Shown here piece after piece: positions 1-64,000 of a DNA stretch of 64,000 bases. The stretch is from NCBI GenBank assembly GCA_038128845.1, contig JAYPKL010000001.1, positions 42,338 through 106,337 of the forward strand, in the 5' to 3' direction. The notes under the pieces are model-generated. The model was not told the DNA's origin, did not search any database, and saw nothing but the letters and a program-made list of their open reading frames with translations. Position 1 is the stretch's first letter; every line of letters starts with the position of its first letter. The stretch is from Candidatus Woesearchaeota archaeon (lineage in GTDB: Archaea; Nanobdellota; Nanobdellia; UBA10117; ARS21). The translations under genes and the position numbers were made by a program.

Positions 1-40
1 AAGCTGTGAACTAATATAAAGATTTCTGGAAAAAAAGATA

Positions 41-601
41 TTAAACAATGTTTTTGAAAGTTCCGCCAGTTGATGCTTGACCTGAAAAGTCAATATCGAA
101 ATAGAATAATGTTCCCACTGGATATGTTGTAACATTAATTAGACATCCTGATGTTAAATTCATAACCAATGTTTTCTTTGCAGATACGCCTAAATCTGTT
201 CCGAATCCTGAAACTGCTGCTGCGTCAGAGGAGGAATTTACATTTTGAGTAGAACAAATTAATGCTTGGTCTTTATCTTTAAGCAATAAAGTTGTTGTTG
301 GAGAAGATGATCCTGAATCCATAGGAATTGGTTGAGCTCCTACGTTTGAAATAACTAAAGTTAAATTGCCACCAGTTTCACTTGTTTCACCTTCATATTG
401 AGCTAAATCAACTAAAATTTGAGAATTAAGATATTCATTTAATGAATCTCCGAATTGTTCTGAACTACCTGTGAAAGATGATTGTAATCTAAGTACCCAG
501 AAAAATGCTGCACCTGCTGCTGCAACAGTCATCATCATTAAAAGAATAATTGCAATAATAGGTGTAATTCCTTTTTTGCTTTTTATTCTTAAAAACTTCA
601 T
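41..601 (-). CDS. archaeal type IV pilin-like protein with class III (prepilin) signal peptide
   Basis: N-terminus MKFLRIKSKKG|ITPIIAIILLMMMTVAAAGAAFFW: a short basic leader ending in KG, then a ~22-aa hydrophobic helix. It is a paralog of the 2993 and 3543 ORFs, sharing the N-terminus and the C-terminal FSG(K/Q)xxTGGxF motif. It carries many N-x-S/T sequons. Confidence 0.6.
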   Translation of the reverse strand: MKFLRIKSKKGITPIIAIILLMMMTVAAAGAAFFWVLRLQSSFTGSSEQFGDSLNEYLNSQILVDLAQYEGETSETGGNLTLVISNVGAQPIPMDSGSSSPTTTLLLKDKDQALICSTQNVNSSSDAAAVSGFGTDLGVSAKKTLVMNLTSGCLINVTTYPVGTLFYFDIDFSGQASTGGTFKNIV

Positions 602-819
602 TTTAATCTTCTAATTAATCTTGCAAGTAAAATTGCTACAACTAATAAAACGACACTTGAGAATGCTGTAAAGAATGTTGTTAAAGATATCCAGCTTAAT
701 TCATTTAAAGATACTGCTGTAGATGCTTGATTGATTAAATAAAGAACTGAAACAATCCATACAGTTAAAACTGCTAATAATCCGCCTTCAACAAAATCAG
801 GTTTATCTTGTCGTCTCAT
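598..819 (-). CDS. small two-TM membrane protein (hypothetical); 4-bp overlap with downstream pilin gene
   Basis: 73-aa ORF with two hydrophobic segments. ATGA-type overlap with 41..601 suggests co-transcription. Confidence 0.35.
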   Translation of the reverse strand: MRRQDKPDFVEGGLLAVLTVWIVSVLYLINQASTAVSLNELSWISLTTFFTAFSSVVLLVVAILLARLIRRLK

Positions 820-860
820 ATAAATTAATTGTTTTATTGTTTATATAGTTTTTTGAAAAA

Positions 861-2465
861 TTACATTTGGTCAGGTAATTCTTGTTTCATTTGCTTTGCT
901 GCAATAATATCATCAATTCTTAAAAGCATGATTGAAACATCACTTGCAGATGAAATTGCTTGTTTTTTTATTTTACTTGGTTCTATAACACCATTTTTCC
1001 ACATATCTTCAACTTTTCCGTTGTAAACATTTAATCCAAAATATACATTTTTACTATCATGTTTTGACTTTAATGAAGCCAAAGTATCAATTGGATCTAG
1101 ACCTGCATTTTCTGCAAGAGTTACTGGAATAACTTCTAAAGAATCTGCAAATGCTCTTATTGCTAATTGTTCTCTTCCCGAAAAAGAATCTGCGTATTTT
1201 CTAATTCCACTCGATAAAGCTAGTTCAACAGCTGCTCCGCCTGCAACTATTTTTCCTGTGGATAATGCCGCCGAAAGATCGCCAATAGCATCAGTTAATG
1301 CTCTTTCGATTTCAGAAACAACATGTTCACTTCCGCCTCTTACAAAAAGAGTAACGGACTTTGGATTATTACATTTTTCAACAAAAGTCATATGTTCTCC
1401 GGAAATTTTTCTTTCTTCAACTAATCCTGCAGAACCTAAATCTTCTTCTGAAATTTCTTTAATTGAAGTTAAAATTTTTGCACCAGTTGCTTTTACTAAT
1501 CTTTTCATATCTGATTCTTTCATTCTTCTAATCGCGAAAATATTATTTTTGGCAAGATAATGTTGAGCAACATCGTCAATACCTTTTTGACAAAATACTG
1601 CATTTGCTCCAGAATCGGTAATTCTTTGAACCATTTCTTTTAACATTCTTTCTTCTTGTTCAATAAATTCTTGAACTTGAAGCGGAGAAGTTATTTGAAT
1701 TTTTGCGTCAATTTCGGTATCTTTAACTTCGATTGGAGTGTCTAATAACAATACTTTTACATTTTTGATTAATCTAGGCATTGAAGTATGAACTCTTTCT
1801 TTATCGATAACTAAACCGTCGATTAATTCAGAATTTTCAGTATCAGAACCTGCCTTTTTTTCTATTTTAATATCGTTCAGATCTATAATAATTTGATTAT
1901 CTGTTTCTTCTGCAACTTTTTTGATAGCAGAAACTGACATGGACGCTAATTTTTTCTTAGTTTCTAATTCTACATTTTTACCAGTCATAGCAGTTATTGA
2001 AATTTGTTCTAAAAGTTTAGTATCTTTTATTAAAATTGGATTTGAAATTTTATTCAATATTTCTTGAGCTTTTCTGGCTGCAAGTTCATAACCTTTAGAA
2101 ATTACTGTGGGGTGGATATTTTTTTCAATAAGTTTTTCTGCATTATTTAATAATTCTCCTGCTAAAATTACTGCAGTAGTTGTACCGTCACCAACTTCTG
2201 ATTCCTGTACTTTTGCAACTTCAACTAACATTTTTGCAGCCGGATGTTGTACTTCCATTTCATCAAGAATTGTAACTCCGTCATTTGTTATAGTTACGTG
2301 GCCCGAAGAACTTACAATCATTTTATCCATTCCTTTTGGACCTAAGGTAGTTCTAACGGTATCAGCTAAAGCTTTAGCTGCAGCAATATTTGATTTTTGT
2401 GCATTTTTTCCAGAATCTCGAGTAGATCCTTCTGGTAAAATATAAATAGGTTGCATATTATTCAT
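861..2465 (-). CDS. ths: thermosome subunit (group II chaperonin, Cpn60/TCP-1 family)
   Basis: 534 aa. Has the [11 protein letters not shown] signature, a GDGTTT ATP-binding motif and the overall group II chaperonin architecture. Confidence 0.9.
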
Positions 2466-2539
2466 TTCAAATCTTAGTGAGTAAGATTTTTAAGAGGTAG
2501 TTTTAGCAAGAATTTTAATATAAAACAACAATATAATTT

Positions 2540-2962
2540 ATGAACGATGAATTCGAATTAATTTCGGTTAAAGAACTTAAAAATTTGAAAGAAGAGTTAA
2601 TTGAATTGAAGAAATCTCCTAAGATTAAATCAAATTCAAATAATCCTAAAGAATATGTCAATATATTTAATTCAATATCTCGAATTGAAAATAAATTTGA
2701 GATTACAATAAAAAATTTGAATAAAATGATGAATAAACTTGATAAAATAAGTTCTATTTTTGATTCAGATATTCAAACCGAAGAAGAAGATATTAACAAA
2801 TTAAATGAGTTAATTTCCAGGCTGGAAAACTTAGAAAAATCAAACAAAGAGCTATCCGATAAAACTGAATCATTGCATAATTCGATAAAAAGAAAATCTT
2901 ATTTCAATGAAAGATTTCCTAATGGATTATCATTAAAATATAAACGTACAAAAACTCTGTAA
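2540..2962 (+). CDS. hypothetical coiled-coil protein
   Basis: 140 aa, K/E/L/N-rich heptad-like sequence with no recognisable catalytic motif. Divergent from the thermosome gene. Confidence 0.4.
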   Translation: MNDEFELISVKELKNLKEELIELKKSPKIKSNSNNPKEYVNIFNSISRIENKFEITIKNLNKMMNKLDKISSIFDSDIQTEEEDINKLNELISRLENLEKSNKELSDKTESLHNSIKRKSYFNERFPNGLSLKYKRTKTL

Positions 2963-2992
2963 AACTTATATACTAAGATAAACATTTTTTTT

Positions 2993-3550
2993 ATGAGAAA
3001 AGGACTTACTCCAGTTATAGCTATGATATTACTTCTTATGATGACCGTAGCTGCAGCGGGTGCAAGTTTTTATTGGTTACTTGGTCTTCAGGGCGAGCTT
3101 CAGGGCGGAACTCAGCAATTTCAAGAGCAAACATTTGAAAGAATGACTTCCGATGTTCAGTGGATGAGTGCAAGTTTTGAAAGAAATGGGACTGGCGACG
3201 ATAATGGAACATTGATGTTAACTATTATGAACACTGGAACAACCAAAATACCAATAAATAATGGTACAACAAGTCCGAAGGTTCAATGGACATTATATGA
3301 TTCTGAGCAAGATTTCATCTGTACTTCAGACTGGTCAAATACTGCAGACATAGTTATTTGTAATAGTGGATGTACATCCGAATTAGCACTAAAGGAAGTA
3401 AGAACAATCAATTTAACCGTTGATGGCAATAATTCATGTAGTTTAAATTCAACTACGACTTATCCGGATGACACATTAATTTATGTTGATATATCCTTTA
3501 GTGGTAAAACCACAACATCAGGAACTTTCAGGGTGGATACCGATGATTAA
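2993..3550 (+). CDS. archaeal type IV pilin-like protein (class III signal peptide)
   Basis: MRKG|LTPVIAMILLLMMTVAAAGASFYW N-terminus. Paralog of 41..601 and 3543..4052. C-terminal FSGKTTTSGTF motif. Multiple N-glycosylation sequons (NGT, NNGT, NLT, NNS, NST). Confidence 0.6.
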   Translation: MRKGLTPVIAMILLLMMTVAAAGASFYWLLGLQGELQGGTQQFQEQTFERMTSDVQWMSASFERNGTGDDNGTLMLTIMNTGTTKIPINNGTTSPKVQWTLYDSEQDFICTSDWSNTADIVICNSGCTSELALKEVRTINLTVDGNNSCSLNSTTTYPDDTLIYVDISFSGKTTTSGTFRVDTDD

Positions 3551-4052
3551 TAAAAAGGGACTTACTCCAATAATAGCAGTAATATTATTGATGATGATGA
3601 CGGTTGCTGCAGCAGGTGCAGGATTTTTCTGGTTTGTTAGAATTCAAGGAGAATTACAATCTGGAGGGGAAAATTATGCAACAGATTTAGGTGAAACTAT
3701 AAATTCCAATCTATATGTGGTTAATTCAGAATATGATTCCGGGGATTTAAAATTAATCGTAAGAAATACTGGAGGAGTAAACATACCTGTAAATAAAGGT
3801 CTTGATTCGCCTACTACTTCGATAATTCTGAATCAAGGAGATGGTCAAGTAATTTGTAATACTTTCTTAGGAAGTACAATTGCTGAGTGTACAAAAGGTT
3901 GTGGGAATGACATACTTGTTGGTGAAACTCAGGAAATTAACATAGATCTATCGGGAGATTGTTCTCTTACAAGTTATTCTGAAGATACTAGCATTTCATT
4001 TTCTATGGACTTTTCTGGTAAAGCTGGCACAGGCGGAGAATTCAGATTATAA
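3543..4052 (+). CDS. archaeal type IV pilin-like protein (class III signal peptide)
   Basis: Start chosen at MINKKG|LTPIIAVILLMMMTVAAAGAGFFW (internal Met of track ORF 3483..4052). Overlaps the upstream pilin stop by 8 bp (ATGATTAA). C-terminal FSGKAGTGGEF motif. Confidence 0.6.
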   Translation: MINKKGLTPIIAVILLMMMTVAAAGAGFFWFVRIQGELQSGGENYATDLGETINSNLYVVNSEYDSGDLKLIVRNTGGVNIPVNKGLDSPTTSIILNQGDGQVICNTFLGSTIAECTKGCGNDILVGETQEINIDLSGDCSLTSYSEDTSISFSMDFSGKAGTGGEFRL

Positions 4053-4085
4053 TAAGAGTTATATTAAAAAAATTAATATATTTTT

Positions 4086-5981
4086 ATGAAGGGTATATCT
4101 GAAATATTATCTATAACAATTGTAACATTAATTACTTTAACTGTATTTTCAGGTTTTTTTTATTGGTATTCGAATATTTCGGAAGATTCTAAAATTGGTT
4201 CAGAAGATTACACTAAAGAAATACAAAGTCAAATAATTACAACTTCAAATAAAATAATAGATGACTTGTATGATGTTTCAAAGGAAAAAAACATTAACAA
4301 TTTTGGAGAATTAACCTATACTATTGAAGCAGAAGATGGTCCAATTTCAATAGATTCAGAAGATTCAAGTTTTTCTCTATATGAAGGATATGGTTCGAAT
4401 ACTGAACTAATTTGTTCAGATTTTGGTTTAAATTGTAATTGTGAAAATGAAATACAAAAAATCTTTGGAGTTTTAGTTAATAATGATACTACTAAAGGAA
4501 TATACTTTTTAGAATATGATTCGATTAATGGCTTTTCTGAAAAACAATTGAAAATTTTTGGAAATTCAAATAATATTAGAAGATGCGATATAAGATATTT
4601 TGATCAATTTGTTGAGGGCGGAAATGATTGTAATGAGCCTAAAAACTTACTTGCAACAGGTTATTGTACTGATGATGATTCTTTTTATGAAAAAGCCACA
4701 TTCGTTTTAGATTCAAATTTAGATGGTAGTTACTATGATCTTTATGATACTGGAGATTTAGAAAAAATATTTGATGTTCAATTTGTAAATGATATTTTAG
4801 TTGATGATACATATCATTTATTCTCTGGTGCTTTTACAGATTATTTCAATGATTCAAATTACAATAAACAAGTTCTGTCTTTTAGCGATTTGATTTACGG
4901 AGATTATGAAAATCTAGGTTCATTTGGATTACTTCCAACTGAAACAGGAAATGCTGGATTGGCAGTAACTGCGATGGAACTTGTTTATCGAAATAATTAT
5001 CCTGCTTTACTCTTCGGAACCAGTCACGAAGAAGCAACTATAACAGGTGGAGCATATTTGGCAATTTCAGATGAACCTGAAAATAATGCAATATTCCAGG
5101 GAAATTTTAGGGCTTTTACTTCAGGATTTGATTGTCCATATGATATGGGTACTTTCTTAAGTGCAGGATTTGATATAGCTAAAATTGCCAATTGCGATAT
5201 TGATTTTAACTCAGTAGTAGAAATTGTTAAAACCGACTTGGTTGAAGATACTTATATTGATTCAGATCCTGTTATTTTAGGTTTAAATGAAGTTACAGAT
5301 GGAATCACAACTTTACCGATTGCAGTATTTTTTACAGATTATAATTACACTTCAACAAGAATTTATAACTTAGATTTAAGTACACTTGGTTTACCGCTTG
5401 ATGTAAAAATTACTCATATGTTTTATGATGATTCAAATGATAGAGTTTTTATTTTACTTGAGTCGACTATTCCTGGTTCTTTAACTACTCAAGTTATTGT
5501 GATTGATCATAATTTTGTTACATTAACTCCTCATTTAATCGAATTGAGTGGTGCAATAGACCCAAGTCTTGATGTGGAAAGTTTTACTGTAATAAATAAC
5601 ACTTTATTTTTTGGAGGGAATTATAATGATGGTATGGGAACCAATCAATCGGAAATATATACTGCCGTATTTGATGAAGAAACATTTGGATTATCTTCCG
5701 TTAATAGAGTGTATAGTAACAATACATTTTACTCTGTTTCAAATTTAGTTACTTTGAATTTATGTGAAGAAAAATCTCCATATTTAGAAACGGAATGTGA
5801 TATAAAACGAGGAGAATCTTGTGAAATAATTTTAAATATTGAAGATACTGATTGTGATATATCGGATTATCCTTCTGAAACTCAATTTTCTTCAACTTTA
5901 ACATTTGGAAAAAATAAAATCTATGAAATATTTAAGAAAGGGAGTGATCCGAGCGAGGAAACGGATTTAGTAGTTGTATGA
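4086..5981 (+). CDS. large secreted or pilus-associated protein with pilin-like N-terminal helix
   Basis: 631 aa. N-terminus MKG|ISEILSITIVTLITLTVFSGFFYW (hydrophobic helix after a KG leader). Asp/Cys-rich body. First gene of an overlapping operon (stop overlaps the next start). Confidence 0.5.
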   Translation: MKGISEILSITIVTLITLTVFSGFFYWYSNISEDSKIGSEDYTKEIQSQIITTSNKIIDDLYDVSKEKNINNFGELTYTIEAEDGPISIDSEDSSFSLYEGYGSNTELICSDFGLNCNCENEIQKIFGVLVNNDTTKGIYFLEYDSINGFSEKQLKIFGNSNNIRRCDIRYFDQFVEGGNDCNEPKNLLATGYCTDDDSFYEKATFVLDSNLDGSYYDLYDTGDLEKIFDVQFVNDILVDDTYHLFSGAFTDYFNDSNYNKQVLSFSDLIYGDYENLGSFGLLPTETGNAGLAVTAMELVYRNNYPALLFGTSHEEATITGGAYLAISDEPENNAIFQGNFRAFTSGFDCPYDMGTFLSAGFDIAKIANCDIDFNSVVEIVKTDLVEDTYIDSDPVILGLNEVTDGITTLPIAVFFTDYNYTSTRIYNLDLSTLGLPLDVKITHMFYDDSNDRVFILLESTIPGSLTTQVIVIDHNFVTLTPHLIELSGAIDPSLDVESFTVINNTLFFGGNYNDGMGTNQSEIYTAVFDEETFGLSSVNRVYSNNTFYSVSNLVTLNLCEEKSPYLETECDIKRGESCEIILNIEDTDCDISDYPSETQFSSTLTFGKNKIYEIFKKGSDPSEETDLVVV

Positions 5982-6601
5982 AAGGACAATCTCAAGTTGT
6001 TGGATTTACAGTAATAACACTAATAATGCTATCTATAACTTCAATTGTATTTCTTTGGGCACAGCCATTAATAGAAAGATCTGTTGATTTTAACAACATA
6101 GATAGAATGGAAAATCAAATGATTAAACTAGATAATGCAATTAAAGAAGTTGCATATGATAAATCTCAAAAAAGTATTAAATTTCAAATAGATTCTGGAA
6201 ATTTAATTTGGGAAAGAAATAATACAATTAACTATTATTCCGATCAGAATTTGCCTTTTTCTTCCGGTGAAAAGATATTAGTTAAGGGAACTTTAATAGG
6301 ATCGGATAATACAACTGCAACAAGTCCGTGTTATAATACTTCAATAAATGGTAGTGTTGGATTGGATGAATCTTCTTGTCTATATAAACAAGGTTCAAAT
6401 TTTCAATTATATTATCCGGTTTTAAACGACACATCGGGAAATTGTTTTGCAATAAGAGTTATACCTGGTAAAAATGCAGGAACTTCGGAAGGTACATATA
6501 CAATAGAATTAAAGTATAATCAAACAATAACAACAGCATATTCTATTGACAATGGATGTTCAACAATTTACAAACCAGAAATAATATTTAATATAAAATG
6601 A
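5978..6601 (+). CDS. minor pilin-like protein
   Basis: MKG|QSQVVGFTVITLIMLSITSIVFLW N-terminus. 207 aa. ATGA overlap on both sides. Confidence 0.5.
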   Translation: MKGQSQVVGFTVITLIMLSITSIVFLWAQPLIERSVDFNNIDRMENQMIKLDNAIKEVAYDKSQKSIKFQIDSGNLIWERNNTINYYSDQNLPFSSGEKILVKGTLIGSDNTTATSPCYNTSINGSVGLDESSCLYKQGSNFQLYYPVLNDTSGNCFAIRVIPGKNAGTSEGTYTIELKYNQTITTAYSIDNGCSTIYKPEIIFNIK

Positions 6602-9318
6602 AGGGGCAAATAAATATAATATACATTGGAATTTTAACTTTAATTAGTATCGCAGTTTTTGGAACTATTTTAATTTGGAACTTTTCTGTAAGCGAATCAA
6701 CTTCAAATGAATTTAACGAAAAACAAATGGAAATAATTGCAACTCAAATATCTGAAGACATAAACTATTTATCTACTTTTGATAAAAATTCAGTTTATAC
6801 GATTAAAAAAGATTTACCATCGACTATTGGTGAAGATGATTATTGTATTAGATTAAATCAAGATGAATTGGGAAACAAAAGAATATATGTTTCTAAAAAG
6901 GGGAATTCACTATCTTATAACTCTTTCAAAAAAACGGATTTTTACATAGATTTCAATAATAAAGAGTTAAATTTTGAAAATTCAATATCTTGTGGCGGTA
7001 AAACAAATATTGTAAAAACTCAAAACTCAATTGAATTAACAACGTCATTAACTTCGGCAGCAACTATTGTTGACGCTCCTCCGACTATATCTACAATAAT
7101 AGATACTTCGACTAACGAAGACACTTCAAAAGATATTACTTTTACTGTTTCGGATGAAAATTTAGCTTCTTTAGCACTTTCTGCAATTTCTGGAAACACT
7201 ACTTTAGTTAATCAAACTGCAAACGGAGGATTAATTATCCCATCTGCGTCAGGATCTTCAAGAACTCTTACAATTAATCCAAATAATAATCAAAATGGAA
7301 TAGTGGAAATAAATATAACTGCAACGGACGGATCTTCTCAAACAGATATCGAATCATTTAATTTGACAATAAATTCTGTTGATGATGGTCCAACAACGCC
7401 AACCGTAATTTATTCGCCTTCTTCAAATAGAAAAGTTGGTGATTCCTTAACTTGTGTCGCATCAAGTACTGATCCGGAAGGAGACTCAATAAGTTATTCA
7501 TATCAATTTAGAAATGGTTCTGAATCTGGAACCATAATTCAAGATTTTAGTTCAGATAATACCATTGACTCTATTTCTGCAACTTATGCTCATGAAGCAA
7601 TTTATTGTATTGCTTATGCAACTTCAAATTCAATTGATTCTTCTAGCAGTATTGCAACTATTACTATCTCCAATACTGATCCGAGTTCTGCAAGTCTATC
7701 TTCCAATACAATTAATGAAGGATCTAGTCCGGGTACTGCTGTGGGTGCAATAACTTGTACTGATGTGGATAATGATGTTTGCAGTTATACAGAGTATGCA
7801 CCAGGTCATAACGGATCTTCCATATTTGAAATAAGCGGTACATCTATTGTTCTATCTAGTGGTCAAAATTTAGATTTTGAAACGGATAATAGTTATAATT
7901 ATTCTGTGCTAGTAGATGACGGTTTTGGGGGGGATATATATCAAGAATTTAACATATCTGTTACTGATATAAATGAGGTACCGACGGATATAACTCCTAA
8001 CTCATTAACTATAAATGAAAATTCTCCAATTAATAGTGAAGTTGGTACTTTAACAGTAACAGATTCGGATTCTGGAGATTCTCATACTTTTACTGAATTA
8101 ACGGGTGGAACGGGGGAATCTTATTTTAATATTAGTTCTTCTGGTGTTGTTGAAGTTGAAGAAAATTCAATACTCAATTATGAATCAGGAACAACAAGCT
8201 ATACTTACGAAGTTAGAGTTACTGATTCAGGTTCTTTAACTTATAATGAAATAATTACAATTAATATTTTGGATGTTAATGAAGCTCCAGTAACTTTCGA
8301 AGATTCATATTCAATGGATCAAGATACAACATTGAATATTATTGAATCGGAAGGTGTTCTTGCTAATGATACGGACCCAGATTCCGATACTTTAACTGCA
8401 ACTTTAGTTAATGATGTATCCACGGGATCGTTGAGTTTGGCTTCAGATGGTTCATTTACTTATACTCCGGTTATTGGATTTACAGGAACGGTTGAATTTA
8501 ATTATTCGGCAGGAGATGGAGGAATAAGTTCATTGCCCGAAAATGTAACCATTACTGTAAATGCTGTATCAAATAATGCGCCGGTTGCTTCAGCAGATTC
8601 AGCCGCAGTAAATGAAGACACAACTCTTTCCGATACATTGACTGCTGCAGATATAGATGGAGACTCATTGACTTTTTCCATAGTTTCACAAGCATCAAAC
8701 GGAGTAGCTACAATTACAAACTCGACAACTGGGGCTTTCAACTATGTTCCGGGCGCAAATTATAATGGAGCGGATTCATTTACTTTCAAAGCAAATGATG
8801 GAACAGATAATTCAAATACAGCTACATTTTCAATAACAATTAATTCGGTAAATGATGCTCCAATTTGGTCTCCAGTAATTCCTGATAAAACAGTGGGAGT
8901 TTCGGAATCCACTAACATAGATTTATTTACATATCATTTGGATGTTGACGGTAGTGATTTAGCAACAAGTTTTTCAATAAATTCAATATCTCCGCCATCG
9001 CCAGATTTTACTTGTAGTATAACTTCAGATCAATATCTTGATTGTATTTGGAATTCTGCTCCTCCCGCTCTGCCTCAACTATTTGATGTTACTGTTAATG
9101 CAGATGATGGAAATGGTGGAAGTGCTACGGATACGGTTGCTATAACAGTAGATCCTTCTGCAGGTGGAAGCTGTCAACCTATTCCTGATCCGAGTCTTTG
9201 TGATCCTACTTATGATCCTGAAGAGTATCCTGAAGCAAGTCATGATGGAAGAAGTTGTTATAGAAGTCAAGATGATTGTGATAACAGTGTATCTCCAATT
9301 GGAGCATATTTAGGATAA
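6598..9318 (+). CDS. pilin-headed adhesin with tandem cadherin-like repeats
   Basis: 906 aa. MKG|QINIIYIGILTLISIAVFGTILIW N-terminus. Body has ~100-aa repeats ending in D-x-N-(D/E)-x-P linkers (SVDDGP, TDINEVP, LDVNEAP, SVNDAP) typical of cadherin or VCBS-like domains. Cys-rich C-terminus. Confidence 0.6.
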   Translation: MKGQINIIYIGILTLISIAVFGTILIWNFSVSESTSNEFNEKQMEIIATQISEDINYLSTFDKNSVYTIKKDLPSTIGEDDYCIRLNQDELGNKRIYVSKKGNSLSYNSFKKTDFYIDFNNKELNFENSISCGGKTNIVKTQNSIELTTSLTSAATIVDAPPTISTIIDTSTNEDTSKDITFTVSDENLASLALSAISGNTTLVNQTANGGLIIPSASGSSRTLTINPNNNQNGIVEINITATDGSSQTDIESFNLTINSVDDGPTTPTVIYSPSSNRKVGDSLTCVASSTDPEGDSISYSYQFRNGSESGTIIQDFSSDNTIDSISATYAHEAIYCIAYATSNSIDSSSSIATITISNTDPSSASLSSNTINEGSSPGTAVGAITCTDVDNDVCSYTEYAPGHNGSSIFEISGTSIVLSSGQNLDFETDNSYNYSVLVDDGFGGDIYQEFNISVTDINEVPTDITPNSLTINENSPINSEVGTLTVTDSDSGDSHTFTELTGGTGESYFNISSSGVVEVEENSILNYESGTTSYTYEVRVTDSGSLTYNEIITINILDVNEAPVTFEDSYSMDQDTTLNIIESEGVLANDTDPDSDTLTATLVNDVSTGSLSLASDGSFTYTPVIGFTGTVEFNYSAGDGGISSLPENVTITVNAVSNNAPVASADSAAVNEDTTLSDTLTAADIDGDSLTFSIVSQASNGVATITNSTTGAFNYVPGANYNGADSFTFKANDGTDNSNTATFSITINSVNDAPIWSPVIPDKTVGVSESTNIDLFTYHLDVDGSDLATSFSINSISPPSPDFTCSITSDQYLDCIWNSAPPALPQLFDVTVNADDGNGGSATDTVAITVDPSAGGSCQPIPDPSLCDPTYDPEEYPEASHDGRSCYRSQDDCDNSVSPIGAYLG

Positions 9319-9355
9319 CTAAAAAAACATATATAATAAAATAACAATAATAAAT

Positions 9356-11035
9356 ATGTTAAATAAGAGGGCAATCCGACTTTTAAATAAATATAAGAAT
9401 AATAATTCAAATATCAATAAAAAAGAGATTTTACAGAATAATTCTAACATAAAAATTGATGAAGAAGTTGAAACAAAACTAAAAGTAAAATTACCGCAAG
9501 ATCACATTTCACATAAGTCTGCAGAAGAAAATATATTGGAAGAATTAAGAAATGTTAATGAAAATTATCCTTTGATTACGGCAAATATAAATAATCAAAC
9601 TATAATTCTTGCAAGTGCCCATATTTATTTTGATGATGAAAATCAAACTCTGAAGTATAATGTAATTGAGCCAAAATTAAATGAATATATGCATGAGATT
9701 ATAAACAGAACAATTGAAGAATTACATGAGAATTTAGATTTAGAATTTGAAAATCTAAAAAATAAAGATGAAATTCAAAAATATTTACATAAAAAAATTG
9801 AAGATATATGGAATAAAATGAATTTACAACCATCGCCAGAAAATTCAATGATCTTGAAGTACTATACTGTGAGACAAGTTTCTGGATTGGAAATAATTGA
9901 TGCCATAATGCAAGATCCGAATATTGAAGATATATCTTGTGATGGGATAGGAATGCCTATTTTCATATTTCATAGAAATCCAGTTTATGGTGAAATGTCA
10001 ACCAATATTTCATTTAATTCTAAACAAGACTTAGATTCTTTTTGTATGAGACTTGCACAGAAGGCAAAAAGATCAATATCGGTTGCAAATCCGTTAATGG
10101 ATGGATCTTTAGAAGATGGATCAAGAGTACAAATTACTTATGGTACCGATATTTCCAGAAGAGGAAGTAATTTTACAATAAGAAAATTTTTCAAAAATCC
10201 CCTTAGTCCAATTGACTTAATGAAATTTGAAACAGTTGATGCAATAACTTTAGCTTACTTATGGTATGCAATTGAAATGGAAAAATCAATTCTAGTTGCA
10301 GGTTCAACTGCATCAGGTAAAACTACTTTCTTAAATTCAATTTCATTATTTATAAGGCCAAATGATAAAATTGTTTCAATTGAAGATACTTCTGAACTTC
10401 AAATACCTCGCGCTAATTGGATTCCTCAAGTAACTCGAACCGGTTTTGGTCCTGAAAAATATGGTGAAATCGATATGCACAATCTTCTAAAATCTTCTTT
10501 AAGACAAAGACCCGATTATTTAATTGTTGGAGAAGTTCGAGGTGTGGAAGCTGAAGTATTATTTCAGGCCATGGCTACAGGTCATCCGGGCTTATCTACA
10601 ATCCATGCAGACAATGTAGCGGCAGTAATAGATCGTTTGAGTACGCCTCCAATTCAATTGCCATTATCTGTACTTCAAAATTTGGATATTATTGTTTTCT
10701 TAGAAAAAATGAAGAAGGAAGGTAAATTTTTTAGAAAACTTAAGAAAGTAGTAGAAGTTGAAGGTTTTGATGCAAAGAATAAAGAACTAAAAATTAATGA
10801 TGCGATTGTATATGATCCAAAAACAAATCAATTAACTAAAAATGAAAGTTTTATTTTATCCACAATAGCTGAGTCAAATGCAAAAAATCATGAACATGTT
10901 CTGGATGAAATAATGAGAAGATCTAATATTTTGAAATGGATGTATGAAAAGGAGATTACTAGATTTGAGGAAGTTAACAAAATAATTACTACTTATTACG
11001 CCAATCCTGAATCAGTATTAAATATGATAAAATGA
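9356..11035 (+). CDS. type IV pilus/archaellum assembly ATPase (FlaI/PilB/TadA, VirB11-like family)
   Basis: Walker A VAGSTASGKTTFLNS, Walker B/Asp box DYLIVGEVRG, downstream His box TGHPG. 559 aa with an N-terminal extension typical of archaeal FlaI-like ATPases. Confidence 0.85.
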   Translation: MLNKRAIRLLNKYKNNNSNINKKEILQNNSNIKIDEEVETKLKVKLPQDHISHKSAEENILEELRNVNENYPLITANINNQTIILASAHIYFDDENQTLKYNVIEPKLNEYMHEIINRTIEELHENLDLEFENLKNKDEIQKYLHKKIEDIWNKMNLQPSPENSMILKYYTVRQVSGLEIIDAIMQDPNIEDISCDGIGMPIFIFHRNPVYGEMSTNISFNSKQDLDSFCMRLAQKAKRSISVANPLMDGSLEDGSRVQITYGTDISRRGSNFTIRKFFKNPLSPIDLMKFETVDAITLAYLWYAIEMEKSILVAGSTASGKTTFLNSISLFIRPNDKIVSIEDTSELQIPRANWIPQVTRTGFGPEKYGEIDMHNLLKSSLRQRPDYLIVGEVRGVEAEVLFQAMATGHPGLSTIHADNVAAVIDRLSTPPIQLPLSVLQNLDIIVFLEKMKKEGKFFRKLKKVVEVEGFDAKNKELKINDAIVYDPKTNQLTKNESFILSTIAESNAKNHEHVLDEIMRRSNILKWMYEKEITRFEEVNKIITTYYANPESVLNMIK

Positions 11036-11901
11036 ATTTATCAAATCGAGCAACTAGTTTATTTGGAAAATATGTAAATTCTGAAAATTTTTTATTTAAA
11101 AATTTGAAACAAAAATTAAAACAAGCTAAAATAAAATTACCCGTTGAAACATATGGTTCCATTATATTTTTAGTGCTATTTTCGTCATTTATAGTTTCTC
11201 TAATTTTTTTATTATTTCTTAGTATTTTAACTGTGGGTATTAATTTTTCAGCAATACTAATGAATTTTATTGTTGCAATTTTTGTAGGACTAATTTGCGG
11301 AACTTTTACGTATTTTTATCCTAATTTTATTATTAGTGAAAAGAAAGGAAAAATTGAAAATTCACTTGCATTTGTTTCAATTTATATGTCGACATTAACA
11401 AAGTCTGGTTTCCAACCTCAAAATATATTCAAAATGTTGAGCAAATTTGATGATTATCCTGCTGCAGCAAATGAAGCACGGAAAATTAATCATGAGGTAA
11501 ATAAATTGGGAATGGATTTACGTACATCAATCTCTAAAGCAATAGAAAGGTCTCCTTCTCCAGATTGGACGGAATTTTTATCGGGTATAAAAAATAGTAT
11601 TGAATCAGGCGGAAACTTAGATAAATATCTTGAAGAAAAAGCAAAAGGATATACGGGAGATTACAAACGAAAATTAGAATCTTTTGGAAAAACTTTAACT
11701 TTATTGATGAACTTATACATAACAGTAATAATTGTTGGTACAATTTTTTTCATAATAGTTTCTTCACTAATGGGTGCAGTCGGTGGTATCTCTGTGGGAA
11801 CTATAAAATTATTTCATTATATTACGGTATTTGGAGGTTTACCGCTTATAACAGCAATTCTAATAACTTTAGTTAAAAGTGCTTCGCCATGGTCAGAATA
11901 G
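11032..11901 (+). CDS. pilus platform membrane protein, N-terminal half (T2SS-F/TadB/FlaJ-like)
   Basis: 289 aa polytopic membrane protein immediately downstream of the ATPase and overlapping it (ATGA). Assigned by position and topology; it forms a split pair with the next ORF. Confidence 0.5.
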   Translation: MNLSNRATSLFGKYVNSENFLFKNLKQKLKQAKIKLPVETYGSIIFLVLFSSFIVSLIFLLFLSILTVGINFSAILMNFIVAIFVGLICGTFTYFYPNFIISEKKGKIENSLAFVSIYMSTLTKSGFQPQNIFKMLSKFDDYPAAANEARKINHEVNKLGMDLRTSISKAIERSPSPDWTEFLSGIKNSIESGGNLDKYLEEKAKGYTGDYKRKLESFGKTLTLLMNLYITVIIVGTIFFIIVSSLMGAVGGISVGTIKLFHYITVFGGLPLITAILITLVKSASPWSE

Positions 11902-13028
11902 AAGAACTAAAGAAACAAAAAAAATTATATTATACTCTACTGGCTCTGCCATTGCCTCTAATTTTGGGAGCTTTGGCTTTTGTATTTGGTGCATCTTCAA
12001 CATTTGCAATAGCTTTGATATCAATTGGGTTAATACTTGTTGTTCTTCCTTCAATGATTTTATCTTTTTTAGAATTTAGAGATATTAAATCTTCGGAAGA
12101 TAATTTTCCAAATTTTCTTGACGATTTGTCTCAATCTTCTTCTGCAGGGATGAATCTACCTCAGGCAATTTCGGTTGCAAGTAAAACTAGCTATGGTAAA
12201 TTGACTTCCCACATCAAACAATTGAATATATGGTTAACTTGGAACATGGCATTCCCGGCCGCATGGAAAAAATTTACAAAAAGATTGGATGCAAGTCCGC
12301 TTATAAGAAGAGTTAATGGTATAATTATTGAAGCGTTTAATGGAGGCGGAGACGTGAATAAAACTCTTGGATCTTTAGCTGCCGATGTTAATATAATAAA
12401 AGATATGGAGGCAGAAAGAAGATCAATAATGCAACAGCAAATAGTAATTATGTATATTATTTTCTTTGTATTTATTGGAGTAATCATCGCATTATACAAA
12501 ATTCTTTCTCCAATACTTTATGTTCAACAGATTGGTTCGTTTTCTGGAATTGGAATTCAAGGTTCTGGAACATTATCTATCGAATACTTTAGAAATTTAT
12601 TTTTTGTAATGACTTTAGTTGAGGCAGTTTGTGCAGGTCTAATTGCAGGTCAAATTGCGGAAGAAAAATTAGTTGCAGGAGTAAAACATATTGTAATAAT
12701 GACTGCAAGTACAATTTTAATTTTCTTTATTTTTGTATTTCCTACAACACTTTCCGTAGACATATCTGTTTATCCGAGTCAAACATTTACGGAAGGAAAA
12801 GTTACTTTTACAGGAAAAGCTTTTTCAGAGGGAGCTCCGGTAACGGGAGCAGATGTAACTATAATTGATTATGATAATACAATAATAAATTTATTTACGG
12901 ATAATGCAGGAGAATTTAGATATGTTTGGAACGCTCCTGAAGTACCGGGAAATTATACTGTCGGTTTAACAATTGAACATGAGGGGGAAGTTAAGAGCTT
13001 TAGACGAAGTATCTTTGTAGAAAATTGA
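11889..13028 (+). CDS. pilus platform membrane protein, C-terminal half (TadC/FlaJ-like) with C-terminal beta-sandwich extension
   Basis: 379 aa with multiple TM helices, then a soluble C-terminal ~90 aa (GKVTFTGKAF...VTGADVTIIDYDNTIINLFTDNAGEFRY...PGNYTV) resembling a carboxypeptidase-regulatory or Ig-like fold. Confidence 0.5.
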   Translation: MVRIEELKKQKKLYYTLLALPLPLILGALAFVFGASSTFAIALISIGLILVVLPSMILSFLEFRDIKSSEDNFPNFLDDLSQSSSAGMNLPQAISVASKTSYGKLTSHIKQLNIWLTWNMAFPAAWKKFTKRLDASPLIRRVNGIIIEAFNGGGDVNKTLGSLAADVNIIKDMEAERRSIMQQQIVIMYIIFFVFIGVIIALYKILSPILYVQQIGSFSGIGIQGSGTLSIEYFRNLFFVMTLVEAVCAGLIAGQIAEEKLVAGVKHIVIMTASTILIFFIFVFPTTLSVDISVYPSQTFTEGKVTFTGKAFSEGAPVTGADVTIIDYDNTIINLFTDNAGEFRYVWNAPEVPGNYTVGLTIEHEGEVKSFRRSIFVEN

Positions 13029-14080
13029 AAAAAGGGTATGCAGTAGGTGAATTTATTTTAGTATCATTTTTTTTTCTAATTTTAGTTGTTTTAATTATTA
13101 ACAGATTTACAGATTATACTTTGATTGAATTAAATAAATTTGAAGATTATCAAGAATGTGAAAATTCAATAAAAAATTTTGAGAAACTATTTGATGACGA
13201 ATTAGTAATGACTGCAAATTCAAATTTAAGTTCAATTATATCCAATTATACTTCTGAGGGAAATAACATCTCTATATTAAATTCCAATATTACTCAATTG
13301 GGATTTTCATCTGGGAAAAATAAACTAAATTATACCAGTTTAAATTTAATTTTTAATAATTTAAGAATATTTGATTGGAATGAATATGAAAATTCATATG
13401 ATAGTTTTTCAATAAATGTTGAACCGTATGCAGTTAATGTTGAATCTATTTATTCCGATGAGTCGAATATAACCGGATTCTATGGTGAAACTAGAGCGAA
13501 TATTTGGTTAAATGATTCGGTTACAAATTCGAACACAGTTCATTATACAATAGGATTAAGTGCATATGAAACTTCGGGCTACGATTCTATTTTTGAATTT
13601 GTTATTTTAATTCCAAATGCCACAGTATTGGGTTCATTAGATCCCGGATTGTCTAATTCTGGTTCTAATTCTCAATATCTGAAAATTAGTGGTTCAATTG
13701 AACCAAATACAAGCAGGGAAACAGTATATTTTTCATATTCTTCAGATACAACAAATTATATTGGATGGGGAGACGATTATGCAAACTATGGTTTAAATTA
13801 TGAAGAGATACAAAATATTACTAAAAAAAATAATCTAATTATTTTTGATAAAATAAAATTTTATGATCAAGAAACTAAAAAGGAATTAGACATAGTTTTT
13901 GGAAACAATACAAATTTAAATTTAAATTGGGGTCCGGAAAATGCAGAAGGTTGTAAATATAGTAGAATATATTTAATTGAAGATGATTCAAAAAGAATTA
14001 ATTACACAATAAACGGATTCGTTAAAGAAATAAATATTAATCCGAAAATTTATTCAAAGATTGAGGTTGTATCGAGATGA
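13025..14080 (+). CDS. minor pilin-like protein
   Basis: MKKG|YAVGEFILVSFFFLILVVLIINRF: KG leader, hydrophobic helix and Glu at about +6 as in type IV prepilins. N-x-S/T rich. Overlapping starts. Confidence 0.45.
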   Translation: MKKGYAVGEFILVSFFFLILVVLIINRFTDYTLIELNKFEDYQECENSIKNFEKLFDDELVMTANSNLSSIISNYTSEGNNISILNSNITQLGFSSGKNKLNYTSLNLIFNNLRIFDWNEYENSYDSFSINVEPYAVNVESIYSDESNITGFYGETRANIWLNDSVTNSNTVHYTIGLSAYETSGYDSIFEFVILIPNATVLGSLDPGLSNSGSNSQYLKISGSIEPNTSRETVYFSYSSDTTNYIGWGDDYANYGLNYEEIQNITKKNNLIIFDKIKFYDQETKKELDIVFGNNTNLNLNWGPENAEGCKYSRIYLIEDDSKRINYTINGFVKEININPKIYSKIEVVSR

Positions 14081-14463
14081 ATAAGAAAGGATATGTTTAT
14101 TTTATTGAAATTATTTTATCTTTAATATTTGTAGTTTTTTTATTTTTTTCTTTGAAACCGAGCACTGCGGAATACGAGTATGATGATAAATTTTCACAAG
14201 ATATTCTGTATATTTTATATTATCAAGATTTGATAAAATATGATCTTAATGATACTAATTCATTTGAGAGTTATGTAAATAATAGTATAGTCGGTCTTAT
14301 TGGATATACAAAAGATTTTGAAATTAATTATAATCTTGATGAAACTTCTTTTAGTGGTAACTCGAATAAAGTAAATAGTGATTTATCCAATGGATATATT
14401 CATTCTAAAAATTTGAATAATAATTGGTATACAATAAACCTGTATACTTGGAGTAAATTATGA
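14077..14463 (+). CDS. minor pilin-like protein
   Basis: MNKKG|YVYFIEIILSLIFVVFLFFSL N-terminus. 128 aa. Confidence 0.45.
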   Translation: MNKKGYVYFIEIILSLIFVVFLFFSLKPSTAEYEYDDKFSQDILYILYYQDLIKYDLNDTNSFESYVNNSIVGLIGYTKDFEINYNLDETSFSGNSNKVNSDLSNGYIHSKNLNNNWYTINLYTWSKL

Positions 14464-15089
14464 GAGGTCAATTTTTCTTAATAGGCATAATTGTTACTGC
14501 AGTAATATTATTGCTATCTCTAAATGTTTTATCCTCGAATGAAAAAATATTTTTATCAGACGATAAGGAAAAGTATTTTGATAATTTTAACTTTGCATAT
14601 GAATATTCGATTCCAGGAAATTGGGAATATTTTGATGAAGCGTATCGCAGCACAATTGGAATATGTATAAATCCGTCCAATCAAAGTATGACAAATTGGT
14701 GGAATACTTCTATTAAGTTAAATAGCGAAAATGATTGTGTTTTTACCTCAGAAAACTATCATGTGACGCAGGGTAATGAGTGTACTTTATTTATCAATGC
14801 ATCAAACTTATCTTCTTATTTAGATTCAGATACTAATTGTGGTAATTTTATTTTCTATTACAATTCGACTTCGGGTATTGAAGAAAGTAATGCGTCACAA
14901 GGAACAACTGGATTGAATATATCTTTGGTTTCAGAAGAATCAATTACTAATTCGCCTATAAATTCTTCAATAAATATAACTAAATTTTACTTAGAAAAAA
15001 ATATTCTGGTAGATGAGACTGCTTATTCTTCTGGTACATACACTATAAATTATAGTTCTGAAAACTTAGATTTTGAAGGAACAATTTAG
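14460..15089 (+). CDS. minor pilin-like protein
   Basis: MRG|QFFLIGIIVTAVILLLSLNVL N-terminus. 209 aa, many N-glycosylation sequons. Last gene of the operon. Confidence 0.45.
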   Translation: MRGQFFLIGIIVTAVILLLSLNVLSSNEKIFLSDDKEKYFDNFNFAYEYSIPGNWEYFDEAYRSTIGICINPSNQSMTNWWNTSIKLNSENDCVFTSENYHVTQGNECTLFINASNLSSYLDSDTNCGNFIFYYNSTSGIEESNASQGTTGLNISLVSEESITNSPINSSINITKFYLEKNILVDETAYSSGTYTINYSSENLDFEGTI

Positions 15090-15117
15090 TTATAAATGTA
15101 ATTAAATAAACAAATTT

Positions 15118-17226
15118 ATGTTAGTTTCAAGTATAAAAGATAAACTTCCTGAAAAGTTTTTCAAAACAATTGAATTTGAAGAATTTAGACCTTCTCAAAG
15201 CAAAGCAATAGATAGGGGACTTTTGGAAAGTAAAAATATGTTAATATGTTCTCCGACTGCTTCGGGTAAAACTTTTGTTGCAGAACTAGCCGGAATTAAA
15301 AGTATAATTGAAACTGGTGGTAAAATGATTTATATTGTTCCGCTTAAATCTCTTGCAACTGAAAAAGCAGAAGAATTCAAAAAGTATGAAGAAATTGGAA
15401 TTAAAACGGCAGTTTCAATAGGAGATCCAGAATCAAAAGATCCGTGGTTGGCAAATGCAGATATAATCGTATGTACTAGTGAAAAATTCGATTCATTATT
15501 AAGACATAATATTTCTTGGTTAAATAAAATTAAAGTAGCAGTATTTGATGAAATTCATTTAATAAACGATTCAAATAGGGGACCAACATTAGAAGTTATA
15601 ATAACTTTGTTGAAAACTTTGTTAAATAAAATTCAAATTATTGGACTTTCAGCAACAATTGGAAATCCAAAAGAACTTTCAGATTGGTTAGAGGGCGAAT
15701 TAATTCAAGATTCTTGGCGTCCAGTAAAACTTATTCAAGGAATTTATGCAGATGAAGAAATAAACTTTGAAAAAAAAGTAATACCTGTTGAAAAAATAAA
15801 AAATGATGCAACTTTATCTTTGGCATTAGATACAATAAATTTGGGTAAACAAGCACTAATATTCTGTCCAACAAAAAAATCTGCTCAATCAACTGCCAAA
15901 AAAATTTCAAATTTAATAAAATCTGAACTAAATAAAGACTTATCTTCTAAAATTAAATCTGCCGCAGGAGTTCCCACAATGCAATGTGAAGAACTTGGTG
16001 ATTGCGTAAGCAAAGGTATTGCATTTCATCATTCAGGTCTTTTATCAAAACAAAAAAAAATTGTTGAAGAAAATTTCAAAAATAATATAATAAAAATAAT
16101 TTGCTGTACGCCAACTCTTGCGATGGGAGTTAATCTTCCTGCATTTAGAGTTATTATGAAGAGTCTAAAAAGATATGGAAAAAGAGGAATGGATTGGATA
16201 CCCGTATTAGAATATCATCAAATGACGGGTAGAGCAGGAAGACCAAAATTTAATGATTCTCACGGAGAGGCAATTTCAATAGCAAAAGATAATTCTGAAT
16301 TTGATTACATAAATGAATCATATTTAAGAGGAAGTGCAGAAGATTTAACTTCAAAATTGGGAGTTGAACCGATACTAAGATCGGTTATATTGAGCTTAGT
16401 TGCATCAGGATTTGTTATAAAAGAAGAAAAATTAATTGAATTTTTTAGTAATACATTTTATGGTTCTCAATTTGGTAATGACTTTGGTTTTAAAATTAAA
16501 ATATTATCAGCATTATCTGATCTTGAAAAATTTAAATTTCTTAAAAGAACGGAAACATCTATAATTCCAACAGTGGTGGGAAAAAGAGTTTCTGAATTAT
16601 ATATTTATCCTGATGCTGCTTTTGAAATAATTAATAATTTTGAAAAGATGTCTAATATTTTTGAAGATTTACCTTTCTTACATTCAATAAGTTCAAATTT
16701 AGAAATGAGTCCGTGGTTATCTTTACAAAAAAAAGATTATGAATATATCGATATCTCTTTATCTGAAATTGAAGACAAATTAATAAATCCAATTCCATAT
16801 CAATGGGATTATGAATATGATGAATTTTTAAGAAAAACAAAAACTTGTTTTGTATTGAATGAATGGATAAATGAGAGTAATGAAAAAGAAATATTTGAAA
16901 ACTATAATGTTGCACCTGGATTGATGAGAGATATTTCTAATAAATGTGAATGGTTACTTTATGGTGCTGCTGAATTGGCCAAGGTGACTGGAAATTTAGA
17001 TAAAGTTAGCGATATAACTAAACTAAAAATAAGAATTAAAAATGGAATAAAATCTGAATTACTGCCGTTAATTAGATTGAAAGGTATTGGAAGAGTGAGG
17101 GCAAGAAGATTATTTGGATCGGGATTAAAATCTTTACAAAATTTAAAATCTGCAAATATAGAATTGCTTTCTGATATTCTCGGTGAAAAAACTGCAATAT
17201 CTGTTAAGAAACAATTGAATTTATAA
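15118..17226 (+). CDS. hel308: Hel308/Hjm-type Ski2-like DNA helicase
   Basis: Motif I SPTASGKT, motif II DEIH, motif IV HHSGL, and a C-terminal winged-helix/HhH region. 702 aa. Confidence 0.8.
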   Translation: MLVSSIKDKLPEKFFKTIEFEEFRPSQSKAIDRGLLESKNMLICSPTASGKTFVAELAGIKSIIETGGKMIYIVPLKSLATEKAEEFKKYEEIGIKTAVSIGDPESKDPWLANADIIVCTSEKFDSLLRHNISWLNKIKVAVFDEIHLINDSNRGPTLEVIITLLKTLLNKIQIIGLSATIGNPKELSDWLEGELIQDSWRPVKLIQGIYADEEINFEKKVIPVEKIKNDATLSLALDTINLGKQALIFCPTKKSAQSTAKKISNLIKSELNKDLSSKIKSAAGVPTMQCEELGDCVSKGIAFHHSGLLSKQKKIVEENFKNNIIKIICCTPTLAMGVNLPAFRVIMKSLKRYGKRGMDWIPVLEYHQMTGRAGRPKFNDSHGEAISIAKDNSEFDYINESYLRGSAEDLTSKLGVEPILRSVILSLVASGFVIKEEKLIEFFSNTFYGSQFGNDFGFKIKILSALSDLEKFKFLKRTETSIIPTVVGKRVSELYIYPDAAFEIINNFEKMSNIFEDLPFLHSISSNLEMSPWLSLQKKDYEYIDISLSEIEDKLINPIPYQWDYEYDEFLRKTKTCFVLNEWINESNEKEIFENYNVAPGLMRDISNKCEWLLYGAAELAKVTGNLDKVSDITKLKIRIKNGIKSELLPLIRLKGIGRVRARRLFGSGLKSLQNLKSANIELLSDILGEKTAISVKKQLNL

Positions 17227-17958
17227 ATTTCTTGAAAAAATTAAAAAAGCAGTATGACCGATTTGTTGGGATTTCGGTCGAGATATTTTTCCATCGAAAG
17301 TCCAAGGTCTTTCGGATATTTCGATGATTCTTTCGATCAATATATTATTTTTGTCTGCAAATGTTTTAAATTCTTGAATTTGAGAAACTTGCGGAAGATA
17401 GCAAATAATGTGTCCGCCAATCTTAACATTATTTTTTAATGTTTTAATTTTCCAAGGTTCTGCTAAATCTAAAATAATTGCATCAAAATTCTTTTCAGAA
17501 ATATTTTCATAAACGTCACCCAATTTACTTTTTATATTTTTAAGATTTAAAGATTTAAAATTTGTATTTGAAATATTATAATTTTGTTCAGATTTATCAT
17601 AAGTAACAACTTTACCTTTTGGTCCAACAACTTTAGAAAGAAAAGATGCCATCCATCCTGACCCGGTGCCTGCGTCAATTACTTTTGAACCAGAACCGAT
17701 ACCGGAATAAGAAATTATTGTACCTGCGTCTTTTGGTAAAATTATTTGAGGTCCTCTTTTTGATTTTTTAAGTAAATCAAAAAAATTTGGTTCAATTACT
17801 GTAAAGAGAGTTCCTCTAGATGATTCAATTTTATCTCCGAATTTTTTAATTTTTGATAAATCAACATTGCCTTCTTTAATGTGAAATAACTCTTTCTTAT
17901 AATTTGTTAAATATCTTGAATTTTCTGAAATTAATAATATTTTAGTATTTTTTTTCAT
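17221..17958 (-). CDS. trmI: tRNA (adenine-N1)-methyltransferase TrmI (Gcd14 family)
   Basis: IILPKDAGTIIS...VIDAGTGSGWMASFLSKVVGPKGKVVTYDKSEQ matches the TrmI pattern (IIYPKD..., GTGSG, VGPxGKVxTYE) on a SAM-dependent methyltransferase fold. Confidence 0.75.
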   Translation of the reverse strand: MKKNTKILLISENSRYLTNYKKELFHIKEGNVDLSKIKKFGDKIESSRGTLFTVIEPNFFDLLKKSKRGPQIILPKDAGTIISYSGIGSGSKVIDAGTGSGWMASFLSKVVGPKGKVVTYDKSEQNYNISNTNFKSLNLKNIKSKLGDVYENISEKNFDAIILDLAEPWKIKTLKNNVKIGGHIICYLPQVSQIQEFKTFADKNNILIERIIEISERPWTFDGKISRPKSQQIGHTAFLIFSRNL

Positions 17959-18034
17959 ATATTGAGATCAAAAACGCTATTATAAATCTATTGAAGTGGT
18001 TAGGTTTTAAAGTATTACTTACTCTAAATTTATT

Positions 18035-18850
18035 ATGAATATAAAAAAGATTTATACAAAAAATTGGAAAAAATTGATGATTATACCAATTATATTCTTT
18101 TTATTATCTTGTGGAATTTTATATAATAATTATCAGGAAACTGGAGAATACATAAACAAAGATGTTTCTTTGAAAGGCGGTTATCTTATTACAATTAAAA
18201 CAGATTCTCAAATATCTGATGAATATAATTCAAGAGAATTAGTCGCAGTTGGTTCTGGAAAAAGATTAGGATATACAGTAGAATATGGCGGAAATGAAAT
18301 TGATAATTTTATAACCAAATTGTCTTCTGAATTGAATTCCAATCAATACAGTATCGAAGAATTATCTCCTTCTATTGCAAATAGATTCTGGGAAGGAACA
18401 ATTAAAGCAATATCTATTGCAATACTTGCGATGTCTGGAGTTATGTTGTTGTATTTCAGAAGGTTTGTTCCGGCATTTGGAATTATTATTTCAGGTATAT
18501 CAAACATTGTTAATACTTTGGCAGTACTGACTTTACTCGGAATAAATTTATCTTCTTCGGGTATTGCAGCATTATTAATGTTATTAGGTTACTCCATTGA
18601 TTCAAATATTGTGCTGACTTCAAGAGTATTAAAAAATAAACATCAAAAACTAGAGGATAGAATCTTTTCAGCATTTGAAACAGGTATGACAATGACAATT
18701 ACCTCAATTGTTGCATTAACAATTTTATATTTAACAAGTTCTGCTGAGATTCTTAAAGTCATATCAGTTACATTAATAGTAGGTTTATTATTTGATATGG
18801 TTAATACTTGGATACAAAATGCAGGAATTTTGAGGTATAGTCTGAAATGA
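18035..18850 (+). CDS. secF: protein-export membrane protein SecF
   Basis: 271 aa. One N-terminal TM, a periplasmic domain, then a 5-TM bundle. Sits directly upstream of SecD with a 4-bp overlap. Confidence 0.7.
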   Translation: MNIKKIYTKNWKKLMIIPIIFFLLSCGILYNNYQETGEYINKDVSLKGGYLITIKTDSQISDEYNSRELVAVGSGKRLGYTVEYGGNEIDNFITKLSSELNSNQYSIEELSPSIANRFWEGTIKAISIAILAMSGVMLLYFRRFVPAFGIIISGISNIVNTLAVLTLLGINLSSSGIAALLMLLGYSIDSNIVLTSRVLKNKHQKLEDRIFSAFETGMTMTITSIVALTILYLTSSAEILKVISVTLIVGLLFDMVNTWIQNAGILRYSLK

Positions 18851-20346
18851 AAAAAATAATTTTATCCGGAAGAATGATTTTACTTATATTTTTCCTAATT
18901 ATGTCTTTGGTTGCAATTTCTCCTAAACCTTTTGCAGAAGGTTTTATGATATATAATGTTGAAAAAAATTCTTCTGCGGAGTTTGCGGGAATATCTGTCG
19001 GAGAGAAATTAATATCAATAAATGAAAATTTAATAATAACTTCAGATGATTTGAACAATCTTGATATTGATTATGGAGAAATAATTACAATCAAAACTTC
19101 TGAAAATAATTATAAAATTTTATACTACGGAGATTTTGGATTTGAATTGAGAGAACAAAAAACATCCAATATTCAGAAAGGTCTGGATTTGGTTGGAGGA
19201 GTAAGAGTTGTTCTAAAACCAACTGTGGATTTATCTGAAGAGCAAATTATTGACACTCTGGATTTACTTGAAAAAAGACTTAATGTTTTTGGAGTGAGTG
19301 ATTTAACAATAAGAAATTCTCAAGATTTGGAAGGTACAAATTATATTATTATCGAAATTGCAGGAGCAAATAAAGAAGACGTTTTGAATTTAGTGTCAAA
19401 AAAAGGAGTTTTTGAGGCAAAAATAGGTGAGGACGTAGTTTTTACTGGCGGTAAAGACATAAAATCGGTATGTAGAAGCGTAGAGTGTGCGGGAATTCCC
19501 GCTCAAAATGGATGTTATCCTACTGAAAACGGATACCAATGTAGAAACTTTTTCAGAGTAGATATAACTCCCGACTCTGCAGAATTACACGGTTCAATTA
19601 CAGAAAAATTATCTGTAACAAACGGATATTTGGATAAAAAATTAGATTTATTTTTGGATAATGAATTGATAAGTAGTTTATTTATATCTGAGAGTTTGAA
19701 AGGTTCTAGGTCAACATCATTCACTATTCAAGGTTCTGGAGAGGGAATTAATGAACAAGATGCAATCACAAATTCTTTGAATAATATGAAGGAAATGCAG
19801 ACTCTATTAATTTCAGGATCGCTGCCTTATGAAGTAGAAGTTGAAAGAGTCGATTTAATTTCTGCAGAATTGGGAGAAAGTTTTTTCTCATCTGCAATAT
19901 TGTCTATTATTCTGGCAATTTTTGGAGTTGCAGGGGCAGTATTTGTACGATATAGATCGTGGAAAGTTTCGGTTCCAATTATGATTACTGGAATTAGTGA
20001 AGTTGTGATAATTTTGGGATTTGCTTCTTTAATCAGATGGAATTTAGATTTGGCAGCAATTGCAGGAATTGTTGCAGCAGTTGGAACGGGGGTTGACGAT
20101 CAAATTGTTATAACTGACGAAGTTATGAAAGGAATTAAATTAGATACTACTTGGAGAGAGCGTATGGCAAAGGCGTTTGCAATTATTTTTGCAGCATATT
20201 TCACTATGATCGTTTCAATGTTGCCATTATGGTTCTTGGGTGCAGGTGTATTGAGAGGATTTGCGTTAACTACTATAGTTGGAGTAACAATTGGAGTATT
20301 TATTACAAGACCTGCATTTGCTAAAATGATTGAAACATTAAAATAA
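18847..20346 (+). CDS. secD: protein-export membrane protein SecD
   Basis: 499 aa. Large extracytoplasmic domain (LDLVGGVRVVLKPT...) followed by a 6-TM C-terminal bundle (RND-like). Confidence 0.7.
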   Translation: MKKIILSGRMILLIFFLIMSLVAISPKPFAEGFMIYNVEKNSSAEFAGISVGEKLISINENLIITSDDLNNLDIDYGEIITIKTSENNYKILYYGDFGFELREQKTSNIQKGLDLVGGVRVVLKPTVDLSEEQIIDTLDLLEKRLNVFGVSDLTIRNSQDLEGTNYIIIEIAGANKEDVLNLVSKKGVFEAKIGEDVVFTGGKDIKSVCRSVECAGIPAQNGCYPTENGYQCRNFFRVDITPDSAELHGSITEKLSVTNGYLDKKLDLFLDNELISSLFISESLKGSRSTSFTIQGSGEGINEQDAITNSLNNMKEMQTLLISGSLPYEVEVERVDLISAELGESFFSSAILSIILAIFGVAGAVFVRYRSWKVSVPIMITGISEVVIILGFASLIRWNLDLAAIAGIVAAVGTGVDDQIVITDEVMKGIKLDTTWRERMAKAFAIIFAAYFTMIVSMLPLWFLGAGVLRGFALTTIVGVTIGVFITRPAFAKMIETLK

Positions 20347-20348
20347 AA

Positions 20349-20374
20349 AGCAAGCCAAAGCTTGCTAATTTTTT
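20349..20374. terminator. perfect 7-bp stem/4-nt loop hairpin (AGCAAGC-CAAA-GCTTGCT) followed by a T-tract, between convergent genes
   Basis: Read directly from the sequence. Located 3 nt after the secD stop and 12 nt before the stop of the minus-strand 20386..20661 ORF. Confidence 0.35.
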
Positions 20375-20385
20375 GCAAAATTAAT

Positions 20386-20661
20386 TTATTTATTACTTCT
20401 TTTTGCAGTTGTTTTTCTAGCACCAGTTGATCTTCTTGAAGTAGTAGATCTGCCTGCTGCGACTCTTCTTGAAGATGAAGCTCTTGATCTTGTAGAAGTT
20501 GATCTTGATCTGGAATTAGATCTACTTGCAGAAGATTTACGGGCAGTAGTTGCTCTGCCTGTGGTTGTTCTTCTTGCAGCCGTAGTTGATCTTCTTCCAG
20601 AAGATCTACTTGAAGATCTTGTTGAACTTCTTCCAAGTAATCTTCTCAATAATGTTCGCAT
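20386..20661 (-). CDS. hypothetical highly basic Arg/Ser/Thr-rich low-complexity protein
   Basis: About 92 codons. MRTLLRRLLGRSSTRSSSRSSGRRSTTAARRTTTGRATTARKSSASRSNSRSRSTSTRSRASSSRRVAAGRSTTSRRSTGARKTTAKRSNK. The DNA is locally GC-richer than its surroundings, with repeated AGATCT/AAGATCTT palindromes. A second frame on the same strand is also open (acidic Q/E/L-rich). Confidence 0.3.
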   Translation of the reverse strand: MRTLLRRLLGRSSTRSSSRSSGRRSTTAARRTTTGRATTARKSSASRSNSRSRSTSTRSRASSSRRVAAGRSTTSRRSTGARKTTAKRSNK

Positions 20662-20729
20662 AATGAAAATATATATTGAAGTATATAAATATATCACTAA
20701 GTTTTTTAAGGAAAATTAACAAAAATAAT

Positions 20730-21575
20730 ATGGTTTTAGAAGCATTAGGAAATCCTTCGTATTTACAAAAAAATCCCAAGGAACTATTTATACTTTCTTT
20801 TTCATATACTGCCATTGCAGTTCTACTTTCTCTATGGATTTTTCCAGAATATGCGGGATTAACAATGGTATTTTTTTCAGTTATGGCAACAATTCCGTTA
20901 ATGTTAAAGATGATATTATTTGAAGAAAAAAAATATATGTCAAACCCTTATGATGAAAAACATATAGGTGCAATTAAGTTTTTTGTATTTATGTTTCTAG
21001 GTATGGTGGGTGCATATACTTTGTTTTTTGTAATGTTGCCTGAATCTTCTGTATCAAATCTATTTAGTATTCAATTAGAAACCATTAATCAAATCAATAC
21101 AGATATAAGTAAAACAATAACAGGAAAATATATTGGAGACTTATTTTCAATCATATTGATTAATAATCTCAAAGTGATGGTATTTGCATTACTTTTTTCA
21201 TTTATTTATGGATCTGGAGCAATATTTATTCTTACTTGGAATGCATCAGTAATTTCTGTTGCAATTGGTAGTTTAATTCGTAAAATGATTTATGTGGCGG
21301 GAAGTGCTACTGGATCCGTTTCTGTGACTGGATATTTTGGCGCCATTACTACAGGATTATCGAGATATTTATTGCACGGTATTCCGGAAATTGGTGCTTA
21401 TTTTGTAGCTGGTCTTGCAGGAGGATTAATATCTATAGCAACAATAAAATATCAAATGAATGATTCGAATTTTAGTAAAATTATGAGAGATGTTTTATTT
21501 TTAGTATTTATTTCGATTTTACTAATTGTTTTATCTGCGATTGTTGAAGTTTCAATATCTCCGATGATTGCGTAA
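20730..21575 (+). CDS. polytopic integral membrane protein (possibly SpoIIM/DUF95-like)
   Basis: Start placed at MVLEALG (internal Met of track ORF 20676..21575) to leave room for divergent promoters. At least 6 predicted TM helices. Family assignment is tentative. Confidence 0.45.
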   Translation: MVLEALGNPSYLQKNPKELFILSFSYTAIAVLLSLWIFPEYAGLTMVFFSVMATIPLMLKMILFEEKKYMSNPYDEKHIGAIKFFVFMFLGMVGAYTLFFVMLPESSVSNLFSIQLETINQINTDISKTITGKYIGDLFSIILINNLKVMVFALLFSFIYGSGAIFILTWNASVISVAIGSLIRKMIYVAGSATGSVSVTGYFGAITTGLSRYLLHGIPEIGAYFVAGLAGGLISIATIKYQMNDSNFSKIMRDVLFLVFISILLIVLSAIVEVSISPMIA

Positions 21576-21608
21576 TAGCTTTTTTAAATTTAAGTTTCTC
21601 TTAATAAT

Positions 21609-24098
21609 ATGAGCGAAGAATATATTGATTTTACAAAACAAATTGAATTTTTTAAAAATAAGATTACAAAAATTAAAAATTATAAAAATTTAGAATATAT
21701 GATTTTAGGATCAATTATGCTTTTTGCGTTTTATTTGAGAACGTTGAATTTGAAATTACTTCAAGGTAAATATTTGTTGGGTTTGGATCCATATTATTAT
21801 TTGAGACAATCTACTGAAATCTTAACTTATGGGAAATTGCCGTTTCCCGATTTGATGCGAAATGCTCCTTTCGGTATAGAAAAAAGTTTTGATTTGTTTC
21901 CTTATTTTTTAGCATATTTATCTAAATTTTTTGGATTGTTTGGATTTACTGTCACTGAAACGCACATTTTATATCCTTCAATTATAATGGTATTGTCTTT
22001 AATTCCGTTATATTTTGCAATTAAATTAATATTTGATAAGAATATTGCATTATTATCGGTATTTATTTTAAGTATACTTCCAGCATATTTATTTCGTACA
22101 ATGTCCGGTTTCTCAGATCATGAGTCAATATCTATGTTTTTCATCTTCTTGACATTCTATTTTTTAATTAAGTCTGAAAAAGAATCAAAAAATAAAGGGT
22201 ATATATTTTCGAGTTTGGCTGGATTTTGTACGTTTTTGATGGCCATATTATGGAATGCTTATCCATTTTTATTTATTATTATTGGAAGTTATTATCTGCT
22301 GCAGCTTTTTTTCTCAAAGATAGATTACAAAAAATATTTGATTTTCTTTATATCCTTACTTATTCCGTTTATTTTATTTAAACCGATCAACTTTGGAGAT
22401 ATAGGCCTATTATATTTAATTTTAATTTCTCTGGTTATTTTATTAAATGAAAAATTTAATTTTGAGAAAAGAATAAATATTCCGAATATTGTTTCAACTT
22501 TAATTATTTTGTTTTTTATGAGTATTATATTTATAATTTTCTCGGACATAATTTCAATTTCTGAAATTATGAACAAACTTTTGAATGCGGGCGGAGTTGC
22601 TAAAGTAGATTTTACTACTTCTGAAGCAATATCAACGAAAGTTATGGGATCGAATGGTTATTATTCTCAGTTTAATGAATTTATATTCATAAGTTTTATT
22701 GGTTTTATATTTTTATTAAATAATATATTTTCAAAACTCAATAAAAAGGAGAATATTATTCTCACCAGCATATTCTCATTATCCGTAGGTTTAGTTATTT
22801 TTGGTAATTGGAATTCTAATATTATTTTGATGAAAGACAATTATATTTATTTCTTATTTGCAATTTTTATATTATTTAATCTATATTACTCGCAAATATA
22901 TCGTAGAAAAGACCATCATAAAATAAATAAAATTAAAAATCCGGAAATTTTATTGTTTGTTTCATATTTTTTAATTTCAGGTTTACTTGCTCGAACGGCT
23001 GTAAGATTTTTATTTTTAATGAGTCCAATAGTTGCAATACTTTCCGGTTATGCGATTAATAAAATTTATATTAAACTAAAAAAGAATAAAATTTATTCTC
23101 TTGGATTAATTATAATTTTTGCAATACTTGCAGCAGGTTCAATTAACCAGTCAATATTAATGGGTAAATCTATGGGAAGTAATTTTCCTGGTCAATGGGA
23201 AACTTCTATGAATTGGATTTCAGATAATATAGAAGAAGATGCAATTTTTGCTCATTGGTGGGATTACGGATATTGGACTCAATATGCGGGGAAAAAGGCA
23301 ACGGTCAGCGACGGAGGAAGAGCAGGAGGAGATTTGGGAATATATACTTTGGCAAGATACGGTATGTTGGGATCTGATGAACAGGAAACATTATCTTATT
23401 TTAAATCAAGAAATGTAGAATATCTTTTGTATTCTGAAGAAGAATTATATAAGTATGGTGCATTTTCATATATTGGTTCTGATATTAACAACGATAAAAA
23501 GTCAAACATAGGTATGTTTATATTAACAGATATTAAAGAAATCAGAGAAGGAAATAAATTAACTTACTCGGGAAATTGGATATTAGATTCTGATATAATT
23601 GAAGGAAATAAATTAATTAATGAAGGTGCAGCTGCAATAAATAAAATCTCATTAAATTTAGACTATGAAGGAAATTTAATTGGTGAACCGAAACTAAATC
23701 TAATTTCAAAAAATTTCCAAAAAGAATATGATCTAGGTTGTGTGTATTTTAATGGAATTAAAATATTAAATAATGATAAACCTCTAAATTATTGCATAAC
23801 TTTAATACCTTCTATAAGCGCAAATGGTGCAACTCAAGAACTGGGTGCAATACTTTTGCAATCAAATAAAGTACATGGTACTTTATTTTCTGAATTATAT
23901 ATAAACGATAAAAAAACTTCAAATTACGTAAAAGTTTATCAAGACAATACTCCTTTGGCAATGTATAACGGAAGATTAATTGGTCCAATAAAAATTTGGA
24001 AAATTAATTATACGGGTAATGAAAATAATTTTGATAGATTTTTAGAACAAGGAGTCCATGAAAAATATTATCCAAATAACGGAATATATAGCATTTAA
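21609..24098 (+). CDS. aglB: archaeal oligosaccharyltransferase AglB (STT3 family)
   Basis: 829 aa. About 13 N-terminal TM helices, then a soluble domain containing the diagnostic WWDYG motif (FAHWWDYGYWTQY). Confidence 0.85.
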   Translation: MSEEYIDFTKQIEFFKNKITKIKNYKNLEYMILGSIMLFAFYLRTLNLKLLQGKYLLGLDPYYYLRQSTEILTYGKLPFPDLMRNAPFGIEKSFDLFPYFLAYLSKFFGLFGFTVTETHILYPSIIMVLSLIPLYFAIKLIFDKNIALLSVFILSILPAYLFRTMSGFSDHESISMFFIFLTFYFLIKSEKESKNKGYIFSSLAGFCTFLMAILWNAYPFLFIIIGSYYLLQLFFSKIDYKKYLIFFISLLIPFILFKPINFGDIGLLYLILISLVILLNEKFNFEKRINIPNIVSTLIILFFMSIIFIIFSDIISISEIMNKLLNAGGVAKVDFTTSEAISTKVMGSNGYYSQFNEFIFISFIGFIFLLNNIFSKLNKKENIILTSIFSLSVGLVIFGNWNSNIILMKDNYIYFLFAIFILFNLYYSQIYRRKDHHKINKIKNPEILLFVSYFLISGLLARTAVRFLFLMSPIVAILSGYAINKIYIKLKKNKIYSLGLIIIFAILAAGSINQSILMGKSMGSNFPGQWETSMNWISDNIEEDAIFAHWWDYGYWTQYAGKKATVSDGGRAGGDLGIYTLARYGMLGSDEQETLSYFKSRNVEYLLYSEEELYKYGAFSYIGSDINNDKKSNIGMFILTDIKEIREGNKLTYSGNWILDSDIIEGNKLINEGAAAINKISLNLDYEGNLIGEPKLNLISKNFQKEYDLGCVYFNGIKILNNDKPLNYCITLIPSISANGATQELGAILLQSNKVHGTLFSELYINDKKTSNYVKVYQDNTPLAMYNGRLIGPIKIWKINYTGNENNFDRFLEQGVHEKYYPNNGIYSI

Positions 24099-24123
24099 TA
24101 AAATATATAAATAAAAATAAAAT

Positions 24124-24825
24124 TTGAATAAAATGAAAAAAGGGATATTAATTACGCTCTATAACGAAGCACCAAGAATAGAAAAAGTTTTGAGTAGATT
24201 AAAAAATTACAATTTAATATTAGTAAATGATGGTTCAACAGATGATACTCTGAAAATAATTAAAAATCATAAAAATGCCCACATAATAACTTATAAAAAA
24301 AATAAAGGAAAAGGCTATGCTTTACAAAAAGGAATATCCTATGCAAAAAATAATAATTATGATGCTTTGATTTTAATGGATGGGGATGGGCAACATAACT
24401 CTCTCGATATTAAAAAATTTGAAAAAAAATTGTCGGAAGGATACGATATAGTAATTGGATCTCGATTTTTAAAAAATAATAGTAATGTTCCGTTTATGAG
24501 AAAAATTATTTTATTTGGAGGTAAAATAATTGAAAGAATAATAATTGGAATAAATTTAACTGATGCACATAATGGTTTTAGGGCAATGAATAAACGTGCT
24601 ATGAAAAAAATAAAATTGACTGAAAATCGAATGTCTTATGCGTCTCAATTGATGTTTGAAGTTAAAAAACATAAATTAAATTATTGCGAAGTGCCAGTAA
24701 AAATAAAATACACAAAAGAAACGTTGGAAAAAGGTACGGGATCATTGTTTACCGGATTTAAAATAATATTTAGATTAATTCCATTAAAAATAAGATATTT
24801 AAAGTTTAATGGAGTGAAGAAATAG
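24124..24825 (+). CDS. GT2-family glycosyltransferase (dolichyl-phosphate sugar transferase-like)
   Basis: ILITLYNEAPRI, DGSTDDT (DxD) and LILMDGDGQH motifs of GT-A fold Dpm1-like transferases. Confidence 0.75.
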   Translation: MNKMKKGILITLYNEAPRIEKVLSRLKNYNLILVNDGSTDDTLKIIKNHKNAHIITYKKNKGKGYALQKGISYAKNNNYDALILMDGDGQHNSLDIKKFEKKLSEGYDIVIGSRFLKNNSNVPFMRKIILFGGKIIERIIIGINLTDAHNGFRAMNKRAMKKIKLTENRMSYASQLMFEVKKHKLNYCEVPVKIKYTKETLEKGTGSLFTGFKIIFRLIPLKIRYLKFNGVKK

Positions 24826-25139
24826 TGGTATCAAAAAAAAGTTTAGCTCTAAGTAAAATGTTTATGTCTAGAACTGCAGGCTATTTAGGTCTTATTAATG
24901 CAGGAATGATTCTTTTTTTGGTATTAAGTCGATTTGAAGACTATGGTTTTGATATAGAGATTGAGAGATATTTCTTTTTAATAGTGCTTTTTGGACTGGT
25001 TATTCTTGCAATATTTGGCTGGTTAGATGATAAATTGGGTTTTCATCAATTGGAAAGAGAGCATATTGAAAATAGAAATCCTTACATGAAAAAAATTCTA
25101 TTACGTCTAGATGAAATTGAAAAAAAATTAAATAAATAA
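24825..25139 (+). CDS. small two-TM membrane protein (hypothetical), translationally coupled to GT2 gene
   Basis: 104 aa with two hydrophobic helices. Its start overlaps the GT2 stop. Confidence 0.35.
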   Translation: MVSKKSLALSKMFMSRTAGYLGLINAGMILFLVLSRFEDYGFDIEIERYFFLIVLFGLVILAIFGWLDDKLGFHQLEREHIENRNPYMKKILLRLDEIEKKLNK

Positions 25140-25142
25140 TAA

Positions 25143-25805
25143 CTATTTTTTTAATTCAAATATTCTTGTTGGAGCAAACGCAGGTTTAATCAATGAAATT
25201 AAATATTCCAAATAATAAAGCGGCTTTATTGTATGGATAAAAGTATAAGCGGAATTTTTTATCTTAAGACCATTGTTTTCAATTAATCTTTTTAGAGTAA
25301 TTGGATCAAAATACATAGTATGTTCTGAATTTACGGGAGGATCTACAAACAATAAACTAAAAATAAGATTTCTGAATGAAAAAGTATTTGGAGTTGTTAT
25401 TATAATGCTGCCATTTTTTTTAATTGATTTTTTTGCAGATTTTAAAAAATTTCCGGGATTATTTAAATGTTCAATTAGTTCTCCTGCAATGATTAAATCA
25501 TATTTATTATTGAAATCAAAATCTTCCGCATTTCCATAAATTACGTCATGTCCTTTTTTTCGTAAAATAGAAACTTCCTTCTTAAGATAATCCATTCCGG
25601 TAACTTTTTTTGAATGTTTTTTTAAGAAACTATGTAGGCTTGAATCAGAATTAAAATGTTTTATTTTATGTCCTATACATCCAATGTCCAATATTTTTTT
25701 ATTTTTTATCTTATCTAATAAAAAATCATTACGGTACCTAACCTTAGTAGTTATTATTTTTTTTAATGTTAGTGAAGCGCCATTTCCAATTTGATTAATT
25801 TCCAT
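25143..25805 (-). CDS. class I SAM-dependent methyltransferase
   Basis: ILDIGCIGHKIKHF (motif I) and DLIIAGELIEHLNNP (motif II/III). Confidence 0.6.
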   Translation of the reverse strand: MEINQIGNGASLTLKKIITTKVRYRNDFLLDKIKNKKILDIGCIGHKIKHFNSDSSLHSFLKKHSKKVTGMDYLKKEVSILRKKGHDVIYGNAEDFDFNNKYDLIIAGELIEHLNNPGNFLKSAKKSIKKNGSIIITTPNTFSFRNLIFSLLFVDPPVNSEHTMYFDPITLKRLIENNGLKIKNSAYTFIHTIKPLYYLEYLISLIKPAFAPTRIFELKK

Positions 25806-25886
25806 ATTATTAATTTAAATTTATTTTTATAAACTTATCATTATATAATAAAACAAAGCTTAAAAATAGAGAATATAGAGAAATCT

Positions 25887-26825
25887 ATGAAATATGTTAT
25901 TACTGGCGGTGCCGGTTTTATTGGAAGTAATATTTGTAAAAAAATCGTAGAAAATGGCGATTTTGTTAAAGTAATAGATAATTTGAGCACCGGATACAAA
26001 AAAAATATATCTGAGTTGTTTGAACATAAAAATTTTGAATTTATAAAAATGGATCTAGTAGATTATAGTAAATTAGTTGATGAATTGAAAGGATACGATT
26101 GCGTAATACATTTGGCCGCTTTGAATTCAGTTCCCAGAAGTTTTAAATATCCTCGAGAAACTTTTATAAATAATTTAATGAGTTGCATAAATATTTTGGA
26201 GGCTTCAAGAATAAATAATATAAAAAATATTGTAATCTCGTCCTCTAGTTCTGTTTATGGAGATTCAGAATTACTTCCTAAATCTGAAGATATGATTAAA
26301 AATCCAAAATCCATGTATGCTCAACAAAAAAGTTCAATGGAAGACTTTTGTGAACAATATGCTAAAAATTATGAAATGAATATAACTTGTCTCAGATATT
26401 TTAATGTTTTTGGACCGCATCAAGATCCCGATTCAGAATATTCTGCAGTTATACCTCTTTTTATTAAAAAAATAAAGTCTAACGAAGAGATTATTGTTAA
26501 TGGATCAGATCAAATAAGTAGAGATTTTACTTATGTTGATAATGTGGTTAATGGAACGATCGGCATAACCAAATCAGAGCTACGTGGATTTAATTTTTTT
26601 AATATGGCCGGAGGAGATCGAATAACTCTAAAAAAAATGATTGAATTAATTGGTAAAAACCTAGGAGTTGAACCTATAGTAAAAATTGGACCGTATAGAG
26701 TGGGAGATATTATGCACAGCATGGCTTCAACAATTAAACTAAGTAAGGCTTTGAAAATGGATGAACTTATTTCATTTGAAGACGGAATAAAAAATACGGT
26801 TAAGTATTTTCAAGATAGAATATGA
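25887..26825 (+). CDS. NAD-dependent nucleotide-sugar epimerase/dehydratase (SDR family, UDP-sugar 4-epimerase-like)
   Basis: ITGGAGFIGSN Rossmann motif and the catalytic SMYAQQK (YxxxK). 312 aa. Confidence 0.75.
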   Translation: MKYVITGGAGFIGSNICKKIVENGDFVKVIDNLSTGYKKNISELFEHKNFEFIKMDLVDYSKLVDELKGYDCVIHLAALNSVPRSFKYPRETFINNLMSCINILEASRINNIKNIVISSSSSVYGDSELLPKSEDMIKNPKSMYAQQKSSMEDFCEQYAKNYEMNITCLRYFNVFGPHQDPDSEYSAVIPLFIKKIKSNEEIIVNGSDQISRDFTYVDNVVNGTIGITKSELRGFNFFNMAGGDRITLKKMIELIGKNLGVEPIVKIGPYRVGDIMHSMASTIKLSKALKMDELISFEDGIKNTVKYFQDRI

Positions 26826-27982
26826 AAATTGCAGTAATTGGCATGGGTTATGTGGGTATACCGCTGGCTTATAATTTATCTAAGAATTTTGAAACAATTG
26901 GATACGATATTGATAAGAATAAAATTAATGAATTAAAATCTGGAAATGATTGCATAGGAGAATATACAAAAAAGGAAATAAATGAATCGAGTATAAAATT
27001 TACTTATGACTCAGATGAGCTAAAAAACGCAGAAGTATTTATTGTATGTGTACCCACTCCAATCGATATAGATAAAAAACCCAATTTATCTCACCTCGAA
27101 TCTGCAACCAAATTAATTTCTAAAAAAATGAATAAAAATAGTTTAGTTATTTATGAAAGCACAGTATATCCAGGATTAACAGAAGATTTTTGCGGTAAGA
27201 TTATTGAAGAAGCAGGATTTAAATTAAATAAAGACTATTATTTAGGATACAGTCCGGAAAGAGTTAATCCGGGGGATAAAATAAATAAAATAGATAAAAT
27301 TGTAAAATTAATTTCATGTTCTGACTCAAATAAATTAGATTTAATGGAAAAAATATATGGTAGTTTCACTAAAACACATAGAGTTGAATCAATTAAAATT
27401 GCAGAAGCATCTAAGGCAATTGAAAATGCCCAAAGAGATATCAACATAGCATTTATGAATGAGTTAAAAAATTTATTTAAAAAAACGGATTTGGATTTTA
27501 ATAAAATTTTATCTGCTGCAAAAACAAAATGGAATTTCTTAAATTTTTATCCGGGTCTAGTTGGCGGTCATTGTATTCCGGTTGATCCGTATTATTTAGC
27601 AGAATATGCTAAATTGAATAATTTTAAAACAGATTTAATTCTTTCAGGAAGAAAAATAAATGATGAAATGTACTTGAATTATAAAAAATATATTAAAAAT
27701 AAAATAAAGGGGGAAAAATTAATATTGCTGGGTTTGACTTTTAAAGAAAATGTTAATGATTTTAGATCGAGTCAGGCAATTAAATTGGCAAAAACATTGA
27801 ATTCTGAATACGAAATAAAATGTTATGATCCTTACGCTTCCGAAGAATTTTATTTATCTAATGGTCTGTCTAAGGCTTCTGAATCTGAACTTTCTAATGA
27901 TGAAATACCTAAAATAATATTGGTAAATCATTCAATGCTATTAAATAAATTTAAAAATGCAATTTTATTGAATGAATTATGA
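26822..27982 (+). CDS. UDP-sugar/nucleotide-sugar 6-dehydrogenase (UDP-glucose/GDP-mannose dehydrogenase family)
   Basis: MKIAVIGMGYVGIPLA N-terminal NAD-binding motif, a catalytic Cys region (GGHCIP) and a C-terminal UDP-binding domain. 386 aa. Confidence 0.75.
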   Translation: MKIAVIGMGYVGIPLAYNLSKNFETIGYDIDKNKINELKSGNDCIGEYTKKEINESSIKFTYDSDELKNAEVFIVCVPTPIDIDKKPNLSHLESATKLISKKMNKNSLVIYESTVYPGLTEDFCGKIIEEAGFKLNKDYYLGYSPERVNPGDKINKIDKIVKLISCSDSNKLDLMEKIYGSFTKTHRVESIKIAEASKAIENAQRDINIAFMNELKNLFKKTDLDFNKILSAAKTKWNFLNFYPGLVGGHCIPVDPYYLAEYAKLNNFKTDLILSGRKINDEMYLNYKKYIKNKIKGEKLILLGLTFKENVNDFRSSQAIKLAKTLNSEYEIKCYDPYASEEFYLSNGLSKASESELSNDEIPKIILVNHSMLLNKFKNAILLNEL

Positions 27983-29040
27983 AAAAAGTATTAATTATAT
28001 CTCCGTACTATGATGATGTGAATCACTGGATGGTTTCTACAATAAAGTATGCTGAAAATCTTTCAAAAATTTCAAAAGTTATTGTTTTTGCAGGAGGAAA
28101 TAAAACGGCAGTTAGGAAAAAAAATAATCTTAAAATATATACTTTTAAGGATTTTTTTATAAGAGATCCTGCAAATTATGGAATAATACCTTTTCAATTT
28201 ATTAAATTAAGTAAAATATTAAAAAAAGAAAAACCAGACCACGTGTTAATAAATAAACATATGTTTCATACTGCTTTATGTTCCATTTATTTAAAATACA
28301 AAAAAATACCTTTTACAATTTCAACAGATACTTTTCCAGGTTATGTTTGGTGGAGTGAAAATAGATTTGTTAATCTAGTTATATATTTTTATTCAAGAAC
28401 AATAGGTAATCTTGCTTTGAAACTTTCAGATAAAGTAATTCTCTTTCACGAAGGTTTGATACCTACTGCAAAAAAATTAAAACTTAATTATAAAGTTATA
28501 CATAATGGAATAGATTTAACAAAAATTAAAAAATATAAAAAGAAAAAATCAAATAAAATCATTATTGGATATGTTGGACGTTTAGAATCTGTAAAAAGAT
28601 ATCAAGATATAATAGAAGTTTCAAAAAGATTTTCAGATGATGTTGAATTTCACTTTATTGGTGAAAATAAAAAATATATTTCTAATAAAAATTTAAAATT
28701 TTTGGGTCACAAAAAAAATGTTTATCCGTTTATTTCAAAGTTTGATATTTTTTTAATAACATCTAAATCAGAAGGTTTACCTAATGCTTTGATGGAAGCA
28801 ATGTCTTTAGGAGTTGCTCCAATAGTTACAGACGTAGGTGGAAATAAAATACTTGTAAAAAATATGAAAAACGGTATAAACTATCCTGTCGGGGATATCA
28901 ATAAATTAGAAAAAGCAATAAAATATTTAATTAAGAATGAAAGAAAAAGAGAAGAATTTGGTTCAAAAAGTAAAAAAATTATTGAAGATAAATTTAATTG
29001 GAAAATGATTTCAAAAAAAATTTTAAATTATTTAGCGTAA
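27979..29040 (+). CDS. GT4 (GT-B fold) glycosyltransferase
   Basis: C-terminal EGLPNALMEAMSLGVAPIVTDVGG (the E-x7-E region of retaining GT4 enzymes). Confidence 0.7.
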   Translation: MKKVLIISPYYDDVNHWMVSTIKYAENLSKISKVIVFAGGNKTAVRKKNNLKIYTFKDFFIRDPANYGIIPFQFIKLSKILKKEKPDHVLINKHMFHTALCSIYLKYKKIPFTISTDTFPGYVWWSENRFVNLVIYFYSRTIGNLALKLSDKVILFHEGLIPTAKKLKLNYKVIHNGIDLTKIKKYKKKKSNKIIIGYVGRLESVKRYQDIIEVSKRFSDDVEFHFIGENKKYISNKNLKFLGHKKNVYPFISKFDIFLITSKSEGLPNALMEAMSLGVAPIVTDVGGNKILVKNMKNGINYPVGDINKLEKAIKYLIKNERKREEFGSKSKKIIEDKFNWKMISKKILNYLA

Positions 29041-29088
29041 TCAATTCAGTATAGAAAAGTATTTAATTAAAATTTAGCTTTAATTCTT

Positions 29089-29343
29089 ATGTCTAAATCA
29101 AAATCAAGCGAATTGTTGGGTAAAACAGTAGTTTCTAAATCTGGAAAAAGATTCGGATCATTATCTGATCTAATTTTTGAATCTCGGACTGGTGAATTAA
29201 TTTATTTAGCAATAAAAAGTCCAACAGATTATTGTAGAAGTTTGGAACTTGAAAACGATAAATTATCAGGTCTTTTAATTCCTTTTTCTGCAGTTATATC
29301 TACTGGAGATTTTGTAATTGTTGCAGAAGAAGATATTGTTTAA
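29089..29343 (+). CDS. small PRC-barrel-like protein (hypothetical)
   Basis: 84 aa. Pattern LLGKTVVSKSGKRFGSLSDLIF...GELIYL. A paralog lies at 40707..40967. Confidence 0.35.
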   Translation: MSKSKSSELLGKTVVSKSGKRFGSLSDLIFESRTGELIYLAIKSPTDYCRSLELENDKLSGLLIPFSAVISTGDFVIVAEEDIV

Positions 29344-29780
29344 AAAACGTTTAATATATCTTTGGATTGTTTTAGTAAGTAATCCGATCCATAATCAGAT
29401 AAATAAAATAATTTTGGTCGTCCATCAATTGAAGATACGTGTCCAGTTGTTTCTAATTCATTTAACTTATTACGTATAGTTCTCTCCGATTTTTTCAAAT
29501 TAAATGCTGCCTTAATTTGAATAGAAGATACAGCATAATTTGCATTTATTGCTTGACCTTGCTTCAACATTAATAATAATTGATTTGAACTGATACTTAA
29601 ATTTCTTGCCGCAAGAGGAGTTTCTTTCTTTTGAGGTTTTGAATTTAATTCAAGAATTTTTTCTAATAAAAATTGATATTTTGATTTCATGGTTTCTAAT
29701 TCTGAATTGGTTTTATCGAGTTTAGATTTTAATTTTTCAATATCTGACTTATGGTTATTAAGTATCTCGTAAACATCCAT
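29340..29780 (-). CDS. coiled-coil protein with C-terminal winged-helix-like domain (putative DNA-binding)
   Basis: 146 aa. N-terminal heptad-rich region and a C-terminal segment (ERTIRNKLNELETTGHVSSIDGRPKLFYLSDYG) resembling a wHTH. Shares the MDVYE N-terminus with 61685..62128. Confidence 0.4.
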   Translation of the reverse strand: MDVYEILNNHKSDIEKLKSKLDKTNSELETMKSKYQFLLEKILELNSKPQKKETPLAARNLSISSNQLLLMLKQGQAINANYAVSSIQIKAAFNLKKSERTIRNKLNELETTGHVSSIDGRPKLFYLSDYGSDYLLKQSKDILNVF

Positions 29781-29830
29781 AAAAAATCAGTTAATAAAAT
29801 TATTAAAATTGTTCCATTATTTCCAAAATA

Positions 29831-29853
29831 TACCCCTTTGTTTCCTATGGAAA
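29831..29853 (-). promoter_or_regulatory. origin-recognition-box (ORB)-like element, copy 1
   Basis: TACCCCTTTGTTTCCTATGGAAA. The minus strand reads TTTCCATAGGAAACAAAGGGGTA, which is a TCCA-N3-GGAAAC dyad followed by a G-string. Confidence 0.5.
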
Positions 29854-29893
29854 TACCTTTATTTCCTTTTTTGTGCCTAAAAATTTAATTAGT

Positions 29894-29907
29894 GGAAAAT
29901 TTTTTCC
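29894..29907. repeat. perfect 14-bp palindrome GGAAAATTTTTTCC between the two ORB copies
   Basis: Read directly from the sequence. Confidence 0.5.
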
Positions 29908-29913
29908 AATAAT

Positions 29914-29936
29914 TACCCCTTTGTTTCCTATGGAAA
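29914..29936 (-). promoter_or_regulatory. ORB-like element, copy 2 (identical 23-mer; 83-bp spacing; direct repeat)
   Basis: Identical to 29831..29853. Contains the TAG stop (minus strand) of the Cas4-like gene within its TCCTATGG core. Confidence 0.5.
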
Positions 29937-30620
29937 GTCTTTATCTCGATTGAAACATATGTCTTTAAATTCGCAGTAATTGCAAGCAAATGACTCTTGT
30001 CTTTCGGGAGGCGATTCAGTCTTTAGTGCATATGCCAAAGTGGTTCCTCTTGCTTCCAAATAATTTATCATATCTCTTTTTTCGATCTCATAAACTCTAA
30101 CTTCTTTAAGAGAAAAATAAACTATCTTTAATGCTTTAATTTGTGATTGTCTTAATGGATCAATCATACTGAAATAAGACTGAAGTTGTTTAACGTGTTC
30201 TTCTTTTGGTTCATTGGGAATTCTTTCAATAGTCTTAAATTCATACATAATATTGTCAGATAATACATCTACAAATCCTATTGCGGAAAAAAGTCCAAAA
30301 TCTTTCTTAAGAAAAACTTCGTTTTCATGTTCTTCCAAATGATCTTGAAAAAAATTATGAATTGCATGACCTCTCGAAAAAATCCATAATTTTTCCAAAG
30401 GAAGAGGTATTTCTTCAACTAAGTCGTAATAAGATCGCCTTATGCACGGTCCAGTTAATCGAGTAACTCCAAATCTAGGATTTCCTTCTCTTTTTTTCTT
30501 ACTTTTATTTCTTCCTGCAAGAAGCGCTTTTAATACAACAGGAGGGTAGTGTTCAAAATCTTGTGTTAAGACATCTTCAACGTCTCTTTCAACACCGTCA
30601 GGACACAATATTTTTGTCAT
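29928..30620 (-). CDS. Cas4/RecB-family PD-(D/E)xK nuclease with 4-Cys Fe-S cluster motif
   Basis: 230 aa. N-terminal Cys (ILCPDG), nuclease motifs IGFVDVL / EFK / QLQSY, and C-terminal C-x2-C-x5-C (CNYCEFKDIC). Overlaps the PolD DP2 stop by 4 bp. Confidence 0.6.
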   Translation of the reverse strand: MTKILCPDGVERDVEDVLTQDFEHYPPVVLKALLAGRNKSKKKREGNPRFGVTRLTGPCIRRSYYDLVEEIPLPLEKLWIFSRGHAIHNFFQDHLEEHENEVFLKKDFGLFSAIGFVDVLSDNIMYEFKTIERIPNEPKEEHVKQLQSYFSMIDPLRQSQIKALKIVYFSLKEVRVYEIEKRDMINYLEARGTTLAYALKTESPPERQESFACNYCEFKDICFNRDKDFP

Positions 30621-33600
30621 ATAAATTCACCGAGTCCTTTTTGTTTAGTTAATTCTTTTCCAAATACAGAATCTATTCTTTTTTGTAATAAAACTATGGT
30701 TTCTCTCAAATAAGGCGATACTCCTTCTATTTTCATTAATTCGTGTGTAGCTTCAATATATTTTTTTATTGATCCTTCGCTTATTGTGTAAATTAATTTT
30801 GGATTTTTACATGAATTACATATTCCTGATAAAGGCATTCTTCGATATTTTTCGTTGCATTTTGGACATCTAAATTGTTGCATAGTAAATTTACGTAAAT
30901 TTCCTTTTGTATCTCTTATGAAGTGTCCGTTTACTATTAATTCTGCTAATTTTGGTAAACTAACTGCTCGGATTAATTTGGCCAATTCCACTTGTCCAGC
31001 CATTTTTTCTGTCATAGTGGGCAATGTTTTATATGCAGAAACTAAGACTCCTTCATTCAGATTTGAAACCGGATGTGTGAATAGATGATTTTCGTATTGA
31101 TCAATTGTATCCAGTGTGTCTTTTATTGTTCTTATATTTATATCCCATGGTTCTTTCATTGCTCTAGCACATTCATAAAATTCTAAAGGATATGAATCAA
31201 CAATATTGAGATCGTAAACTTCATCATCAACTTCCTTTGAATTCAAGATTGTTGTAATAACTAAAGGTGCATCCATTGAACGCGAACCTCTTTGATCCGG
31301 TAAAAAATCTCTTGAAAAATTTAAGAATGCATCTAACATGAGCATAATCGAAGTTTCTTCTCCGTCTAAATCTCTTCTCTGTGCGGCATGCCAATATGGA
31401 TGTGCAAGTAAAGCAGAAATTTTAGAAAATCCAATGATCCTTCCGGCAATACCTGCAGAAGTATGTGGCGCGAGTCCGATAATCATTCTGCCAATTAAAT
31501 CTTCTTTTACGGCAATATTATAGTATGCTTTTTGATTATAGAGTCTTGTTAATTCTTCATCAACAAAGTTTGCAGTTCGTAATAAAACTTCAGATCCTGA
31601 TTCAGATCCTAGTTGATCTCCGTCCGGTATTATGACATCTTGCGGAAATATTTCAATTAACTGATTGGCGTCTGTTATTGGGTTTCCTAAATAATCTGAT
31701 TCATAACCTAATTTTTTTAATTTTTTTAGAGTTAATCCTATCTCTATTGGTTTAAAATGAGTAACGCCAAGTTCAGTTCCATCATATCTTATTGTTCCGT
31801 CTTTATTAACTCTTAAAGAAAATTTAGCTCTCAATATGCCTTTAAGAGGGTGTTCTGCATATCTGTGTTTATTTAACGTTCTCTCAACACCTTTTATTAG
31901 TTGAGGTATTTCGTCATCCCATTCGGATATTGTTTTTTTATATAATTCAGATATTTGATATTTGCGTTTTTCAAATGCCCGGACGCGAATGTCTTTCGGA
32001 GGTTGATCGTATTTTATTTTTGTTTTTGGATCAACATATTTTTGTGAAGTATTAAACGAGTCGCAATTTTCACATTTTTTATATAACGACTGTTTATTAC
32101 AATCCAAACAATATAGTAAAGGAAAATCCGAATAAACGTATCCCTTCTTGACTACATCTACAAAATTGTTCATTCTACCTCCTTCCTTCCCTACTGGAAA
32201 TAAAAAATTTGGCGATCCTTTAAGATCTCTCATTTTTGCTTTCTCCGGTCTGCCCATTCTTGCGCCTATTGCTGTACCCCATAAATCTTCGATAGTATAT
32301 TCTGAAAAATCATTAATTAAATTCAAAGAATTTGTATAATTTTCTACATTTGCATCAGTTAGATTTTCATTTAGATTTAATTTTAATGTTTTTAGAATTT
32401 TTTCATCAAATTCAATCTCCGAATTTATATTTCTATGTTCGGCGCCAATTAATTCAATTGATCTTTTTATTGAATCAGTTAACTCCTTTTTTTTGTATAA
32501 GTATTTTGTTAAATCGACCACTTCTTTTGGTGAAATTTCATTCCAGTAAAATATTAATTCTGGATGTAAAGGAATATTGTAGTTTTTTGAAATATTTAAT
32601 AATAATTCATATTCTATTTTTTGTGGTAAAAATGAATCAAAAAAATTTGAATTTAAATTATTTTTTTGTATAAACTCGCTTTTGTTGTCTATTTTTGATT
32701 TTAATATATTGAACCACCATTCCGGACAAAATCCCGGTGGAGCAAGGAAATGATTATTTTCTAAAAATTCTCCTTGGGAAATTAAAATATCTCCCAAAAA
32801 TAAAATCTCAGATATTTCTTTAGTAATTTCGTTTGCTTCCGAAACTGTTTTTGGTTTTACAACAGAACCGTCTTTAAGTTTCAATATTGGTCCTTCGATT
32901 GAATCGCATGCAGTTAAGGATGTTGATTTTCCGGGTCTTTCGACTCTTAATTGAGTTCCTATTGCTAAGTAATCTTTACAAACTGCCATAGTTATCGGAG
33001 ATATTGCCCAAGAACCATGTCCTGTCAATCTAGATCTACCATAACGTAATCTAAATCCTCCTTTTCGCAGAGGGTGAGTAAATATTGGACGTCCCGCAAC
33101 TATTTCAGAGATATAAGAATAGTTTGGTTTTAATTTTGACTCGTCTTTTTTTGAATCAGATCTTGAGTGTATTTTTTTCTTTAATTCCAAGAATTCTTCC
33201 AGCCAATTCCAATCCGATAAATTAAAATCGGAGCCCCATTCCTTTATTTTTTTAAGTACTTTTGCACCTTTTAGAGGAATACAATCCGTTAATAATAATG
33301 CCATTCCGCCTCTTATTCTATCTGTCTCTATACGATCTAAGTTCTTGAAATTTGAAACAGATAATTTTGATGTTGGATCTCCGTTTAGTTCGACAGATAA
33401 GTTTGAAATGATAAATTTCATTTCTTCTTCGGTAGGCTTGTATTGTTTTCGCTCAACTCGATCATAATAATCGGTAACTTCCGTATAAAATCTTCTTATT
33501 TCGTCTTCCGAAGGATCGTATTTATCGATGTTATGTATTTTTCTAACGTAATCAGTTATTACTACTGTTACTGCAGATGCAGTTGCACCTCCCCCTCGAA

Positions 33601-34060
33601 TTGGACCTGCAAAATACATTGCTAAGTATTTTTTTCCATCTCTTCTTTTTTTAAAACGAATATCGATTAAACCCTCTAAGGGTGCTGAAACTGTGCCTTG
33701 CGTTATGTATGCAAATCCTGTTCTTATTCCAATATTTATTGCAGTTATTTGATCATCAAATTTGCAAAATTGTTCCGTAGATATTTCTTCCGCTAATTTT
33801 AGTGCAACTCTCCAATCTCCAAAACCAAATTCGGTTTCTAATTCGTTAATTCTTTTTGGGATTCCTTTTCCGATGATATTGGGAGATATTGATCCCATAA
33901 TTGCTTCAACTCTTTCTGAAACAGATGCTGCTATAGGAATATCTGATTCAAGTTGTGGATCTATTCCTGTTTTTTTAGCTAAGTTTGCAAGACTGTTGAG
34001 TTCGTGTGTTTTTTCATTCATAAAATTAAAATATTTTTGAATAGGTTGTGATGCAATCAT
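30617..34060 (-). CDS. DNA polymerase II (PolD) large subunit DP2
   Basis: 1147 aa with no intein. Assigned by length and architecture, C-terminal Zn-finger cysteines (CPKCN...CNSCK), and position next to orc1/cdc6 and DP1. Confidence 0.85.
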   Translation of the reverse strand: MIASQPIQKYFNFMNEKTHELNSLANLAKKTGIDPQLESDIPIAASVSERVEAIMGSISPNIIGKGIPKRINELETEFGFGDWRVALKLAEEISTEQFCKFDDQITAINIGIRTGFAYITQGTVSAPLEGLIDIRFKKRRDGKKYLAMYFAGPIRGGGATASAVTVVITDYVRKIHNIDKYDPSEDEIRRFYTEVTDYYDRVERKQYKPTEEEMKFIISNLSVELNGDPTSKLSVSNFKNLDRIETDRIRGGMALLLTDCIPLKGAKVLKKIKEWGSDFNLSDWNWLEEFLELKKKIHSRSDSKKDESKLKPNYSYISEIVAGRPIFTHPLRKGGFRLRYGRSRLTGHGSWAISPITMAVCKDYLAIGTQLRVERPGKSTSLTACDSIEGPILKLKDGSVVKPKTVSEANEITKEISEILFLGDILISQGEFLENNHFLAPPGFCPEWWFNILKSKIDNKSEFIQKNNLNSNFFDSFLPQKIEYELLLNISKNYNIPLHPELIFYWNEISPKEVVDLTKYLYKKKELTDSIKRSIELIGAEHRNINSEIEFDEKILKTLKLNLNENLTDANVENYTNSLNLINDFSEYTIEDLWGTAIGARMGRPEKAKMRDLKGSPNFLFPVGKEGGRMNNFVDVVKKGYVYSDFPLLYCLDCNKQSLYKKCENCDSFNTSQKYVDPKTKIKYDQPPKDIRVRAFEKRKYQISELYKKTISEWDDEIPQLIKGVERTLNKHRYAEHPLKGILRAKFSLRVNKDGTIRYDGTELGVTHFKPIEIGLTLKKLKKLGYESDYLGNPITDANQLIEIFPQDVIIPDGDQLGSESGSEVLLRTANFVDEELTRLYNQKAYYNIAVKEDLIGRMIIGLAPHTSAGIAGRIIGFSKISALLAHPYWHAAQRRDLDGEETSIMLMLDAFLNFSRDFLPDQRGSRSMDAPLVITTILNSKEVDDEVYDLNIVDSYPLEFYECARAMKEPWDINIRTIKDTLDTIDQYENHLFTHPVSNLNEGVLVSAYKTLPTMTEKMAGQVELAKLIRAVSLPKLAELIVNGHFIRDTKGNLRKFTMQQFRCPKCNEKYRRMPLSGICNSCKNPKLIYTISEGSIKKYIEATHELMKIEGVSPYLRETIVLLQKRIDSVFGKELTKQKGLGEFI

Positions 34061-34098
34061 ATTGGTATTTTTTTATCAGTAGTTTTTAAAAATCATTA

Positions 34099-34428
34099 TT
34101 GAAAAATATACATATGAGAGGTAGACCTACGTTTAGTCCAATAAGAAATAATTTAGTTGAATTAATTTATTTTATGGGTAGTTCATATGGCTATGATATA
34201 TATAAAAAGTATATTGAAATTTTTCCAAAAACAACTATGCGTTCAATTTATTATCATTTAAATAAAGGATCCAAATTAGGTGTATTTGTAGTTTCTAAAG
34301 TCGAAGAAGTAAAGGGCGATTATTCTTGGGGCATTGGCGTAAGAAGAGTAAATTTCAAATTAGGTCCTAATGCTCAACCTAAAAAAGATTTGATGATTTT
34401 GAAAAAATTAAAATCAATTAAAAAATAA
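34099..34428 (+). CDS. small hypothetical protein, possible winged-helix DNA-binding protein, abutting oriC
   Basis: 109 aa. Basic, with an HTH-like segment (GYDIYKKYIEIFPKTTMRSIYYHLNKG). The stop is 2 nt before the left ORB. Confidence 0.35.
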   Translation: MKNIHMRGRPTFSPIRNNLVELIYFMGSSYGYDIYKKYIEIFPKTTMRSIYYHLNKGSKLGVFVVSKVEEVKGDYSWGIGVRRVNFKLGPNAQPKKDLMILKKLKSIKK

Positions 34429-34430
34429 CT

Positions 34431-34456
34431 CTCACCCTTGCGTTTCTTGTGGAAAA
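34431..34456 (-). promoter_or_regulatory. ORB (origin recognition box), left, inverted orientation
   Basis: The minus strand reads TTTTCCACAAGAAACGCAAGGGTGAG. Confidence 0.5.
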
Positions 34457-34558
34457 TTATTTTATTTATTATAATTTTATAATAAAATATATTAATTAAT
34501 TACTATATTGAAAATAAATAAAATAAAAAATTTTTTTGATATATTATATACAATATAA

Positions 34559-34585
34559 TTCCATAAGAAACAAAAGGGTAGGGGG
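34559..34585 (+). promoter_or_regulatory. ORB, right, forward orientation
   Basis: TTCCATAAGAAACAAAAGGGTAGGGGG. Confidence 0.55.
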
Positions 34586-34645
34586 TTAAAAATTAAAAAA
34601 TTAAGTTTAATATCAAATTAATCAACTAAAATTTTATAAGGTACA

Positions 34646-34658
34646 TTTCCTATGGAAA
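34646..34658. promoter_or_regulatory. mini-ORB dyad TTTCC-TAT-GGAAA overlapping the orc1/cdc6 start codon
   Basis: Same 13-mer core as the ORB copies at 29.8 kb. The ATG at 34652 lies inside it. Confidence 0.45.
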
Positions 34659-35863
34659 TTATGGATTCAGATTTAGACAATTTATTTGATGAATATATTT
34701 CAAAAAAATCTATCTTTTCAAATAAAGAAGCATTGCTTTTACGTTATTTTCCAGAAAATATACCTCATCGATCCGAACAAATAAAAAAACTAGGTATGAT
34801 TTTAGCACCAGCATTAAAAAATAACAAACCATCAAATTTATTTATATATGGAAAAACTGGAACAGGTAAAACTCTGTGTACACAATTCACTATACAAAAA
34901 TTGTTAGAAAAAAGTAAATTAACTGGAGCCAAAATAAAGTATGCTTACTTAAATTGTAAATTAAAAAAAATTGCAGATACCGAATACAGAGTAATCGCCA
35001 GCTTAGCAAAAGAATTGGGCGAAGACGTTCCAGTTACGGGATTACCTACTGACGAAGTTTACAACATATTTATTAATAAAATAGATTCAGAAGATCAAAT
35101 TATTTTTCTTGTGTTGGATGAAATTGACAGATTAGTTAAAAAAAGCGGCGACGAAATACTTTACTCTTTGACTCGAATTAATTCGGAATTAAAAAAGTCA
35201 AAAATATGTTTAATTGGAATATCAAACGATGTTCGTTTTATTGAAGATGTTGATCCGCGGGTAAAAAGCTCTCTTGGTGAAGAAGAATTAATTTTTCCGC
35301 CTTATAATGCGCTGGAATTAAAAGACATCTTAAAAGAAAGAAGCGAAATTGCATTTTCAGAAGATTCTTTGGACTCAGCAGTTTTAGCAAAATGTGCCGC
35401 ATATGCTGCAAAAGAACACGGAGATGCAAGACGTGCACTAGATTTACTCAGAGTTGCAGGTGAAGTTGCAGAAAGAAGTAATGAAGAAATTGTAAAAATG
35501 GAACATATCAAAAAAGCAGAAGAAAAAATAGAAATTAATCGTATTTTTGAATTAGTTAAAACATTACCATCACAATCAAAATTAATTTTATATTCCATAT
35601 TTAATTTATCTGAAACAATAACAAAACTTGAAACGGGCGAAATTTATGAAGAATATAAGAACTTATGCAATATAAACAATAGTGCAATATTAACTCAACG
35701 AAGAATATCTGATTTAATCTCCGAGTTAGATATGCTCGGCCTAATAAATGCAAGATTAATCAGCAAAGGCAGACACGGAAGAACCAGAGAAATTTATTCA
35801 ACAATACCTTCAGATCTAAAAGAAATTTTAATGAAAGATTTAAAATCCGAACTAATGTTATGA
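34652..35863 (+). CDS. orc1/cdc6: Orc1/Cdc6 replication initiator (AAA+ plus winged helix)
   Basis: Walker A IYGKTGTGKT, Walker B LVLDEIDRL, sensor residues, and a C-terminal wH (LGLINARLISKGRHGRTREI). Confidence 0.9.
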   Translation: MEIMDSDLDNLFDEYISKKSIFSNKEALLLRYFPENIPHRSEQIKKLGMILAPALKNNKPSNLFIYGKTGTGKTLCTQFTIQKLLEKSKLTGAKIKYAYLNCKLKKIADTEYRVIASLAKELGEDVPVTGLPTDEVYNIFINKIDSEDQIIFLVLDEIDRLVKKSGDEILYSLTRINSELKKSKICLIGISNDVRFIEDVDPRVKSSLGEEELIFPPYNALELKDILKERSEIAFSEDSLDSAVLAKCAAYAAKEHGDARRALDLLRVAGEVAERSNEEIVKMEHIKKAEEKIEINRIFELVKTLPSQSKLILYSIFNLSETITKLETGEIYEEYKNLCNINNSAILTQRRISDLISELDMLGLINARLISKGRHGRTREIYSTIPSDLKEILMKDLKSELML

Positions 35864-37194
35864 ATTACAAAGATTTAATTAAAACTGCTCAAGAAAACAC
35901 AAAAAAAGAAGTTGTTATTGTAAAAAATAATATCGACGATTTAAAATCAAATCTAAAAGTAGTTAAAGAGTTTGACTATAAACCCAAAAAAGTAGAACCG
36001 TCCGATTTCACACAACACTTCAGAGAAAGATTTAAATTTTTAAGAAACACATTATTCAATCGACCGGAAGCTGCTTCAACAATTTCAATAAATCAAGCAA
36101 AAAAATCTTTTGAAAAAAACATTACAGTAATTGCAATGGTAAATGATGTAACGAGGCTTCCAACTGGAACAATGCTCGTATCTGTAGAAGATCTAACTGA
36201 TCAACTCGAAATAATTATTTCATCAAAAAACAAAGAACTAATAGAAAAATTACAATTTCTTACATTGGATGAAGTACTAATTTTCAAAGGCAACATAGTA
36301 AACGAAAAAATGTTTTTATCAGATATAATTTGGCCAGACGTTCCTGCCAAAAATCCAGAATATGCACCTGATGACGTTTATGCAGTTTTCTCAGGAGACA
36401 TTCATATAGGAAGTAAACAATTTTTACCAAAACAATTCGACACATTTATCGATTGGCTATCTGGAAAAATTGGAAACGAAAGACAAAAAGAAATTGCAAA
36501 AAAAACCAAATATTTCTATATTCCAGGAGATTTAGTTGACGGAATAGGTATATATCCAAATCAAGAAAAAGAGTTAGATATAAAAGATTTGAGAGGACAA
36601 TATGACGCTCTTGCAAGATATCTCGAAAAAGTTCCAGATGACAAACATATAATTATTTGTCCAGGTAATCATGATACTGCGGTCCGTTTAGAAGAACCAC
36701 AACCAAAAATGTACGAATACGCAGAAAAAATTTCAGAATTACCAAATGTAACTATGGTAACAAACCCGTCTTATACAAATATTCATTCATTTGATAATTA
36801 TTCGGGGCAAGATGTTCTAATGTATCACGGATATTCCTTTGATAATTTAATCGATCAAGTTGAAGGATTAAGATTATCCGGCGGTTATGAGTCTGCAGAT
36901 GAAATACATAAATTTTTACTTAAGCGGCGACATTTATCTCCTACTCACAATTTAAACTTAACTTTACCAATAAAAAAAGATCCAATGGTTATAGACAAAA
37001 TTCCCGATATAATGGTGACGGGACATATACACAAAGCAAAAATCGGATCATATAAATCAACCATATCTATTTCAGGAAGTTGTTGGCAATCTATTACGTC
37101 ATTCCAAGAAAAATTGGGACATAAACCGGATCCAGGGATGATACCAATTACCAATCTTAAAACAAGACAAAGCAAGATGTTATCTTTCAAATAA
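35860..37194 (+). CDS. DNA polymerase II (PolD) small subunit DP1 (Mre11-like phosphoesterase)
   Basis: Calcineurin-like motifs FSGDIHIGS, PGDLVD, CPGNHD and GHIH. N-terminal OB-like region. Overlaps orc1/cdc6 by 4 bp. Confidence 0.85.
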   Translation: MNYKDLIKTAQENTKKEVVIVKNNIDDLKSNLKVVKEFDYKPKKVEPSDFTQHFRERFKFLRNTLFNRPEAASTISINQAKKSFEKNITVIAMVNDVTRLPTGTMLVSVEDLTDQLEIIISSKNKELIEKLQFLTLDEVLIFKGNIVNEKMFLSDIIWPDVPAKNPEYAPDDVYAVFSGDIHIGSKQFLPKQFDTFIDWLSGKIGNERQKEIAKKTKYFYIPGDLVDGIGIYPNQEKELDIKDLRGQYDALARYLEKVPDDKHIIICPGNHDTAVRLEEPQPKMYEYAEKISELPNVTMVTNPSYTNIHSFDNYSGQDVLMYHGYSFDNLIDQVEGLRLSGGYESADEIHKFLLKRRHLSPTHNLNLTLPIKKDPMVIDKIPDIMVTGHIHKAKIGSYKSTISISGSCWQSITSFQEKLGHKPDPGMIPITNLKTRQSKMLSFK

Positions 37195-37223
37195 TTTTTT
37201 ATTTAATCAATAACTCCTTTAAA

Positions 37224-37976
37224 ATGATATTATTATTTTATTTAATTTTTTCAGTATTCATCCTACAATTTCTTGCAAAAATAATATCTTCAAATTATGA
37301 TTTAATTTCTTTATTTAACATATTGACTCAAAAAGAATTTTTTCTAATCTCAATATTATTAATTTATTTGCTTTATAGTACATTAACTAAAAAAAATATT
37401 TTTTCAAATTTATTTAAAATAACCATACTTTATGCTATTTTCATATTATTCTCAATTTTTTTCGACGAATTAATTTCAATAATTTTTTCGATTATTCTTA
37501 TTCGTCTGTATTACTTAAAGAAAAATTTAGTTTTACATAATTTTGTTATATTAATGGCATCATTAGGTGTCAGTCTTTTTTTCGGATCTACAATAAAACC
37601 AATGAATGCTTTGATTCTTGCCGGAATTTTTGCAATTTATGATTTTTATGCAGTATATAGATCAAAATTAATGGTAGATATGTTCAATAAATTTTCAAAA
37701 AACAATGCAATTTTTGCAATTATTTTAAGAAGTAAATTAAGACCAAATAATCAATTCATTATGGGTTCAGGAGATTTAATATTTCCAACATTAATTACAG
37801 TATCTTTCAATACATATTTACCGCATCTAACTAATGCGTCCATCTTAGGATCAATCCTGGGATATAGTTTTGTTTTTTATTTAATAAAAAATCAGAAATC
37901 TCATAATCCGGTTCCAGCACTACCACCAATATTATTTTGTATATTTACTTCATTGATTTTCAGACTCTTGTTCTAG
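37224..37976 (+). CDS. presenilin/signal-peptide-peptidase homolog (GxGD intramembrane aspartyl protease, A22 family)
   Basis: Polytopic 250-aa protein with the ordered triad of family motifs: YD (AIYDFYAV), GxGD (MGSGDLIFP) and PAL (PALPPILF). Confidence 0.65.
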   Translation: MILLFYLIFSVFILQFLAKIISSNYDLISLFNILTQKEFFLISILLIYLLYSTLTKKNIFSNLFKITILYAIFILFSIFFDELISIIFSIILIRLYYLKKNLVLHNFVILMASLGVSLFFGSTIKPMNALILAGIFAIYDFYAVYRSKLMVDMFNKFSKNNAIFAIILRSKLRPNNQFIMGSGDLIFPTLITVSFNTYLPHLTNASILGSILGYSFVFYLIKNQKSHNPVPALPPILFCIFTSLIFRLLF

Positions 37977-38597
37977 AACAGATTTTATTTTTTCGGCCTT
38001 CTTTTTACCAATTTTTTCAACATTCTGTAAATCCTTTTCTGAGGCATTAAATATATTTTTTGGAGTTTTAAATTCATCGAGTAAAGCATTTGCCAATTTT
38101 GGACCTACACCAGGCAGACCTTCGATCAAATATTTCTGTTCTTCTTCAAGCGTCCAGAATCTTTTACCAACTCTAAAAGACAAAATATCATTTTTTTCGC
38201 GATATTCTCTCCGCAATAAATTTTTCAATATAATCGAAGTAAATTCTATATCTTCGGAATATATGACAGATATTCCATAATCTAATTTGAGAGAAAGTAA
38301 TGCAGAAATTATTGCATTTTCAGAAATATCTCTAGACCAATATAACTCTGACGAATCACCTTCAACAATAATTAATACTTTATCAAAATTATCTTTCAAA
38401 TTTTTTGCCTGATTAAACAATCTACCGTCAATAAGAGAAGCCAGAAAATCTGAAATTGTTTTTCTTTCAACTATACATTTTTCGGATAACAGATAATCAC
38501 CTATATCTAATTTACAAAACTCATAATCTATTTTTAATTTATTTAAATCAAAACCTATTCCTGATTTTTTTTCACGATTATCTATAAATATTTTCAT
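37950..38597 (-). CDS. hef: Hef/XPF-type ERCC4 nuclease domain plus HhH2, encoded as a separate ORF
   Basis: ERK nuclease motif (VERKTISD), GDYLL, and a C-terminal (HhH)2 motif GLPGVGPKLANALL. The start overlaps the stop of the upstream helicase ORF by 4 bp. Confidence 0.7.
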   Translation of the reverse strand: MKIFIDNREKKSGIGFDLNKLKIDYEFCKLDIGDYLLSEKCIVERKTISDFLASLIDGRLFNQAKNLKDNFDKVLIIVEGDSSELYWSRDISENAIISALLSLKLDYGISVIYSEDIEFTSIILKNLLRREYREKNDILSFRVGKRFWTLEEEQKYLIEGLPGVGPKLANALLDEFKTPKNIFNASEKDLQNVEKIGKKKAEKIKSVLEQESENQ

Positions 38598-40015
38598 TTT
38601 TTCAACAAGTTATACATATTTTCTTCTTTCTTCTTTGAAACCCAATAGTATTTTTCATCAATTGAATCTTTTGTCATAAGCATATATACTTTACCGACGT
38701 TTACTCTTCCTATACGACCTCTTCTCTGTATACTACGCAAAGCAGAAGGAACACATTCAAAAAATATTCCTATGTCTGCATCATCTACATGAATTCCTTC
38801 TTCTGAAACACTGGTGGCAACTAAAATATCAAATTTACCTTCTTTAAATTCTTCTAAAATTTTTTTTTGATTTTTCTGAGTAAATCCTTTTCTCTGACCA
38901 GTGAATTTGGAAGCAGAATAATCTCCAGATTGATTTATCCGTGTCACCAATTCATCAACAGATTGAACATACTGACAAAAAATTATAATTTTTTTATTTT
39001 TTTCAATCAAATCAAAAACTTTGTTAATCTTAAAATTATCAGAAAGATTTGTAATTAGTTTTTTTATTCTAATCATTCGAAAATCCTCTAAAATACTTTT
39101 TGAAGATTTTGCACTTTCTTTTTCCAATTTATCTAATGCTTTGATAAACGAAGAATTGGTTTGAGTTTCCAACATTTCAAGCAAGTGTAGCAATTTTATT
39201 ACTTTTGTATTTGTCATAATAAATCGATAATATGAAGAGTCTTCTTTAACTTTACCAAAAAGAATTTTATTTAGTTTAATTAATTCTCCTTTGCTCAAGT
39301 ATTCAAATTTACGATAAACCAATCTATTTTTATGTAAAATATTATAACTTTCTCTCAACATATCGACAATCATTTTCTTAATCTCCAGATGAATTTTTGA
39401 AAGATTTAAAGATATAACTTCAATATCTCTTTTTGGTAAATATTCTAACATTTCTTCTTTATTTACTATATGAAAAATATCCAACTTCAGTAGATCTTTC
39501 AACTCATCCAATCTTTCTTTCTCTGTTGCAGGACTAGCACTCATTGCCAAAATTTGAGAATTGTTTATTTTGTTTGCAATTTTTGTATATGCATATTCGC
39601 CACTTGTTCGATGAGCTTCATCAAATATAACTAAAGAAAAATCATCAAAACTAAAAAAACCTCGTTCATAATCTGAAATTATTGTTTGAGGAGTACCAAT
39701 TATTATATCTGATTCAAACCAAATATTTTTCCTTATTTCGGGATTAATAGTACCATCAACAATATTAATCAATTCGGGATCATTAAAGAAAACGTCATAA
39801 CTTTTTTTATGTTGTTGAACTAACGGTTTGGTTGGAGCCATTAATAAAATTTTACCAGAATTTAATTTTATTCCGGAAAGCGCAATGGCAATAATTGTTT
39901 TACCTGCACCCGTTGGTAAAACTATAAATGAATTTTTTTCTATTATTTTTCCCAAAGTTTTTTCCTGATATGGACGTAATTTAATTTTATCTTTATTTAA
40001 TTTCAACATTTTCAA
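38594..40015 (-). CDS. hef: Hef-type SF2 helicase domain protein (XPF/FANCM-like helicase), separate ORF
   Basis: Motif I VLPTGAGKT, motif II FDEAHR, and a C-terminal helicase domain (QRRGRIGR). 473 aa. Confidence 0.75.
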   Translation of the reverse strand: MKMLKLNKDKIKLRPYQEKTLGKIIEKNSFIVLPTGAGKTIIAIALSGIKLNSGKILLMAPTKPLVQQHKKSYDVFFNDPELINIVDGTINPEIRKNIWFESDIIIGTPQTIISDYERGFFSFDDFSLVIFDEAHRTSGEYAYTKIANKINNSQILAMSASPATEKERLDELKDLLKLDIFHIVNKEEMLEYLPKRDIEVISLNLSKIHLEIKKMIVDMLRESYNILHKNRLVYRKFEYLSKGELIKLNKILFGKVKEDSSYYRFIMTNTKVIKLLHLLEMLETQTNSSFIKALDKLEKESAKSSKSILEDFRMIRIKKLITNLSDNFKINKVFDLIEKNKKIIIFCQYVQSVDELVTRINQSGDYSASKFTGQRKGFTQKNQKKILEEFKEGKFDILVATSVSEEGIHVDDADIGIFFECVPSALRSIQRRGRIGRVNVGKVYMLMTKDSIDEKYYWVSKKKEENMYNLLKK

Positions 40016-40658
40016 TAAATTTTTCTACCTTCTCTTTATGACCTGCACCAATTACAACAAGTATTTTTGAATCAGGAAATTTATTTTTTAATAACTTTAT
40101 TTGATTTTTCATATAATTGTCCCTATCTTTAACCAAACAAGAATAAATATTTGGAAAATCCGATTTAAATTCACTAATTAATTCTTTTATTTTCTTTTGA
40201 CTTGGAACTTTTTTAACATCAAATTGAGCTTTACTTGAATTTTTCTTAAAAGCAAAAGTAAATAATTTTAATTTCTCTTTTAATGGAACTTCTTTTGACA
40301 ATTTTCTTAATGTAATTCTTATATCTTGATCAATTAATGCAATTTTTGCACCAGATTTTTTACCAAAAATTATTGCAGATTTCATATCATTTCCTGCAGA
40401 AGATCCGGTTTTTTTACCAATTATTTTTTGACTTATTGAACCGAATAATAGAAACAGGAATCCAAAAAATCCAATCTCGTAAATTAATTTTAAATTTATT
40501 TTTCTCTTACGATTTTTATTAAATAAATTCTTGTATCTATTTATATCTAATTCTACTGCGACTATATCTGGTTTAAATTCAATTATTGCAGATTTAATTT
40601 CTTTTACGCTGTTTTTTGAAACATGACTTGTTCCAATTACTAAAAACTGATTATCCAT
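39993..40658 (-). CDS. TraB/PrgY/GumN-family protein
   Basis: N-terminal LVIGTSHVS and VAVELD motifs, a central hydrophobic segment, and C-terminal GAGH. Confidence 0.5.
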   Translation of the reverse strand: MDNQFLVIGTSHVSKNSVKEIKSAIIEFKPDIVAVELDINRYKNLFNKNRKRKINLKLIYEIGFFGFLFLLFGSISQKIIGKKTGSSAGNDMKSAIIFGKKSGAKIALIDQDIRITLRKLSKEVPLKEKLKLFTFAFKKNSSKAQFDVKKVPSQKKIKELISEFKSDFPNIYSCLVKDRDNYMKNQIKLLKNKFPDSKILVVIGAGHKEKVEKFIENVEIK

Positions 40659-40706
40659 ATAGTATTTTGTAGAAATGTTTATATTTAAAAAAACTATTTC
40701 ATTTGT

Positions 40707-40967
40707 ATGTTAATTACAAAAAATCTTAACAGCGTACACGGTATAGATGTTTATACAGATTCTGGCGAATATTTTGGTAAAATTGAAGAAGCAATTTTAC
40801 TTCACAATAAAATCGATTCATGGAAAGTAAGAGCAACCCCGAGATCATACTTATCAAAAGCAATGCCAACTGCAAAAGGAGTAATTTTACCACACCACCA
40901 TGTTAAGGCCATCGGTGATGTAATGCTTGTATCAAGATCCGCAGCACCAGCATTCATTGAAGATTAA
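40707..40967 (+). CDS. small PRC-barrel-like protein (paralog of 29089..29343)
   Basis: 86 aa, GIDVYTDSGEYFGKIEEAIL pattern. Confidence 0.35.
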   Translation: MLITKNLNSVHGIDVYTDSGEYFGKIEEAILLHNKIDSWKVRATPRSYLSKAMPTAKGVILPHHHVKAIGDVMLVSRSAAPAFIED

Positions 40968-41009
40968 GTCATTACGATTTATTTATAAAATTTTATTATA
41001 GTATTTTTT

Positions 41010-42818
41010 ATGAATTTTAAAGATACATCCGAAATAAATGTTCCTAAAAAAGTCATTGATAAAATAATAGGACAAGCTCATGCAGTTAAAATCATTAAAA
41101 AAGCTGCAAACCAAAGACGTCATGTTCTATTGATTGGATCTCCTGGAACCGGAAAATCCATGCTGGGTAAAGCGCTATCCCAATTATTACCAAAATCTGA
41201 ACTTGAAGACGTCATGGTATTAAATAACCATAAAGACGAGAATAATCCTATTGTTAAAACTTTGACCTCAGGAAGAGGTTCGGAGATATTACAAATTGCA
41301 AGACAAAATTCAATTAAAAATTTAAAAAAACAATCAATATTTTTCTTAATTTTTTCAATATTGGTTTTACTTTTTCCTTGGTGGATTAGATCAATTTACG
41401 GCGATGTAATGGCTGCAGCATCAATGGTGTCAGGAGTAATGTTTCTTGTTTTATACGGGGTTGCAATAAATATGTCATCAAGAAAAAAACAAAGTAATGA
41501 ACCAAAATTATTAATTGATACAAATTTAAAAAATTCTTCACCATATATTGATGCAACTGGATCTCATGCAGGATCTCTTTTAGGAGATGTTAGACATGAT
41601 CCTTTCCAATCGGGAGGTCTTGGAACTCCCGCTCATTTAAGAGTCGAACCAGGTATGATTCATCGAGCAAATAAAGGTGTTTTATTTATCGATGAAATTG
41701 CAACAATCGACATTCCAACTCAACAAGAACTTTTAACCGCAATGCAAGAAAAGAAATCTTCCATAACAGGAAAATCTGATAAATCTGCTGGCGCCATGGT
41801 AAGAACTCAACCAGTGCCTTGCGATTTTATATTGGTGGCGGCAGGAAATATGGATACAATCGAAAAAATGCACCCTGCTCTTCGATCAAGAATAAGAGGG
41901 TACGGTTATGAAGTATTTATGGATAAAGACATAGATGAAACAAAAGAAAATTTGGAACTATTTTATCAATTCATTGCACAGGAAATAAGAAAAGACGGAA
42001 AAATTCCACATATGACAAAAAAAGCATGTGACGAAGTTTTAAGAATTGCAAAAAAAATGTCTGGCAAAAAGAAGAAATTAACCCTTAGATTGAGAGAACT
42101 CGGCGGATTAATTCGGGCAGCAGGAGATTTGGCAATAGAAGAAAAATCAAAACTAATCGAGTTAAAACATGTAATTTCTGCAGAAAAAGATCCACGTACC
42201 CTTGAAAATCAAATTGCAAAAAAACATATCAAGAATGTAACAGACTATCAAATAATTAGAAATAACGGTTATGAAGTTGGAAGAGTAAATGGTCTTGCAG
42301 TTATCGGAGATTCCGGAATAGTTTTACCAATTGAAAGTGAACTTGCCCCGGGCGGAAAAAGAAAACAAATTATTGCAACAGGTAAACTTGGAACAATTGC
42401 AAAAGAAGCAATACACAATGTGTCTGCAATTATCTTGAAAAATTTTGGAAAAGACATTAACGAAAAATATGACGTTTTCGTGCAATTTATTCAAACTTAT
42501 GAAGGAGTAGAAGGAGATTCTGCATCTGTTTCAGTTGCAACTGCGATAATATCTGCTCTAACTAACAATCCTATTAATCAAAGTTTTGCAATGACTGGTA
42601 GTTTATCTGTCAGAGGAGAGGTACTTCCTGTGGGAGGAGTAACTAACAAGATTGAAGCTGCAATTTCAGCAGGAATATCGGATGTAATAGTTCCTTTTTC
42701 AAATAAAGACGATATCGTTTTAGATAAATCTCAAATTAAAAAAATAAATATTCACTATGCAAAAAATATAGAAGACGTATTAAACCTTGCACTAAAGAAA
42801 AAAATAAAATGGAAATAA
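41010..42818 (+). CDS. lonB: archaeal membrane-bound Lon protease (LonB)
   Basis: AAA+ Walker A GSPGTGKS, two TM helices inserted within the ATPase domain, and a C-terminal Ser-Lys protease domain ([11 protein letters not shown]...PVGGV). Confidence 0.85.
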
Positions 42819-42970
42819 ATATTGAAAATTCAAAGCTCGAAAGAATAAAATCTGTATTGAAAAATTCAGAATTTAACACAGTTGATGATTTTATAAATCA
42901 TTCAATTGAATTATTACTTTTTGCTGAAGAAAATAAAGATAAGTTTAAAGACTTAGTTAGCAACTCTTAA
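42809..42970 (+). CDS. small ORF (53 aa), possible ribbon-helix-helix/CopG-like protein, overlapping lonB 3' end
   Basis: Below the ORF-track size cutoff; translated by hand as [54 protein letters not shown] beta-strand-helix-helix pattern is plausible. Confidence 0.25.
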
Positions 42971-42993
42971 AAATTTAGGATAATTAATTCACT

Positions 42994-44265
42994 ATGTTAG
43001 ATATTACTTTATTTAGAGAAAATCCAGAAATAATTAAAGACTCAGAAAAAAAACGTTTCAAAAAAACAGATACTGTTGATTTAGTTATAGAATTTGATAA
43101 TAAATGGCGAAAAGAAGTATCAAAATTGCAAAAATTAAAAAGCCAAAGAAATTCATTTTCTAAAGAAATAAACGATTTAAAAAAACAAAAAAAATCTTTC
43201 AAATCAAAAATACTTGAAGTGCAAGAAATTAATAAAAAGATTAAAGCTTCTGAAGAAAAATCAAACAAATTAATAGAAAAAAGAGATTCATATCGATATA
43301 AAGTTGGCAATATTCTTAATAAAAAAGTCCCAATTTCAAAAGATGAATCTGGAAATAAAATTGAACGGACGTGGGGAAAACCAAAAAAATTTTCATTTAA
43401 ACCAAAACATCAGGCAGATATCATTTTAGATATAGATGGTGCAGACTTAGATCGAGCTGCAAAATATTCTGGAGCACGTTTCTATTATTTAAAAAATGAG
43501 TTGGCCATACTTAATATGTCCATTTTGAGATACGCCATAGATGAATTAATTAAAGAAGGTTTTACGCCTATGCAAACTCCTGTATTTCTTCGACATGAAC
43601 CAATGAGCGCTGCAGCAGAACTTGCCGATTTTCAAGATCAACTATATAAGATTGAGGGCGAAGATAATTATCTTATTGCCACATCGGAACAAACTCTTGC
43701 ATCATATCATATGAATGAAGTGTTAAATTGGAAGGATTTACCAATTAAATACACTGCACATTCTTTATGTTTTAGAAAAGAGGCCGGAAGCCATGGCAAA
43801 GATACAAAAGGAATTTTTAGAGTTCACCAATTTGACAAAATTGAACAATTTATTTTTTCAAAACCCGAAGATAGCGAAAAACTTCATGAAAAAATGATCG
43901 AAATAACGGAAAATATATTCAAAGGACTTGAAATACCATACAGAGTTGTTAATGTTGCATCTGGAGAAATGAATGATAATGGTTCATTAAAATATGATAT
44001 TGAGGGATGGTTTCCTGCACAAAATGCGTATAGAGAATTATGTTCCGGAACTAATTGTGGAGATTACCAAGCAAGAAAATTAAATATTAAATTTGACTCA
44101 AATGAAGGTAATCAAAAAACAATACATACTCTAAATTGTACTGCGATGGCATCACAAAGAACAATAGCATGTCTTTTAGAAAATCATCAGAATAAAGACG
44201 GTTCTATCAATATTCCAAAAAAATTAATTAAATATACTGGATTTAAAAAAATCAAGCTTAAATGA
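42994..44265 (+). CDS. serS: seryl-tRNA synthetase
   Basis: N-terminal coiled-coil arm, class II motif 2 FRKEAGSHGKDTKGIFRVHQFDKIEQF, and motif 3 near the C-terminus. Confidence 0.9.
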   Translation: MLDITLFRENPEIIKDSEKKRFKKTDTVDLVIEFDNKWRKEVSKLQKLKSQRNSFSKEINDLKKQKKSFKSKILEVQEINKKIKASEEKSNKLIEKRDSYRYKVGNILNKKVPISKDESGNKIERTWGKPKKFSFKPKHQADIILDIDGADLDRAAKYSGARFYYLKNELAILNMSILRYAIDELIKEGFTPMQTPVFLRHEPMSAAAELADFQDQLYKIEGEDNYLIATSEQTLASYHMNEVLNWKDLPIKYTAHSLCFRKEAGSHGKDTKGIFRVHQFDKIEQFIFSKPEDSEKLHEKMIEITENIFKGLEIPYRVVNVASGEMNDNGSLKYDIEGWFPAQNAYRELCSGTNCGDYQARKLNIKFDSNEGNQKTIHTLNCTAMASQRTIACLLENHQNKDGSINIPKKLIKYTGFKKIKLK

Positions 44266-44870
44266 AACTATTGGCTTTTACAGACACACACGGAAAAAAA
44301 TCAAATATTGACGAAATTAAATTAATTGCAAAAAAATATAAACCCGATATTTTAATTTCTGCAGGAGATTTTACAAATTTTGGAAAAAATATAGATGATA
44401 AATTAAAAGAATTTGATTTCGGATTCAAACTTTTATATATACTCGGAAACCACGAAGAAGAAAGCGAAATATCTTATTCACCAAAAAATTTTTTTAACAT
44501 CCATATGAATTCTAAAATAATTAAAGATATTTTATTTCTGGGATGCGGAGGAGGACTATTTGGTGAAATTGAAAATAATTTTGAAAAGTGTAAAAATGAA
44601 TTTAAAAAAATAATATCCAATTTCAAAAAAAATAATCCTACTGGAAAAGTTGTATTAATAACTCATCGGCCGCCAAAAAATACTAAATTAGATTATATGA
44701 AAAAATATTCTTCAGGAGTTGGAGCAAAAAATATATCTGATTTTATTCAAGATAATGCAATTGACATAGCTATTTCAGGACATATACATGAAAATTTCGG
44801 AAAAGTAGATTTATTAAATAAAACAAAATTATATAATCCGGGACCAAAAGGTAGAATTATCAAAATATAA
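44262..44870 (+). CDS. calcineurin-like metallophosphoesterase
   Basis: FTDTHG, GDFTNFG, GNHE and GHIH motifs. Overlaps serS by 4 bp. Confidence 0.6.
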   Translation: MKLLAFTDTHGKKSNIDEIKLIAKKYKPDILISAGDFTNFGKNIDDKLKEFDFGFKLLYILGNHEEESEISYSPKNFFNIHMNSKIIKDILFLGCGGGLFGEIENNFEKCKNEFKKIISNFKKNNPTGKVVLITHRPPKNTKLDYMKKYSSGVGAKNISDFIQDNAIDIAISGHIHENFGKVDLLNKTKLYNPGPKGRIIKI

Positions 44871-46882
44871 TGGAATTAATTATTGCCGAAAAACCAAGTG
44901 CTGCAAAAAAAATATCTGAAGCCTTGGGAAATTTCAAAGTTAATAAATTTCGAAACGTAACTTATTTTGTTTCAAAAGATAATTCGATAGTAATTCTTCC
45001 AGCAGTAGGACATTTATTCAATTTAAAAAAAAACAAAAGATTTTATCCGGTTTTTGATTTAATTTGGATTCCAAATCATGAAATTTCAAAATCTTCTTCA
45101 TTCACTAAACCTTATTTAGATTTATTTAAATCATTTAAAAATAAAATATCAAAAATTACAATTGCAACAGATTATGATTCAGAAGGCGAAGTTATTGGTT
45201 ACAACATTTTACGAAATATTTACAATAAAGAAAATGCAAATCGAATGAAATTCTCATCTATGACTTTGGACGAATTAAAAAATTCTTATAAAAATAAAAA
45301 TAATTCAATCAATTTACCTCAAGTAAATGCAGGTTTATTAAGACATTACCTTGACTGGTATTATGGAATAAATTTGTCTCAGATTTTGTCAAAATCTGTT
45401 TCAAATAAAATAAATCGTTATCAACCAATGAGTATTGGAAGAGTACAAGGACCAATATTAGCCATACTATCTGAAAGAGAAATAGAAATAGAAAATTTCA
45501 AATCTAAATTTTTTTGGCAAATATTTGCAAATATTTATCTAAATAAAAATTCGATCAAAGCATCACATAAAAAAGATAAATTTTTTGATGAAGTTAATGC
45601 AAAAAATATTTATAATAAAGTTATTAATCAAGATGCAAAAGTTTCAAAGATAGATAAAATTGCAAAAAAAATACCTCCTCCTTTTCCGTTCAATTTAACA
45701 AATTTACAATTAGAAGCTTATAAATTATTTAAATACACTCCTTCGATGACACTAAAACTCGCACAATCACTTTATTCAAAGGGTTATATTTCTTATCCTC
45801 GTACTTCTTCCCAAAAATTACCCAAATCCATCGGATACGAAAAAATCTTCAACAAACTATCTAAAAATATAGAGTATTCAAATTTAATTAAACAATTAAA
45901 TTTAATTAATTCCAGTCCAAATAATGGACCAAAAAGCGATCCCGCTCATCCGGCAATTTATCCCACTGGAAATCTACCGAAAAAAATATCACCTTATGAA
46001 ATTAAAATTTATGATTTGATTGTAAAAAGATTTTTGTCCTCATTTGGAAAAGAAATGATTCGAGAGAATACTTATGTAGAGATTGATATAAATTCCGAAA
46101 AATTTCAATTTTCAACCTCAAAAACTCTAGCAGAAGGTTGGTCAAAATTATATACTAATTATTTAAGACTAAAAAATACAGTTTTACCTGATTTAAATGT
46201 GGGTGACATTATTAATCAAAATTCATCAATAGAGAAAGGCGAAACAAAACATCCACCGAGATATACTCCTGCGTCACTAATAAAGTTATTAGATAGAGAG
46301 GGAATCGGAACAAAAGCCACTCGATCATCCATAATTGAAATTTTAGAAAATAGAAAATATATTTCAGGAAATCCAATTAAAGTAACTAAATTTGGCATGA
46401 ATTTATTTTATACTTTAAAGAAATTTTGCCCCGAAATAATCTCAGTAAGTTTAACTAAAAAATTAGATAACTCAATGCAACAAATATTAGAAAAAAAATT
46501 AGACAAAAATAAAATCCTAAGTATTGCAGAAAATAACGTTTCAGAATATTACTCTAAGTTAAAAAATAATTCTGAAAAAATCGGAGATATACTGGCTAAT
46601 TCATTTAAAGATACAAAATCAAAACTCATCGAATTATATTTGCATGATTGTGGAAATATGCTTATTATTAGAAATTCAAAAAAATCAAAAAAGAGATTTA
46701 TTGCATGTTCTAATTACCCCGAATGTAAATTTACATTACCGTTACCTCAGAGAGGAAAAATTTCTGTGGAAAATAAAAAGTGTAATAAGTGTAACAATCC
46801 AATTTTAAGTACAACTAATAAAAAGAAAAAATGGACTTTTTGTCCAAATCCTGCGTGCAAATCAGAAAATGAAACTACCTGA
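44870..46882 (+). CDS. topA: type IA DNA topoisomerase (TopA/Topo III-like) with C-terminal Zn ribbons
   Basis: Toprim N-terminus (ELIIAEKPSAAKKI), catalytic Tyr region (SYPRTSS), and C-terminal C4 zinc ribbons (CSNYPECKF..., CNKCN...CPNPAC). Confidence 0.8.
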   Translation: MELIIAEKPSAAKKISEALGNFKVNKFRNVTYFVSKDNSIVILPAVGHLFNLKKNKRFYPVFDLIWIPNHEISKSSSFTKPYLDLFKSFKNKISKITIATDYDSEGEVIGYNILRNIYNKENANRMKFSSMTLDELKNSYKNKNNSINLPQVNAGLLRHYLDWYYGINLSQILSKSVSNKINRYQPMSIGRVQGPILAILSEREIEIENFKSKFFWQIFANIYLNKNSIKASHKKDKFFDEVNAKNIYNKVINQDAKVSKIDKIAKKIPPPFPFNLTNLQLEAYKLFKYTPSMTLKLAQSLYSKGYISYPRTSSQKLPKSIGYEKIFNKLSKNIEYSNLIKQLNLINSSPNNGPKSDPAHPAIYPTGNLPKKISPYEIKIYDLIVKRFLSSFGKEMIRENTYVEIDINSEKFQFSTSKTLAEGWSKLYTNYLRLKNTVLPDLNVGDIINQNSSIEKGETKHPPRYTPASLIKLLDREGIGTKATRSSIIEILENRKYISGNPIKVTKFGMNLFYTLKKFCPEIISVSLTKKLDNSMQQILEKKLDKNKILSIAENNVSEYYSKLKNNSEKIGDILANSFKDTKSKLIELYLHDCGNMLIIRNSKKSKKRFIACSNYPECKFTLPLPQRGKISVENKKCNKCNNPILSTTNKKKKWTFCPNPACKSENETT

Positions 46883-46939
46883 GACTGTTGAAGAAGATTT
46901 AGAAAATATATCTGAACAAGAATTATCAATAAAAAAAGA

Positions 46940-46972
46940 GCGAAAATGGCTCAGGTTTTTCGCGTATTTTAT
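46940..46972. terminator. weak inverted repeat (GCGAAAA...TTTTCGC, 10-nt loop) between convergent topA and radB
   Basis: Read directly from the sequence. A loosely structured candidate only. Confidence 0.2.
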
Positions 46973-47002
46973 GATAACTATTGTAATAATCTATTACGTT
47001 TT

Positions 47003-47695
47003 TTAATAAGAAAATTCAAATTTTTTAGTTCCACTTGATTCAATTATATTTTTGGAAGTTATTTCAAAATTTACTTTTTTCGGAGGAATGGATCTATGCT
47101 TAACTAATTTTAATTTTCTACCTGTAATATCCGTCCTCAATTGAATTATGCATTTTGAAGTATATTTCATCAAATCTCCTCCGACCATCTTAATATTTGA
47201 ACTATTTTCAAAATCCGCATAAACTTGATTTGTTAATAATATTGGTATTTTTTTATCATGAGAAATTTTTCTTAAGATACTTAATTGTCTTGCAAGTTCT
47301 TTATTAACATCATATGCTTCACGTTCACCTTTCTCCAATCGATATAACATAGATATTGAATCTACAATAATTAATCCAACATCATTTTTATTTGATATCT
47401 CTTCAAGATTGTTGAATATTTCTGATTGTTCAAAAAAACTATTTGGTTTACTTATTATCAAATTTTCAATTCTTTTTTCATAATCTGAAAACAATTGTTT
47501 TGCTCTTTCAATTGAAAAACCACCTTCTGTATCAATAAATATAACTTTTTTATCTTTCGAATTATTCAATGCAATTAATATTGCAATATTTGTTTTACCG
47601 CTGCCACTTGGACCATAAATTGTTGTTGTAACTTCTGGCTCAAGACCACCTTCTAAAATATCATCAATAAGTTCAGAACCAGTACTGACTCGCAT
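47003..47695 (-). CDS. radB: RadB recombinase paralog (RecA/RadA superfamily)
   Basis: 230 aa. Walker A GPSGSGKT, Walker B LIIVDSI. It lacks the N-terminal HhH domain present in the RadA encoded at 57833..58837. Confidence 0.75.
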   Translation of the reverse strand: MRVSTGSELIDDILEGGLEPEVTTTIYGPSGSGKTNIAILIALNNSKDKKVIFIDTEGGFSIERAKQLFSDYEKRIENLIISKPNSFFEQSEIFNNLEEISNKNDVGLIIVDSISMLYRLEKGEREAYDVNKELARQLSILRKISHDKKIPILLTNQVYADFENSSNIKMVGGDLMKYTSKCIIQLRTDITGRKLKLVKHRSIPPKKVNFEITSKNIIESSGTKKFEFSY

Positions 47696-47712
47696 TTCAA
47701 AATATTTTTATA

Positions 47713-47961
47713 GTGATATTTAAGGTATTGTATATGTCACAATCAAGAAAAGAGTATATGAAAGAGTATAATCAGAGACCTTATGTAAAGCGAAAAAAAG
47801 CAGATTATATGAGAAAATTACGTTCCAAATTGGATCAAAAAAATTCAGAAAAGCTTGTTGAGCTATTACTTAATTACGGATTTGAAGATTGGGCAGAATC
47901 TATTGCAGAAGCAAGAGCGCCACATATGCTTATAAAAAACACATTACGAAGAAGAAAATAA
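47713..47961 (+). CDS. small basic hypothetical protein
   Basis: 82 aa, K/R-rich, with no recognisable motif. Confidence 0.3.
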   Translation: MIFKVLYMSQSRKEYMKEYNQRPYVKRKKADYMRKLRSKLDQKNSEKLVELLLNYGFEDWAESIAEARAPHMLIKNTLRRRK

Positions 47962-48018
47962 ATTTTTTTGAAAGTTTCCACTAATTTCCTTTTTAAAATT
48001 TAATGTTTTAATCAATTC

Positions 48019-50274
48019 ATGGCCAAAGAAATCAAATTAAAAGTTCAAGAAGCAATACAAGACGATATTGACAAAGGTGTTGTAAGAATTGAACAGACTT
48101 ATTTGAAAGAATTAGGCATAGAGCAAGGTGATTTTGTCGAAATACAAGGAGATAAAAAAACGGTTGCAATAGTCGGCAGGGCATTTCCAGCAGATCTAGG
48201 TTTAGGCACCATACGAATGGATCCTTCAACGCGTAAAAATGCGGGAACAAGCATTTCTGAAAAAGTAACAATTCGAGCAATTGATATAACTCCTGCAAAA
48301 AAAATAATTTTAGCACCATATCAACAAGGTCTCAGAATTAAAGCATCTCCAAGTATATTTAAGAAAGCTCTTTTAGGCCGAGCAGTTACAAAAGGCGATA
48401 TTGTTTCCCCGACAAACTTAGGTAGACCAAGATCGCGTTCAAGAAGTTATGATCCCTTTGAAGAATTATCAGAAATGTTGGGTGCGTCATTAAATATAGG
48501 AATACCTTTCATGTCAGGAATTAAATTTGTTGTTGTTAATACAAATCCAAAAACAGCAGTTTTGATAACTGAAGACACTCAAATTGAATTAAAAGAAGAA
48601 GCAGTAGAAATTCAAGAAGAAAGCGTACCTGATGTGTCTTATGAAGATATTGGCGGACTAACTGAAGAAGTTAAAAAAGTAAGAGAGATGATTGAAATTC
48701 CGCTAAAAAAACCAGAATTATTTGAAAGATTAGGAATACAGCCTCCAAAAGGAGTTTTATTGTACGGACCTCCTGGAACTGGAAAAACATTATTGGCAAA
48801 AGCAGTTGCTTCAGAATCACAAGCATCATTCCATTTAATCAATGGTCCAGAAGTTATGAGTAAATTTGTTGGAGATGCAGAAAAGAAATTGCGAGGAATC
48901 TTTGATGAGGCAGAAAAAAATTCACCTGCAGTAATATTTATTGACGAAATTGATGCAATAGCACCAAAAAGAGAAGATTCATTTGGAGAAGTCGAGAGAA
49001 GAGTTGTTGCTCAACTTTTAACTCTGATGGATGGAATGAAATCCAGAGGAAAAGTAATTGTAATTGCAGCCACAAATCGTCCAGATGCAATAGATCCGGC
49101 ATTAAGGCGAGGCGGAAGATTCGATAGGGAAATTGAGATCGGAGTTCCGAATAAAGAAGGAAGATTACAAATTCTTAAAATTCAAACAAGAAATATGCCT
49201 TTACAAAAAAACGTTGATATAGCCGAGTTATCTCGAATCACTCACGGTTATGTTGGCGCAGACTTGGAAGCACTATGCAAAGAAGCTGCTATGAATGTAA
49301 TCCGGAGATTGGATGGTAAATATTCAATTAAAGACGACGCACCAATATCAGAAGAAGTTATGAAAAAATTAATAGTTACAAAAAAAGACTTTGAAGAAGC
49401 TTTCAGAAATGTTACACCGAGTGCAATGAGAGAAGTTTTAGTTGAAACGCCCAACGTAAAATGGGAAAGAATCGGAGGTCTTGATGAGATTAAAGAAAGA
49501 TTAAAAGAATCAGTAGAATGGCCACTAAAAAATCCGGATATTTTTACTAGAATGGGGATCAAAGCACCAAAAGGAATATTGCTTTACGGACCTCCCGGAA
49601 CGGGAAAAACATTATTGGCAAAAGCAGTTGCAACAGAATCCGAAGCAAATTTTATTTCAGTAAAAGGTCCAGAATTATTAAATAAATATGTTGGAGAATC
49701 AGAAAAAGGCGTACGAGATATATTTAGAAAAGCAAAACAAGTTGCTCCATCCATTATTTTCTTTGATGAAATCGATTCAATCGGATCTGCAAGAGGAAGT
49801 TCAGATACTGCAAAAGTCAGAGAGGGCGTAATAAATCAAATTTTAACTGAAATAGATGGCGTAGAAGATTTATCTGATGTAATTATTATTGGCGCCACAA
49901 ATCGTCCAGAACTAATGGATCCGGCATTATTAAGGCCCGGAAGATTCGATAGACATCTTCTAGTTGGACCGCCAAATAAGAAAGGAATTGAAGAAATACT
50001 TCAAGTTCATTTAAATAAAGATATTATGCCGCGAGGAATGACTTACAAAAATTTAGCAGAAAAATTAAAAGGTTATACTGGGGCAGACATAGAAGCAATT
50101 GTTAGAGAATCTGTTATTGCAGCATTAAGAGAAGATAAAAAGGCTACAAAAATTAAAGATAAACATATGACTGACGCAATCAAAAAAATAAAACCTTCAA
50201 TCAATAAGAATGCTTTAGATGCATACGAAGGAGCATTAAAGGAAGTTGAAAAAGGACCAGATTACCTTGGATAA
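48019..50274 (+). CDS. cdc48: CDC48/VCP-like AAA+ ATPase (two AAA domains)
   Basis: N-domain, then two Walker A motifs (both GPPGTGKT), two Walker B motifs (IIFIDEID / IIFFDEID) and second-region-of-homology motifs. Confidence 0.9.
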
Positions 50275-50277
50275 TTA

Positions 50278-51153
50278 TTAACCAAGTATTATTGGTTTAT
50301 CTTCGACAATTATTGTGTGTTCAAATTGAGAAACAACCGAACCTCTTTTTTCTAAAAGTACTTGATGATCAGTTAATAATTCATTTCTAACTAAGTATGC
50401 AATTGAAGATTTTGCTTTTGCATATCCAAACTTGTCTTGTATATCTCTAATATTAAACGGCAATGTTAAGAATTCCTTCTTAATAAAATTAAGAACATCC
50501 CTATAAAGTCTAACTGGTTTATCAGATTCCAATTGATAAATTCCGGAACTTTTTCCTGATTTTATCATACCGTCTCCGTCCGTTAAGAACGGTTCAACCG
50601 CAATAACCATTCCTCTTTCCAGTATATCGTTTGTTTTAGTATCATAATTGGGAATACCAAATCCGCTGTGAATATCATACTGCTCGATTCCGTGACCGGT
50701 TAAGTTTTTGATTATTTTATATTTTGAACCCTTTACTACTTTTTCTACTGCTTTACCAATTTCAGAAACCTTTACACCGGGTTTTATAACTTTCAGCGCT
50801 TCATCCAAAGCTCGTCTATTCAAATTTATTAATTCAGCATGATTATCTGTTTCTATTTCAAAAGTAATTGCACTATCCACAATAAATCCGTCAATATGAA
50901 CTCCTATGTCCAATTTAACTAAATCTCCTTTTTCAAAAACACGAGTGTCATCAATCTGAGCAATATCATGCGCAGCAGTATCGTTAACAGAAATATTTAC
51001 TGGAAATGCAATTCCTCCTCCCAATTCTAAAATTTTATTTTCAATTTTCTTAGAAAATTCAAGATAATTCATTCCCGATTTAGCAATAGATTTTCCATAT
51101 TCCTTACATTTCTTAGATATTTCACTTGCTTTTTGATATTTTTTTACATCCAT
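50278..51153 (-). CDS. map: methionine aminopeptidase, type 2 (archaeal MAP)
   Basis: Pita-bread fold motifs (VKLDIGVHIDGFIVDSA, HGIEQY). 291 aa, typical of archaeal MetAP-2. Confidence 0.85.
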   Translation of the reverse strand: MDVKKYQKASEISKKCKEYGKSIAKSGMNYLEFSKKIENKILELGGGIAFPVNISVNDTAAHDIAQIDDTRVFEKGDLVKLDIGVHIDGFIVDSAITFEIETDNHAELINLNRRALDEALKVIKPGVKVSEIGKAVEKVVKGSKYKIIKNLTGHGIEQYDIHSGFGIPNYDTKTNDILERGMVIAVEPFLTDGDGMIKSGKSSGIYQLESDKPVRLYRDVLNFIKKEFLTLPFNIRDIQDKFGYAKAKSSIAYLVRNELLTDHQVLLEKRGSVVSQFEHTIIVEDKPIILG

Positions 51154-53393
51154 GATGATAGCCCTGAATTAAGATTTTTTAATTGTTCTTCTTTGTAATT
51201 AAATAATTCAAATATTTTATAGGTTGCTGCAATTAATTGTTTATCGATATAATAGTCCTTATCAATATCTTCTTTTTTTGCATTCTTTGAAAGGATTACT
51301 TTATCTCTTATCAACTTACTTTTTTTATTACTAACTACGTATTCAACAATTGTTCCAGGTTCTACAACCAAGTTTTCTTTTTCCATTAATCTTCCTGCTG
51401 CCACCTGCGGTCCAATTGATTTATAATCATTCAATCTTCTTGTTAATTTATTTTTTAAAACAAATTTTTCGATATCGATTTTATTATTTCTTATATCTTC
51501 AATAATTTGTTTTATTATTTTTTCTGCAGATTTTATTGATTTCGTTTCTAAAACACTCTTTAATATCTTTAATTGAGATTCTTTTGATAATTTACTCCAA
51601 TCTCCTCTTTTGGATTCAAGACCCTTTATTATTAAATTGCCATCCTTTTTTAACAAAGCATATCTCTTTTTTGCACCCGCACTCGAGTTACGCTTTTCCA
51701 AAAAAATTCCCGAAGCGTAGTCTCCCTCATCCTCCAATTCCATTGGATCGGGAAGAGTCTTATTTATATTTTCAATAAAAGAATCCACATTAGGATTGTT
51801 AATTAAAAATATGGAGTCGGTATCTCCATAAATTACTTTTATTTTTTCTTTATTTGCTTGCTCAATTAAATTTTCTATATATTTTCTACCGTATGCAGTT
51901 ATACTTCTTGCACAATCAAACGAATACCAACGAGCACCATAAAAACCCATATATCCATAAAATGAATTTGCCAGAATTTTAAGAGCATAAGATTCACCAT
52001 CCAATTTTTTAACATTTATAATATCGGTTTCATTTTTCAATTTATTTTTCACCTTTATTCTTTGATTAATAATTTGCTTCAAAATATTTGGTAAAAAACT
52101 ATTTTTATTTTCAAAAAAAACTTTTTTATCTGGAAGATTAATTTCATTATTTCCCGATTCGTAAGACATACTATACGGCTCAATATTATGTGCAATAATT
52201 ATTGAAGGATATAGACTTCTAAAATCAAAAACTCTAACGTTCTCGTATAGACCAGGTTTAGGTTGATAAACAAAAGCACCTTCATATTTTGCATACATTC
52301 TTTCAGAGATTTCTTTGTTATTTGGTTTTCTTTCTATAACTCTATTCTCTAAATAAGCATTTTTTAAAATAAATAATTCTACAAGTTTACCAAATTTCAT
52401 TCTCGTAACCTCATTCAGCGGCATATTAATTAAATTGCTAAATTCTATTGCAATATCTAAAACTTTTAACATTAAATCATGAGTTAATTTAGAATCTTGT
52501 AAATTATATTTACATATTTCATCTAATTTTTCTTTTTCATTCGATTCAAAGTAGTTTTGTATCTTTGCTCCAAGATCCGAAGTCTTAACTTCTCCCAACA
52601 TTGCTTCAGCAACATCGTTCAATTTTAGAGATTTAGATCCAATGCTTTGAGATAAAACATTTCGAATAAATATGTATACATCTATATTCGTGATTCCATT
52701 TATTTCAATTTTATTTTCTCTTCCTGCTCTTTTTTCTATTAATTCTGAATTTAGCGTACCCAGTTTAAGATTCATGTTATTTTTTTTCATTCTATCTAGT
52801 ATAAATTTTAGATCAAATCTATCGGAATTATATCCACAAATTATATCTGGATTAAATTCATTTATTGTATTTGCAAAATCCCATAATAATTCTTCTTCAT
52901 TTTCAAAATTTTTTACATAGTCAAGATCCGAATTAAATTTTTTAGAAATCGAAACTTTACTATAATTTTTAGAATAATAAGAAATAGATAAAATTTTGTC
53001 ATATTTTGAATCCGGAAATCCATAATTTGATTCAGTTTCTATATCGAATGCCAATATTTTTGGTTCTTTATCAAAAAATTTTATTTTATTTTTTACCAAA
53101 GACTTATGTATTAGATTAATATCGTGCTCAAATACATCTTCTTCATTAAAATTGGTTAGTGCATCCTTCAGATCTTTTTTATTTTCAAACTCTATTTTAG
53201 CAAGTTTTGTTTTTATATTTCTAAAATTTTTTTCAACCAAAGTGTAAGAATATTCTTTAAGATCATAATTTGTAAAATTATTCAATAATAAATAATATTT
53301 TTCTAGTTCAAATTTATTTGTTTTATTACTTTCGTTATTAATTAAATAAAATTTCCGAGAATTAATCTCGGAATAATCTACTGCAGTATTCAT
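51144..53393 (-). CDS. polB: family B DNA polymerase (PolB)
   Basis: Exo I FDIETE, Exo II YNSDRFD, Pol motif A region, and motif C YGDTDS (KVIYGDTDSIFL). 749 aa. Confidence 0.85.
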   Translation of the reverse strand: MNTAVDYSEINSRKFYLINNESNKTNKFELEKYYLLLNNFTNYDLKEYSYTLVEKNFRNIKTKLAKIEFENKKDLKDALTNFNEEDVFEHDINLIHKSLVKNKIKFFDKEPKILAFDIETESNYGFPDSKYDKILSISYYSKNYSKVSISKKFNSDLDYVKNFENEEELLWDFANTINEFNPDIICGYNSDRFDLKFILDRMKKNNMNLKLGTLNSELIEKRAGRENKIEINGITNIDVYIFIRNVLSQSIGSKSLKLNDVAEAMLGEVKTSDLGAKIQNYFESNEKEKLDEICKYNLQDSKLTHDLMLKVLDIAIEFSNLINMPLNEVTRMKFGKLVELFILKNAYLENRVIERKPNNKEISERMYAKYEGAFVYQPKPGLYENVRVFDFRSLYPSIIIAHNIEPYSMSYESGNNEINLPDKKVFFENKNSFLPNILKQIINQRIKVKNKLKNETDIINVKKLDGESYALKILANSFYGYMGFYGARWYSFDCARSITAYGRKYIENLIEQANKEKIKVIYGDTDSIFLINNPNVDSFIENINKTLPDPMELEDEGDYASGIFLEKRNSSAGAKKRYALLKKDGNLIIKGLESKRGDWSKLSKESQLKILKSVLETKSIKSAEKIIKQIIEDIRNNKIDIEKFVLKNKLTRRLNDYKSIGPQVAAGRLMEKENLVVEPGTIVEYVVSNKKSKLIRDKVILSKNAKKEDIDKDYYIDKQLIAATYKIFELFNYKEEQLKNLNSGLSSWM

Positions 53394-53773
53394 TCGGATC
53401 CTTTGATTTGATCAAAGAATCTTCTCATATCTCTTTGTATTTGGTCAGCATCCGCTTTTAGTTTTTCAAGACTTACGTGCAATCTTTGCTCGTCTTTAAC
53501 CAAATTAGATATTTGATCGTAAGGATTTACTGCTCTTTGAAAGTCTGCAATACCGATAGACCCATAAGGTGATTTATTCATCTCCCGGGATACTTTTGCA
53601 AGTAAATTTCCCAACCAAAGATTTAAGGCATCCTTTACTTCGGATCTAATTTGTTTACCTTCAGTTATATGATCTCTCATCAAGTTAACAACTCTTGCTC
53701 GAGGAAATGGTAGTGAATCATCTTCATCTTGCATTATTTCGTCATTAGTATGCATATTTTGTTCGTTTTCCAT
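53390..53773 (-). CDS. hypothetical protein with possible histone-fold (NF-YB/Dpb4-like) core; translationally coupled to polB
   Basis: 127 aa. LPFPRARVVNLMRDHI...KQIRSEVKDALNLWLGNLLAKVSRE...GSIGIADFQRAV aligns by eye with histone-fold helices a1-L1-a2-L2-a3 (compare HMfB LPIAPIGRIIK...GRKTIKAEDIELAV). The stop overlaps the polB start. Confidence 0.35.
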   Translation of the reverse strand: MENEQNMHTNDEIMQDEDDSLPFPRARVVNLMRDHITEGKQIRSEVKDALNLWLGNLLAKVSREMNKSPYGSIGIADFQRAVNPYDQISNLVKDEQRLHVSLEKLKADADQIQRDMRRFFDQIKGSE

Positions 53774-53821
53774 AAAAATTATTCAAATTTAAGCTTATAA
53801 AGATTAGTATTTGCAACAATA

Positions 53822-54145
53822 TCAGTCTCTAAAATGAAAACCATACTCTTCTTTTATTATATGGTCGCATATTTGAGATATTCCATAAGTAACCAAATCT
53901 TGTTCAGGATTATTTATTATTGCATCACAAACTAAATTTAATAATCTAGTTGTTTCCGAATTTAGTTCATAAGTAGTTCCCCTGGTTCCTCCAATATATT
54001 GAGATATTGTTGATGTTTGAGAATCAAATAAAATTGCTATGTCTTTCTGTGTCATTCCTCTATTAACTAATTCTTTTGCCAGATTTGCTTTGACCGAATG
54101 AATTGCAGTTTTTGCAATGAATTCGTGAGGAAAAATTAATGCCAT
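53822..54145 (-). CDS. putative HTH-type transcriptional regulator
   Basis: 107 aa with an HTH-like segment GMTQKDIAILFDSQTSTISQYI. Confidence 0.45.
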   Translation of the reverse strand: MALIFPHEFIAKTAIHSVKANLAKELVNRGMTQKDIAILFDSQTSTISQYIGGTRGTTYELNSETTRLLNLVCDAIINNPEQDLVTYGISQICDHIIKEEYGFHFRD

Positions 54146-54177
54146 TACTAAGTAATACTCTTTTATTTTAAATAATT

Positions 54178-54456
54178 TTATGAAAACGTCTTAACAAATC
54201 TTCTTGTAAGCAAGCCTGAAAACAATAATAATCCAAATCCAAGCGCCAAAGAATCACCCATTGTAAGATTTGCTTCCGCATATCGTGCAATTGCACTCCA
54301 AATAAATATAGTTCCAGTTATGCCAATAAATGCAAGACCTACTTGTTTAATTAATCTCTTTTGCTCTCTTAATTTTTTTCTTCTCAATCTTCTTCTTCGT
54401 TGAGCATAAATAGAATTACGAATTTTAATCATTCTTGAGCTAAGATGACGATACAT
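54178..54456 (-). CDS. small basic membrane protein (hypothetical)
   Basis: 92 aa, Arg/Lys-rich N-terminus, two hydrophobic helices. Confidence 0.3.
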   Translation of the reverse strand: MYRHLSSRMIKIRNSIYAQRRRRLRRKKLREQKRLIKQVGLAFIGITGTIFIWSAIARYAEANLTMGDSLALGFGLLLFSGLLTRRFVKTFS

Positions 54457-54528
54457 ATTATGAAAAAGAATTAACTTTATTTAAATATATCAAAATAATT
54501 ATAAATCAATCAAATTAGAGAATAATGT

Positions 54529-54602
54529 GGGCGGATGGCCAAGTCCGGTAAGGCAACGGGTTGCAGTCCCGTCATTCGGGGGTTCAAATCCCTCTCCGCC
54601 CT
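54529..54602 (+). tRNA. tRNA-Cys (GCA)
   Basis: Hand-folded cloverleaf. 7-bp acceptor stem GGGCGGA/TCCGCCC, anticodon stem ACGGG/CCCGT with loop TTGCAGT (anticodon GCA), T-arm GGGGG-TTCAAAT-CCCTC, discriminator U. Confidence 0.8.
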
Positions 54603-54771
54603 TAAGTTTAAAAATATTAGTCGAATAGCATAGTATGAAATTTAATTTACTCTTACATGATGAAGAATTTTTACCTAGAAAGTCAAAATTAGATCATAAA
54701 AGTAAATTTGAAGATGTTATGCATTCGGATTTAAAATCGGAATATAAATTATTGAACAAATTGATCAAAGA

Positions 54772-56139
54772 TTAATTTTTTTTATATACATACGTTTTTT
54801 CAATCTCGTCCATAATTATATAATTATTTTTTTCAAGATCTTCTCTTATTTTATCTGCCTCTTGAAATTTTCGATTTAACCTAAATTTGTCTCGCATTTT
54901 GATTTTATCCATAATTTCTTTAGGAATTTTTACTGATTCCCTAATTCCTAATTTGAATAAATCATCAATAAATTCAATAATTTTTTTCTTATCAAATTCA
55001 GAAGTTTTTTCATTATTCAGGCTTAAATTCATTATACCTAGAGCCTTCGGAAAATTAAAATCGTCAAGCAAAGACTCTTTTATTTCGTCGATATATGTTT
55101 CATACAGATTATCCTTTTTTATATCATCCAGTTTTACATATTGCTCTATTAAATTTTTTCTAGATAATTTTGCGGACTTAATTCCATCATCCGTAAAATT
55201 CATATTTTTACGATAGTGTGTTCCCAAACAATAATATCTAAAATCCAAGGGACTATAATCAGATTGTTTAATATCTTCCAAAGTTACAAAATTATTTTTC
55301 GATTTCGACATTTTTTCAGAGTTTATATTAAGAAAAGAAATATGAGTCCAATAATTTACCCATCTATTAATGCCATAATAAGCCTCCGATTGACAAATTT
55401 CATTGTTATGATGTATTGGTAATAAGTCTTCGCCCCCAGTATGTATATCAATATTTTTTCCAAGATATTTACTTGCCATCGCAGAACATTCTATATGCCA
55501 ACCCGGATACCCTTCGCCCCACGGAGAATCCCATTTCATATCTTGATCATCAAATTTTGATTTTGTAAACCATAAAACAAAATCATGTTTATTTTTTTTA
55601 TTCAAGTCTAAACCAACTCTAGATTTAGAATCTTCAACAATTCCGCCAAGTTTCCCATACTTAACTTTAGATGTATCAAAATAAACATTTCCGCCCGCAG
55701 AATACGCATACTCTTTTTCTTCCAATTTTTTTATCATAAGTATTTGTTCTTTTATGTGATCTGTTGCTTTGGGAAATTTATTTGGTAATTCTATATTCAA
55801 TTCTTTCAAATTCTTCTTAAAAATGTCCGTATATTTTTTTGCAATATCCCATACGGTAATTTTTTCCTTTTTTGATGCCAGCTTAATTTTATCTTCTCCT
55901 TCGTCCGAATCAGAAACTAAATGACCAACATCCGTTATGTTCATTATATGATTTATTTTATATTTATTTAATTTAAAAGTGGATTTCATAAAATCAACTA
56001 TTATGAAATTTCTTAAATTACCTATATGCGGTGTATTGTAAACAGTTGGACCACACGAATAAATATTAACATTTCCTTTCTCTTTTGGAATAAATTTTTC
56101 TTTTCCCTTACTCAATGAATTATATAAATGCAGATCCAT
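54772..56139 (-). CDS. cysS: cysteinyl-tRNA synthetase
   Basis: HIGH motif (TPHIGNLRNF), Zn-binding Cys (IYSCGPTVY), KMSKS motif, and a C-terminal anticodon-binding domain. Confidence 0.9.
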   Translation of the reverse strand: MDLHLYNSLSKGKEKFIPKEKGNVNIYSCGPTVYNTPHIGNLRNFIIVDFMKSTFKLNKYKINHIMNITDVGHLVSDSDEGEDKIKLASKKEKITVWDIAKKYTDIFKKNLKELNIELPNKFPKATDHIKEQILMIKKLEEKEYAYSAGGNVYFDTSKVKYGKLGGIVEDSKSRVGLDLNKKNKHDFVLWFTKSKFDDQDMKWDSPWGEGYPGWHIECSAMASKYLGKNIDIHTGGEDLLPIHHNNEICQSEAYYGINRWVNYWTHISFLNINSEKMSKSKNNFVTLEDIKQSDYSPLDFRYYCLGTHYRKNMNFTDDGIKSAKLSRKNLIEQYVKLDDIKKDNLYETYIDEIKESLLDDFNFPKALGIMNLSLNNEKTSEFDKKKIIEFIDDLFKLGIRESVKIPKEIMDKIKMRDKFRLNRKFQEADKIREDLEKNNYIIMDEIEKTYVYKKN

Positions 56140-56200
56140 AGTTAATTATAATTTTATTTTATAAAAATAAGACTTATAATTATTTATATCATTATTTAAT

Positions 56201-56704
56201 ATGACTTCAATTTTTTCAAAGATAATTTCCGGGGAGATACCCTCTTACAAATTATATGAAGATTCAAAATGTATTGCAATTTTGGATATAAATCCAATAA
56301 ATATTGGACATACTTTACTTATTCCAAAAAAAGAATATGTTACTTATATGGATGTTCCTGATTCAGATTTAAAGCATATGTCTATAATTTTAAAATTTCT
56401 TTCTAAAGAATTAATTCGTATAGTTGGATGCACAGGAATAAATATATACCAAAATAATGGACCTTCCGCAGGACAAGAAGTTCCACATGTCCATTTTCAT
56501 ATTATTCCTAGGTTTGATTCCGACAATGCCATTGCTCAACCAAATAGAAAAAATATGAAACCTGAGGAAATTAAGGAAAGTTATGAATTAATAATCAAAA
56601 ATTTAGCTGAATTTAAAAAAGTTAAAAGATCCGTTTTACCTAGAAAAATAAAAAAACAGAAAACTCAAACTCTCAAAATTAAAGTTAAAAAAAGAAGAGA
56701 TTAA
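56201..56704 (+). CDS. HIT-family (histidine triad) nucleotide hydrolase
   Basis: HVHFHIIPR histidine triad. Lys-rich C-terminal tail. Confidence 0.8.
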
Positions 56705-57000
56705 TAATTTCTAAAGAAATGGTAAACATCATGATTTATTCTTGCAGATTCTAAAGCATGATTTATTTCTCCTCTGTGTAAATGAGCTCTAGCTTGATCT
56801 CGATGTTCTGCCGGGATTTGTTCTAAATAATTATAAGTTGATTCAATTGTTTTAACTGCTTGACTTATGAATGCATTTTTTTCTGCATGTAATGAATGAT
56901 CTCTAGTTTTTATAACACCCATTGAAACTAAACTCCATACAACTGCAAAAAAACCAACAATTGCAATTAAAACGAAATGCGGAGCCGTTATTATACCCAT
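56701..57000 (-). CDS. hypothetical single-TM protein
   Basis: 99 aa, one N-terminal TM helix and a His-rich soluble tail. Confidence 0.3.
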
Positions 57001-57035
57001 TTTAATAATAATCGCCGGTCCTTTTTATATTTTAC

Positions 57036-57809
57036 TTAGATTTGAGCTAGAAATACTCTAAAGATAATGTCGGGATAATTTAAACTAAAAATTATTGCAA
57101 TAAAAAATGCCGGAGCAAAAGCAATTCCACCTTTAACTTTAACATATTGTTTGTGTTTTTTAATAAGTTCAATATCCTTTTTTAACACTCCAATCTTTCT
57201 TGGAGAATATATTAATTTGTTTTTATGGTAAATTTTCTCGGTAACCCAATCTCCTTCCACCAGATCTTTTGTACTTATTTTTTTATCAAAATAATTAAGT
57301 TGAATTATATAACTTAAATACATAGTTAGAATTATTAAAAAAATAAATCCAATTGGGTAAAATAATATTAATGAAATTATGCTAATCAAAAATAATTCTT
57401 TAACATATTTTTTATTTTTAATTTCGTTTAAATTTTTAAAAGTGTTAAATAAAACAATTAGTATTGAATAAATTCCTCCAGCTAAAATTAAATTTATACT
57501 AAATTCTAAAATAAATGGAATTGTATTTTTTAATATTGCTCCGGCAGATGATATACCAATTAATAATTTTGCATCACCTCCGCCCCAATTTCCGCTAAAA
57601 AATAGTCCCAGACCAATTATGCTTCCTAAAAACATTGAAACTAAATAATCTGTAAAAAGTAATTGTTTAGTTATTGCAAAATAAATGTGAAAAATTAAAC
57701 CTATTAAAATTAAACCATTCGTTAGTATATCTGGAATTTCATATTTGTATAAGTCTATTGGCAAAGATAATACTATTGCGAATATTATTAATCCAATTAA
57801 AAAGTCCAT
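57036..57809 (-). CDS. archaeal prepilin/preflagellin peptidase (A24 family, PibD/FlaK/EppA-like)
   Basis: Polytopic 257 aa with an NWGGGDAKLL motif (GxGD-KLL second catalytic Asp box of type IV prepilin peptidases). The window encodes more than 9 class-III-signal-peptide substrates. Confidence 0.6.
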   Translation of the reverse strand: MDFLIGLIIFAIVLSLPIDLYKYEIPDILTNGLILIGLIFHIYFAITKQLLFTDYLVSMFLGSIIGLGLFFSGNWGGGDAKLLIGISSAGAILKNTIPFILEFSINLILAGGIYSILIVLFNTFKNLNEIKNKKYVKELFLISIISLILFYPIGFIFLIILTMYLSYIIQLNYFDKKISTKDLVEGDWVTEKIYHKNKLIYSPRKIGVLKKDIELIKKHKQYVKVKGGIAFAPAFFIAIIFSLNYPDIIFRVFLAQI

Positions 57810-57832
57810 ATTTATTTTGGTTATTATTTTAT

Positions 57833-58837
57833 TTAAGCTTCTTCAATTCCCTTTTCAGTTATATTGAATAATATTTCACCTTCCGGTAAATAAGGAGAAT
57901 CTACAAGTTTTGCAACTCTTTTACCGCCTTTTCCTTTTCTTAAGAAAAGTCTAAATTGTGAAGCGTGACCTAATATGTGACCGCCTATTGCAGTTGTAGG
58001 ATTACCAAAGAAGATAGCAGGATTTGCTTGAACTTGATTTGTTAAATAAACTGCCATATTATGTTTATCCGCGACACTTTGTAATGCATGCAAGTGTCTA
58101 TTTAATTTTTGTTGACGAGTAGCAAGAGTTCCTCTTCCTGCATATTCTGATCTGAATAAACTCATTAATGAGTCGACTATGATTAGTCCAAACTTTCTTG
58201 GATGTTTTCCAATTACTTCATCCAGTTTATCTACAAGAAGCATTTGATGGTCAGACGTATATGCTCTTGCAACCATGATTCTGCTTAAAATTTCATTAGG
58301 ATCTAAACCTCTCGATTCACAAATTTGCTTTATTCTTTCCGGCCTAAATGTATTTTCAGTATCTATATATATTACATCTTTATTCAGACCGCCCTGATCT
58401 TCAGGCAATTGACAATTAACGGACAACATCATCCCGAGCTGACTTTTACCGGAACCAAATTCTCCAAATGCTTCAGTTATACTTTGAGTTTCAATTCCTC
58501 CTCCAAGTAAGCCGTCAAAATCTTCAGAACCTGTTTTTATTCTTTGCACAATTGTTTTTCTTTCTACAAGTTCAGTTCCACTAATGAAGCCCATGTCTAG
58601 TGCATTTCTTGCAGCAATTTGCGCCTTCATCGCGGAAGCAACAGTCATACCGCTCGAATCGGATAATTCTTGAGTTGGAGCCACAGCTATTGCCATTATA
58701 GTATCATAACCTGCTTCTCTTAATTTTTCGGCAGTCATCGGACCAACTCCCGGTAAGTCTTCAAGTTCTAATTGTTTTTCTTCTTCATTTTCTTGAGATT
58801 CTTCGTTTACAATTTCTTCAGTTTTCTTACGAGCCAT
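57833..58837 (-). CDS. radA: RadA recombinase
   Basis: N-terminal HhH ([12 protein letters not shown]), Walker [10 protein letters not shown], Walker B IIVDSLM. 334 aa. Confidence 0.9.
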
Positions 58838-59762
58838 TTTTCAACATTAAAATTACTTCCTCCGCTTTTAATCTATTTATATTATTGACTGTCATTTCCG
58901 TTCTATCATAAGAAGTATTGTGCCGAATTATTCCTTCTACAGAAATATAATCTCCCACATAATTCGGTTCAGATTCTGAGGTCAATTCTGCACCATAGAA
59001 ATTATTTGCAACATCTCCGAAGCAAGTTATTCTACAATTTCCTTTTCCATCATCTAAAACCATACTCAAAATAGGTATATTTTTTGATTCATTTCCATGT
59101 TCAGCACATCCGTTTTCCGTTATTTTCCGGTTACACTTTATACAACCTTGATAGAATCTAGGTTCATTTCCTGCAACAATTGTTCCATGTACTTTCACCG
59201 GCAAATTTAATGTAGGATTATCTAAATTGGTTAGTTGTTTTTTATTTACATCCACATTAACTTCGTCTTGATTAATTATTATTTGTGTATTCGCTATAAG
59301 TTGTAAATCTTTTCCGCTGTATTTATTTTCTCTTATTGAACAATTCTTAATCCTTAATGAATCTCCTTCTTTTATTCTACTTTCAGTAACCAATGATGCA
59401 CGTTTATCCCAAAGAGTAGTTCTAATTGTTCCAGATTCATCAATCAATTCAATACCAATGTATTCAATTTTTCTACCTTCTTTTTCAAAAAATCTAGAAG
59501 GATATATCTTTTTTATCTTACAAATTATTTCAACACCAGTCATTCCAGGATGTAATTCATTTATTTTTAGAATTTTTGTTGAAGGATCATCCAGAATTTT
59601 AATATTCAAATCTGTAGCAACCATAAATGCTGCACCTTCTTCGGATACTAAGCCATCAAATTTTTTAGTTTTTTCAGAAATTTTATTTTTAATTTCGGTT
59701 TCACTTAAACCACTTTGCTCAATTAATTTTTGAATTAGATTTTCAATAGGTACCTTAATCAT
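58827..59762 (-). CDS. rpa: replication protein A-like ssDNA-binding protein (OB folds plus C4 zinc ribbon)
   Basis: N-terminus ...[36 protein letters not shown] typical of archaeal RPA. OB-fold regions, a Zn ribbon [17 protein letters not shown], and a second OB fold. Overlaps the radA start by 11 bp. Confidence 0.65.
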
Positions 59763-59783
59763 AGTCTAGTTTTAATAGTTTAA

Positions 59784-61124
59784 TTATAAATTTTTGTTCT
59801 CTGAATCCAATTCATTCTTTATTGAGTTAGACATAGACTCCAACAATTTTCCTCTAATAAGTTTTGGATTTTCTCCACCGTGCCACGAATACCGAGGTCT
59901 TATTCTCATAGGATATATTTTTTCATTTGTATCATCCAATACGATTCCTGCACCATTTTCTCTTGGTAGCGCATCAATATATTGATTTAATTCAGAGGTT
60001 GTATATGATTGCATCATTTGATTCATTGCATCAAGATCAAATTTAGAAGTTAATCTATGGGATATAAGAATATCTGATTGCGTAATAACGTCCGTATTGA
60101 TTTTACCAGGTTGTTGAGTTGCCAAAATTAAAGAAATTCCGGGTTGACGACCCTCTCTCAATATCTGCATTAAAGGATAAGATGCAAGAGTTTTACCTTT
60201 TTCCGGAAGAAATTCATGTGCCTCGTCAATAAATAAATTCATCAAAGGAATATTTGAATGATTTTCAGAGAATAGATTATTATCTTTCAGAATTGCGAGT
60301 TCTTCTTCCTTTCTTGCCATCATTCTTTTTTTCATAATATAATCACATAAGAATCCAATAACTAATGCTTTTATTTTTTCACCATTCTCAACTTGCGCAT
60401 ACTCAGATAAGTCAATAATAATATTTTTTCCGCCAACTAAGAATTCATCGAGATCAGTTCCCTTTTCATCAAAAATTCCCCATTTTTTAATAAATTTTAA
60501 TTTATTCTCTAAAATTAATTTTTCATCTTTACTCGCATCTTTATCTTTTTCTATTTTTTCTAAAATATTTTTTATGGAATAATTTTCTCCAGAAGATTCT
60601 AAACTTCTTTCAAGAAGTAATCCTTCTTTACTAACTAAATCAATGTCGAATAATTCACACCAATTTTCAAAAGTAATTTGATTCGGTCTTATAGAAAAGG
60701 AACTATCCACGGGTATACCTTTTTTCAACAAACTATCATAAGATCCGGCAGGAGAATAAACTGTTATATTGCAAGCTTTGGGTTTTATATTCGATTTTGT
60801 TAACAAATCTGCATCTTTAAAGTTAGGATATTTCATTGTCCAATAAATACCCATGGTATCAAAAAATATTGATGTTATATTATTTCTCAAATCTGATTCT
60901 AAATCAGAAATTCCTTCTATCATAACTCCAAGAGTATAAGATTTACCCGTACCTCTCTTACCCGAAACTAAAATTGCATGAGGTTGATTAAAGTCAAGAT
61001 ACACCGGATTTGCTAAAACCTTATTTCTTTCCATAGTTACATAATGTCTACCAATTAAAATTGAACCCTTTGTTCCGTATTTTTTGACATCAGATGGCTT
61101 TCTACCAAGAACTATTTCATACAT
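59784..61124 (-). CDS. HerA/FtsK-superfamily ATPase (DUF87-type), possible HerA helicase
   Basis: Walker A VSGKRGTGKSYTLGVMIEG and a Walker B of DEAH type (LFIDEAHEFLP). 446 aa. No NurA, Mre11 or Rad50 is seen adjacent within the window. Confidence 0.5.
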   Translation of the reverse strand: MYEIVLGRKPSDVKKYGTKGSILIGRHYVTMERNKVLANPVYLDFNQPHAILVSGKRGTGKSYTLGVMIEGISDLESDLRNNITSIFFDTMGIYWTMKYPNFKDADLLTKSNIKPKACNITVYSPAGSYDSLLKKGIPVDSSFSIRPNQITFENWCELFDIDLVSKEGLLLERSLESSGENYSIKNILEKIEKDKDASKDEKLILENKLKFIKKWGIFDEKGTDLDEFLVGGKNIIIDLSEYAQVENGEKIKALVIGFLCDYIMKKRMMARKEEELAILKDNNLFSENHSNIPLMNLFIDEAHEFLPEKGKTLASYPLMQILREGRQPGISLILATQQPGKINTDVITQSDILISHRLTSKFDLDAMNQMMQSYTTSELNQYIDALPRENGAGIVLDDTNEKIYPMRIRPRYSWHGGENPKLIRGKLLESMSNSIKNELDSENKNL

Positions 61125-61197
61125 GAATATTTGTGTATTTTATAATATATATATTATTTCGTAATATTTATTAATTATTTAAAAAAAATTAATTTAG

Positions 61198-61279
61198 GCC
61201 AACGTCGCATAATCTGGTATTGCGCTCGCCTCGAAAGCGAGTTCCTTTGGAATTGCAGGTTCAAATCCTGCCGTTGGCG
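61198..61279 (+). tRNA. tRNA-Ser (CGA), class II with long variable arm
   Basis: Acceptor GCCAACG/CGTTGGC, anticodon stem CTCGC/GCGAG with loop CTCGAAA (anticodon CGA), 13-nt variable arm TTCCTTTGGAATT, T-arm GCAGG-TTCAAAT-CCTGC, discriminator G. Confidence 0.75.
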
Positions 61280-61653
61280 TCATTATTTAAATAAACATAA
61301 TGGGTTCCAGGTAAATAAGTTATATTTTCAAATTCACCGGATAAATCTTCTTCAATTTTTCTAGATAAACCAACATATCTTACTTTACCTAACTTACTTA
61401 TACAAGCTTCTTTCAAAGGTACATGACTTTGATACAAAGACAATTCTGAGCTATTTTCTATTTTTTTTAATAAAGTTCTTTGACTAATGGTTCTGCTCGG
61501 AGAATTATTTCTTAATTGATTTTGTAAATCTCTTAAAGATAATGGAGCAAATTCAATTTTATCTAAAATCATTTCTTCCAAAGTTTTAGTATTTCTTCGA
61601 TTTAACAATTTTTGTCTCTGTTGGCTGTTTTTCCAAGAATCATTAGACGACAT
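61261..61653 (-). CDS. hypothetical protein; its 3' end overlaps tRNA-Ser by ~19 nt on the opposite strand
   Basis: 130-aa ORF with no motif. The overlap with an RNA gene lowers confidence in the exact 3' end. Confidence 0.3.
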   Translation of the reverse strand: MSSNDSWKNSQQRQKLLNRRNTKTLEEMILDKIEFAPLSLRDLQNQLRNNSPSRTISQRTLLKKIENSSELSLYQSHVPLKEACISKLGKVRYVGLSRKIEEDLSGEFENITYLPGTHYVYLNNDANGRI

Positions 61654-61684
61654 TTATTCTTATAAAAGAATATAATATTTAAAT

Positions 61685-62128
61685 TTAGTCCAATAAATTT
61701 ATATTATTTGTTTCTAAAACATAATTTGCTAATTCATTTAGCCTATATGACAAAATTAAACATTTTTCATCAATCTTTGACGAAGAAGTTTTATTCAATA
61801 AACTTTTCTCGATATTTAATGCATAGACTAAATCGCTATCTGCAACATAAGTATTTCCAAGAATTTTAGAAGAGTTATTTATTAAAGTTATACAATTTTC
61901 CAATGATTCATTTGCTCTTTGAAATCTAAATTGGTCCGACATTTCATTAGCAGTATTATTGGGATGATTACTCCTTATCAAGGATCTTAATTGACTTGAA
62001 GCAATTCTCAAATCCTTTTCAATGTTTTCATAAGCAGTGGATTCCGAATTTCTCTTTATTTCAAAAATTCTTTTATCTGTTTCTTCCAAAAAAGAGTTTA
62101 TATCTTTTAATCTTTCATAAACATCCAT
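61685..62128 (-). CDS. hypothetical coiled-coil protein (shares MDVYE N-terminus with 29340..29780)
   Basis: 147 aa. The N-terminus MDVYERLKDINSFLEE can be compared with MDVYEILNNHKSDIEK. Confidence 0.35.
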   Translation of the reverse strand: MDVYERLKDINSFLEETDKRIFEIKRNSESTAYENIEKDLRIASSQLRSLIRSNHPNNTANEMSDQFRFQRANESLENCITLINNSSKILGNTYVADSDLVYALNIEKSLLNKTSSSKIDEKCLILSYRLNELANYVLETNNINLLD

Positions 62129-62138
62129 TTTTTTAAAG

Positions 62139-62213
62139 CGCCCCTTCCGGGATTTGAACCCGGGTCACCAGCTCGAAAGGCTGGGATGATTGACCGAACT
62201 ACACCAAAGGGGC
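62139..62213 (-). tRNA. tRNA-Glu (UUC)
   Basis: The minus strand reads GCCCCTT-TG-GTGTAGTTCGGTCAATCAT-C-CCAGC-CTTTCGA-GCTGG-TGAC-CCGGG-TTCAAAT-CCCGG-AAGGGGC-G. Anticodon TTC. The D-arm is typical of archaeal tRNA-Glu. Confidence 0.8.
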
Positions 62214-62295
62214 GTAAAATTTGCTATTTTTTCATATTTTTAAATGTTTCTTTAAAGGTTACTTTTTTAAATAATTTCTTTAAAGTATATTTAAT

Positions 62296-62399
62296 GGGCG
62301 TATAGCTTAGTCTGGTAGAGCGCTGGTCTTATAAGGCCACTTCCGAAATGGAAGATCTGAGTATACCAGAGGTCCCAGGTTCAAATCCTGGTTCGCCCA
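62296..62399 (+). tRNA. intron-containing tRNA with anticodon UAU (tRNA-Ile, AUA-reading); ~30-nt intron at canonical 37/38 position (about 62334..62363)
   Basis: Acceptor GGGCGTA/TTCGCCC (one U-U mismatch), D-arm GCTT...GAGC, anticodon stem CTGGT/ACCAG with loop CTTATA^(intron)T, T-arm CCAGG-TTCAAAT-CCTGG, discriminator A. The intron contains the hairpin CTTCC-GAAAT-GGAAG. Confidence 0.6.
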
Positions 62400-62437
62400 T
62401 TTCACAATTATTTTATACTTTATTTTTAAACTTATAT

Positions 62438-64000
62438 ATGGATTATTTTAGAAAATTAGTTGCAAAATCAATATCAGAATCTGCCAATTTGGATGAAAAA
62501 AAAATATATCAACTTTTAGAATATAATGACAAAAATGATCGAGGAGACATATGTTTACCTTGTTTTACTCTCGGAAAAAAAATTAATCCTGGAAATATCG
62601 CATTAAATCTTAGAAAAAAAATAGTTTTACCAAAACAAATTGAAAGAGCAGAAGTTATGGGACCTTATATTAATTTTTTTATAAAAAAAGAATTTCTTGT
62701 AAATTTTGTTTCAAAAGATGTAATAAAAAATAAAAATAAATTTGGATCAAAAAATATTGGTAGAAATAAAAAAATTGTAATCGAACATACTTCAATAAAT
62801 CCAAATGCATCCCCGCATATTGGTCGTGCAAGAAATGCAATAATTGGAAATTCAATATCTAAACTTTATGAATTTTTTAATTATAATCCTGAAATTCATT
62901 ATTTTGTTAACGACATAGGAAAACAAATTGCAATGTTGGTTTATGCAGCCGGAGGAAAATCATACAAATTTGAAGAGTTACTTGATTTATACAAAAGTAT
63001 AAATGATAAAGTTAAAGAAAATGAAAATTTAGAAAAAGAAATTCTTATGCTATTATATAAATTTGAAAACGGAGATAAAAAAGTAATTAAAGAATTTAAT
63101 AAAATTGTTAAAGTTGCAGTTAAAGGTATTACAAATATTCTTGGAAAATTAAATATAAACTATGATAGTTTTGATTATGAGAGCGAGTATTTACAGAACA
63201 ATAAAGTTTCTCGAGTTATATCAAAATTAAATAAAACTGGAAAACTTTTCGAAGACGAAGAAGGAAGATTTGCATTAGATCTTTCTGAATATAATTTACC
63301 AATGAAGAATCCAGTTATGATTTTAACCCGAAGTGATAAAACATCTTTATACGGATTAAGAGATATTGCTTATGCTATTGATAAACAAAAAATATCAAAA
63401 ACAAACATCGCAGTTATTGGCGAAGAACAAAAATTATATACAAAACAAGTTAACTCTGCATTGGACATATTAAATAAATCTCCCATTGAAATTATTCATT
63501 ATTCTTTAGTTTTAGGTAAAGATGGAAAATTATCAACCCGAAAAGGAAATGTACCTTTATTGAGCGATTTACTTGATGAAGTTTATGAACTTGCAAAAAA
63601 AGAAATTAGTTATAGATCAAAAGGTAAAAGATCTAACTCCAATAAAATTGGTAATGCTGCAATTATTTATTCTATGCTCAGAGTTTCACCTGAAAAAAAT
63701 GTTGTTTTCAATCCCGAACAAGCAGTTAAATTCGAAGGAGATACAGGACCTTATCAACTCTATACTTATGCAAGAATTAATTCTTTATTAAAAAAATCAT
63801 CTAATGGAAACGTTAATTCAAAGTTAGTTAATGAAGCAGAACTAGATTTAATTAAATTCATTGCAAAATTCCCAAATATAACTGAAAAAGCAATGTTAAC
63901 TAAAAAAACAAATTTAGTTCCAAATTATTGTTCTGAACTTTGTCAAAAATTCAATTCATATTATTCTCAGAATATTATTATTTCCGATGATAAAAATTTA
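62438..64000 (+). CDS. argS: arginyl-tRNA synthetase (3'-truncated by window end)
   Basis: Hand-translated frame open from ATG 62438 to the window end (521 codons) and absent from the ORF track. Class I HIGH-type motif INPNASPHIGRARNAIIGN, and later GPYQLYTYARINS. The track ORF 63573..63791 is in another frame and is spurious. Confidence 0.85.
   Translation, partial: MDYFRKLVAKSISESANLDEKKIYQLLEYNDKNDRGDICLPCFTLGKKINPGNIALNLRKKIVLPKQIERAEVMGPYINFFIKKEFLVNFVSKDVIKNKNKFGSKNIGRNKKIVIEHTSINPNASPHIGRARNAIIGNSISKLYEFFNYNPEIHYFVNDIGKQIAMLVYAAGGKSYKFEELLDLYKSINDKVKENENLEKEILMLLYKFENGDKKVIKEFNKIVKVAVKGITNILGKLNINYDSFDYESEYLQNNKVSRVISKLNKTGKLFEDEEGRFALDLSEYNLPMKNPVMILTRSDKTSLYGLRDIAYAIDKQKISKTNIAVIGEEQKLYTKQVNSALDILNKSPIEIIHYSLVLGKDGKLSTRKGNVPLLSDLLDEVYELAKKEISYRSKGKRSNSNKIGNAAIIYSMLRVSPEKNVVFNPEQAVKFEGDTGPYQLYTYARINSLLKKSSNGNVNSKLVNEAELDLIKFIAKFPNITEKAMLTKKTNLVPNYCSELCQKFNSYYSQNIIISDDKNL

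Follow-up and report, generated by a model that had tools for sequence, protein, structure and literature searches.

Three pilin paralogues at the head of a probable type IV adhesion pilus locus in a marine Woesearchaeota archaeon

Analysis of a 64-kb window (the whole stretch of DNA studied) from a marine archaeon of the Woesearchaeota (DPANN) showed the presence of a complete type IV pilus locus of ~12.5 kb, positions 2540–15089, with three pilin paralogues, P1, P2 and P3, at its head (Table 1). The locus contains, in this order, genes for a coiled-coil protein, two translationally coupled pilins and three pilin-like proteins, followed by those for a T2SSE ATPase, a two-gene platform and three more pilin-like proteins. 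All three open reading frames described as pilins in an earlier note on this DNA were found, P1 on the minus strand and P2 and P3 on the plus strand, and they do flank the thermosome gene, which falls between P1 and P2.

Table 1. Genes of the pilus locus, its upstream neighbours and other genes of the window discussed in the text
Gene or protein	Position	Strand	Description
P1	41..601	-	186 aa, pilin paralogue
73-aa protein	598..819	-	two hydrophobic segments, residues 8–33 and 41–73
Thermosome (group II chaperonin)	861..2465	-	Cpn60_TCP1, 590 bits
cc140	2540..2962	+	140-aa soluble protein directly upstream of P2; coiled-coil look
P2	2993..3550	+	185 aa, first gene of the tandem pair
P3	3543..4052	+	169 aa, second gene of the tandem pair
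M1	4086..5981	+	631 aa, fourth member of the pilin family
M2	5978..6601	+	207 aa, pilin-like; MKG, then QSQVVGFTVITLIMLSITSIVFLW
M3	6598..9318	+	906 aa, class-III-like N-terminus; MKG, then QINIIYIGILTLISIAVFGTILIW
Assembly ATPase	9356..11035	+	559 aa, secretion-ATPase superfamily; T2SSE, 120 bits
Platform F1	11032..11901	+	289 aa, one T2SSF domain
Platform F2	11889..13028	+	379 aa, one T2SSF domain
N1, N2, N3	13025..15089	+	351, 128 and 209 aa, pilin-like
AglB/STT3 oligosaccharyltransferase	21609..24098	+	829 aa; STT3, 68.8 bits; STT3-PglB_core; archaeo_STT3, 112 bits
KaiC/RecA-like protein	47003..47695		Rad51/RadB-type
Candidate prepilin (class III signal) peptidase	57036..57809	-	257 aa; Peptidase_A24, 32.2 bits (cut-off 26.5)

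P1, P2 and P3 share a class-III (prepilin-type) N-terminus, a fold of a helix and a beta-sandwich, and a conserved C-terminal motif. In full-length pairwise comparison they are 40–43% identical, and 48 columns of the alignment are invariant. A family HMM matched all three with E-values of 1e-63 to 7e-80, far past chance (1.2e-63 for P1 and 4e-64 for P3), and elsewhere in the window gave a single weak match, to the gene following P3 (M1). The pilin assignment of the earlier note was borne out by NCBIfam TIGR02537 (archaellin/type IV pilin N-terminal domain), whose cut-off of 20 bits was exceeded by all three proteins with scores in the range of 31–35 bits (P1, 33.6; P2, 34.9; P3, 31). P1 (31 bits) and P2 (35.4 bits) are marginally past the gathering score of PF01917 Arch_flagellin (29.5), while P3 fails this model and has no match in Pfam; Pilin_N stays below threshold for these pilins (14 bits; cut-off 25). 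In NCBI, MEK9789215.1 is identical to P2 and MEK9789216.1 is P3, and both are already named there as archaellin/type IV pilin N-terminal domain proteins; the JGI label for relatives is ‘flagellin-like protein’.

The N-terminal motif proposed earlier is correct overall, but P2 has RKG instead of KKG; the proposed C-terminal motif is approximate, reading FSGKTTTSGTFR in P2 and FSGKAGTGGEFR in P3. The leader of P1 is MKFLRIKSKKG, followed by ITPIIAIILLMMMTVAAAGAAFFW, and that of P2 is MRKG, followed by LTPVIAMILLLMMTVAAAGASFYW; the N-terminus is, like that of Iho670 and Pilin_N, of the (S/T)PVIA type. All four conserved Cys of the family are present in P2 and P3, and only two in P1.

The AF2 model of P2, of moderate confidence (pLDDT 77), comprises a long N-terminal helix, residues 5–47, and eight strands forming a beta-sandwich; the length of the helix is uncertain, since confidence is low in residues 20–50 (pLDDT 53–69). 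A Foldseek search with this model retrieved FlaG, archaellins of H. salinarum, FlaF, the pilus of P. arsenaticum and the archaellin of A. pernix. The top matches were FlaG (5tuh) and FlaF (4zbh), in each case the soluble domain, and weak NCBIfam matches to ArlF and ArlG (E 1e-2 to 1e-3) were also obtained, from which P1–P3 could be taken for something other than filament subunits. Such an assignment is highly improbable: the ArlF/ArlG scores are 15–20 bits against cut-offs of 110, and fold matches cannot discriminate FlaF/FlaG from archaellins because all of them have the same fold. Moreover, the genes head a pilus assembly cluster, the usual site of major pilins, the cleavage motif K-G is canonical, and no other small candidate for a major pilin is present.

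Six more proteins with a K/R-G motif and a hydrophobic N-terminus are encoded inside the cluster. The pilin scaffold of M1 is formed by residues 2–111 and 569–608, split by an insert of ~455 aa, and the family profile matches it in two collinear pieces; a match to the UpsB N-terminus (E 1e-5) was also obtained. The insert is highly variable among close relatives: in comparison with the related locus L007, identity is 72% in the N-terminal module of M1 and 36% in the insert (dN/dS 0.64); the next-best database homologue shows only 40% identity. The AF2 model of M1 is poor (pLDDT 53), and its Foldseek matches, all beta-propellers, have low TM-scores; the insert may be a beta-propeller. The earlier note covered only the first 4 kb of the locus, and M1 was overlooked there as a family member.

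M2, the minor component with the widest conservation, precedes the ATPase in the majority of the Woese-, Pace- and Nanoarchaeia loci analysed: tblastn detected it in most of these loci (about L001–L042) and in L068, with no match in the majority of the DPANN loci that are more remote. Its profile matches, to ComGD and DUF7289, are weak. M3 contains repeats matching Big_9 (152 bits), Cadherin_4 (134 bits), Cadherin_5 (97 bits) and the tandem-95 repeat (140 bits), and is a candidate pilus-borne adhesin. N1–N3, each with a K/R-G motif followed by a single hydrophobic segment at the N-terminus, gave no family matches in profile searches, and their orthologues in relatives are only 25–33% identical. 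The variable parts of the cluster are represented by the M1 insert, M3 and N1–N3.

The assembly ATPase gives 24.8 bits with PilB3_C, under the cut-off of 27, and within NCBIfam it scores best with the FlaI model, at 408 bits against the equivalog cut-off of 550; among solved structures it scores higher with GspE of A. fulgidus (2oap, 366 bits) than with FlaI of S. acidocaldarius (281 bits). F1 aligns with the N-terminal half of the ArlJ/FlaJ models and F2 with the C-terminal one, both far under cut-off. In profile searches, ArlF, ArlG, ArlH, ArlC/D/E and ArlX were found neither in the locus nor in the 64-kb window, and the sole KaiC/RecA-like gene of the window scores 96 bits as Rad51/RadB-type against 45 for KaiC. 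The A24 peptidase, encoded about 42 kb from the pilus cluster, has both Asp motifs (Asp in IDLYKYEIPD and GGGD).

P1–P3 might also be archaellins (ArlB/FlaB), the locus then building a rotating, possibly reduced archaellum. Consistent with this are the PF01917 scores of P1 and P2, the FlaI and ArlJ models as best matches of the ATPase and the platform halves, the JGI name of the relatives, the annotation of flaB, flaH, flaI, flaJ and flaK in Woesearchaeota papers, and the predicted long helix of P2 with its polar second half, a feature that Kreutzberger et al. describe for flagellar-like pilins and archaellins. However, an archaellum is unlikely because ArlF, ArlG and ArlH are absent from the locus and the window, the platform is split in two genes and the ATPase is under the FlaI cut-off; all archaella possess the seven components of the ArlF/G/H/C/D/E/X type (Makarova 2016). 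The Rad51/RadB-type affiliation of the KaiC/RecA-like gene, the closer relation of the ATPase to the A. fulgidus GspE type, the lack of a PF01917 match in P3, the (S/T)PVIA-type N-terminus and the six pilin-like or adhesin-like proteins, typical of adhesion pili, also argue against it. An archaeal type IV pilus probably contains P1–P3 as subunits, and its function is most likely attachment to a host cell or surface rather than swimming.

The pilus cluster is already known: it is ‘Locus 1’ of cluster-2 DPANN archaea (Hamm et al. 2024, Nat Commun, PMC11291902), described there for Woese-, Pace-, Nano-, Nanohalo- and Aenigmarchaeota. Both have a CpaF-like ATPase together with TadC-like genes for the platform, filament proteins of FlaF/PilA-like type, a gene for a coiled-coil protein and, next to the pilus genes, one for a chaperonin, ‘GroEL (chaperonin)’ being a member of the Locus 1 list. 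Our synteny scan reproduced this gene set: of 27 informative DPANN loci, 25 have the thermosome gene on the upstream side of the pilus ATPase at a distance of no more than 12 kb. One architecture was common to Woese-, Pace-, Parv-, Nanohalo- and Asbonarchaeal loci. The thermosome is a conserved neighbour, rather than an established component, of the pilus; unlike in Locus 1, it is inverted relative to the pilus genes in this sub-lineage. The description of Locus 1 is focused on Nanohaloarchaeota and coiled-coil proteins and, in that part of the paper, gives no account of the three-paralogue set, of a sequon-rich and sequon-poor pair, or of M1.

Among characterized systems, euryarchaeal adhesion pili (clade 2 of Makarova 2016; PilA1-6 and PilB3/PilC3 of Haloferax volcanii) share paralogous PilA-type major pilins with an (S/T)PVI-type N-terminus, a conserved minor pilin beside the ATPase, often two tadC-like genes, and N-glycosylated pilins with an adhesion function, the last two being presumed here. 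The ATPase resembles theirs in its near-threshold PilB3_C score and GspE-type closest structure, a comparison made by profile and structure scores; the pilins differ in that Pilin_N is sub-threshold and Arch_flagellin just above. The archaeal filament reported in 2023 (PMC10334743) is the best, though weak, solved-structure match to the family profile (E 2e-4, positions 5–98). Its locus likewise lacks the stator genes ArlF/G, and its archaellin-like subunit has intramolecular disulfide potential and N-glycosylation, which would also apply here; it differs in the KaiC/FlaH-like ATPase of its locus, none being seen here. With archaellins (ArlA/ArlB, PF01917) P1–P3 share superfamily, fold and class III signal peptide. 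Epd pili, or archaeal TFF ‘system 1’ (Methanococcus maripaludis), reported in some DPANN, also combine a two-gene platform with many pilin-like genes per cluster; however, Epd major pilins have about 70 aa and no globular domain, in contrast to 169–186 aa with a beta-sandwich here, and the Epd locus usually has a dedicated 9-TM peptidase, EppA, whereas the candidate peptidase here is remote.

P2 contains six sequons (N-x-S/T; 3.2 per 100 aa; composition shuffles, P = 0.015), P1 contains four (2.2 per 100 aa; P = 0.10), and P3 has none in 169 aa; the background across the window is 0.93 per 100 aa. Among orthologues, the observed/expected ratio is 2.0 in the P2 clade (enriched) and 0.41 in the P3 clade (depleted, 0–2 sequons each), differing with p = 2e-6 in a Mann-Whitney test in which related sequences count as independent. 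The central regions of the pilins, said earlier to be full of sequons, are so in the P2 and P1 lineages but not in that of P3. N1 and N3 are very rich in sequons, with 12 and 10, respectively. The AglB protein has WWDYG at residues 550–554, and its gene is followed, up to position 29040, by genes for GT2, methyltransferase, epimerase, UDP-sugar dehydrogenase and GT1. P2 is the candidate major, glycosylated pilin.

The 8-bp overlap of the P2 stop and P3 start (ATGATTAA), noted earlier, is present, and the stop/start overlap of the pair is kept in relatives. The P3 start was set at 3543 instead of 3483, given in the mechanical ORF list, because it is supported by homologues and by the 169-aa gene call of NCBI. 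A filament of two archaellins is known in Methanocaldococcus villosus. Two paralogous subunits encoded side by side are also described for the heteropolymeric type IV pilus of Streptococcus sanguinis (PMC10628169); by analogy only, co-polymerisation of P2 and P3 would have precedent in such two-subunit filaments.

In the phylogenetic tree P1, P2 and P3 form separate conserved orthologous clades across genomes. The upstream (thermosome-side) paralogue of L004 belongs to the P1 clade, and that of the more distant L001 falls elsewhere, apart from P1. Relative to a genome with ~80% local DNA identity, P2 and P3 show 93% and 91% protein identity and dN/dS of 0.037 and 0.044, rough values because dS (1.4–1.8) is near saturation; both are under strong purifying selection. 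With L004 they share 65–71% identity, comparable to the cytoplasmic ATPase (68%). P1 is the fastest-evolving, with only 38–60% identity among orthologues, and its gene is duplicated in L009.

The earlier note regarded the pilins as antigenically diversified, and interchangeable major pilins for antigenic or phase variation of hypervariable glycosylated surfaces might be suggested by the strongly different central regions of the paralogues, by the rapid evolution and duplication of P1 and the opposite orientation of its two-gene module in close relatives, and by the six partly redundant PilA pilins of H. volcanii. This is very unlikely: the paralogues are ancient, and P2 and P3, with dN/dS of about 0.04, are as conserved as the ATPase and therefore not antigenic variants. 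P3 is devoid of sequons, no convincing inverted repeats were found at the flanks of the P1 module, and the true variability lies in the insert of M1, in M3 and in N1–N3. Functional specialisation of old paralogues is plausible.

The present data show family membership, fold class, gene content, synteny, the asymmetry in sequons and purifying selection; from these, for P1–P3 as pilus subunits, we infer the following scheme of cleavage, glycosylation, filament composition and function. The A24 peptidase most likely cuts the short basic leader after K-G, and the mature pilins would begin with (I/L)TP(V/I)IA; the hydrophobic N-terminal helix would serve first as a membrane anchor and later as the filament core, while the T2SSE ATPase on the two-gene platform would extract subunits from the membrane and polymerise them. 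P2 and P3 would form one translationally coupled unit of conserved core subunits, P2 being sequon-rich, surface-exposed and presumably N-glycosylated by AglB, and P3, kept sequon-poor, being either a partner in polymerisation or a subunit of low abundance that primes the filament or sits close to its tip. P1 may be an alternative, faster-evolving pilin, expressed from a separate two-gene unit with the small membrane protein. M1 with its variable insert, M3 with its cadherin-like repeats and N1–N3 would be the adhesive, host- or surface-recognition parts. ‘flaB’ transcripts of Woesearchaeota were among the top-ten expressed genes in a lake metatranscriptome.

Upstream of the tandem pair, the coupling of P1 to a small two-TM protein, pointed out earlier, was confirmed: the P1 ATG overlaps the stop of the 73-aa ORF by 4 bp (ATGA). 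The 73-aa protein has no family match in profile searches (Pfam, NCBIfam), and in many Woese/Pacearchaeota loci its homologues adjoin the genes for the thermosome or pilins. The profile matches of cc140 are weak and all to coiled-coil families, and no hydrophobic segment was found in it by sequence scan. Neither protein shows detectable sequence homology to its positional counterpart in one Nanohaloarchaeon. cc140 is kept at the same position in relatives (30–81% identity; dN/dS 0.08 relative to L007) and is the positional counterpart of the coiled-coil proteins in DPANN loci.

The three ORFs around the thermosome gene, which the earlier note had read as paralogous pilins, were recovered in the window as P1, P2 and P3 (see the table), with the thermosome gene (Cpn60_TCP1, 590 bits) between P1 and P2. 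The overlap of P2 and P3 by ATGATTAA is present in the sequence, and the small two-segment membrane protein to which P1 was said to be coupled is a 73-aa protein, the ORF of which overlaps P1 by ATGA. Full-length alignment of the three proteins showed 40–43% identity and 48 invariant columns, including a common N-terminal stretch, (I/L)TP(V/I)IAxILL(L/M)MMTVAAAGAxF(F/Y)W, and a common C-terminal strand, FSG(K/Q)...G.F(K/R); four conserved cysteines are found in P2 and P3 and two in P1. The family profile scores P1–P3 at E values of 1e-63 to 7e-80, and its only other match in the whole window is a weaker one to the next gene, M1. Each protein contains a single hydrophobic segment, located N-terminally, and carries the class III signature, namely, a short basic leader that ends in K/R-G/A and precedes approximately 20–30 hydrophobic residues. 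The HMM search for an archaeal pilin N-terminal domain proposed in the earlier note gave scores of 33.6 (P1), 34.9 (P2) and 31.0 bits (P3) with TIGR02537 (NCBIfam, archaellin/type IV pilin N-terminal domain; cut-off 20 bits). The Pfam model Pilin_N has a cut-off of 25 bits and gives P2 only 14; it was therefore dropped as unusable for classification.

The AlphaFold (AF2) model of P2, based on an alignment of 37 sequences (pLDDT 77), is represented by an N-terminal alpha-helix (5–47) and a C-terminal eight-stranded beta domain of the Ig-like beta-sandwich type. Comparison of this model with the PDB using Foldseek revealed FlaG, Halobacterium archaellins, FlaF, the pilus of Pyrobaculum arsenaticum and the Aeropyrum archaellin, with E values of 3e-5 to 2e-3 and TM-scores of just 0.4–0.65. 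Accordingly, the TIGR02537 scores, the P2 model and the structural matches assign P1–P3 to the archaeal type IV pilin/archaellin superfamily, and the interpretation of the three ORFs as pilins is supported. Helix length was set aside as a discriminator, the P2 model being weak in 20–50 and the text of Kreutzberger giving no absolute lengths.

Features of the window discussed in the text
Feature	Coordinates	Strand	Length	Description
P1	41–601	-	186 aa	pilin paralogue
73-aa protein	598–819	-	73 aa	two hydrophobic segments
Locus 1 gene set	861–13028			complete in the window
cc140	2540–2962	+	140 aa	soluble coiled-coil-like protein upstream of P2
P2	2993–3550	+	185 aa	pilin paralogue, first tandem gene
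P3	3543–4052	+	169 aa	pilin paralogue, second tandem gene
M1	4086–5981		631 aa	MKG and hydrophobic N-terminus
M2	5978–6601		207 aa	downstream of M1; MKG and hydrophobic N-terminus
M3	6598–9318		906 aa	MKG/class-III-like N-terminus; cadherin-like and Big_9 repeats
N1–N3	13025–15089			three pilin-like proteins downstream of platform genes
N-glycosylation gene cluster	21609–29040			AglB/STT3 with WWDYG, then glycosyltransferase and nucleotide-sugar genes
Replication genes	29928–37194			clustered
AT-rich spacer	34430–34650		~220 bp	upstream of orc1/cdc6
Signal-peptide peptidase	37224–37976			presenilin type (PF06550)
KaiC-like gene	47003–47695			Rad51/RadB type
A24 prepilin peptidase	57036–57809			outside the pilus locus; Peptidase_A24 32.2 bits, cut-off 26.5
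tRNA	62296–62399		104 nt	Rfam, 61 bits

Downstream of P3, the genes M1, M2 and M3 are followed by the gene of the assembly ATPase (T2SSE, 120 bits), two T2SSF genes and genes N1–N3. One of the T2SSF proteins aligns with the N-terminal half of ArlJ/TadC and the other with the C-terminal half; therefore, the platform is split over two genes. The only A24 peptidase of the window carries the Asp in IDLYKYEIPD and a GGGD motif, and, together with the secretion-superfamily ATPase and the TadC/PilC-like platform, it represents the cognate machinery of class III prepilins. In the N-glycosylation cluster, the AglB gene is followed by genes for GT2, a small membrane protein, methyltransferase, NAD-dependent epimerase, UDP-sugar dehydrogenase and GT1. 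Thus, predicted systems of processing, assembly and N-glycosylation are all encoded near the pilin genes. The A24 peptidase would cut the prepilins after K-G, and the ATPase with the split platform would polymerize P2, with or without P3, into a shaft. The presenilin-type signal-peptide peptidase is a second intramembrane aspartyl protease of the window besides the A24 peptidase.

The same set of genes could be taken for an archaellum with P1–P3 as archaellins, a reading to which the best NCBIfam match of the ATPase (the FlaI model), the name "flagellin-like" used by JGI and in papers on Woesearchaeota, and marginal matches of PF01917 Arch_flagellin (31.0 bits for P1 and 35.4 for P2, just above the cut-off of 29.5, and no match for P3) lend weight. 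However, the FlaI score of the ATPase, 408 bits, is below the equivalog cut-off of 550, and among solved structures the protein is nearer to the GspE-type ATPase of A. fulgidus (366 bits) than to FlaI (281 bits), while the two half-length platform genes score 94 and 46 bits with ArlJ models that have cut-offs of 400–570. Archaella have an ArlI equivalog ATPase and a single-gene ArlJ, neither of which was found in this locus, and seven core components are present in all archaella (Makarova et al. (2016)); HMM searches in the 64-kb window revealed no ArlF, ArlG, ArlH, ArlC/D/E or ArlX among the locus proteins. The only KaiC-like gene of the window is RadB, and it was rejected as a candidate ArlH (Rad51 96 bits, KaiC 45 bits). 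The cluster also contains six extra pilin-like or adhesin-like proteins. An archaellum is thus unlikely, and it is concluded that the locus encodes a putative adhesion-type type IV pilus of archaellin-like subunits.

Two further described types of pili were compared with this system. In the Epd-type pilus (TFF system 1), the major pilin is approximately 70 aa long and has no globular domain, and a dedicated EppA peptidase is encoded inside the locus, whereas the pilins studied here are 169–186 aa long with a beta-sandwich and the only A24 peptidase gene lies outside the locus. The flagellar-like AT4P of the P. calidifontis type is the best, although weak (E 2e-4), PDB sequence match to the family; it has a KaiC-like ATPase in its locus and 10-strand packing without supercoiling. 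No KaiC-like gene was found within the pilus locus here.

The closest correspondence is with a published locus. Hamm et al. 2024 (PMC11291902) described two type IV pilus loci that are conserved among the cluster-2 DPANN, the group to which the studied organism belongs. Locus 1, as presented there, comprises a CpaF-like ATPase, TadC, FlaF/PilA filament proteins, coiled-coil proteins and a chaperonin gene (PMC11291902); this set is complete in the window, so that the system belongs to an already published kind of pilus locus. The coiled-coil protein of Locus 1 is described there as structurally resembling the reovirus sigma-1 attachment protein (PMC11291902). In a synteny scan, 25 of the 27 informative DPANN loci, Parv-, Nanohalo- and Asbonarchaeal ones among them, had the thermosome gene within a few kb on the upstream side of the pilin/ATPase/platform genes. 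This linkage was discarded as a new finding, as it already appears in Fig. 4 of the same paper (PMC11291902). The Nanohaloarchaeal locus L069 contains, in the order of the window, genes of the thermosome, a coiled-coil protein, a small two-segment membrane protein, a pilin and pilin-like proteins, followed by the ATPase, two platform genes and more pilin-like proteins. Compared by BLASTP with the proteins at the corresponding positions of L069, cc140 reached only E 0.49, which is not significant, and the 73-aa protein could not be aligned; hence positional equivalence can be claimed, but not deep homology. In a more distant Woesearchaeota lineage (loci L001–L003, L018 and L019), the pilin genes still adjoin the thermosome gene and a helicase gene, and the ATPase and platform genes are missing at this position and must therefore be located elsewhere in those genomes.

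Full-length relatives are restricted to MAGs of Woese-, Pace- and Nanoarchaeia, and across DPANN only the N-terminal helix can be recognized. When 1.84 billion representatives were searched exhaustively with the profile, 32 clusters were obtained at E <= 1e-30; with the limit at E <= 1e-10 there were 382. NCBI records MEK9789215.1 and MEK9789216.1 are identical to P2 and P3 and are annotated there as archaellin/type IV pilin N-terminal domain proteins, and MEK9774458.1, a fragment of the neighboring M1 protein, is filed under Candidatus Woesearchaeota archaeon. Proteins P2 and P3 are also present in Tara Oceans data. In a metatranscriptome study of Woesearchaeota, "flaB" was among the ten most expressed genes.

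In the neighbor-joining tree of 57 family members, paralogues of the tandem pair form position-linked groups recurring across genomes: the P2-type group consists of first tandem genes, that of the more distant L001 branching separately, and the P3-type group of second tandem genes. The stop/start overlap of the tandem pair is 8 bp in the window and 4 bp in loci L001 and L004. Dense N-glycosylation sequons had been claimed for all three proteins; they are found in P2 (6) and P1 (4), whereas P3 has none, the window-wide background being 0.93 per 100 aa. The asymmetry extends to the clades: the mean number of sequons is 4.2 in the P2-type clade, 2.0 times that expected from composition, and 0.8 in the P3-type clade, 0.41 times that expected (Mann–Whitney p 2e-6, with related sequences counted as independent). 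AglB may glycosylate those sequons of P2 and P1 that are exposed, and the sequon-free P3 may be a stoichiometric partner of P2, or a priming or tip-proximal subunit.

Comparison with the relative L007, with approximately 80% DNA identity across the region, showed strong purifying selection on the tandem pair: protein identity and dN/dS are 93% and 0.037 for P2 and 91% and 0.044 for P3, against 81% and 0.08 for cc140. In relation to L004, P2 (65% identity) and P3 (71%) are conserved comparably to the ATPase (68%), while M1, M3 and N1–N3 retain only approximately 30–35% and P1 38%. The tandem pilins P2 and P3 are therefore regarded as a conserved shaft, not antigenic variants, and the antigenic diversification supposed previously is unsupported. 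The L007 sequence (CAJWSY010000072.1) is a 2.8-kb contig from a Tara Oceans run that carries the pilin pair. The MAG to which it was assigned bears the name 'uncultured Chloroflexi bacterium', but the contig almost certainly comes from Woesearchaeota and was mis-binned.

P1 is a faster-evolving extra pilin. The upstream, thermosome-side paralogues do not all form one group in the tree: P1 of the window pairs with the L004 copy, and the upstream copy of L001 groups with different sequences. P1 is duplicated in L009. The orientation of the unit of the 73-aa protein and P1 (41–819) relative to the thermosome gene in the window and L009 is opposite to that in the close relatives L004, L010, L012 and L016. 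A site-specific inversion switch is unsupported, as a search for inverted repeats flanking the P1 module revealed only short, AT-rich matches of 73–81%.

Variability is concentrated in the large pilin-like proteins. On M1, the family profile aligns as two separate, collinear segments, with profile positions 7–110 corresponding to M1 2–111 and 126–168 to M1 569–608; thus, M1 is a fourth pilin of the family, interrupted by an insert of approximately 455 aa in the variable loop that is bounded by cysteines. The exhaustive profile search also repeatedly found long proteins of this kind, matched in two places. The N-terminal module of M1 is 72% identical to that of L007 (dN/dS 0.19). The insert is 36% identical (dN/dS 0.64), against 91–93% for the flanking pilins, and no other part of the locus varies as much. 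The AF2 model of the insert (8 sequences) is poor, with pLDDT 53, and Foldseek matched it to beta-propellers alone, at TM 0.2–0.3 and rmsd > 10 Å, a hint that the insert may be a beta-propeller-type adhesin. In the relative L004, the protein at the position of M3 is just 152 aa long, and the locus has its large PKD/cadherin protein elsewhere; therefore, a minor pilin seems to have acquired the adhesin repeats by fusion here. Orthologues of N1–N3 in relatives are just 25–33% identical, and N1 and N3, with 12 and 10 sequons (3.4 and 4.8 per 100 aa), have the highest sequon densities of the window.

Among the candidate means by which the tiny, mostly host-dependent DPANN archaea find and hold their hosts, type IV pili rank first, and the window provides a clean and complete Woesearchaeota example of the conserved locus. 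In the proposed scheme, M1, M3 and N1–N3 would supply variable adhesive functions, and the filament would mediate attachment to a host or surface. The steps of this scheme are inferred, whereas the analysis itself established family membership, fold class, gene content, synteny, the sequon asymmetry and purifying selection. It is rather unlikely that P2 and P3 are obligate partners whose fixed ratio is set by translational coupling and which co-polymerize into a two-subunit filament, with M1 at its tip as a host-recognition module exchanged or fast-evolving between closely related strains. If this were true, a 'constant shaft, variable tip' design of a conserved DPANN locus would set host specificity in episymbiotic archaea. 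The known picture is unchanged, and the published locus is refined in three testable points: high conservation of both shaft subunits, systematic maintenance of one of the two coupled subunits without N-glycosylation sites, and location of the variability in the large pilin-like proteins, above all the insert-bearing pilin.

Among other features of the window, the clustered replication genes include those of a Cas4-like nuclease, Orc1/Cdc6, the PolD small subunit and a 1147-aa protein, presumably the PolD large subunit. The spacer upstream of orc1/cdc6 is extremely AT-rich, and the cumulative GC skew of the window has its maximum near 30 kb; a replication origin may be located in this region, where only low-complexity repeats were found. 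The tRNA detected by Rfam, unreported by ARAGORN, probably contains an intron.

Follow-up and report, generated by a model that had tools for sequence, protein, structure and literature searches.

Organization of the locus

By "the window" we mean the whole 64,000-nucleotide stretch of Woesearchaeota DNA that was analyzed. ORF calling across the window recovered nine consecutive, overlapping plus-strand open reading frames between positions 4086 and 15089, all at the coordinates given in an earlier note on this DNA. Their products are three pilin-headed proteins, a secretion ATPase, the two separately encoded halves of a platform protein, and three pilin-like proteins; a 37-bp gap lies ahead of the ATPase gene at 9356. 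Two more pilin genes, at 2993-3550 and 3543-4052, overlap each other by 8 bp, lie 33 bp upstream of 4086, and are conserved with the locus. The locus extends beyond 4086-15089, and the original coordinates are too narrow. The following features are referred to below.

41-601, minus strand: third paralogue of the major subunits, 186 aa, part of a second pilin module; motif KKG|ITPIIA; TIGR02537, 33.6 bits
2540-2962, plus strand: soluble coiled-coil protein, 140 aa, directly upstream; weak coiled-coil matches only
2993-3550, plus strand: candidate major filament subunit 1, 185 aa, archaellin/pilin type; outside the span first delimited
3543-4052, plus strand: candidate major filament subunit 2, 169 aa, paralogue of the 2993 gene; class III motif KKG|LTPIIA; TIGR02537, 31 bits
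4086-5981, plus strand: pilin-headed protein, 631 aa, whose large beta-rich ectodomain evolves fast; motif KG|IS, then a transmembrane (TM) helix
5978-6601, plus strand: 207-aa minor pilin; motif KG|QS, then a TM helix
6598-9318, plus strand: 906-aa modular minor pilin with a pilin head of ~160 aa, cadherin/Big_9 repeats spanning ~750 aa, and a tail rich in Cys; motif KG|QI, then a TM helix
9356-11035, plus strand: assembly ATPase, 559 aa, VirB11/GspE/FlaI superfamily, not FlaI; Pfam T2SSE, 120 bits
11032-11901, plus strand: N-terminal half of the platform protein, 289 aa, one T2SSF domain; Pfam T2SSF, 60.9 bits
11889-13028, plus strand: C-terminal half of the platform protein, 379 aa, one T2SSF domain; Pfam T2SSF, 51.7 bits
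13025-14080, plus strand: 351-aa pilin-like protein, first of the downstream trio, TTG start; N terminus KKG|YAVGEF, then a TM helix
14077-14463, plus strand: 128-aa pilin-like protein, second of the trio; G5, Y6, Y8, and E11 invariant across five loci
14460-15089, plus strand: 209-aa pilin-like protein, third of the trio; N terminus [KR][GA]|QF[FL], then a TM helix, conserved across five loci
21609-24098, plus strand: AglB/STT3 oligosaccharyltransferase; STT3 domains
57036-57809, minus strand: class III signal (prepilin) peptidase; Pfam Peptidase_A24, 32.2 against a cutoff of 26.5

The earlier note had described the nine genes as a complete assembly machine plus its cargo. The ATPase, platform, and pilins are present, but the interval 4086-15089 omits the likely major subunits (2993-4052) and the peptidase, which is encoded 42 kb away. 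Its three "large" pilin-headed proteins are pilin-headed, but at 631, 207, and 906 aa the size label does not hold, nor does "small" describe the three proteins that are indeed pilin-like (351, 128, and 209 aa). The 4-bp ATGA overlaps claimed at junctions 5978, 6598, 11032, 14077, and 14460 were read directly. The 4-bp overlap at 13025, also given as ATGA, reads TTGA because the gene that starts there begins with TTG; the related locus L009 likewise uses TTG, and L005 and L010 have ATG there. At the 11889/11901 junction, the overlap is 13 bp.

TATA-like boxes lie at about -28 ahead of 2993, 4086, and 9356 and are kept in L009 and L005. Across the window, a TATA-like box at that position accompanies 15 of 31 gap-preceded genes versus 1 of 21 overlapped genes. 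The boxes suggest at least three transcription units rather than one polycistron. The locus is probably transcribed at least as 2993-4052, 4086-9318, and 9356-15089, each with its own leaderless promoter, and the single polycistron proposed earlier is unlikely.

The 2540 gene has its own TATA-like box at -25, and its product contains no TM segment and no signal motif. It occupies the same position in L009 (80% identity), in L005 (56%), and in JGI 3300072015 and is absent from L007 and L010; the product may be an accessory protein or may be unrelated to the system. On the other flank, a Hel308 helicase gene lies 28 bp downstream of the locus, an adjacency kept in the closer relatives and lost in L007 and L010.

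Conservation across relatives

The same gene order was found in relatives whose ATPases share 86%, 68%, 63%, 55%, and 52% identity with that of the window, the two platform genes again overlapping by 13 bp (or 4 bp). Because both the gene order and the platform-gene overlap recur down to 52% ATPase identity, the arrangement is not due to chance. The order of pilins, ATPase, two platform genes, and trio holds across Woesearchaeota, including the complete genome CP070803. Identities to L009 are 91 to 93% for the major subunits and 85 to 92% for the machinery, compared with 42% for the 631-aa protein and 45 to 65% for the trio. Judged by these identities, evolution has been much faster in the 631-aa protein and the downstream trio than in the machinery, and this pattern of divergence is that expected for exposed tip or adhesive parts.

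Candidate filament subunits and pilin-like proteins

The 2993 and 3543 products share 40% identity, and the latter is 91% conserved in L009. Structure prediction gave the 2993 product the fold of an archaeal type IV filament subunit, a helix with a beta-sandwich. This fold and the Pfam Arch_flagellin matches of the subunits fit both a pilin and an archaellin and do not tell them apart. TIGR02537 scored above its cutoff in three filament subunit proteins, and Pfam searches of the subunits gave no match to Pilin_N (PilA/DUF1628) at E values up to 0.1. The 2993 and 3543 products are likely the main filament subunits. The paralogue at 41-601 is 39% identical to the 2993 product and matches Arch_flagellin with a score of 31 (cutoff, 29.5). 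The second pilin module, to which it belongs, is cut off by the start of the window; it continues with a 167- to 169-aa protein in L005 and L009 and with a further protein of 809 aa in L005.

The 631-aa protein has a weak N-terminal match to UpsB. Its identity to the L009 counterpart extends over the first 300 aa alone, at a distance where housekeeping genes are 81 to 92% identical, and the gene is absent from L007 and L010. Homologues are scarce, with only 8 found in 5.8 billion clusters and 17 representatives in a set of 1.84 billion. AF2 produced a weak model (pLDDT, 52.8); Foldseek matches of this low-confidence model were all beta-propellers with TM scores below 0.3, and none was to PilY1. 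We consider this protein a candidate tip adhesin.

The 207-aa product of the 5978 gene has orthologues in L009 (78% identity), L005 (55%), and L010 (33%). In the 906-aa protein, Pfam detected Big_9 (152 bits), Cadherin_4 (134 bits), Cadherin_5 (97 bits), and Cadherin (60 bits). Its pilin head aligns end to end with proteins of 139 to 171 aa encoded at the same position in L005, L007, and L010, and its L009 counterpart is 875 aa long.

Within the trio, the 13025 product is 56% identical to its counterpart in L009 and 30% identical to that in L005, carries 12 N-glycosylation sequons, and gave no family match in Pfam and NCBIfam profile searches. Its N-terminal motif is kept as [KR]G|Y.VGE or, in L007 and L010, as KG|QS. 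The 14077 product has a conserved C-terminal I.LY.W motif, and in hhalign comparisons with the pilin family its N terminus alone matched. The 14460 product is 45% identical in L009 and has 10 sequons, or 4.8 per 100 aa. The strict FlaFind pattern was matched by six proteins, among them the three above the TIGR02537 cutoff, and is not matched by the trio. The signal-peptide check named in the earlier note showed strict class III motifs, or near-motifs conserved in orthologues, in five of the six proteins flanking the machinery and in the upstream pair. It is by their N termini that the trio proteins appear to be pilin-like, and hhalign gives nothing past that segment.

Assembly ATPase and platform

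The nucleotide-binding motifs of the ATPase are intact, since the Walker A motif (GSTASGKT), Asp box, Walker B motif, and His box all align with those of afGspE. Among proteins in the PDB, it scored 366 bits with afGspE (2OAP), 281 with Sulfolobus acidocaldarius FlaI, and 130 with CpaF. FlaI was the best-scoring NCBIfam model and BasE the second (215.6 bits). Classification by HMM, which had been named as a check, nonetheless placed the ATPase below the FlaI equivalog cutoff: it scored 408 bits with the NCBI model NF058587, for which the cutoff is 550, the true FlaI of S. acidocaldarius scores 641, and the nonarchaellar afGspE scores 429. The TadA model TIGR03819 gave 144.5 bits against a cutoff of 373. 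The PilB3_C domain (PF23989) scored 24.8 bits in Pfam searches, against a cutoff of 27; this domain is carried by many ATPase homologues at 50 to 56% identity, whereas afGspE scores 13.9 and FlaI gives nothing. These scores support an ATPase that is not FlaI and behaves like the nonarchaellar afGspE. In the published tree, the nonarchaellar "clade 2" ATPases are sister to FlaI (PMC4858521), so this argument stands on one curated cutoff and two reference proteins, not on phylogeny.

Both platform halves are polytopic membrane proteins corresponding to the N- and C-terminal halves of FlaJ. The 11032 product matches positions 5 to 232 of the 555-position ArlJ/FlaJ model, and the 11889 product matches the C-terminal half of the ArlJ models; together with the single T2SSF domain in each, this HMM check agrees with the earlier reading of two polytopic platform proteins. 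Two separate genes encode the platform in the window, as they do in each of the five relatives examined. The 11889 product has a beta-rich C-terminal extension of ~90 aa, in which residues 314 to 358 give a weak match to CarboxypepD_reg that is also found in L005. The count of TM segments suggests that this extension is extracellular.

Signal peptidase and glycosylation genes

The peptidase encoded at 57036-57809, 42 kb from the locus, is polytopic and has both catalytic-aspartate motifs (YEIPD and GGGDAKL). Its match to Peptidase_A24 is modest (32 bits), and it has no NCBIfam match. This A24 peptidase would be the enzyme that processes the pilins. All four core components of a type IV filament system were found, namely, the T2SSE ATPase, the T2SSF platform halves, subunits with class III signals, and the A24 peptidase.

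Beside the AglB gene, a sugar-biosynthesis cluster with GT2, epimerase, dehydrogenase, and GT4 genes runs to 29040. The pilin-like proteins carry 2.05 sequons per 100 aa versus 0.75 in cytoplasmic proteins, a 2.7-fold enrichment. AglB (21609) is the probable N-glycosylation enzyme for the pilins, an association that we only infer.

A probable pilus-like filament and the alternatives

The gene cluster is real and conserved, and sequence analysis makes it quite probable that it serves a type IV pilus-like surface filament, and not a swimming archaellum, in a marine DPANN (Woesearchaeota) archaeon. The ATPase, the platform, the signal motifs, the peptidase, and the accessory genes missing from the window all bear out the earlier reading, which favored assembly machinery of the archaeal type IV pilus type over an archaellum. 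We consider the locus a good candidate for an attachment organelle, putatively one that acts between cells.

The machinery might instead build a bindosome-like or pseudopilus structure, short and membrane proximal, that anchors and presents the 631-aa and 906-aa proteins without a long pilus. Several proteins with large ectodomains do bear class III signals, BasE is the second-best NCBIfam model for the ATPase, and a 2026 preprint (bioRxiv 10.64898/2026.04.22.720090) proposes that the display of binding proteins is a widespread use of type IV filament machineries in archaea. However, the BasE score of 215.6 compares with a cutoff of 1000 and the BasF score of 21.8 with one of 1300, and the searches revealed no substrate-binding-protein domains. 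Alongside the machinery are genes for two or three small, highly conserved subunits whose size and fold suit the body of a filament. We regard surface display without a long filament as unlikely.

Were the system an archaellum that is reduced or divergent, a FlaI-like ATPase would drive the rotation of a swimming filament made of the archaellin-like subunits, with the trio in place of the FlaF/FlaG stator. The ATPase score (408 against 550) is in the same range as that of nonarchaellar afGspE, however, and FlaJ is split into two genes in every relative. The accessory genes specific to archaella, which the earlier note had reported as missing, are so throughout the 64-kb window, with FlaH, FlaF, FlaG, FlaX, and FlaCDE all below threshold. 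No FlaH is encoded in the locus; the sole KaiC/RecA-like small ATPase of the window (47003-47695) was rejected as FlaH and is RadB (198.7 with the RadB model; cutoff, 172.4). The best NCBIfam scores for ArlF and ArlG in the window were 19.6 and 16.1 bits, against a cutoff of 110. No family match to FlaX or FlaC/D/E was obtained in the window, and the coiled-coil protein at 2540-2962 gave no specific match. All archaellated archaea, including that with the tiny Nst1 genome, carry all seven components (PMC4858521). The locus does not belong to the archaellum, and its adhesin-fused pilins suit adhesion rather than propulsion; we hold a divergent archaellum to be very improbable.

DPANN archaea lack many biosynthetic pathways, and a competence-type pilus feeding nucleotides or DNA to a metabolically reduced cell would accord with this, with the nearby Hel308 gene kept adjacent in closer relatives, and with a weak ComGD-like match of the 5978 product (16.7 bits), but that match is far under its cutoff of 70, the window shows neither a channel like ComEC or Ced nor a DNA-binding feature in a pilin, and Hel308 has its own TATA-like box and loses its adjacency in L007 and L010, so that we give DNA uptake hardly any credence.

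Proposed mechanism of the pilus-like filament

For the pilus-like filament, we propose a mechanism drawn mostly from the known workings of the families involved. About ten prepilins would be inserted into the membrane, cut after the conserved K/R-G by the A24 peptidase (57036-57809), and probably N-glycosylated by AglB. A hexameric non-FlaI ATPase (9356-11035) would dock on a heterodimeric platform of two half-FlaJ/TadC proteins (11032-13028), and ATP hydrolysis would lift subunits from the membrane into the filament. The filament body would consist of the highly conserved archaellin/pilin-type subunits (2993-4052), possibly joined by the 41-601 paralogue. Low-abundance pilin-like proteins (the 5978 product, the head of the 6598 product, and the trio at 13025-15089) would prime assembly and finish at the tip. 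There they would display two adhesive modules that are lineage specific and evolve fast, one from the 906-aa protein (its cadherin/Big_9 stalk) and one from the 631-aa protein (its beta-rich body), and these modules may bind a surface or a partner cell.

Comparison with known systems

The system belongs to the same superfamily as the archaellum (FlaB and FlaF/G/H/I/J with FlaX or FlaCDE); its subunits match Arch_flagellin and fold like archaellins, and FlaI is the best NCBIfam model for its ATPase. It differs in that the ATPase is under the FlaI cutoff, FlaJ is split, FlaH, FlaX, and FlaCDE are missing from the window, FlaF and FlaG are subthreshold, and adhesin modules are attached to pilins.

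Like the bacterial modular pilins PilB and PilC of Streptococcus sanguinis (PMC9934059), the locus encodes a small pilin module fused to an adhesive module. As with the PilY1/PilC tip adhesins (PMC13533445), a separate large beta-rich protein, possibly propeller-like by a low-confidence prediction, is encoded with minor pilins. Unlike in these two cases, to which there is no sequence homology, the tip location is presumed here.

The Epd pilus of Methanococcus maripaludis and its bacterial derivative, the Tad pilus (TadB/TadC), also have two platform genes beside the ATPase and many clustered minor pilins. The role of the Epd pilus is adhesion, as we suppose it to be here. Their major pilin has no globular domain (Flp-like), whereas the present subunits are 169 to 186 aa long with a predicted beta-sandwich, and no dedicated peptidase gene lies within the present cluster. 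Similarity to TadA/CpaF is low (TIGR03819, 144.5 versus 373; CpaF, 130 bits versus 366 for afGspE). The strong similarity of the ATPase to afGspE and FlaI argues, indirectly, against a fast-evolving clade 1 (EpdL-type) ATPase.

Likeness in the ATPase is seen with the euryarchaeal "clade 2/system 2" adhesion pili (Haloferax volcanii PilA/PilB3C3 and Archaeoglobus fulgidus GspE, 2OAP), as afGspE is the closest solved homologue (366 bits), the PilB3_C domain is near threshold, and the ATPase N terminus is extended. Large adhesin-like proteins are another shared trait, as are pilin-like proteins that lack a strict class III motif. Unlike the subunits of system 2, those of the present locus give no Pilin_N/PilA match, and system 2 has a single platform gene in the 2026 census versus two here, although many clade 2 loci have two (Makarova, PMC4858521).

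The two-platform-gene loci of DPANN/Nanoarchaeota ("System 1" and "subsystem 4A," Sivabalasarma & Albers 2026, bioRxiv 10.64898/2026.04.22.720090; clades, Makarova et al. 2016, PMC4858521) share the ATPase, two platform genes, and class III signal pilins; they likewise contain an adhesin gene and have accessory genes placed after those of the platform. For TFF subsystem 4A, the two platform genes, ATPase, pilin, adhesin, and downstream accessories are all matched, the match being one of gene order only. Its adhesin is PilY-like, and its pilins are those of arCOG11238/arCOG06117; in the present locus, the 631-aa protein is propeller-like at low confidence, without a PilY1 match. To our knowledge, there is no earlier individual description of this gene set, which combines the conserved trio with a cadherin-fused minor pilin and with a second platform half that is extended at its C terminus. 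Archaeal type IV filament loci with two platform genes, those of DPANN archaea included, have already been catalogued, and the present locus belongs to that known kind.

Organization of the locus

An earlier note on this DNA had described nine plus-strand ORFs at 4086-15089 as a type IV pilus operon, and all nine are present in the window. The cluster is real, but the locus extends further, since two pilin genes that overlap each other by 8 bp lie 33 bp upstream of 4086. Every junction was read directly. Five of the six proposed as ATGA, at 5978, 6598, 11032, 14077, and 14460, are 4-bp ATGA overlaps, but the junction at 13025 is a 4-bp TTGA overlap because the 13025 gene starts with TTG. The related locus L009 likewise starts with TTG here; in L005 and L010 the homologous start codon is ATG. 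The platform genes overlap by 13 bp, and the ATPase gene follows a gap of 37 bp. The sizes first given also needed correction: the upstream three proteins, called large, are 631, 207, and 906 aa, and the downstream three, called small, are 351, 128, and 209 aa.

Features of the pilus locus and associated genes (window positions)
41-601, minus strand: third paralogue of the candidate shaft subunits
2993-3550, plus strand: candidate shaft subunit, 185 aa; TIGR02537 above cut-off, Arch_flagellin 35.4 versus 29.5
3543-4052, plus strand: candidate shaft subunit, 169 aa; TIGR02537 above cut-off
4086 (start), plus strand: 631-aa protein
5978 (start), plus strand: 207-aa protein
6598 (start), plus strand: 906-aa cadherin/Big_9 protein
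9356-11035, plus strand: ATPase
11032-11901, plus strand: platform protein, N-terminal half
11889-13028, plus strand: platform protein, C-terminal half
13025, 14077, and 14460 (starts), plus strand: three small N-terminally anchored proteins (the trio)
21609-29040, plus strand: AglB/STT3, then GT2, NAD-dependent epimerase, nucleotide-sugar dehydrogenase, and GT4 genes
57036-57809: Peptidase_A24 protein, both catalytic-aspartate motifs present

The window has a G+C content of about 29% and carries archaeal housekeeping genes (thermosome, Hel308, SecF/SecD, AglB, both PolD subunits, Orc1/Cdc6, PolB, and RadA/RadB). Exact-sequence look-ups found proteins identical or nearly identical to those of the window in marine samples, including Tara, and the loci of relatives were found in the same way. 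A scan of genome contigs with the ATPase returned no archaeal relatives, its sole match being a bacterial Tad ATPase in a Hellea MAG (35% identity). The order of genes is conserved as pilin(s), ATPase, platform N-half, platform C-half, and three small N-terminally anchored proteins. This order is kept at ATPase identities of 86% (L009), 68% (L005), 63% (a JGI contig), 55% (L007), and 52% (the complete Woesearchaeota genome CP070803). GenBank names for the key proteins are generic: type II/IV secretion system ATPase subunit, archaellin/type IV pilin N-terminal domain-containing protein, and cadherin domain-containing protein.

Assembly machinery

The ATPase contains a T2SSE domain (120 bits), and all four of its nucleotide-binding motifs align with those of Archaeoglobus GspE (afGspE). 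The two platform proteins have one T2SSF domain each and match the N- and C-terminal halves, respectively, of FlaJ/ArlJ models. The two together constitute a single platform encoded by two genes. A frameshift artefact was ruled out as the cause of this split, because the split and the same overlap recur even in a relative whose ATPase is 52% identical. No similarity between the two halves was detectable by BLASTP, and neither had a meaningful match among PDB sequences. The second half carries a beta-rich C-terminal extension of about 90 aa with a weak CarboxypepD_reg match; the count of TM segments would place this extension outside the cell.

The condition that the note had set as refuting its reading, an ATPase of the archaellum FlaI type with FlaF/G/H homologs nearby, was checked on the ATPase and its neighbors. 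On the NCBI FlaI equivalog model (cut-off, 550 bits), the ATPase scored 408 bits, as did a Woesearchaeota homologue. The same model gave 641 bits for the solved Sulfolobus acidocaldarius FlaI and 429 bits for afGspE, which is not archaellar, so that the window ATPase and its homologue fall with afGspE. Ranking against PDB sequences gave the order afGspE (366 bits), FlaI (281), and CpaF (130). FlaI, FlaH, FlaJ, FlaF, FlaG, archaellins, and FlaC/D/E are found in all archaellated archaea, the minimal Nst1 genome included (Makarova et al. 2016). Within the 64-kb window, no FlaH was found, and matches to ArlF and ArlG reached 16 to 20 bits against a cut-off of 110. The one FlaH candidate, at 47003-47695, was rejected, as this gene is RadB; the window encodes no other small RecA/KaiC-like ATPase. 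The view that the locus encodes a pilus and lacks archaellum accessory genes nearby is supported. On the features compared, which cover two reference ATPases and 64 kb of genome, the locus would not be classed as an archaellum.

Candidate shaft subunits

The products of 2993 and 3543 share the N-terminus K-G-L-T-P-[VI]-I-A. The AF2 model of the 2993 product (pLDDT 78) consists of a long helix and a beta-sandwich, and a profile of the subunits had only marginal matches among PDB sequences (E values of 0.012 and 0.09). Identity with L009 is 93% for the 2993 product and 91% for the 3543 product, compared with 86% for the ATPase. Because these two genes are among the most conserved of the locus and are present on many contigs, we infer that they encode the main shaft subunits. 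The third paralogue belongs to a second pilin module (41-819, minus strand), which runs past the window start and encodes a 73-aa two-TM protein and the 186-aa pilin paralogue. In L005 (1-3314) and L009 (1-1078), this module continues with a 167- to 169-aa protein; in L005 it also includes an 809-aa protein (855 aa in the JGI contig).

Predicted minor pilins and adhesive modules

The earlier note had called the proteins flanking the machinery pilin-headed or pilin-like. In the upstream three (4086, 5978, and 6598), an initial M-K-G leads into a hydrophobic helix, and all three match the strict class III pattern of FlaFind. The trio does not fit this pattern, but its N-termini are conserved across five loci as [KR]G|Y.VGE (or KG|QS), KG|Y.Y..E, and [KR][GA]|QF, where the vertical line marks the predicted cleavage site. 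Past the N-terminus, the trio has no similarity to the pilin family, and an hhalign comparison of the 14077 family with that family gave a match confined to the first 14 residues. The trio is therefore called pilin-like on its signal region.

The head of the 906-aa protein, its first 160 or so residues, aligns over the full length with 139- to 171-aa proteins of L005, L007, and L010, which occupy the same slot just 5' of the ATPase gene. The residual 750 or so residues are cadherin/Big_9 repeats. The 906-aa protein is therefore predicted to be a small, conserved minor pilin to which an adhesin module was added in this lineage, a parallel to modular pilins known from bacterial type IV pili. A tandem repeat search of its gene found no repeats at the DNA level.

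The 631-aa protein belongs to a tiny family (8 homologues in 5.8 billion clusters and 17 in 1.84 billion representatives), and its gene is absent from L007 and L010. Its model, built on an alignment of just 8 sequences, is weak (pLDDT 52.8). The structure matches of this low-confidence model were beta-propellers only, at TM scores below 0.3, and PilY1 was not among them; a PilY1-like role is possible. Compared with L009, this protein is 42% identical over a stretch limited to the first 300 residues, and identity is 81 to 92% for housekeeping proteins, 85 to 92% for the machinery, and 45 to 65% for the trio. Parts of the locus evolve at very different rates.

Expression signals, predicted glycosylation, and neighboring genes

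Among genes with a gap of at least 20 nt before them, 15 of 31 have their best TATA-like match starting between positions -34 and -24 from the ATG, a box about 28 nt 5' of the ATG; among overlapped genes, 1 of 21 does. This difference suggests that most transcripts of this genome are leaderless. Such boxes precede 2540, 2993, 4086, 9356, and the Hel308 gene and are conserved in L009 and L005. Those before 2993, 4086, and 9356 argue against the single polycistron first proposed and point to what are probably at least three transcription units (2993-4052, 4086-9318, and 9356-15089). A scan for sigma-70 promoters and intrinsic terminators, which is not applicable to archaea, was set aside; it showed no enrichment (91 sites versus 79 ± 9; 5 versus 4.3).

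The pilin-like proteins carry N-glycosylation sequons at 2.7 times the density of cytoplasmic proteins. AglB and the sugar-biosynthesis genes, 6.5 kb 3' of the pilus locus, are predicted to form an N-glycosylation cluster.

A Hel308-type helicase gene (15118-17226, plus strand) begins 28 bp past the last pilus gene. This adjacency is kept in L005, L009, and the JGI contig and is lost in L007 and L010. Hel308 was rejected as a part of the system, given its own promoter-like box and the loss of adjacency in more distant relatives; the arrangement is probably mere conserved synteny. Directly 5' of the pilin genes, 2540-2962 (plus strand) encodes a 140-aa soluble coiled-coil protein that shares 80% and 56% identity with its counterparts in close relatives and could be assigned to no family in profile searches.

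Other features of the window were also recorded. A 591-bp AT-rich intergenic region (34061-34651) between the PolD large subunit gene (DP2; 30617-34060, minus strand) and Orc1/Cdc6 (34652-35863, plus strand; the PolD small subunit is next) is a candidate replication origin. It contains a 28-nt inverted pair (34147-34174 and 34608-34635), and the maximum of the cumulative GC skew is near 30 kb. A Cas4/RecB-like nuclease gene (29928-30620, minus strand) overlaps the start of the DP2 gene by 4 bp. A presenilin-type signal-peptide peptidase homologue is encoded at 37224-37976 (plus strand). A 104-nt tRNA at 62296-62399 (plus strand; Rfam match, 61 bits), missed by ARAGORN, probably contains an intron.

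Proposed assembly and role

How DPANN archaea find and hold partner cells is, to our knowledge, largely unknown, and we know of no characterized Woesearchaeota filament. The components named in the following model are identified from their sequences, and each dynamic step is drawn by analogy from established knowledge of type IV filaments. The A24 peptidase would cleave the prepilins, which AglB would probably glycosylate. A hexamer of the ATPase would dock on the two-piece platform and extrude a shaft of conserved subunits. The minor pilins would prime assembly and bear variable adhesive modules at the tip.

Tentatively, and with a likelihood well short of even, the locus may encode an organelle, conserved in Woesearchaeota, for attachment to hosts or surfaces. 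Such an organelle would combine an invariant archaellin-like shaft, a non-FlaI ATPase, a two-piece platform, and a tip of five conserved minor pilins with swapped, lineage-specific adhesive modules (cadherin/Big_9 repeats and a propeller-like body), and its fast-evolving tip modules would set partner specificity. If this is true, one could deduce host range from sequence for an uncultured group of DPANN archaea. As read from its genes, the pilus-type system of these marine Woesearchaeota is complete and conserved. The locus supplies concrete candidates for shaft, tip, and adhesins, the modular cadherin-bearing pilin among them, and the divergence pattern marks the parts likeliest to carry specificity.

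Comparison with known systems

Makarova et al. (2016) compiled a catalogue of archaeal type IV pilus loci, in which clade 1 and many loci of clade 2 have two tadC genes and a few Nanoarchaea fall in clade 2. A 2026 preprint (Sivabalasarma & Albers) assigned DPANN two-platform loci to "System 1" and to a "subsystem 4A" variant, and a host-attachment role has already been proposed for type IV pili of Nanoarchaeota. A widely read preprint on groundwater CPR and DPANN organisms (10.1101/2020.05.14.094862) classified cells as CPR when they bore pili, since DPANN genomes were said to lack type IV pilus components; the conserved locus described here in Woesearchaeota contradicts that premise. The ATPase resembles those of clade 2, since afGspE is its nearest match and its PilB3_C domain scores close to threshold, and the gene order resembles subsystem 4A or System 1. 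Since DPANN loci of this sort are already listed in census papers, the locus does not reveal a new machine type. The details worth recording are the conserved set of minor pilins, the modular cadherin pilin, and the contrast in rate between shaft and tip, within a locus that fits the archaeal and DPANN pilus picture already catalogued.

Follow-up and report, generated by a model that had tools for sequence, protein, structure and literature searches.

The DNA analysed here, a window of 64 kb, comes from a tiny marine Woesearchaeota (DPANN) archaeon. An operon in it encodes a type IV pilus of the Epd-like ("System 1") archaeal kind and comprises nine genes for pilin-like proteins together with genes for a FlaI/PilB-type ATPase and for a platform protein in two parts. 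Only nine open reading frames in the window encode an N-terminus of the form [KR][GA] plus a hydrophobic stretch, and all nine lie within positions 41-15089, around the ATPase and platform genes; this clustering of class III-like reading frames at the pilus locus is far from chance. Two candidate major pilins are encoded at 2993-4052 (+ strand), one of 185 aa (2993-3550) and one of 170 aa (3540-4052), with the leaders MRKG↓LTP and MINKKG↓LTP (↓, processing site). They score 34.9 and 31 bits, respectively, against TIGR02537 (arch_flag_Nterm; cut-off 20), and of the two only the 185-aa protein matches Arch_flagellin (35.4 bits). A third archaellin/pilin-type pilin of 186 aa (41-601, - strand; Arch_flagellin 31 bits, TIGR02537 33.6 bits) is divergently transcribed. 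The pilus assembly ATPase (FlaI/PilB-type, T2SSE; 9356-11035, + strand) matches PF00437 at 9e-35 and reaches 408 bits with the FlaI model, under its cut-off of 550. The platform protein is divided between genes of 289 and 379 aa (11032-13028, + strand), with T2SSF in each half and sub-threshold ArlJ/FlaJ matches; a split platform is the hallmark of the "System 1" archaeal TFF (bioRxiv 10.64898/2026.04.22.720090). Three further pilin-like genes follow (351, 128 and 209 aa; 13025-15089, + strand), whose products begin KKG↓YAVGEF, KKG↓YVYF and MRG↓QFF; these N-termini are conserved among relatives, and the proteins evolve fast (32-61% identity).

Between the candidate major pilins and the ATPase lie three more pilin-like genes on the + strand. 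The 631-aa protein (MKG↓ISE..., 4086-5981) belongs to an orphan, fast-evolving family: it has only 8 homologues, no Pfam match and a weak N-terminal match to UpsB, and it is 39% and 33% identical in relatives, where its length ranges from 625 to 779 aa. The 207-aa protein (MKG↓QSQ..., 5978-6601), a candidate minor pilin, is 76% and 54% identical in relatives, where its N-terminus reads MKG, MMKG or MKTG before the Q. The third gene encodes 906 aa (6598-9318), as the earlier note had claimed and the list of open reading frames gives it. ATGA overlaps join the three genes, which are therefore translationally coupled, the 207-aa gene on both sides. The same note had described three large, co-expressed, pilin-anchored proteins: the MKG-plus-hydrophobic N-termini of both neighbours are real and the coupling holds, but the 207-aa protein is not large. 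Because its dN/dS is 0.14 relative to locus L011, the 906-aa gene is judged functional and under purifying selection; its orthologues are 94% identical and also 906 aa long. A near-identical fragment is annotated in databases merely as "cadherin domain-containing protein". The protein has four parts: an MKG leader with a 23-residue hydrophobic stretch, a module of about 155 aa, seven domains and a 54-aa tail.

The leader M-K-G (6598-6606) is a predicted class III signal-peptide leader, with predicted cleavage between G3 and Q4, and the hydrophobic stretch begins directly after it, at residue 5. Across the aligned homologues the leaders differ in sequence and length (MKG, MKHG, MKKG, MKRG, MENKDG), although G-1 and Q+1 are invariant, as are Y9, G11, L13, T14, F21 and W27. 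The processing sites of Methanococcus maripaludis EpdB and EpdC have the same form, KG↓QV (PMC4371748). PibD cleaves leaders down to 3 aa (PMC4307647); FlaK requires a leader of at least 5 residues, and the three-residue MKG is too short for it. The Glu at +5 found in EppA-type substrates is absent. A candidate processing enzyme, a prepilin peptidase of the GxGD type (Peptidase_A24; PF01478 32.2 bits, GA 26.5; G.GD motif present), is encoded at 57036-57809 (- strand), 42 kb from the 906-aa gene. We infer that the N-terminus acts as a signal of the class III (prepilin) type and not as an ordinary Sec signal, the outcome that the earlier note had named as contrary to its proposal: G-1 and Q+1 are invariant, the hydrophobic stretch starts at once, the gene lies in a pilus operon with an A24 gene in the window, and stalk-less relatives exist. 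For an archaeon, its term type IV prepilin is better replaced by archaeal class III signal peptide.

The pilin module proper (aa 4-157, 6607-7068) comprises the hydrophobic α1 helix and a small head of β-sheet that contains C83 and C132. AlphaFold2 models it as a pilin "lollipop" (helix 2-59 plus β-sheet) in which the hydrophobic stretch runs on as a 58-residue helix joined to the sheet, and among its best structural matches are GspI, XcpV and EpsI, pseudopilins of the tip complex. Curated pilin HMMs (Pfam/NCBIfam) gave no match above threshold for the 906-aa protein. A linker of about 14 Ser/Thr/Ala/Pro residues, TSLTSAATIVDAPP, connects the module to the stalk.

We found that the stalk matches cadherin/Ig-like families both in sequence and in predicted fold, in agreement with the earlier proposal. 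Over the whole protein the scores exceed the family cut-offs by a wide margin: in Pfam, 152 bits for Big_9, 134 for Cadherin_4, 97 for Cadherin_5 and 60 for Cadherin (PF00028), and in NCBIfam 139.6 bits for the tandem-95 repeat NF012211 (cut-off 90). In the AlphaFold2 model the stalk consists of seven all-β domains, with pLDDT mostly 70-95. D1 (aa 158-262, 7069-7383) is a Big_9/bacterial-Ig β-sandwich (29.6 bits, GA 23.6; pLDDT block means 64-85), and D2 (aa 263-360, 7384-7677) is a divergent PKD-like β-sandwich (21.2 bits, below GA 23.5; pLDDT 56-75). D3 and D4 (aa 361-562, 7678-8283) are two classical cadherin domains (PF00028 34 and 39 bits, GA 28.8) with the calcium-site motifs XEX, DxDxD, D-x-E and DxNE-xP; phmmer matches them to cadherin-23 EC1-2 at 7e-9, with the positions of the calcium-site motifs aligned. 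D5 and D6 (aa 563-754, 8284-8859) are tandem-95/Big_9/Cadherin_4/5 domains (62-70 bits; pLDDT about 80-96), and D7 (aa 755-852, 8860-9153) is a Big_9-like β-sandwich with C806 and C816 that is marginal by score (23.0 bits, GA 23.6), 28% identical to D6 and modelled at pLDDT 71-90. The best Foldseek matches of the predicted stalk fold in the PDB are protocadherin and cadherin ectodomains (E 1e-22); the RTX-adhesin extender 6xi1 is also matched.

The stalk is less uniform than first described. The "at least six ~100-aa repeats" are indeed domains of about 100 aa, but they number seven, with a domain-to-domain identity of at most 36%. Their cadherin nature holds for D3 and D4 by PF00028; D1, D5 and D6 are instead Big_9/tandem-95, D2 is sub-threshold PKD-like and D7 marginal Big_9. 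The quoted motifs all sit within a few codons of the positions first given (SVDDGP at aa 260, nt 7375; TDINEVP at aa 456, nt 7963; LDVNEAP at aa 558, nt 8269; SVNDAP at aa 750, nt 8845; NDTDPDSD at aa 590; ADIDGDS at aa 684), but the strict linker signature D-x-N-(D/E)-x-P occurs only twice, as DINEVP and DVNEAP. Likewise, the terminal "Cys-rich module" does contain four cysteines (C859, C868, C887, C894), but is an acidic, Pro-rich tail of 54 aa at the distal end of the stalk (9154-9315), without a family match in the profile search and with pLDDT mostly below 50 (per-10-residue means 35-61). Other alleles bear a Gly/Pro-rich tail in its place.

The slot of the 906-aa gene is occupied across 18 loci by proteins of 150-156, 437, 506-521, 875-882 or 906 aa; depending on the strain, this subunit bears zero, about three or seven stalk domains. 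The 150-156-aa homologues are pilins without a stalk in fully syntenic loci: a 153-aa homologue (P0127, E 3e-19) holds the slot in the gene-for-gene syntenic loci L008 and L009, and in L015, a member of the close clade, a clean allele lacks the stalk and stops 33 nt short of the conserved region upstream of the ATPase gene. These alleles show that the pilus core, whatever its task, can do without the stalk. Stalk-less alleles also coexist in the ocean. D1 is kept in every orthologue that has a stalk. D7 is found in nearly all of them, with 99% identity among 906-aa alleles against 40-46% in alleles of about 510 and 875-882 aa; alleles of 437 aa showed no D7. D3 is a recombinant cassette, and nucleotide identity between strains is mosaic along the stalk; domain cassettes have therefore been exchanged between strains. 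The earlier suggestion that repeat number might vary among relatives is borne out as to length, but the variation is allelic gain, loss and exchange of domains, and phase variation by repeat slippage is not supported. The stalk-coding region contains no tandem repeat at the DNA level. The machinery is 85-92% identical to that of relatives and the 631-aa protein 39%; the 906-aa protein can be aligned only over its first ~270-280 residues, the pilin module and D1, where identity is 61-64%. With dN/dS of 0.14-0.18, against 0.02-0.04 for core genes, the 906- and 631-aa proteins have, as far as sequence can tell, a surface-exposed, diversifying character. By the same comparisons, the pilin module is the conserved part and the stalk a lineage-specific graft of variable length, with recombining cassettes.

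Together, these results point to the 906-aa protein as a modular minor pilin of the Epd-like pilus (probability roughly 0.6), the best reading because syntenic relatives hold a stalk-less pilin, stalk lengths vary and the cassettes are mosaic. It probably sits at the pilus tip, and in archaea it would be the equivalent of PilB and CofB, two modular pilins of bacteria, and of CpaL, a pilin-like protein of ~600 aa that forms part of the tip of Tad pili (bioRxiv 10.64898/2026.02.14.705861). Streptococcus sanguinis PilB (vWA module) and PilC (lectin module), ETEC CofB and Vibrio cholerae TcpB are minor subunits modelled or shown at the tip, and bacterial modular pilins have been modelled as compatible only with that location (PMC8179133). 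Like them, the 906-aa protein joins a small class III pilin module, via a short linker at its C-terminal end, to a bulky module that is not pilus-specific, and would be a minor subunit encoded with the machinery. Unlike them, it is archaeal, lacks the IPR012902 N-methylation motif as well as the +5 Glu, and bears a seven-domain cadherin/Ig rod, with module number ranging from 0 to 7 among close relatives, rather than a single globular module. No sequence homology links it to the Caulobacter Tad tip complex CpaJ/CpaK/CpaL or to the initiation complexes PilI-J-K and GspI-J-K, and any correspondence of subunits is conjecture. With the M. maripaludis Epd pilus the locus shares the split platform, the FlaI/PilB-type ATPase, multiple minor pilins and KG↓Q sites, and earlier work has recorded SPIII proteins in Epd-type loci, both adhesin-like and galactose-binding (PMC3875500). 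It differs in that sequence homology to the Epd pilins (EpdB/EpdC among them) could not be detected, DUF361 is missing and the cluster encodes no large EppA peptidase. The candidate major pilins also differ: they measure 170-185 aa and contain an archaellin-like domain, while the mature Epd major pilin has about 62 aa and lacks a head. D5 and D6 share about 30-50% identity with tandem-95 repeats of bacteria, along with the VNDAP linker, DxDGD acidic clusters and calcium-binding extender architecture. However, bacterial tandem-95/Big_9/cadherin-like and RTX adhesins rely on type I secretion/retention, cell-wall or other anchors instead of a pilin module, and RTX adhesins have tens of domains.

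The same modular subunit could have a role other than host recognition, such as attachment to particles or polymers or homophilic aggregation of the archaeon's cells, and we regard this as a tentative possibility. In bacterial adhesins, whose ligands differ widely, cadherin, Big_9 and tandem-95 domains serve as general-purpose extenders, M. maripaludis Epd pili serve surface attachment, and the oceanic coexistence of stalk-less alleles fits such a role. On the other hand, DPANN archaea are generally held to be host-dependent, and the cassette exchange, length polymorphism and hypervariable partners resemble, as circumstantial evidence, receptor-binding proteins under partner-driven diversification.

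It is unlikely that the protein is a surface adhesin of the cell envelope, with its class III-type N-terminus serving as an anchor or in a short bindosome-like pseudopilus rather than an extended filament. Archaea attach many non-pilin proteins in this way, including the sugar-binding proteins of the Sulfolobus bindosome, non-filament cargo fused to a hydrophobic helix with a class III signal peptide and dependent on a dedicated TFF ATPase and platform, as well as widespread SPIII substrate-binding proteins; membrane-associated pilins of Haloferax volcanii can mediate some adhesion without pili (PMC4371748), and a stalk of ~30 nm could span the S-layer from the membrane. Here, however, the anchor is a complete, conserved pilin-fold module with a globular head that stands alone at the same slot in relatives, and the gene is coupled to other pilin-like genes and adjoins the assembly ATPase. 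Bindosome substrates have solute-binding domains beside ABC transporters; this protein has an adhesin-type rod, with no ABC transporter nearby.

A shaft location, with the module built in repeatedly so that the pilus bristles with cadherin stalks, seems improbable. The linker at the C-terminal end of the module may be flexible enough for shaft positions, a location that Raynaud et al. leave possible if the linker is flexible (PMC8179133). Yet the 185- and 170-aa pilins, small, highly conserved and with zero amino-acid changes relative to L011, are the obvious major subunits; the 906-aa protein groups by its Q+1 and three-residue leader with the minor-type genes and not with the LTP-type pilins; its module resembles tip-complex pseudopilins; and bulky modules, as modelled for bacterial pilins, collide with the subunits next to them (PMC8179133). 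Least credible is a chance neighbour of the pilus genes without functional ties to the pilus, a cadherin-repeat protein secreted by Sec in the ordinary way or anchored as a type II membrane protein: the lack of a curated pilin match, the database annotation and a small-x-small triplet (S17-I-A19) that could be a signal peptidase I site favour it, but residue 19 is variable, the hydrophobic stretch is long where the true Sec signal of a neighbouring-operon protein of L001 (MKRAIVIISILLISVSFVFAG↓Q) has a short h-region, the modelled helix packs on the sheet in a pilin-like manner, and synteny with the pilus genes is kept in 18 of 18 loci, pilin-only homologues included.

As a modular minor pilin, the protein would be inserted into the membrane by Sec and lose its MKG leader to the A24 peptidase. 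The pilin module would then assemble with its 207-aa and 631-aa partners, the latter a candidate for this role, as a tip or initiation complex, below which the 185/170-aa major pilins would polymerise, driven by the ATPase and platform. The stalk would project from the pilus tip by roughly 30 nm, at about 4.5 nm for each of its seven domains. Ca2+ at the acidic linkers between domains would probably make it stiffer, and its outer domains and tail would engage a ligand carried by another cell or by a surface. From these features we infer that the signal peptide is cleaved and the protein built into the filament, and that it may serve in adhesion and host recognition; the 906-aa protein is a plausible candidate for a pilus-borne adhesin.

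The 906-aa protein encoded at 6598-9318 (plus strand), which the earlier note described as a cadherin-repeat adhesin with a pilin-type N-terminus, exists as described there, with the quoted motifs in place, and domain searches returned cadherin-, Big_9- and tandem-95-type matches above cut-off. Over the whole protein, the Pfam models Big_9, Cadherin_4, Cadherin_5 and Cadherin (PF00028) scored 152, 134, 97 and 59.6 bits, respectively, and the tandem-95 model (NCBIfam NF012211) identified it as a family member at 139.6 bits (cut-off 90) over three stretches. For domain assignment, we divided the protein at its linkers and scanned each piece separately against the families. D1 (residues 158-262) matched Big_9 above threshold, and D2 (263-360) was PKD-like, just under threshold. 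D3 and D4 (361-562) matched Cadherin PF00028 at 34.0 and 39.0 bits, both above the GA of 28.8, and thus score as members of the cadherin superfamily. D5 and D6 (563-754) matched tandem-95, Big_9 and Cadherin_4/5 at 62-70 bits; D7 (755-852) reached 23.0 bits with Big_9 (GA 23.6); and the tail (853-906), which contains four Cys, had no family match. AlphaFold2 modeled the full-length protein with seven all-β domains across residues 165-852 (pLDDT mostly 70-95) and a poorly defined tail, and a Foldseek search of the PDB returned protocadherin and cadherin ectodomains (E 1e-22 to 1e-17) as well as an RTX-adhesin extender.

Based on the piecewise scan, the AlphaFold2 model and the low identity between stalk domains (36% or less for any pair), we conclude that the stalk comprises seven domains, which belong to three or more subtypes. 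The proposed series of six or more repeats of ~100 aa therefore stands as to the presence of repeat domains, but not as to their uniformity; similarly, the linker signature D-x-N-(D/E)-x-P is present, but its strict D-x-N-E-x-P form occurs in only two linkers. D3-D4 align with EC1-2 of cadherin-23 (E 7e-9), with the XEX, DxDxD, D-x-E and DxNE-xP calcium-site positions kept: the predicted calcium-site motifs INEGS, DVDND, LDFET and DINEVP of D3, and INENS, DSDSGD, NYES and DVNEAP of D4, align with their cadherin-23 counterparts. The stalk is probably N-glycosylated, as the protein contains 14 N-x-S/T sequons and the window carries an AglB/STT3 oligosaccharyltransferase gene at 21609-24098 (+). 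A 99%-identical fragment of the protein is present in the database as 'cadherin domain-containing protein, partial [Candidatus Woesearchaeota archaeon]'.

The N-terminus of the protein, M-K-G/Q-INIIYIGILTLISIAVFGTILIW (the slash marks the predicted cleavage site), is laid out as a class III signal peptide, with a short charged leader and a predicted site ahead of the hydrophobic domain. M-K-G-Q is followed by 23 hydrophobic residues, and the Kyte-Doolittle mean is 2.23 over 20 residues from the second residue past the Gly. Among 12 homologues, G-1 and Q+1 are invariant; the leaders (MKG, MKHG, MKKG, MKRG and MENKDG) span 3-6 residues and always place Gly directly before Gln. This KG/Q form is shared with the KG/QV sites of the Methanococcus maripaludis minor pilins EpdB and EpdC (PMC4371748), and a three-residue leader lies inside the range shown for PibD and outside that for FlaK (PMC4307647). 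The N-methylation motif with +5 Glu (IPR012902) is absent, +5 being Ile; this motif is also missing from most archaeal pilins (PMC4371748). None of the curated pilin and archaellin N-terminal models (TIGR02537, PF01917 and similar) matched the 906-aa protein above threshold, and its sole match of pilin type, DUF7266, fell below the GA (20.3 versus 27.6 bits); TIGR02537 was matched by the neighboring pilins of 185, 170 and 186 aa. For contrast, the h-region is short in the ordinary Sec signal of the large secreted protein encoded in the divergent operon of the related locus L001.

When 1.84 billion representative proteins were searched exhaustively with HMMER, using a profile built on residues 1-163, only 11 proteins matched, indicating that the pilin module is a narrow, fast-evolving family. 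The homologue alignment revealed invariant residues at G3, Q4, Y9, G11, L13, T14, F21 and W27, and with this alignment AlphaFold2 predicted, for residues 1-162, a continuous helix (2-59) lying on a β-sheet (pLDDT 76, pTM 0.64), the pilin arrangement of a long N-terminal α-helix on an antiparallel sheet. Together, signal layout, predicted fold, genomic context and stand-alone homologues point to membership in the pilin class. The order of module (residues 1-157), ~14-residue linker and non-pilus domains is that of the modular pilins of Raynaud et al. (2021). By function the protein would fit this bacterial concept, whose module-on-pilin principle is known, although the functional steps assigned to it here are inferred; by the bacterial sequence definition it differs, having neither the N-methylation motif nor +5 Glu. 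It also resembles the 'adhesin-like SPIII proteins' of archaeal locus surveys (PMC4858521).

Whether the module or the stalk is the conserved part was decided by comparing the operon position of the 906-aa gene, hereafter the slot, across relatives. Several related contigs came from marine metagenomes, Tara Oceans assemblies among them, and orthologous contigs preserved the full gene order. A search of metagenomes with an ATPase profile added 17 loci, and the slot was compared in 18; the same search of genome contigs gave only an unrelated bacterial (Hellea) match and did not widen the taxonomic breadth. Eight loci carry a slot protein of 150-156 aa that consists of the pilin module only. In L013 and L014, and in the 5'-truncated L012, a 437-aa slot protein combines the module and D1 with a ~175-aa region that includes a Cys-rich tail and, in this comparison, matched none of the window's domains. 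A slot protein of 506-521 aa with the module, D1, one other domain and D7 occurs in L001, L002 and L017, and 5'-truncated in L016. Seven domains are found in L003 and L018 (875-882 aa, Gly/Pro-rich tail) and in the window and its near-identical strain L011 (906 aa, Cys-rich tail). The comparison of repeat number that the earlier note had proposed thus revealed variation, with 0, ~3 or 7 domains.

The stalk-less alleles are genuine. The contigs L008 and L009, from a more distant relative (ATPase 68-71% and thermosome 80% identical), contain a counterpart for every gene, and their slot protein P0127 (153 aa, present on 22 contigs) is homologous to residues 1-152 (E 3e-19) and stops where the stalk would start. 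In the close clade, L015 (ATPase 85% identical) also carries a pilin-only allele: an intact 207-aa orthologue with an ATGA overlap precedes it, and its end is separated from the ATPase start by 33 nt and followed directly by a conserved AT-rich element that the window also has. From the intact orthologue, the overlap and the conserved spacer element, we conclude that the stalk is cleanly absent from this allele and that no frameshift is involved. Two other short proteins, P0121 and P0122 (211-232 aa), were rejected as stand-alone modules because they are frameshift artefacts of the error-ridden contigs L004 and L005; genuine ones came to light in syntenic loci and in the exhaustive HMMER search. 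L004 and L005 (ENA ERZ28548078, 'hoskyn_2') are long-read-style and frameshift-rich, with the thermosome in five ORFs, and the spurious short proteins P0121, P0122 and P0124 stand as separate clusters in protein databases. Since pilin-only alleles occupy the slot in syntenic loci, these data indicate that the module is the conserved structural part of the machinery and the stalk an add-on.

We found that the length variation reflects allelic gain, loss and exchange of domains. Slipped-strand phase variation was rejected: within positions 4000-9400, Tandem Repeats Finder detected no array whose period exceeds 10 nt, and the domains differ too much from one another (36% identity at most). Nucleotide identity between the window and L011 is 96-99% along the gene except at residues 400-449, where it drops to 68% (dS 0.9) and the window instead matches L018 at 93%; against L003, identity is ~70% in the module and 91-95% over residues 500-649. 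This mosaic shows that domain cassettes have been exchanged between lineages by recombination. At the protein level, the thermosome is 92% identical to its counterpart in L001/L002 and 80% identical to that in L008. In the same order, the values are 85/69% (ATPase), 84-90/66-70% (platform), 88-93/63-73% (small pilins), 76/54% (207-aa protein), 47-61/32% (downstream pilin-like proteins) and 39/33% (631-aa protein); in the 906-aa protein, only the module and D1 can be aligned. Against L011, the machinery and major pilins show pairwise dN/dS values of 0.02-0.04, compared with 0.14 for the 906-aa protein and 0.18 for the 631-aa protein. The latter two genes are thus functional and evolve under purifying selection, but the constraint on them is five to seven times weaker. 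Gene-wide positive selection on the 906-aa gene was rejected, as no domain exceeded 0.18; its ratio indicates relaxed or diversifying evolution relative to core genes, not a value above 1.

The window is archaeal, with ~29% G+C, and also encodes a Hel308-type helicase, PolD, a family-B polymerase, Cdc48 and LonB; at 62296-62399 (+), Rfam placed a 104-nt tRNA (61 bits) missed by ARAGORN, probably an intron-containing archaeal tRNA. The pilus locus is flanked by the thermosome gene (861-2465, minus strand) and the Hel308 gene. After the thermosome come a gene for a coiled-coil protein of 140 aa, two small pilins (185 aa, 2993-3550 +; 170 aa, 3540-4052 +) with matches to the archaellin/pilin N-terminal model, the consecutive MKG proteins of 631 aa (4086-5981 +), 207 aa (5978-6601 +) and 906 aa, joined by ATGA start/stop overlaps, a FlaI/PilB-type (T2SSE) ATPase, a platform split into two genes that both match T2SSF (11032-11901 and 11889-13028, +) and three further pilin-like genes. 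A scan of all window ORFs for [KR][GA] plus a hydrophobic stretch found nine, all within this locus. A candidate prepilin peptidase of 257 aa (Peptidase_A24, 57036-57809, 32.2 bits against 26.5) is also encoded in the window, so that a peptidase, an assembly ATPase and a platform, as expected for class III substrates, are all present. In the second platform gene, residues ~300-379 form a ~90-residue β-sandwich with a weak CarboxypepD_reg match (aa 314-358); this part looks like an extracellular domain on a TadC/FlaJ-like membrane protein, an unusual feature among platform proteins. The 906-aa gene and the ATPase are separated by a 37-nt spacer (9319-9355) with the AT-rich, TATA-like element AAAAAACATATATAATAAAATA, which is kept across alleles including the stalk-less one (L015, 1159-1191; L018, ~4030-4065). 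It is probably an internal archaeal promoter, such that the ATPase and platform may be transcribed apart from the minor-pilin genes.

A split platform and many pilins define 'System 1' (Epd-like) archaeal loci, reported in methanogens, Thermococcales and DPANN (bioRxiv 10.64898/2026.04.22.720090), and a two-gene platform beside the ATPase and nine pilin-like genes are what we found. Other Epd traits are missing from the locus: no EppA-type peptidase was found in the cluster (the A24 gene lies 42 kb away), none of its pilins matched DUF361, and the candidate major pilins, at 170-185 aa, are not headless. Gln occupies +1 in three of the nine pilin-like genes and Glu occupies +5 in one (13025-14080 only). 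This 351-aa gene (+) has the bacterial-style site KKG/YAVGEF and is kept in L002 and L008, so that three N-terminal classes, G/LTP or G/ITP, G/Q and G/Y..GE, are mixed in the locus. An archaellum was suggested by Arch_flagellin matches of the three small pilins (185, 170 and 186 aa, the last at 41-601 -). We rejected this reading: the region bounded by the thermosome and Hel308 contains no ArlH (KaiC-like), ArlF/G, ArlC/D/E or ArlX gene, the platform is encoded in two pieces, and the scores for the FlaI and ArlJ models (408 and 94, respectively) stay under their cut-offs of 550 each. We conclude that the locus encodes a pilus.

From the composition, fold class and operon context of the 906-aa protein, the conservation of its carrier module and the variability of its stalk, we propose the following path. 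The protein would be inserted via Sec and lose its MKG leader to the A24 peptidase; its module would join the co-translated 631- and 207-aa proteins to form a tip or initiation complex, beneath which the 185/170-aa pilins would polymerize. The pilus tip would then carry a Ca2+-stiffened rod of ~30 nm, whose distal and most variable end would be D7 and the tail. The tip assignment is by analogy with bulky modular pilins, which clash in the shaft in a model of S. sanguinis PilB (PMC8179133). The most serious rival, display at the membrane or in a bindosome-like structure without a long filament, seems unlikely to us but draws on the fact that archaea hang non-pilin cargo on class III signals. 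Decoration along the shaft, which a flexible linker would permit, is more doubtful still. That this is a Sec protein unrelated to the pilus is very improbable.

Tip adhesins of the PilY1/PilC type are not pilins themselves, whereas the 906-aa protein carries its own pilin anchor, and no Pfam match to a PilY1/PilC β-propeller was found in it, the 631-aa protein or other locus proteins. The 631-aa protein could be the true tip adhesin, by analogy with CpaL or PilY1. Pfam gave no match to it even when E values up to 5 were allowed, and 5.8 billion clusters contained only eight homologues; its family ranges from 625 to 779 aa, and its 39% identity to close relatives makes its gene the most divergent of the locus. 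Next to the pilus locus, L001 (1-3747 -) and L004 (567-3745 -) encode the divergent pilin (window 41-601), then a 169-aa protein that lacks a signal peptide, followed by a large secreted protein with an ordinary Sec signal (1031 aa in L001, 684 aa in L004). L008 (1-1460 -) has a homologous pair of 167 and 785 aa, with its homologue of the 186-aa pilin on the plus strand. The large protein of L001 contains TSP3-type calcium-binding repeats. In the window, the place of this pair lies beyond position 1, left of 41-601. The large protein is a second, equally variable surface protein adjoining the pilus locus.

To our knowledge, no mechanism of partner finding and attachment has been established for DPANN archaea, and archaeal pilus 'adhesins' have hitherto been flagged only in genome surveys, without a defined architecture or evolutionary evidence; our search found no literature connecting DPANN, cadherin domains and pili. 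The locus thus offers a concrete candidate for DPANN attachment in which carrier module and effector stalk are cleanly separable, and extends the principle of grafting a module onto a pilin from bacteria to archaea. Ocean metagenomes already contain a natural allelic series (stalk-less, ~3 domains, seven, alternative tails), which opens the way to correlating alleles with co-occurring taxa and to simple biochemistry. Whatever the architecture, the ligand may be a surface, polymer or sister cell instead of a host; as a generic surface adhesin only, the protein would be a well-annotated example of limited general interest. We assign a probability of roughly 0.2 to a further reading, in which the stalk would be a host-range determinant of marine Woesearchaeota that evolves like a phage receptor-binding protein: recombination within populations would add, remove or replace cadherin/Ig cassettes on a fixed carrier pilin at the tip (0, ~3 or 7 domains, alternative tails), and the alleles would target different hosts. 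If so, DPANN archaea would have their first defined host-recognition molecule, and archaea their first modular pilin.

Follow-up and report, generated by a model that had tools for sequence, protein, structure and literature searches.

Evidence for a lineage-restricted small gene encoding an Arg/Ser/Thr-rich polycation between secD and a SpoIIM-like gene of marine DPANN archaea

The secD-SpoIIM locus and its island

The window, i.e., the whole 64-kb stretch of DNA that was analysed, carries a short island in the gene order Hel308-type helicase, GCD14-type methyltransferase (minus strand), SecF, SecD, island, SpoIIM-like protein, and STT3/AglB-type oligosaccharyl transferase. Of these neighbors, SecF, SecD, the SpoIIM-like protein, and the transferase represent membrane, secretion, and glycosylation genes. 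The SecD of the window is at most 50% identical to the SecD of Woesearchaeota/Nanoarchaeota (DPANN) metagenome-assembled genomes, and the gene of the island occurs only in a narrow marine clade of DPANN (Woesearchaeota/Nanoarchaeota-like) archaea. The features of the locus are the following:

18035-18850: SecF
18847-20346: SecD, with its stop codon at 20344-20346
20100-20636, minus strand: frame B, a shadow ORF offset by +1 from frame A, which in its distal portion runs antisense to the secD 3' end
20349-20366, both strands: hairpin AGCAAGC-CAAA-GCTTGCT (7-bp stem, 4-nt loop) between the convergent stops of secD and frame A
20369-20719, plus strand: shadow frame of 116 codons, stop to stop, giving a Leu/Val/Asp/Glu-rich peptide if translated
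20386-20661, minus strand: frame A, the proposed coding sequence of a small orphan gene, 91 aa, closed by TAA at 20386-20388
20620-20661, minus strand: conserved N-terminal segment of frame A, codons 1-14, MRTLLRRLLGRSST, identical in 13/13 contigs
20682-20689, minus strand: putative TATA box TTTATATA, judged from its geometry, beginning 28 nt upstream of the frame A ATG
20702-20709, plus strand: putative TATA box TTTTTTAA, 28 nt ahead of the ATG (20730) of the divergent SpoIIM-like gene
20730-21575: SpoIIM-like membrane protein
21609-24098: STT3/AglB-type oligosaccharyl transferase

An earlier reading of the same DNA, made from the sequence only, had described the island as far more GC-rich than its surroundings. 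Its GC content is indeed higher than the mean of the window (38.8% vs. 28.8%), but that wording was too strong, given a z of 2.1 and 13 other stretches of the window that are at least as GC-rich. When composition was compared with that of the window's long genes, the GC difference was confined to codon position 2: frame A has 21%, 87%, and 10% GC at positions 1, 2, and 3, respectively, and the long genes have 39%, 32%, and 18%, which places the island's whole GC excess at position 2 of frame A. The island is thus GC-rich because the composition of frame A gives G or C at position 2 in 87% of its codons.

The palindromes that had drawn attention in the sequence-only reading have a similar origin. 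AGATCT occurs four times in the island, against 21 copies in the whole 64 kb, and all four sites are in-frame AGA-TCT codon pairs, so that they arise because Arg-Ser pairs use the genome's preferred codons AGA and TCT. Of the degenerate, AGATCT-rich repeats once proposed, the four AGATCT copies remain, but the repeats themselves are weak, as Tandem Repeats Finder detected a 21-nt unit in only 2.3 copies with 75% match, and comparison of the island with itself (blastn) gave pairs of 33-36 nt with 78-82% identity.

The 68-nt spacer between frame A and the SpoIIM-like gene appears to hold two divergent promoters. On the side of frame A, TTTATATA is invariant in all distinct upstream haplotypes, at -28 (-30 in L025, the closest divergent relative), and on the other side TTTTTTAA is kept in all haplotypes, the spacer from it to the SpoIIM ATG being variable. 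A TATA box approximately 26-30 nt before the start codon is the geometry of leaderless archaeal transcripts, and in 14 other genes of the window a TATA-like motif starts between -26 and -32; a TATA box at -28 from the frame A ATG would imply a leaderless transcript. Both the TATA spacing and the purifying selection expected of an archaeal leaderless gene were found for frame A. At its opposite end, the hairpin with T-tracts formerly described as common to frame A and the convergent secD was confirmed, with T6 on the plus strand (20369-20374) and T4AT4 on the minus strand, and as a predicted structure it can serve as a two-way terminator. L025 has a hairpin of other sequence at the corresponding place.

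Frame A, its distribution, and its pattern of change

Translation confirmed that frame A is open at 20386-20661 on the minus strand and that its product is Arg/Ser/Thr-rich, with 91 aa (MRTLLRRLLGRSSTRSS...KRSNK; full translation, MRTLLRRLLGRSSTRSSSRSSGRRSTTAARRTTTGRATTARKSSASRSNSRSRSTSTRSRASSSRRVAAGRSTTSRRSTGARKTTAKRSNK). Relatives carrying it were found by several routes. A search with the SpoIIM-like protein returned relatives at 83% identity and, next, others at 64% and below. The closest divergent relative, L025 (83% SpoIIM identity; TARA marine sample), has the island, with a minus-strand ORF of 69 aa (MRTLLRRLLGRSSTKSAARSRKRSTTAKRTTATKTRSRSTARKTSSSRRVTAARSTRRAPRKTTRKARK). Scanning the JGI metagenome contigs with the back-translated MRTLLRRLLGR pattern gave 19 matches, eight of them orthologues at the corresponding locus and 11 unrelated chance matches in GC-rich contigs, and the same pattern had zero matches in viral contigs. 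A database search with the plus-strand shadow peptide retrieved seven proteins, which led to four further contigs with frame A, and one Logan contig has the exact sequence of the window. In total, frame A is intact in 13 contigs (JGI, ENA/TARA, and Logan; sources include JGI 3300018428, ENA ERZ27313157/177/208, TARA ERR599158, and Logan SRR26337528), which comprise six distinct haplotypes of the 91-type and three of the 69-type; where flanks were present and checked, it is convergent with SecD and located 68-70 nt from the divergent SpoIIM start.

Beyond this clade, contigs with 62-64% SpoIIM identity keep the order GCD14, SecF, SecD, SpoIIM, and AglB, with a SecD-SpoIIM spacer of only 35 nt, which indicates that the frame A gene was gained by insertion in one clade. 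The proposal of a repeat-derived insertion is thus upheld as regards the insertion, but not as regards a repeat origin, the internal repeats being weak. Absence or frame disruption in close relatives had been named as the observation that would speak for a non-coding repeat; the island is missing from more distant relatives, those with 62-64% SpoIIM identity, and frame A is undisrupted in the 13 contigs. No Arg/Ser/Thr-rich ORF was found within 4 kb of the syntenic loci of 23 GTDB species (SecD at most 50% identical). A composition scan of the window and approximately 370 kb of fetched loci, in which contigs above 40% GC were skipped, found no paralogues, and blastn found no source sequence for the island elsewhere in the window. 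The phage and plasmid collections yielded a single 50-nt AT-rich chance match to the island. An 11-nt inverted repeat flanks the island and is not evident by inspection in the flanks of L025; the island does not qualify as the insertion of a mobile element or virus, for which similarity to viral or plasmid DNA, flanking repeats, or a recombinase would be expected.

The manner in which frame A varies is that of a coding sequence under selection. Every length difference among the variants leaves it open, and the sole 1-nt indel (L043) alters only its last codons, the end being still basic. The ATG is invariant across variants, and MRTLLRRLLGRSST is the sole part of the protein that is conserved in sequence; over these codons 1-14, the 91-aa and 69-aa types differ by five synonymous and zero non-synonymous differences (dN = 0, dS = 0.78). 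Within the 91-aa type, 29/48 substitutions are synonymous in frame A, where chance would give 28.7% (p = 5e-6), and 28/48 fall at codon position 3 (p = 3e-4). As to which of the two minus-strand frames is under purifying selection, a question that the sequence-only reading had raised, it is frame A and not frame B, in which 8/48 substitutions of the 91-aa type are synonymous, equal to the random expectation (p = 0.8). Between the two types, the pN/pS of frame A is 0.4-0.6 overall, so that constraint on the tail is loose. The synonymous codons of frame A fit those of the genome at 0.87 bits/codon, vs. 0.43 +/- 0.06 in the window's long genes. Finally, among mononucleotide shuffles, any fully open sense frame occurred in 0.5%, which makes a chance origin of frame A improbable. 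These data support frame A as a real, lineage-restricted, and previously unannotated small protein-coding gene.

Two accompanying open frames and competing explanations

Frame B is open, as had been noted; it spans 20100-20636 and is read from the second codon position of frame A, since 20661 - 20636 = 25 and 25 mod 3 = 1. In this register, a stop requires a frame A codon with T as its middle base, i.e., a codon for Leu, Ile, Val, Phe, or Met, and past residue 9 frame A of the window has one such codon only, Val67. Where the composition of frame A excludes T at position 2, stops are impossible in frame +1, and frame B was open in 5000/5000 codon-order shuffles of frame A. The earlier argument that two open frames are unlikely by chance is consequently valid for random sequence (0/5000 mononucleotide shuffles had two open frames), but the second frame is certain once the codons of frame A are given. 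Across the eight pairs compared, the pN/pS of frame B is 0.93-3.28, or there is zero synonymous change, its codon fit is 0.0 bits/codon, and in L025 it has three stops and is cut at the one susceptible codon, where GTA-ACA yields TAA. With no purifying selection and an interruption in L025, frame B is rejected as a gene; the open frame that suggested a second gene is real, but it is a by-product of the codon set of frame A and not an overlapping gene.

A further open frame, absent from the sequence-only reading, lies on the plus strand. It has no stop in either length type and was open in 5000/5000 codon-order shuffles of frame A. Stops arise in it only opposite Tyr, His, or Gln codons, of which frame A has none; the composition of frame A excludes TA and CA at positions 1-2 and thereby leaves one antisense frame without possible stops. 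Long ORFs in frame -1 have been traced to the codons that the annotated gene uses (PMC3454372), and frame B and the plus-strand frame behave likewise, being opened by the codon set of frame A. The present case is an extreme one, in which two shadows span the whole gene and gene callers took a shadow over the gene.

That the plus-strand frame might instead be the true gene, coding for an acidic Leu/Val/Asp/Glu peptide with frame A as its shadow, is very improbable in our judgment, although it would agree with its being fully open in both types, with its orientation, which is that of the neighboring secD and SpoIIM-like genes, and with its choice as a protein by the JGI and ENA gene callers. In the 91-aa type, 26/48 substitutions are synonymous in it (p = 1e-4), and its pN/pS is almost the same as that of frame A, and as low in several pairs; this similarity arises because the two frames share the wobble position. 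Where a substitution differs in class between the strands, it is in 3/3 cases synonymous in frame A and non-synonymous antisense, CGA/AGA Arg changes being silent in frame A only, and sorting the variable wobble sites by degeneracy class gave 1/7 vs. 1/8 for the two strands, too few sites to separate them. The start codon of the plus-strand frame is not conserved across variants and is wholly lacking in L036; in the window its only in-frame starts are a GTG (20561) and, close to the end, an ATG, and the first start is at residue 64/116 in the window and 59/111 in L043. Its codon fit is poor (0.22 bits/codon vs. 0.43 +/- 0.06 for real genes), with Leu as CTN where the genome chooses TTA in 53%. 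The hairpin and T6 stand between secD and this frame, and past the ATG of frame A its C-terminal continuation consists of 20 vs. 7 unrelated residues in the two types. The strands are told apart, probably in favor of frame A, by the start codon, the usage of codons, the geometry of the promoter, and no more than three substitutions of discordant class. The plus-strand frame is a shadow of frame A, and the island is annotated on the wrong strand in public catalogues.

The coincidence of several long open frames could also be taken for dual coding, with frame A and either frame B or the antisense frame both translated and selected, and overlapping genes are reported in prokaryotes (PMC8850804). 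We regard this as barely credible here. The openness is forced in 100% of codon-order shuffles, in line with the account of frame -1 ORFs by codon usage of the annotated gene (PMC3454372), frame B lacks purifying selection and is interrupted in L025, and the antisense frame lacks a conserved start codon. An overlapping gene pair was accordingly among the candidates rejected, the second frame being no more open than the codons predict, with no independent selection and no conserved start. A non-coding insertion or repeat remnant, in which the open frames would be accidental, is highly improbable: it would suit the lack of homologues, the low complexity with weak internal repeats, and the absence of the island from more distant relatives, but it has against it the rarity of open sense frames among mononucleotide shuffles (0.5%), the three-base periodicity of the substitutions with their synonymous excess, an N-terminal peptide that is invariant despite a dS of approximately 0.8, a number of charges that is kept across length variants, a TATA box kept at the right distance, and zero Rfam matches in the island region. 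As a whole, the locus is quite likely best explained by a small gene, frame A, encoding a polycation, with the other frames as its shadows.

The frame A protein and its possible roles

The 91 residues of the frame A protein include 24 Arg, 24 Ser, 16 Thr, 10 Ala, 5 Gly, and 4 Lys, with neither Asp nor Glu; 28 residues are Arg or Lys (31%; Arg, 26%), Cys is absent, and the net charge is approximately +27. The predicted masses are approximately 9.9 kDa for the 91-aa and 7.9 kDa for the 69-aa form. The pI above 12 predicted earlier agrees with this strongly basic, acid-free composition, for which the calculator saturates at 12.0. Arg and Lys together number 28 in every variant of 89-91 aa and 27 in every variant of 69 aa, and only 1/19 replacements alters charge, vs. 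35% expected (p = 0.003). Together with the invariant N-terminus, the preserved charge count points to two targets of selection, the N-terminal segment and how many positive charges the protein carries. The tail is variable both in sequence and in length, for proteins of 91 or 69 residues, and consists nearly throughout of Arg, Ser, Thr, Ala, Gly, and Lys, with practically no acidic residues; past residue 10 there are one or two hydrophobic residues, and signal peptide and hydrophobic segment are absent. AlphaFold2, run on the single sequence, placed a helix at residues 3-9 and coil elsewhere (mean pLDDT 56.5), by which the tail is predicted, with low confidence, to be disordered. As a helix, the N-terminus is not unusually amphipathic, 34% of residue shuffles scoring as high.

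No homologues of frame A were found in Pfam, NCBIfam, PHROGs, or the PDB sequences, and phmmer found none among 5.8 billion proteins or 1.84 billion representatives. An exact look-up of four frame A variants in a collection of 15 billion proteins found none of them present. These homology negatives are weak, because the composition correction of HMMER is harsh on low-complexity sequences such as this one and because frame A products are missing from the protein collection; the searches were empty partly because the catalogues annotate the plus-strand frame and not frame A. Literature searches on small basic or protamine-like proteins of DPANN archaea gave no relevant result.

Three groups of proteins invite comparison. 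The protamines and protamine-like sperm nuclear basic proteins are likewise small, Arg-rich, interspersed with Ser and Thr, acid-free, and probably disordered until bound, and in both cases charge counts for more than sequence. However, Arg is the majority residue of protamines, whereas in frame A it makes up 24/91 residues (26%), with no Cys and in an archaeal host, and the conserved N-terminal segment has no protamine counterpart. A Pfam scan (E <= 0.1) gave no match of frame A to Protamine P1 (PF00260), a result weakened by the HMMER composition correction. With 18 RS/SR dipeptides in 91 residues, frame A also resembles the RS domains of eukaryotic SR splicing factors. Its Ser adjoins Arg, as in kinase-regulated RS domains, but no RS domain is known to us in which Thr and Ala are as common as in the frame A protein. 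SR proteins, moreover, combine an RRM with the RS domain and serve splicing, whereas frame A has neither an RRM nor any other Pfam fold, only a predicted helix of seven residues, and its organism has no spliceosome. Similar to the small basic chromatin proteins of archaea and bacteria, the frame A protein is small and basic and could coat nucleic acid, but the histone fold, Alba, MC1, and Cren7/Sul7d are folded domains that Pfam can detect, none of which it matches (Pfam, NCBIfam, and PDB sequences). Bacterial H1-like repeat proteins (cf. Hc1) are Lys/Ala/Pro-rich and not Arg/Ser/Thr-rich. The likeness of the frame A protein to protamines, RS domains, and H1-like proteins is one of composition only.

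Among the possibilities considered in the sequence-only reading was a nucleic-acid-binding, low-complexity protein. The coding part of that proposal is borne out by the conserved ORF, the invariant N-terminus, the synonymous excess, the charge, and the promoter-like and terminator-like signals. As for binding, judged from charge alone, it may tentatively be envisaged that polycationic charge is the selected property and that the protein would bind polyanions, most plausibly DNA or RNA, by non-specific electrostatics and compact or chaperone the nucleic acid, with the N-terminal segment as one specific contact, a scheme to which we give somewhat less than an even chance. A different role for the polycation is rather unlikely but deserves mention, e.g., as a ribosome-associated filler, a membrane-active or cell-penetrating peptide aimed at the host cell, the organism being probably an episymbiont, or a charged partner of an acidic protein. 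All of the coding evidence for frame A applies equally to such roles, selection on the number of charges and not on sequence suits any electrostatic function, and the neighbors are membrane, secretion, and glycosylation genes. However, the protein has neither a signal peptide nor a hydrophobic segment, the data point specifically to neither ribosomes nor membranes, and the gene entered the locus by insertion, facing the opposite way from the older genes on either side, so that its neighborhood says little on function. Bolder, and unlikely on the whole, is the idea of a young, possibly de novo gene for a protamine-like, disordered polycation with counted charges (+27/28), whose role would be the compaction of DNA or RNA or delivery into the host cell and which would represent a class systematically missed by catalogues.

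The narrow distribution of the frame A gene limits its impact, but the locus offers a reusable rule, i.e., that a protein without hydrophobic, Tyr, His, and Gln residues cannot give rise to stops either in frame +1 or in one of the antisense frames, and a concrete example of wrong-strand annotation in public catalogues. It also provides a lineage-specific small gene that maintains its count of positive charges across a length difference of a quarter. If a class of such young genes exists, gene callers that pick the antisense shadow and profile searches that discard low complexity would be missing archaeal proteins. Should the frame A protein bind nucleic acid, the nucleoid or RNA-associated proteins of archaea would come to include an Arg/Ser/Thr polycation.

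Gene calls on the two strands of the island

In the public catalogues, it is the plus-strand shadow frame, antisense to the small minus-strand ORF of the island, that is annotated as a protein, with lengths of 70-165 aa in the ENA and JGI gene calls, as in L025, the closest divergent relative carrying an island:

L025 678-890, plus strand, and proteins P0121-P0127, annotated shadow-frame products, ENA and JGI gene calls

The real minus-strand product had no entry in a collection of 15 billion proteins and is found only in the Logan call. In two haplotypes (L050 and L037), the shadow frame is open for 184 codons, crossing the promoter region and entering, in a different frame, the beginning of the SpoIIM gene. 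In the minus-strand ORF of L043, an A-run in the last codons (locus about 4852-4870) holds one additional A, which shifts the frame and replaces the C-terminus ...TTAKRSNK with ...TTAKKK, giving a protein of 89 aa in which the count of 28 basic residues is kept.

SecF/SecD and a tRNA candidate

SecF and SecD are an ordinary coupled pair, overlapping by 4 nt (ATGA) at 18847-18850 of the window, and the relatives show the same arrangement. In L030 (1580-1916), an island-less contig, the SecD call is 349 aa long where its relatives have 505 aa, and SecF is followed by a gap of 335 nt; a frameshift or an assembly error could be responsible. Elsewhere in the window, Rfam reports a tRNA:

62296-62399, plus strand, tRNA, Rfam match of 104 nt, 61.1 bits

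Although present in the Rfam output, this tRNA is absent from that of ARAGORN, and the element is probably an intron-containing archaeal tRNA.

Possible site of island insertion

The 35-nt spacer that separates SecD from SpoIIM in island-less relatives (L026-L032; e.g., L026 2966-3000) begins with GCAAGATT; in L025 the same sequence forms the 5' arm of the hairpin (GCAAGATTATTTTCTTGC). Because this motif is common to both, the island may have been inserted directly downstream of an ancestral motif.
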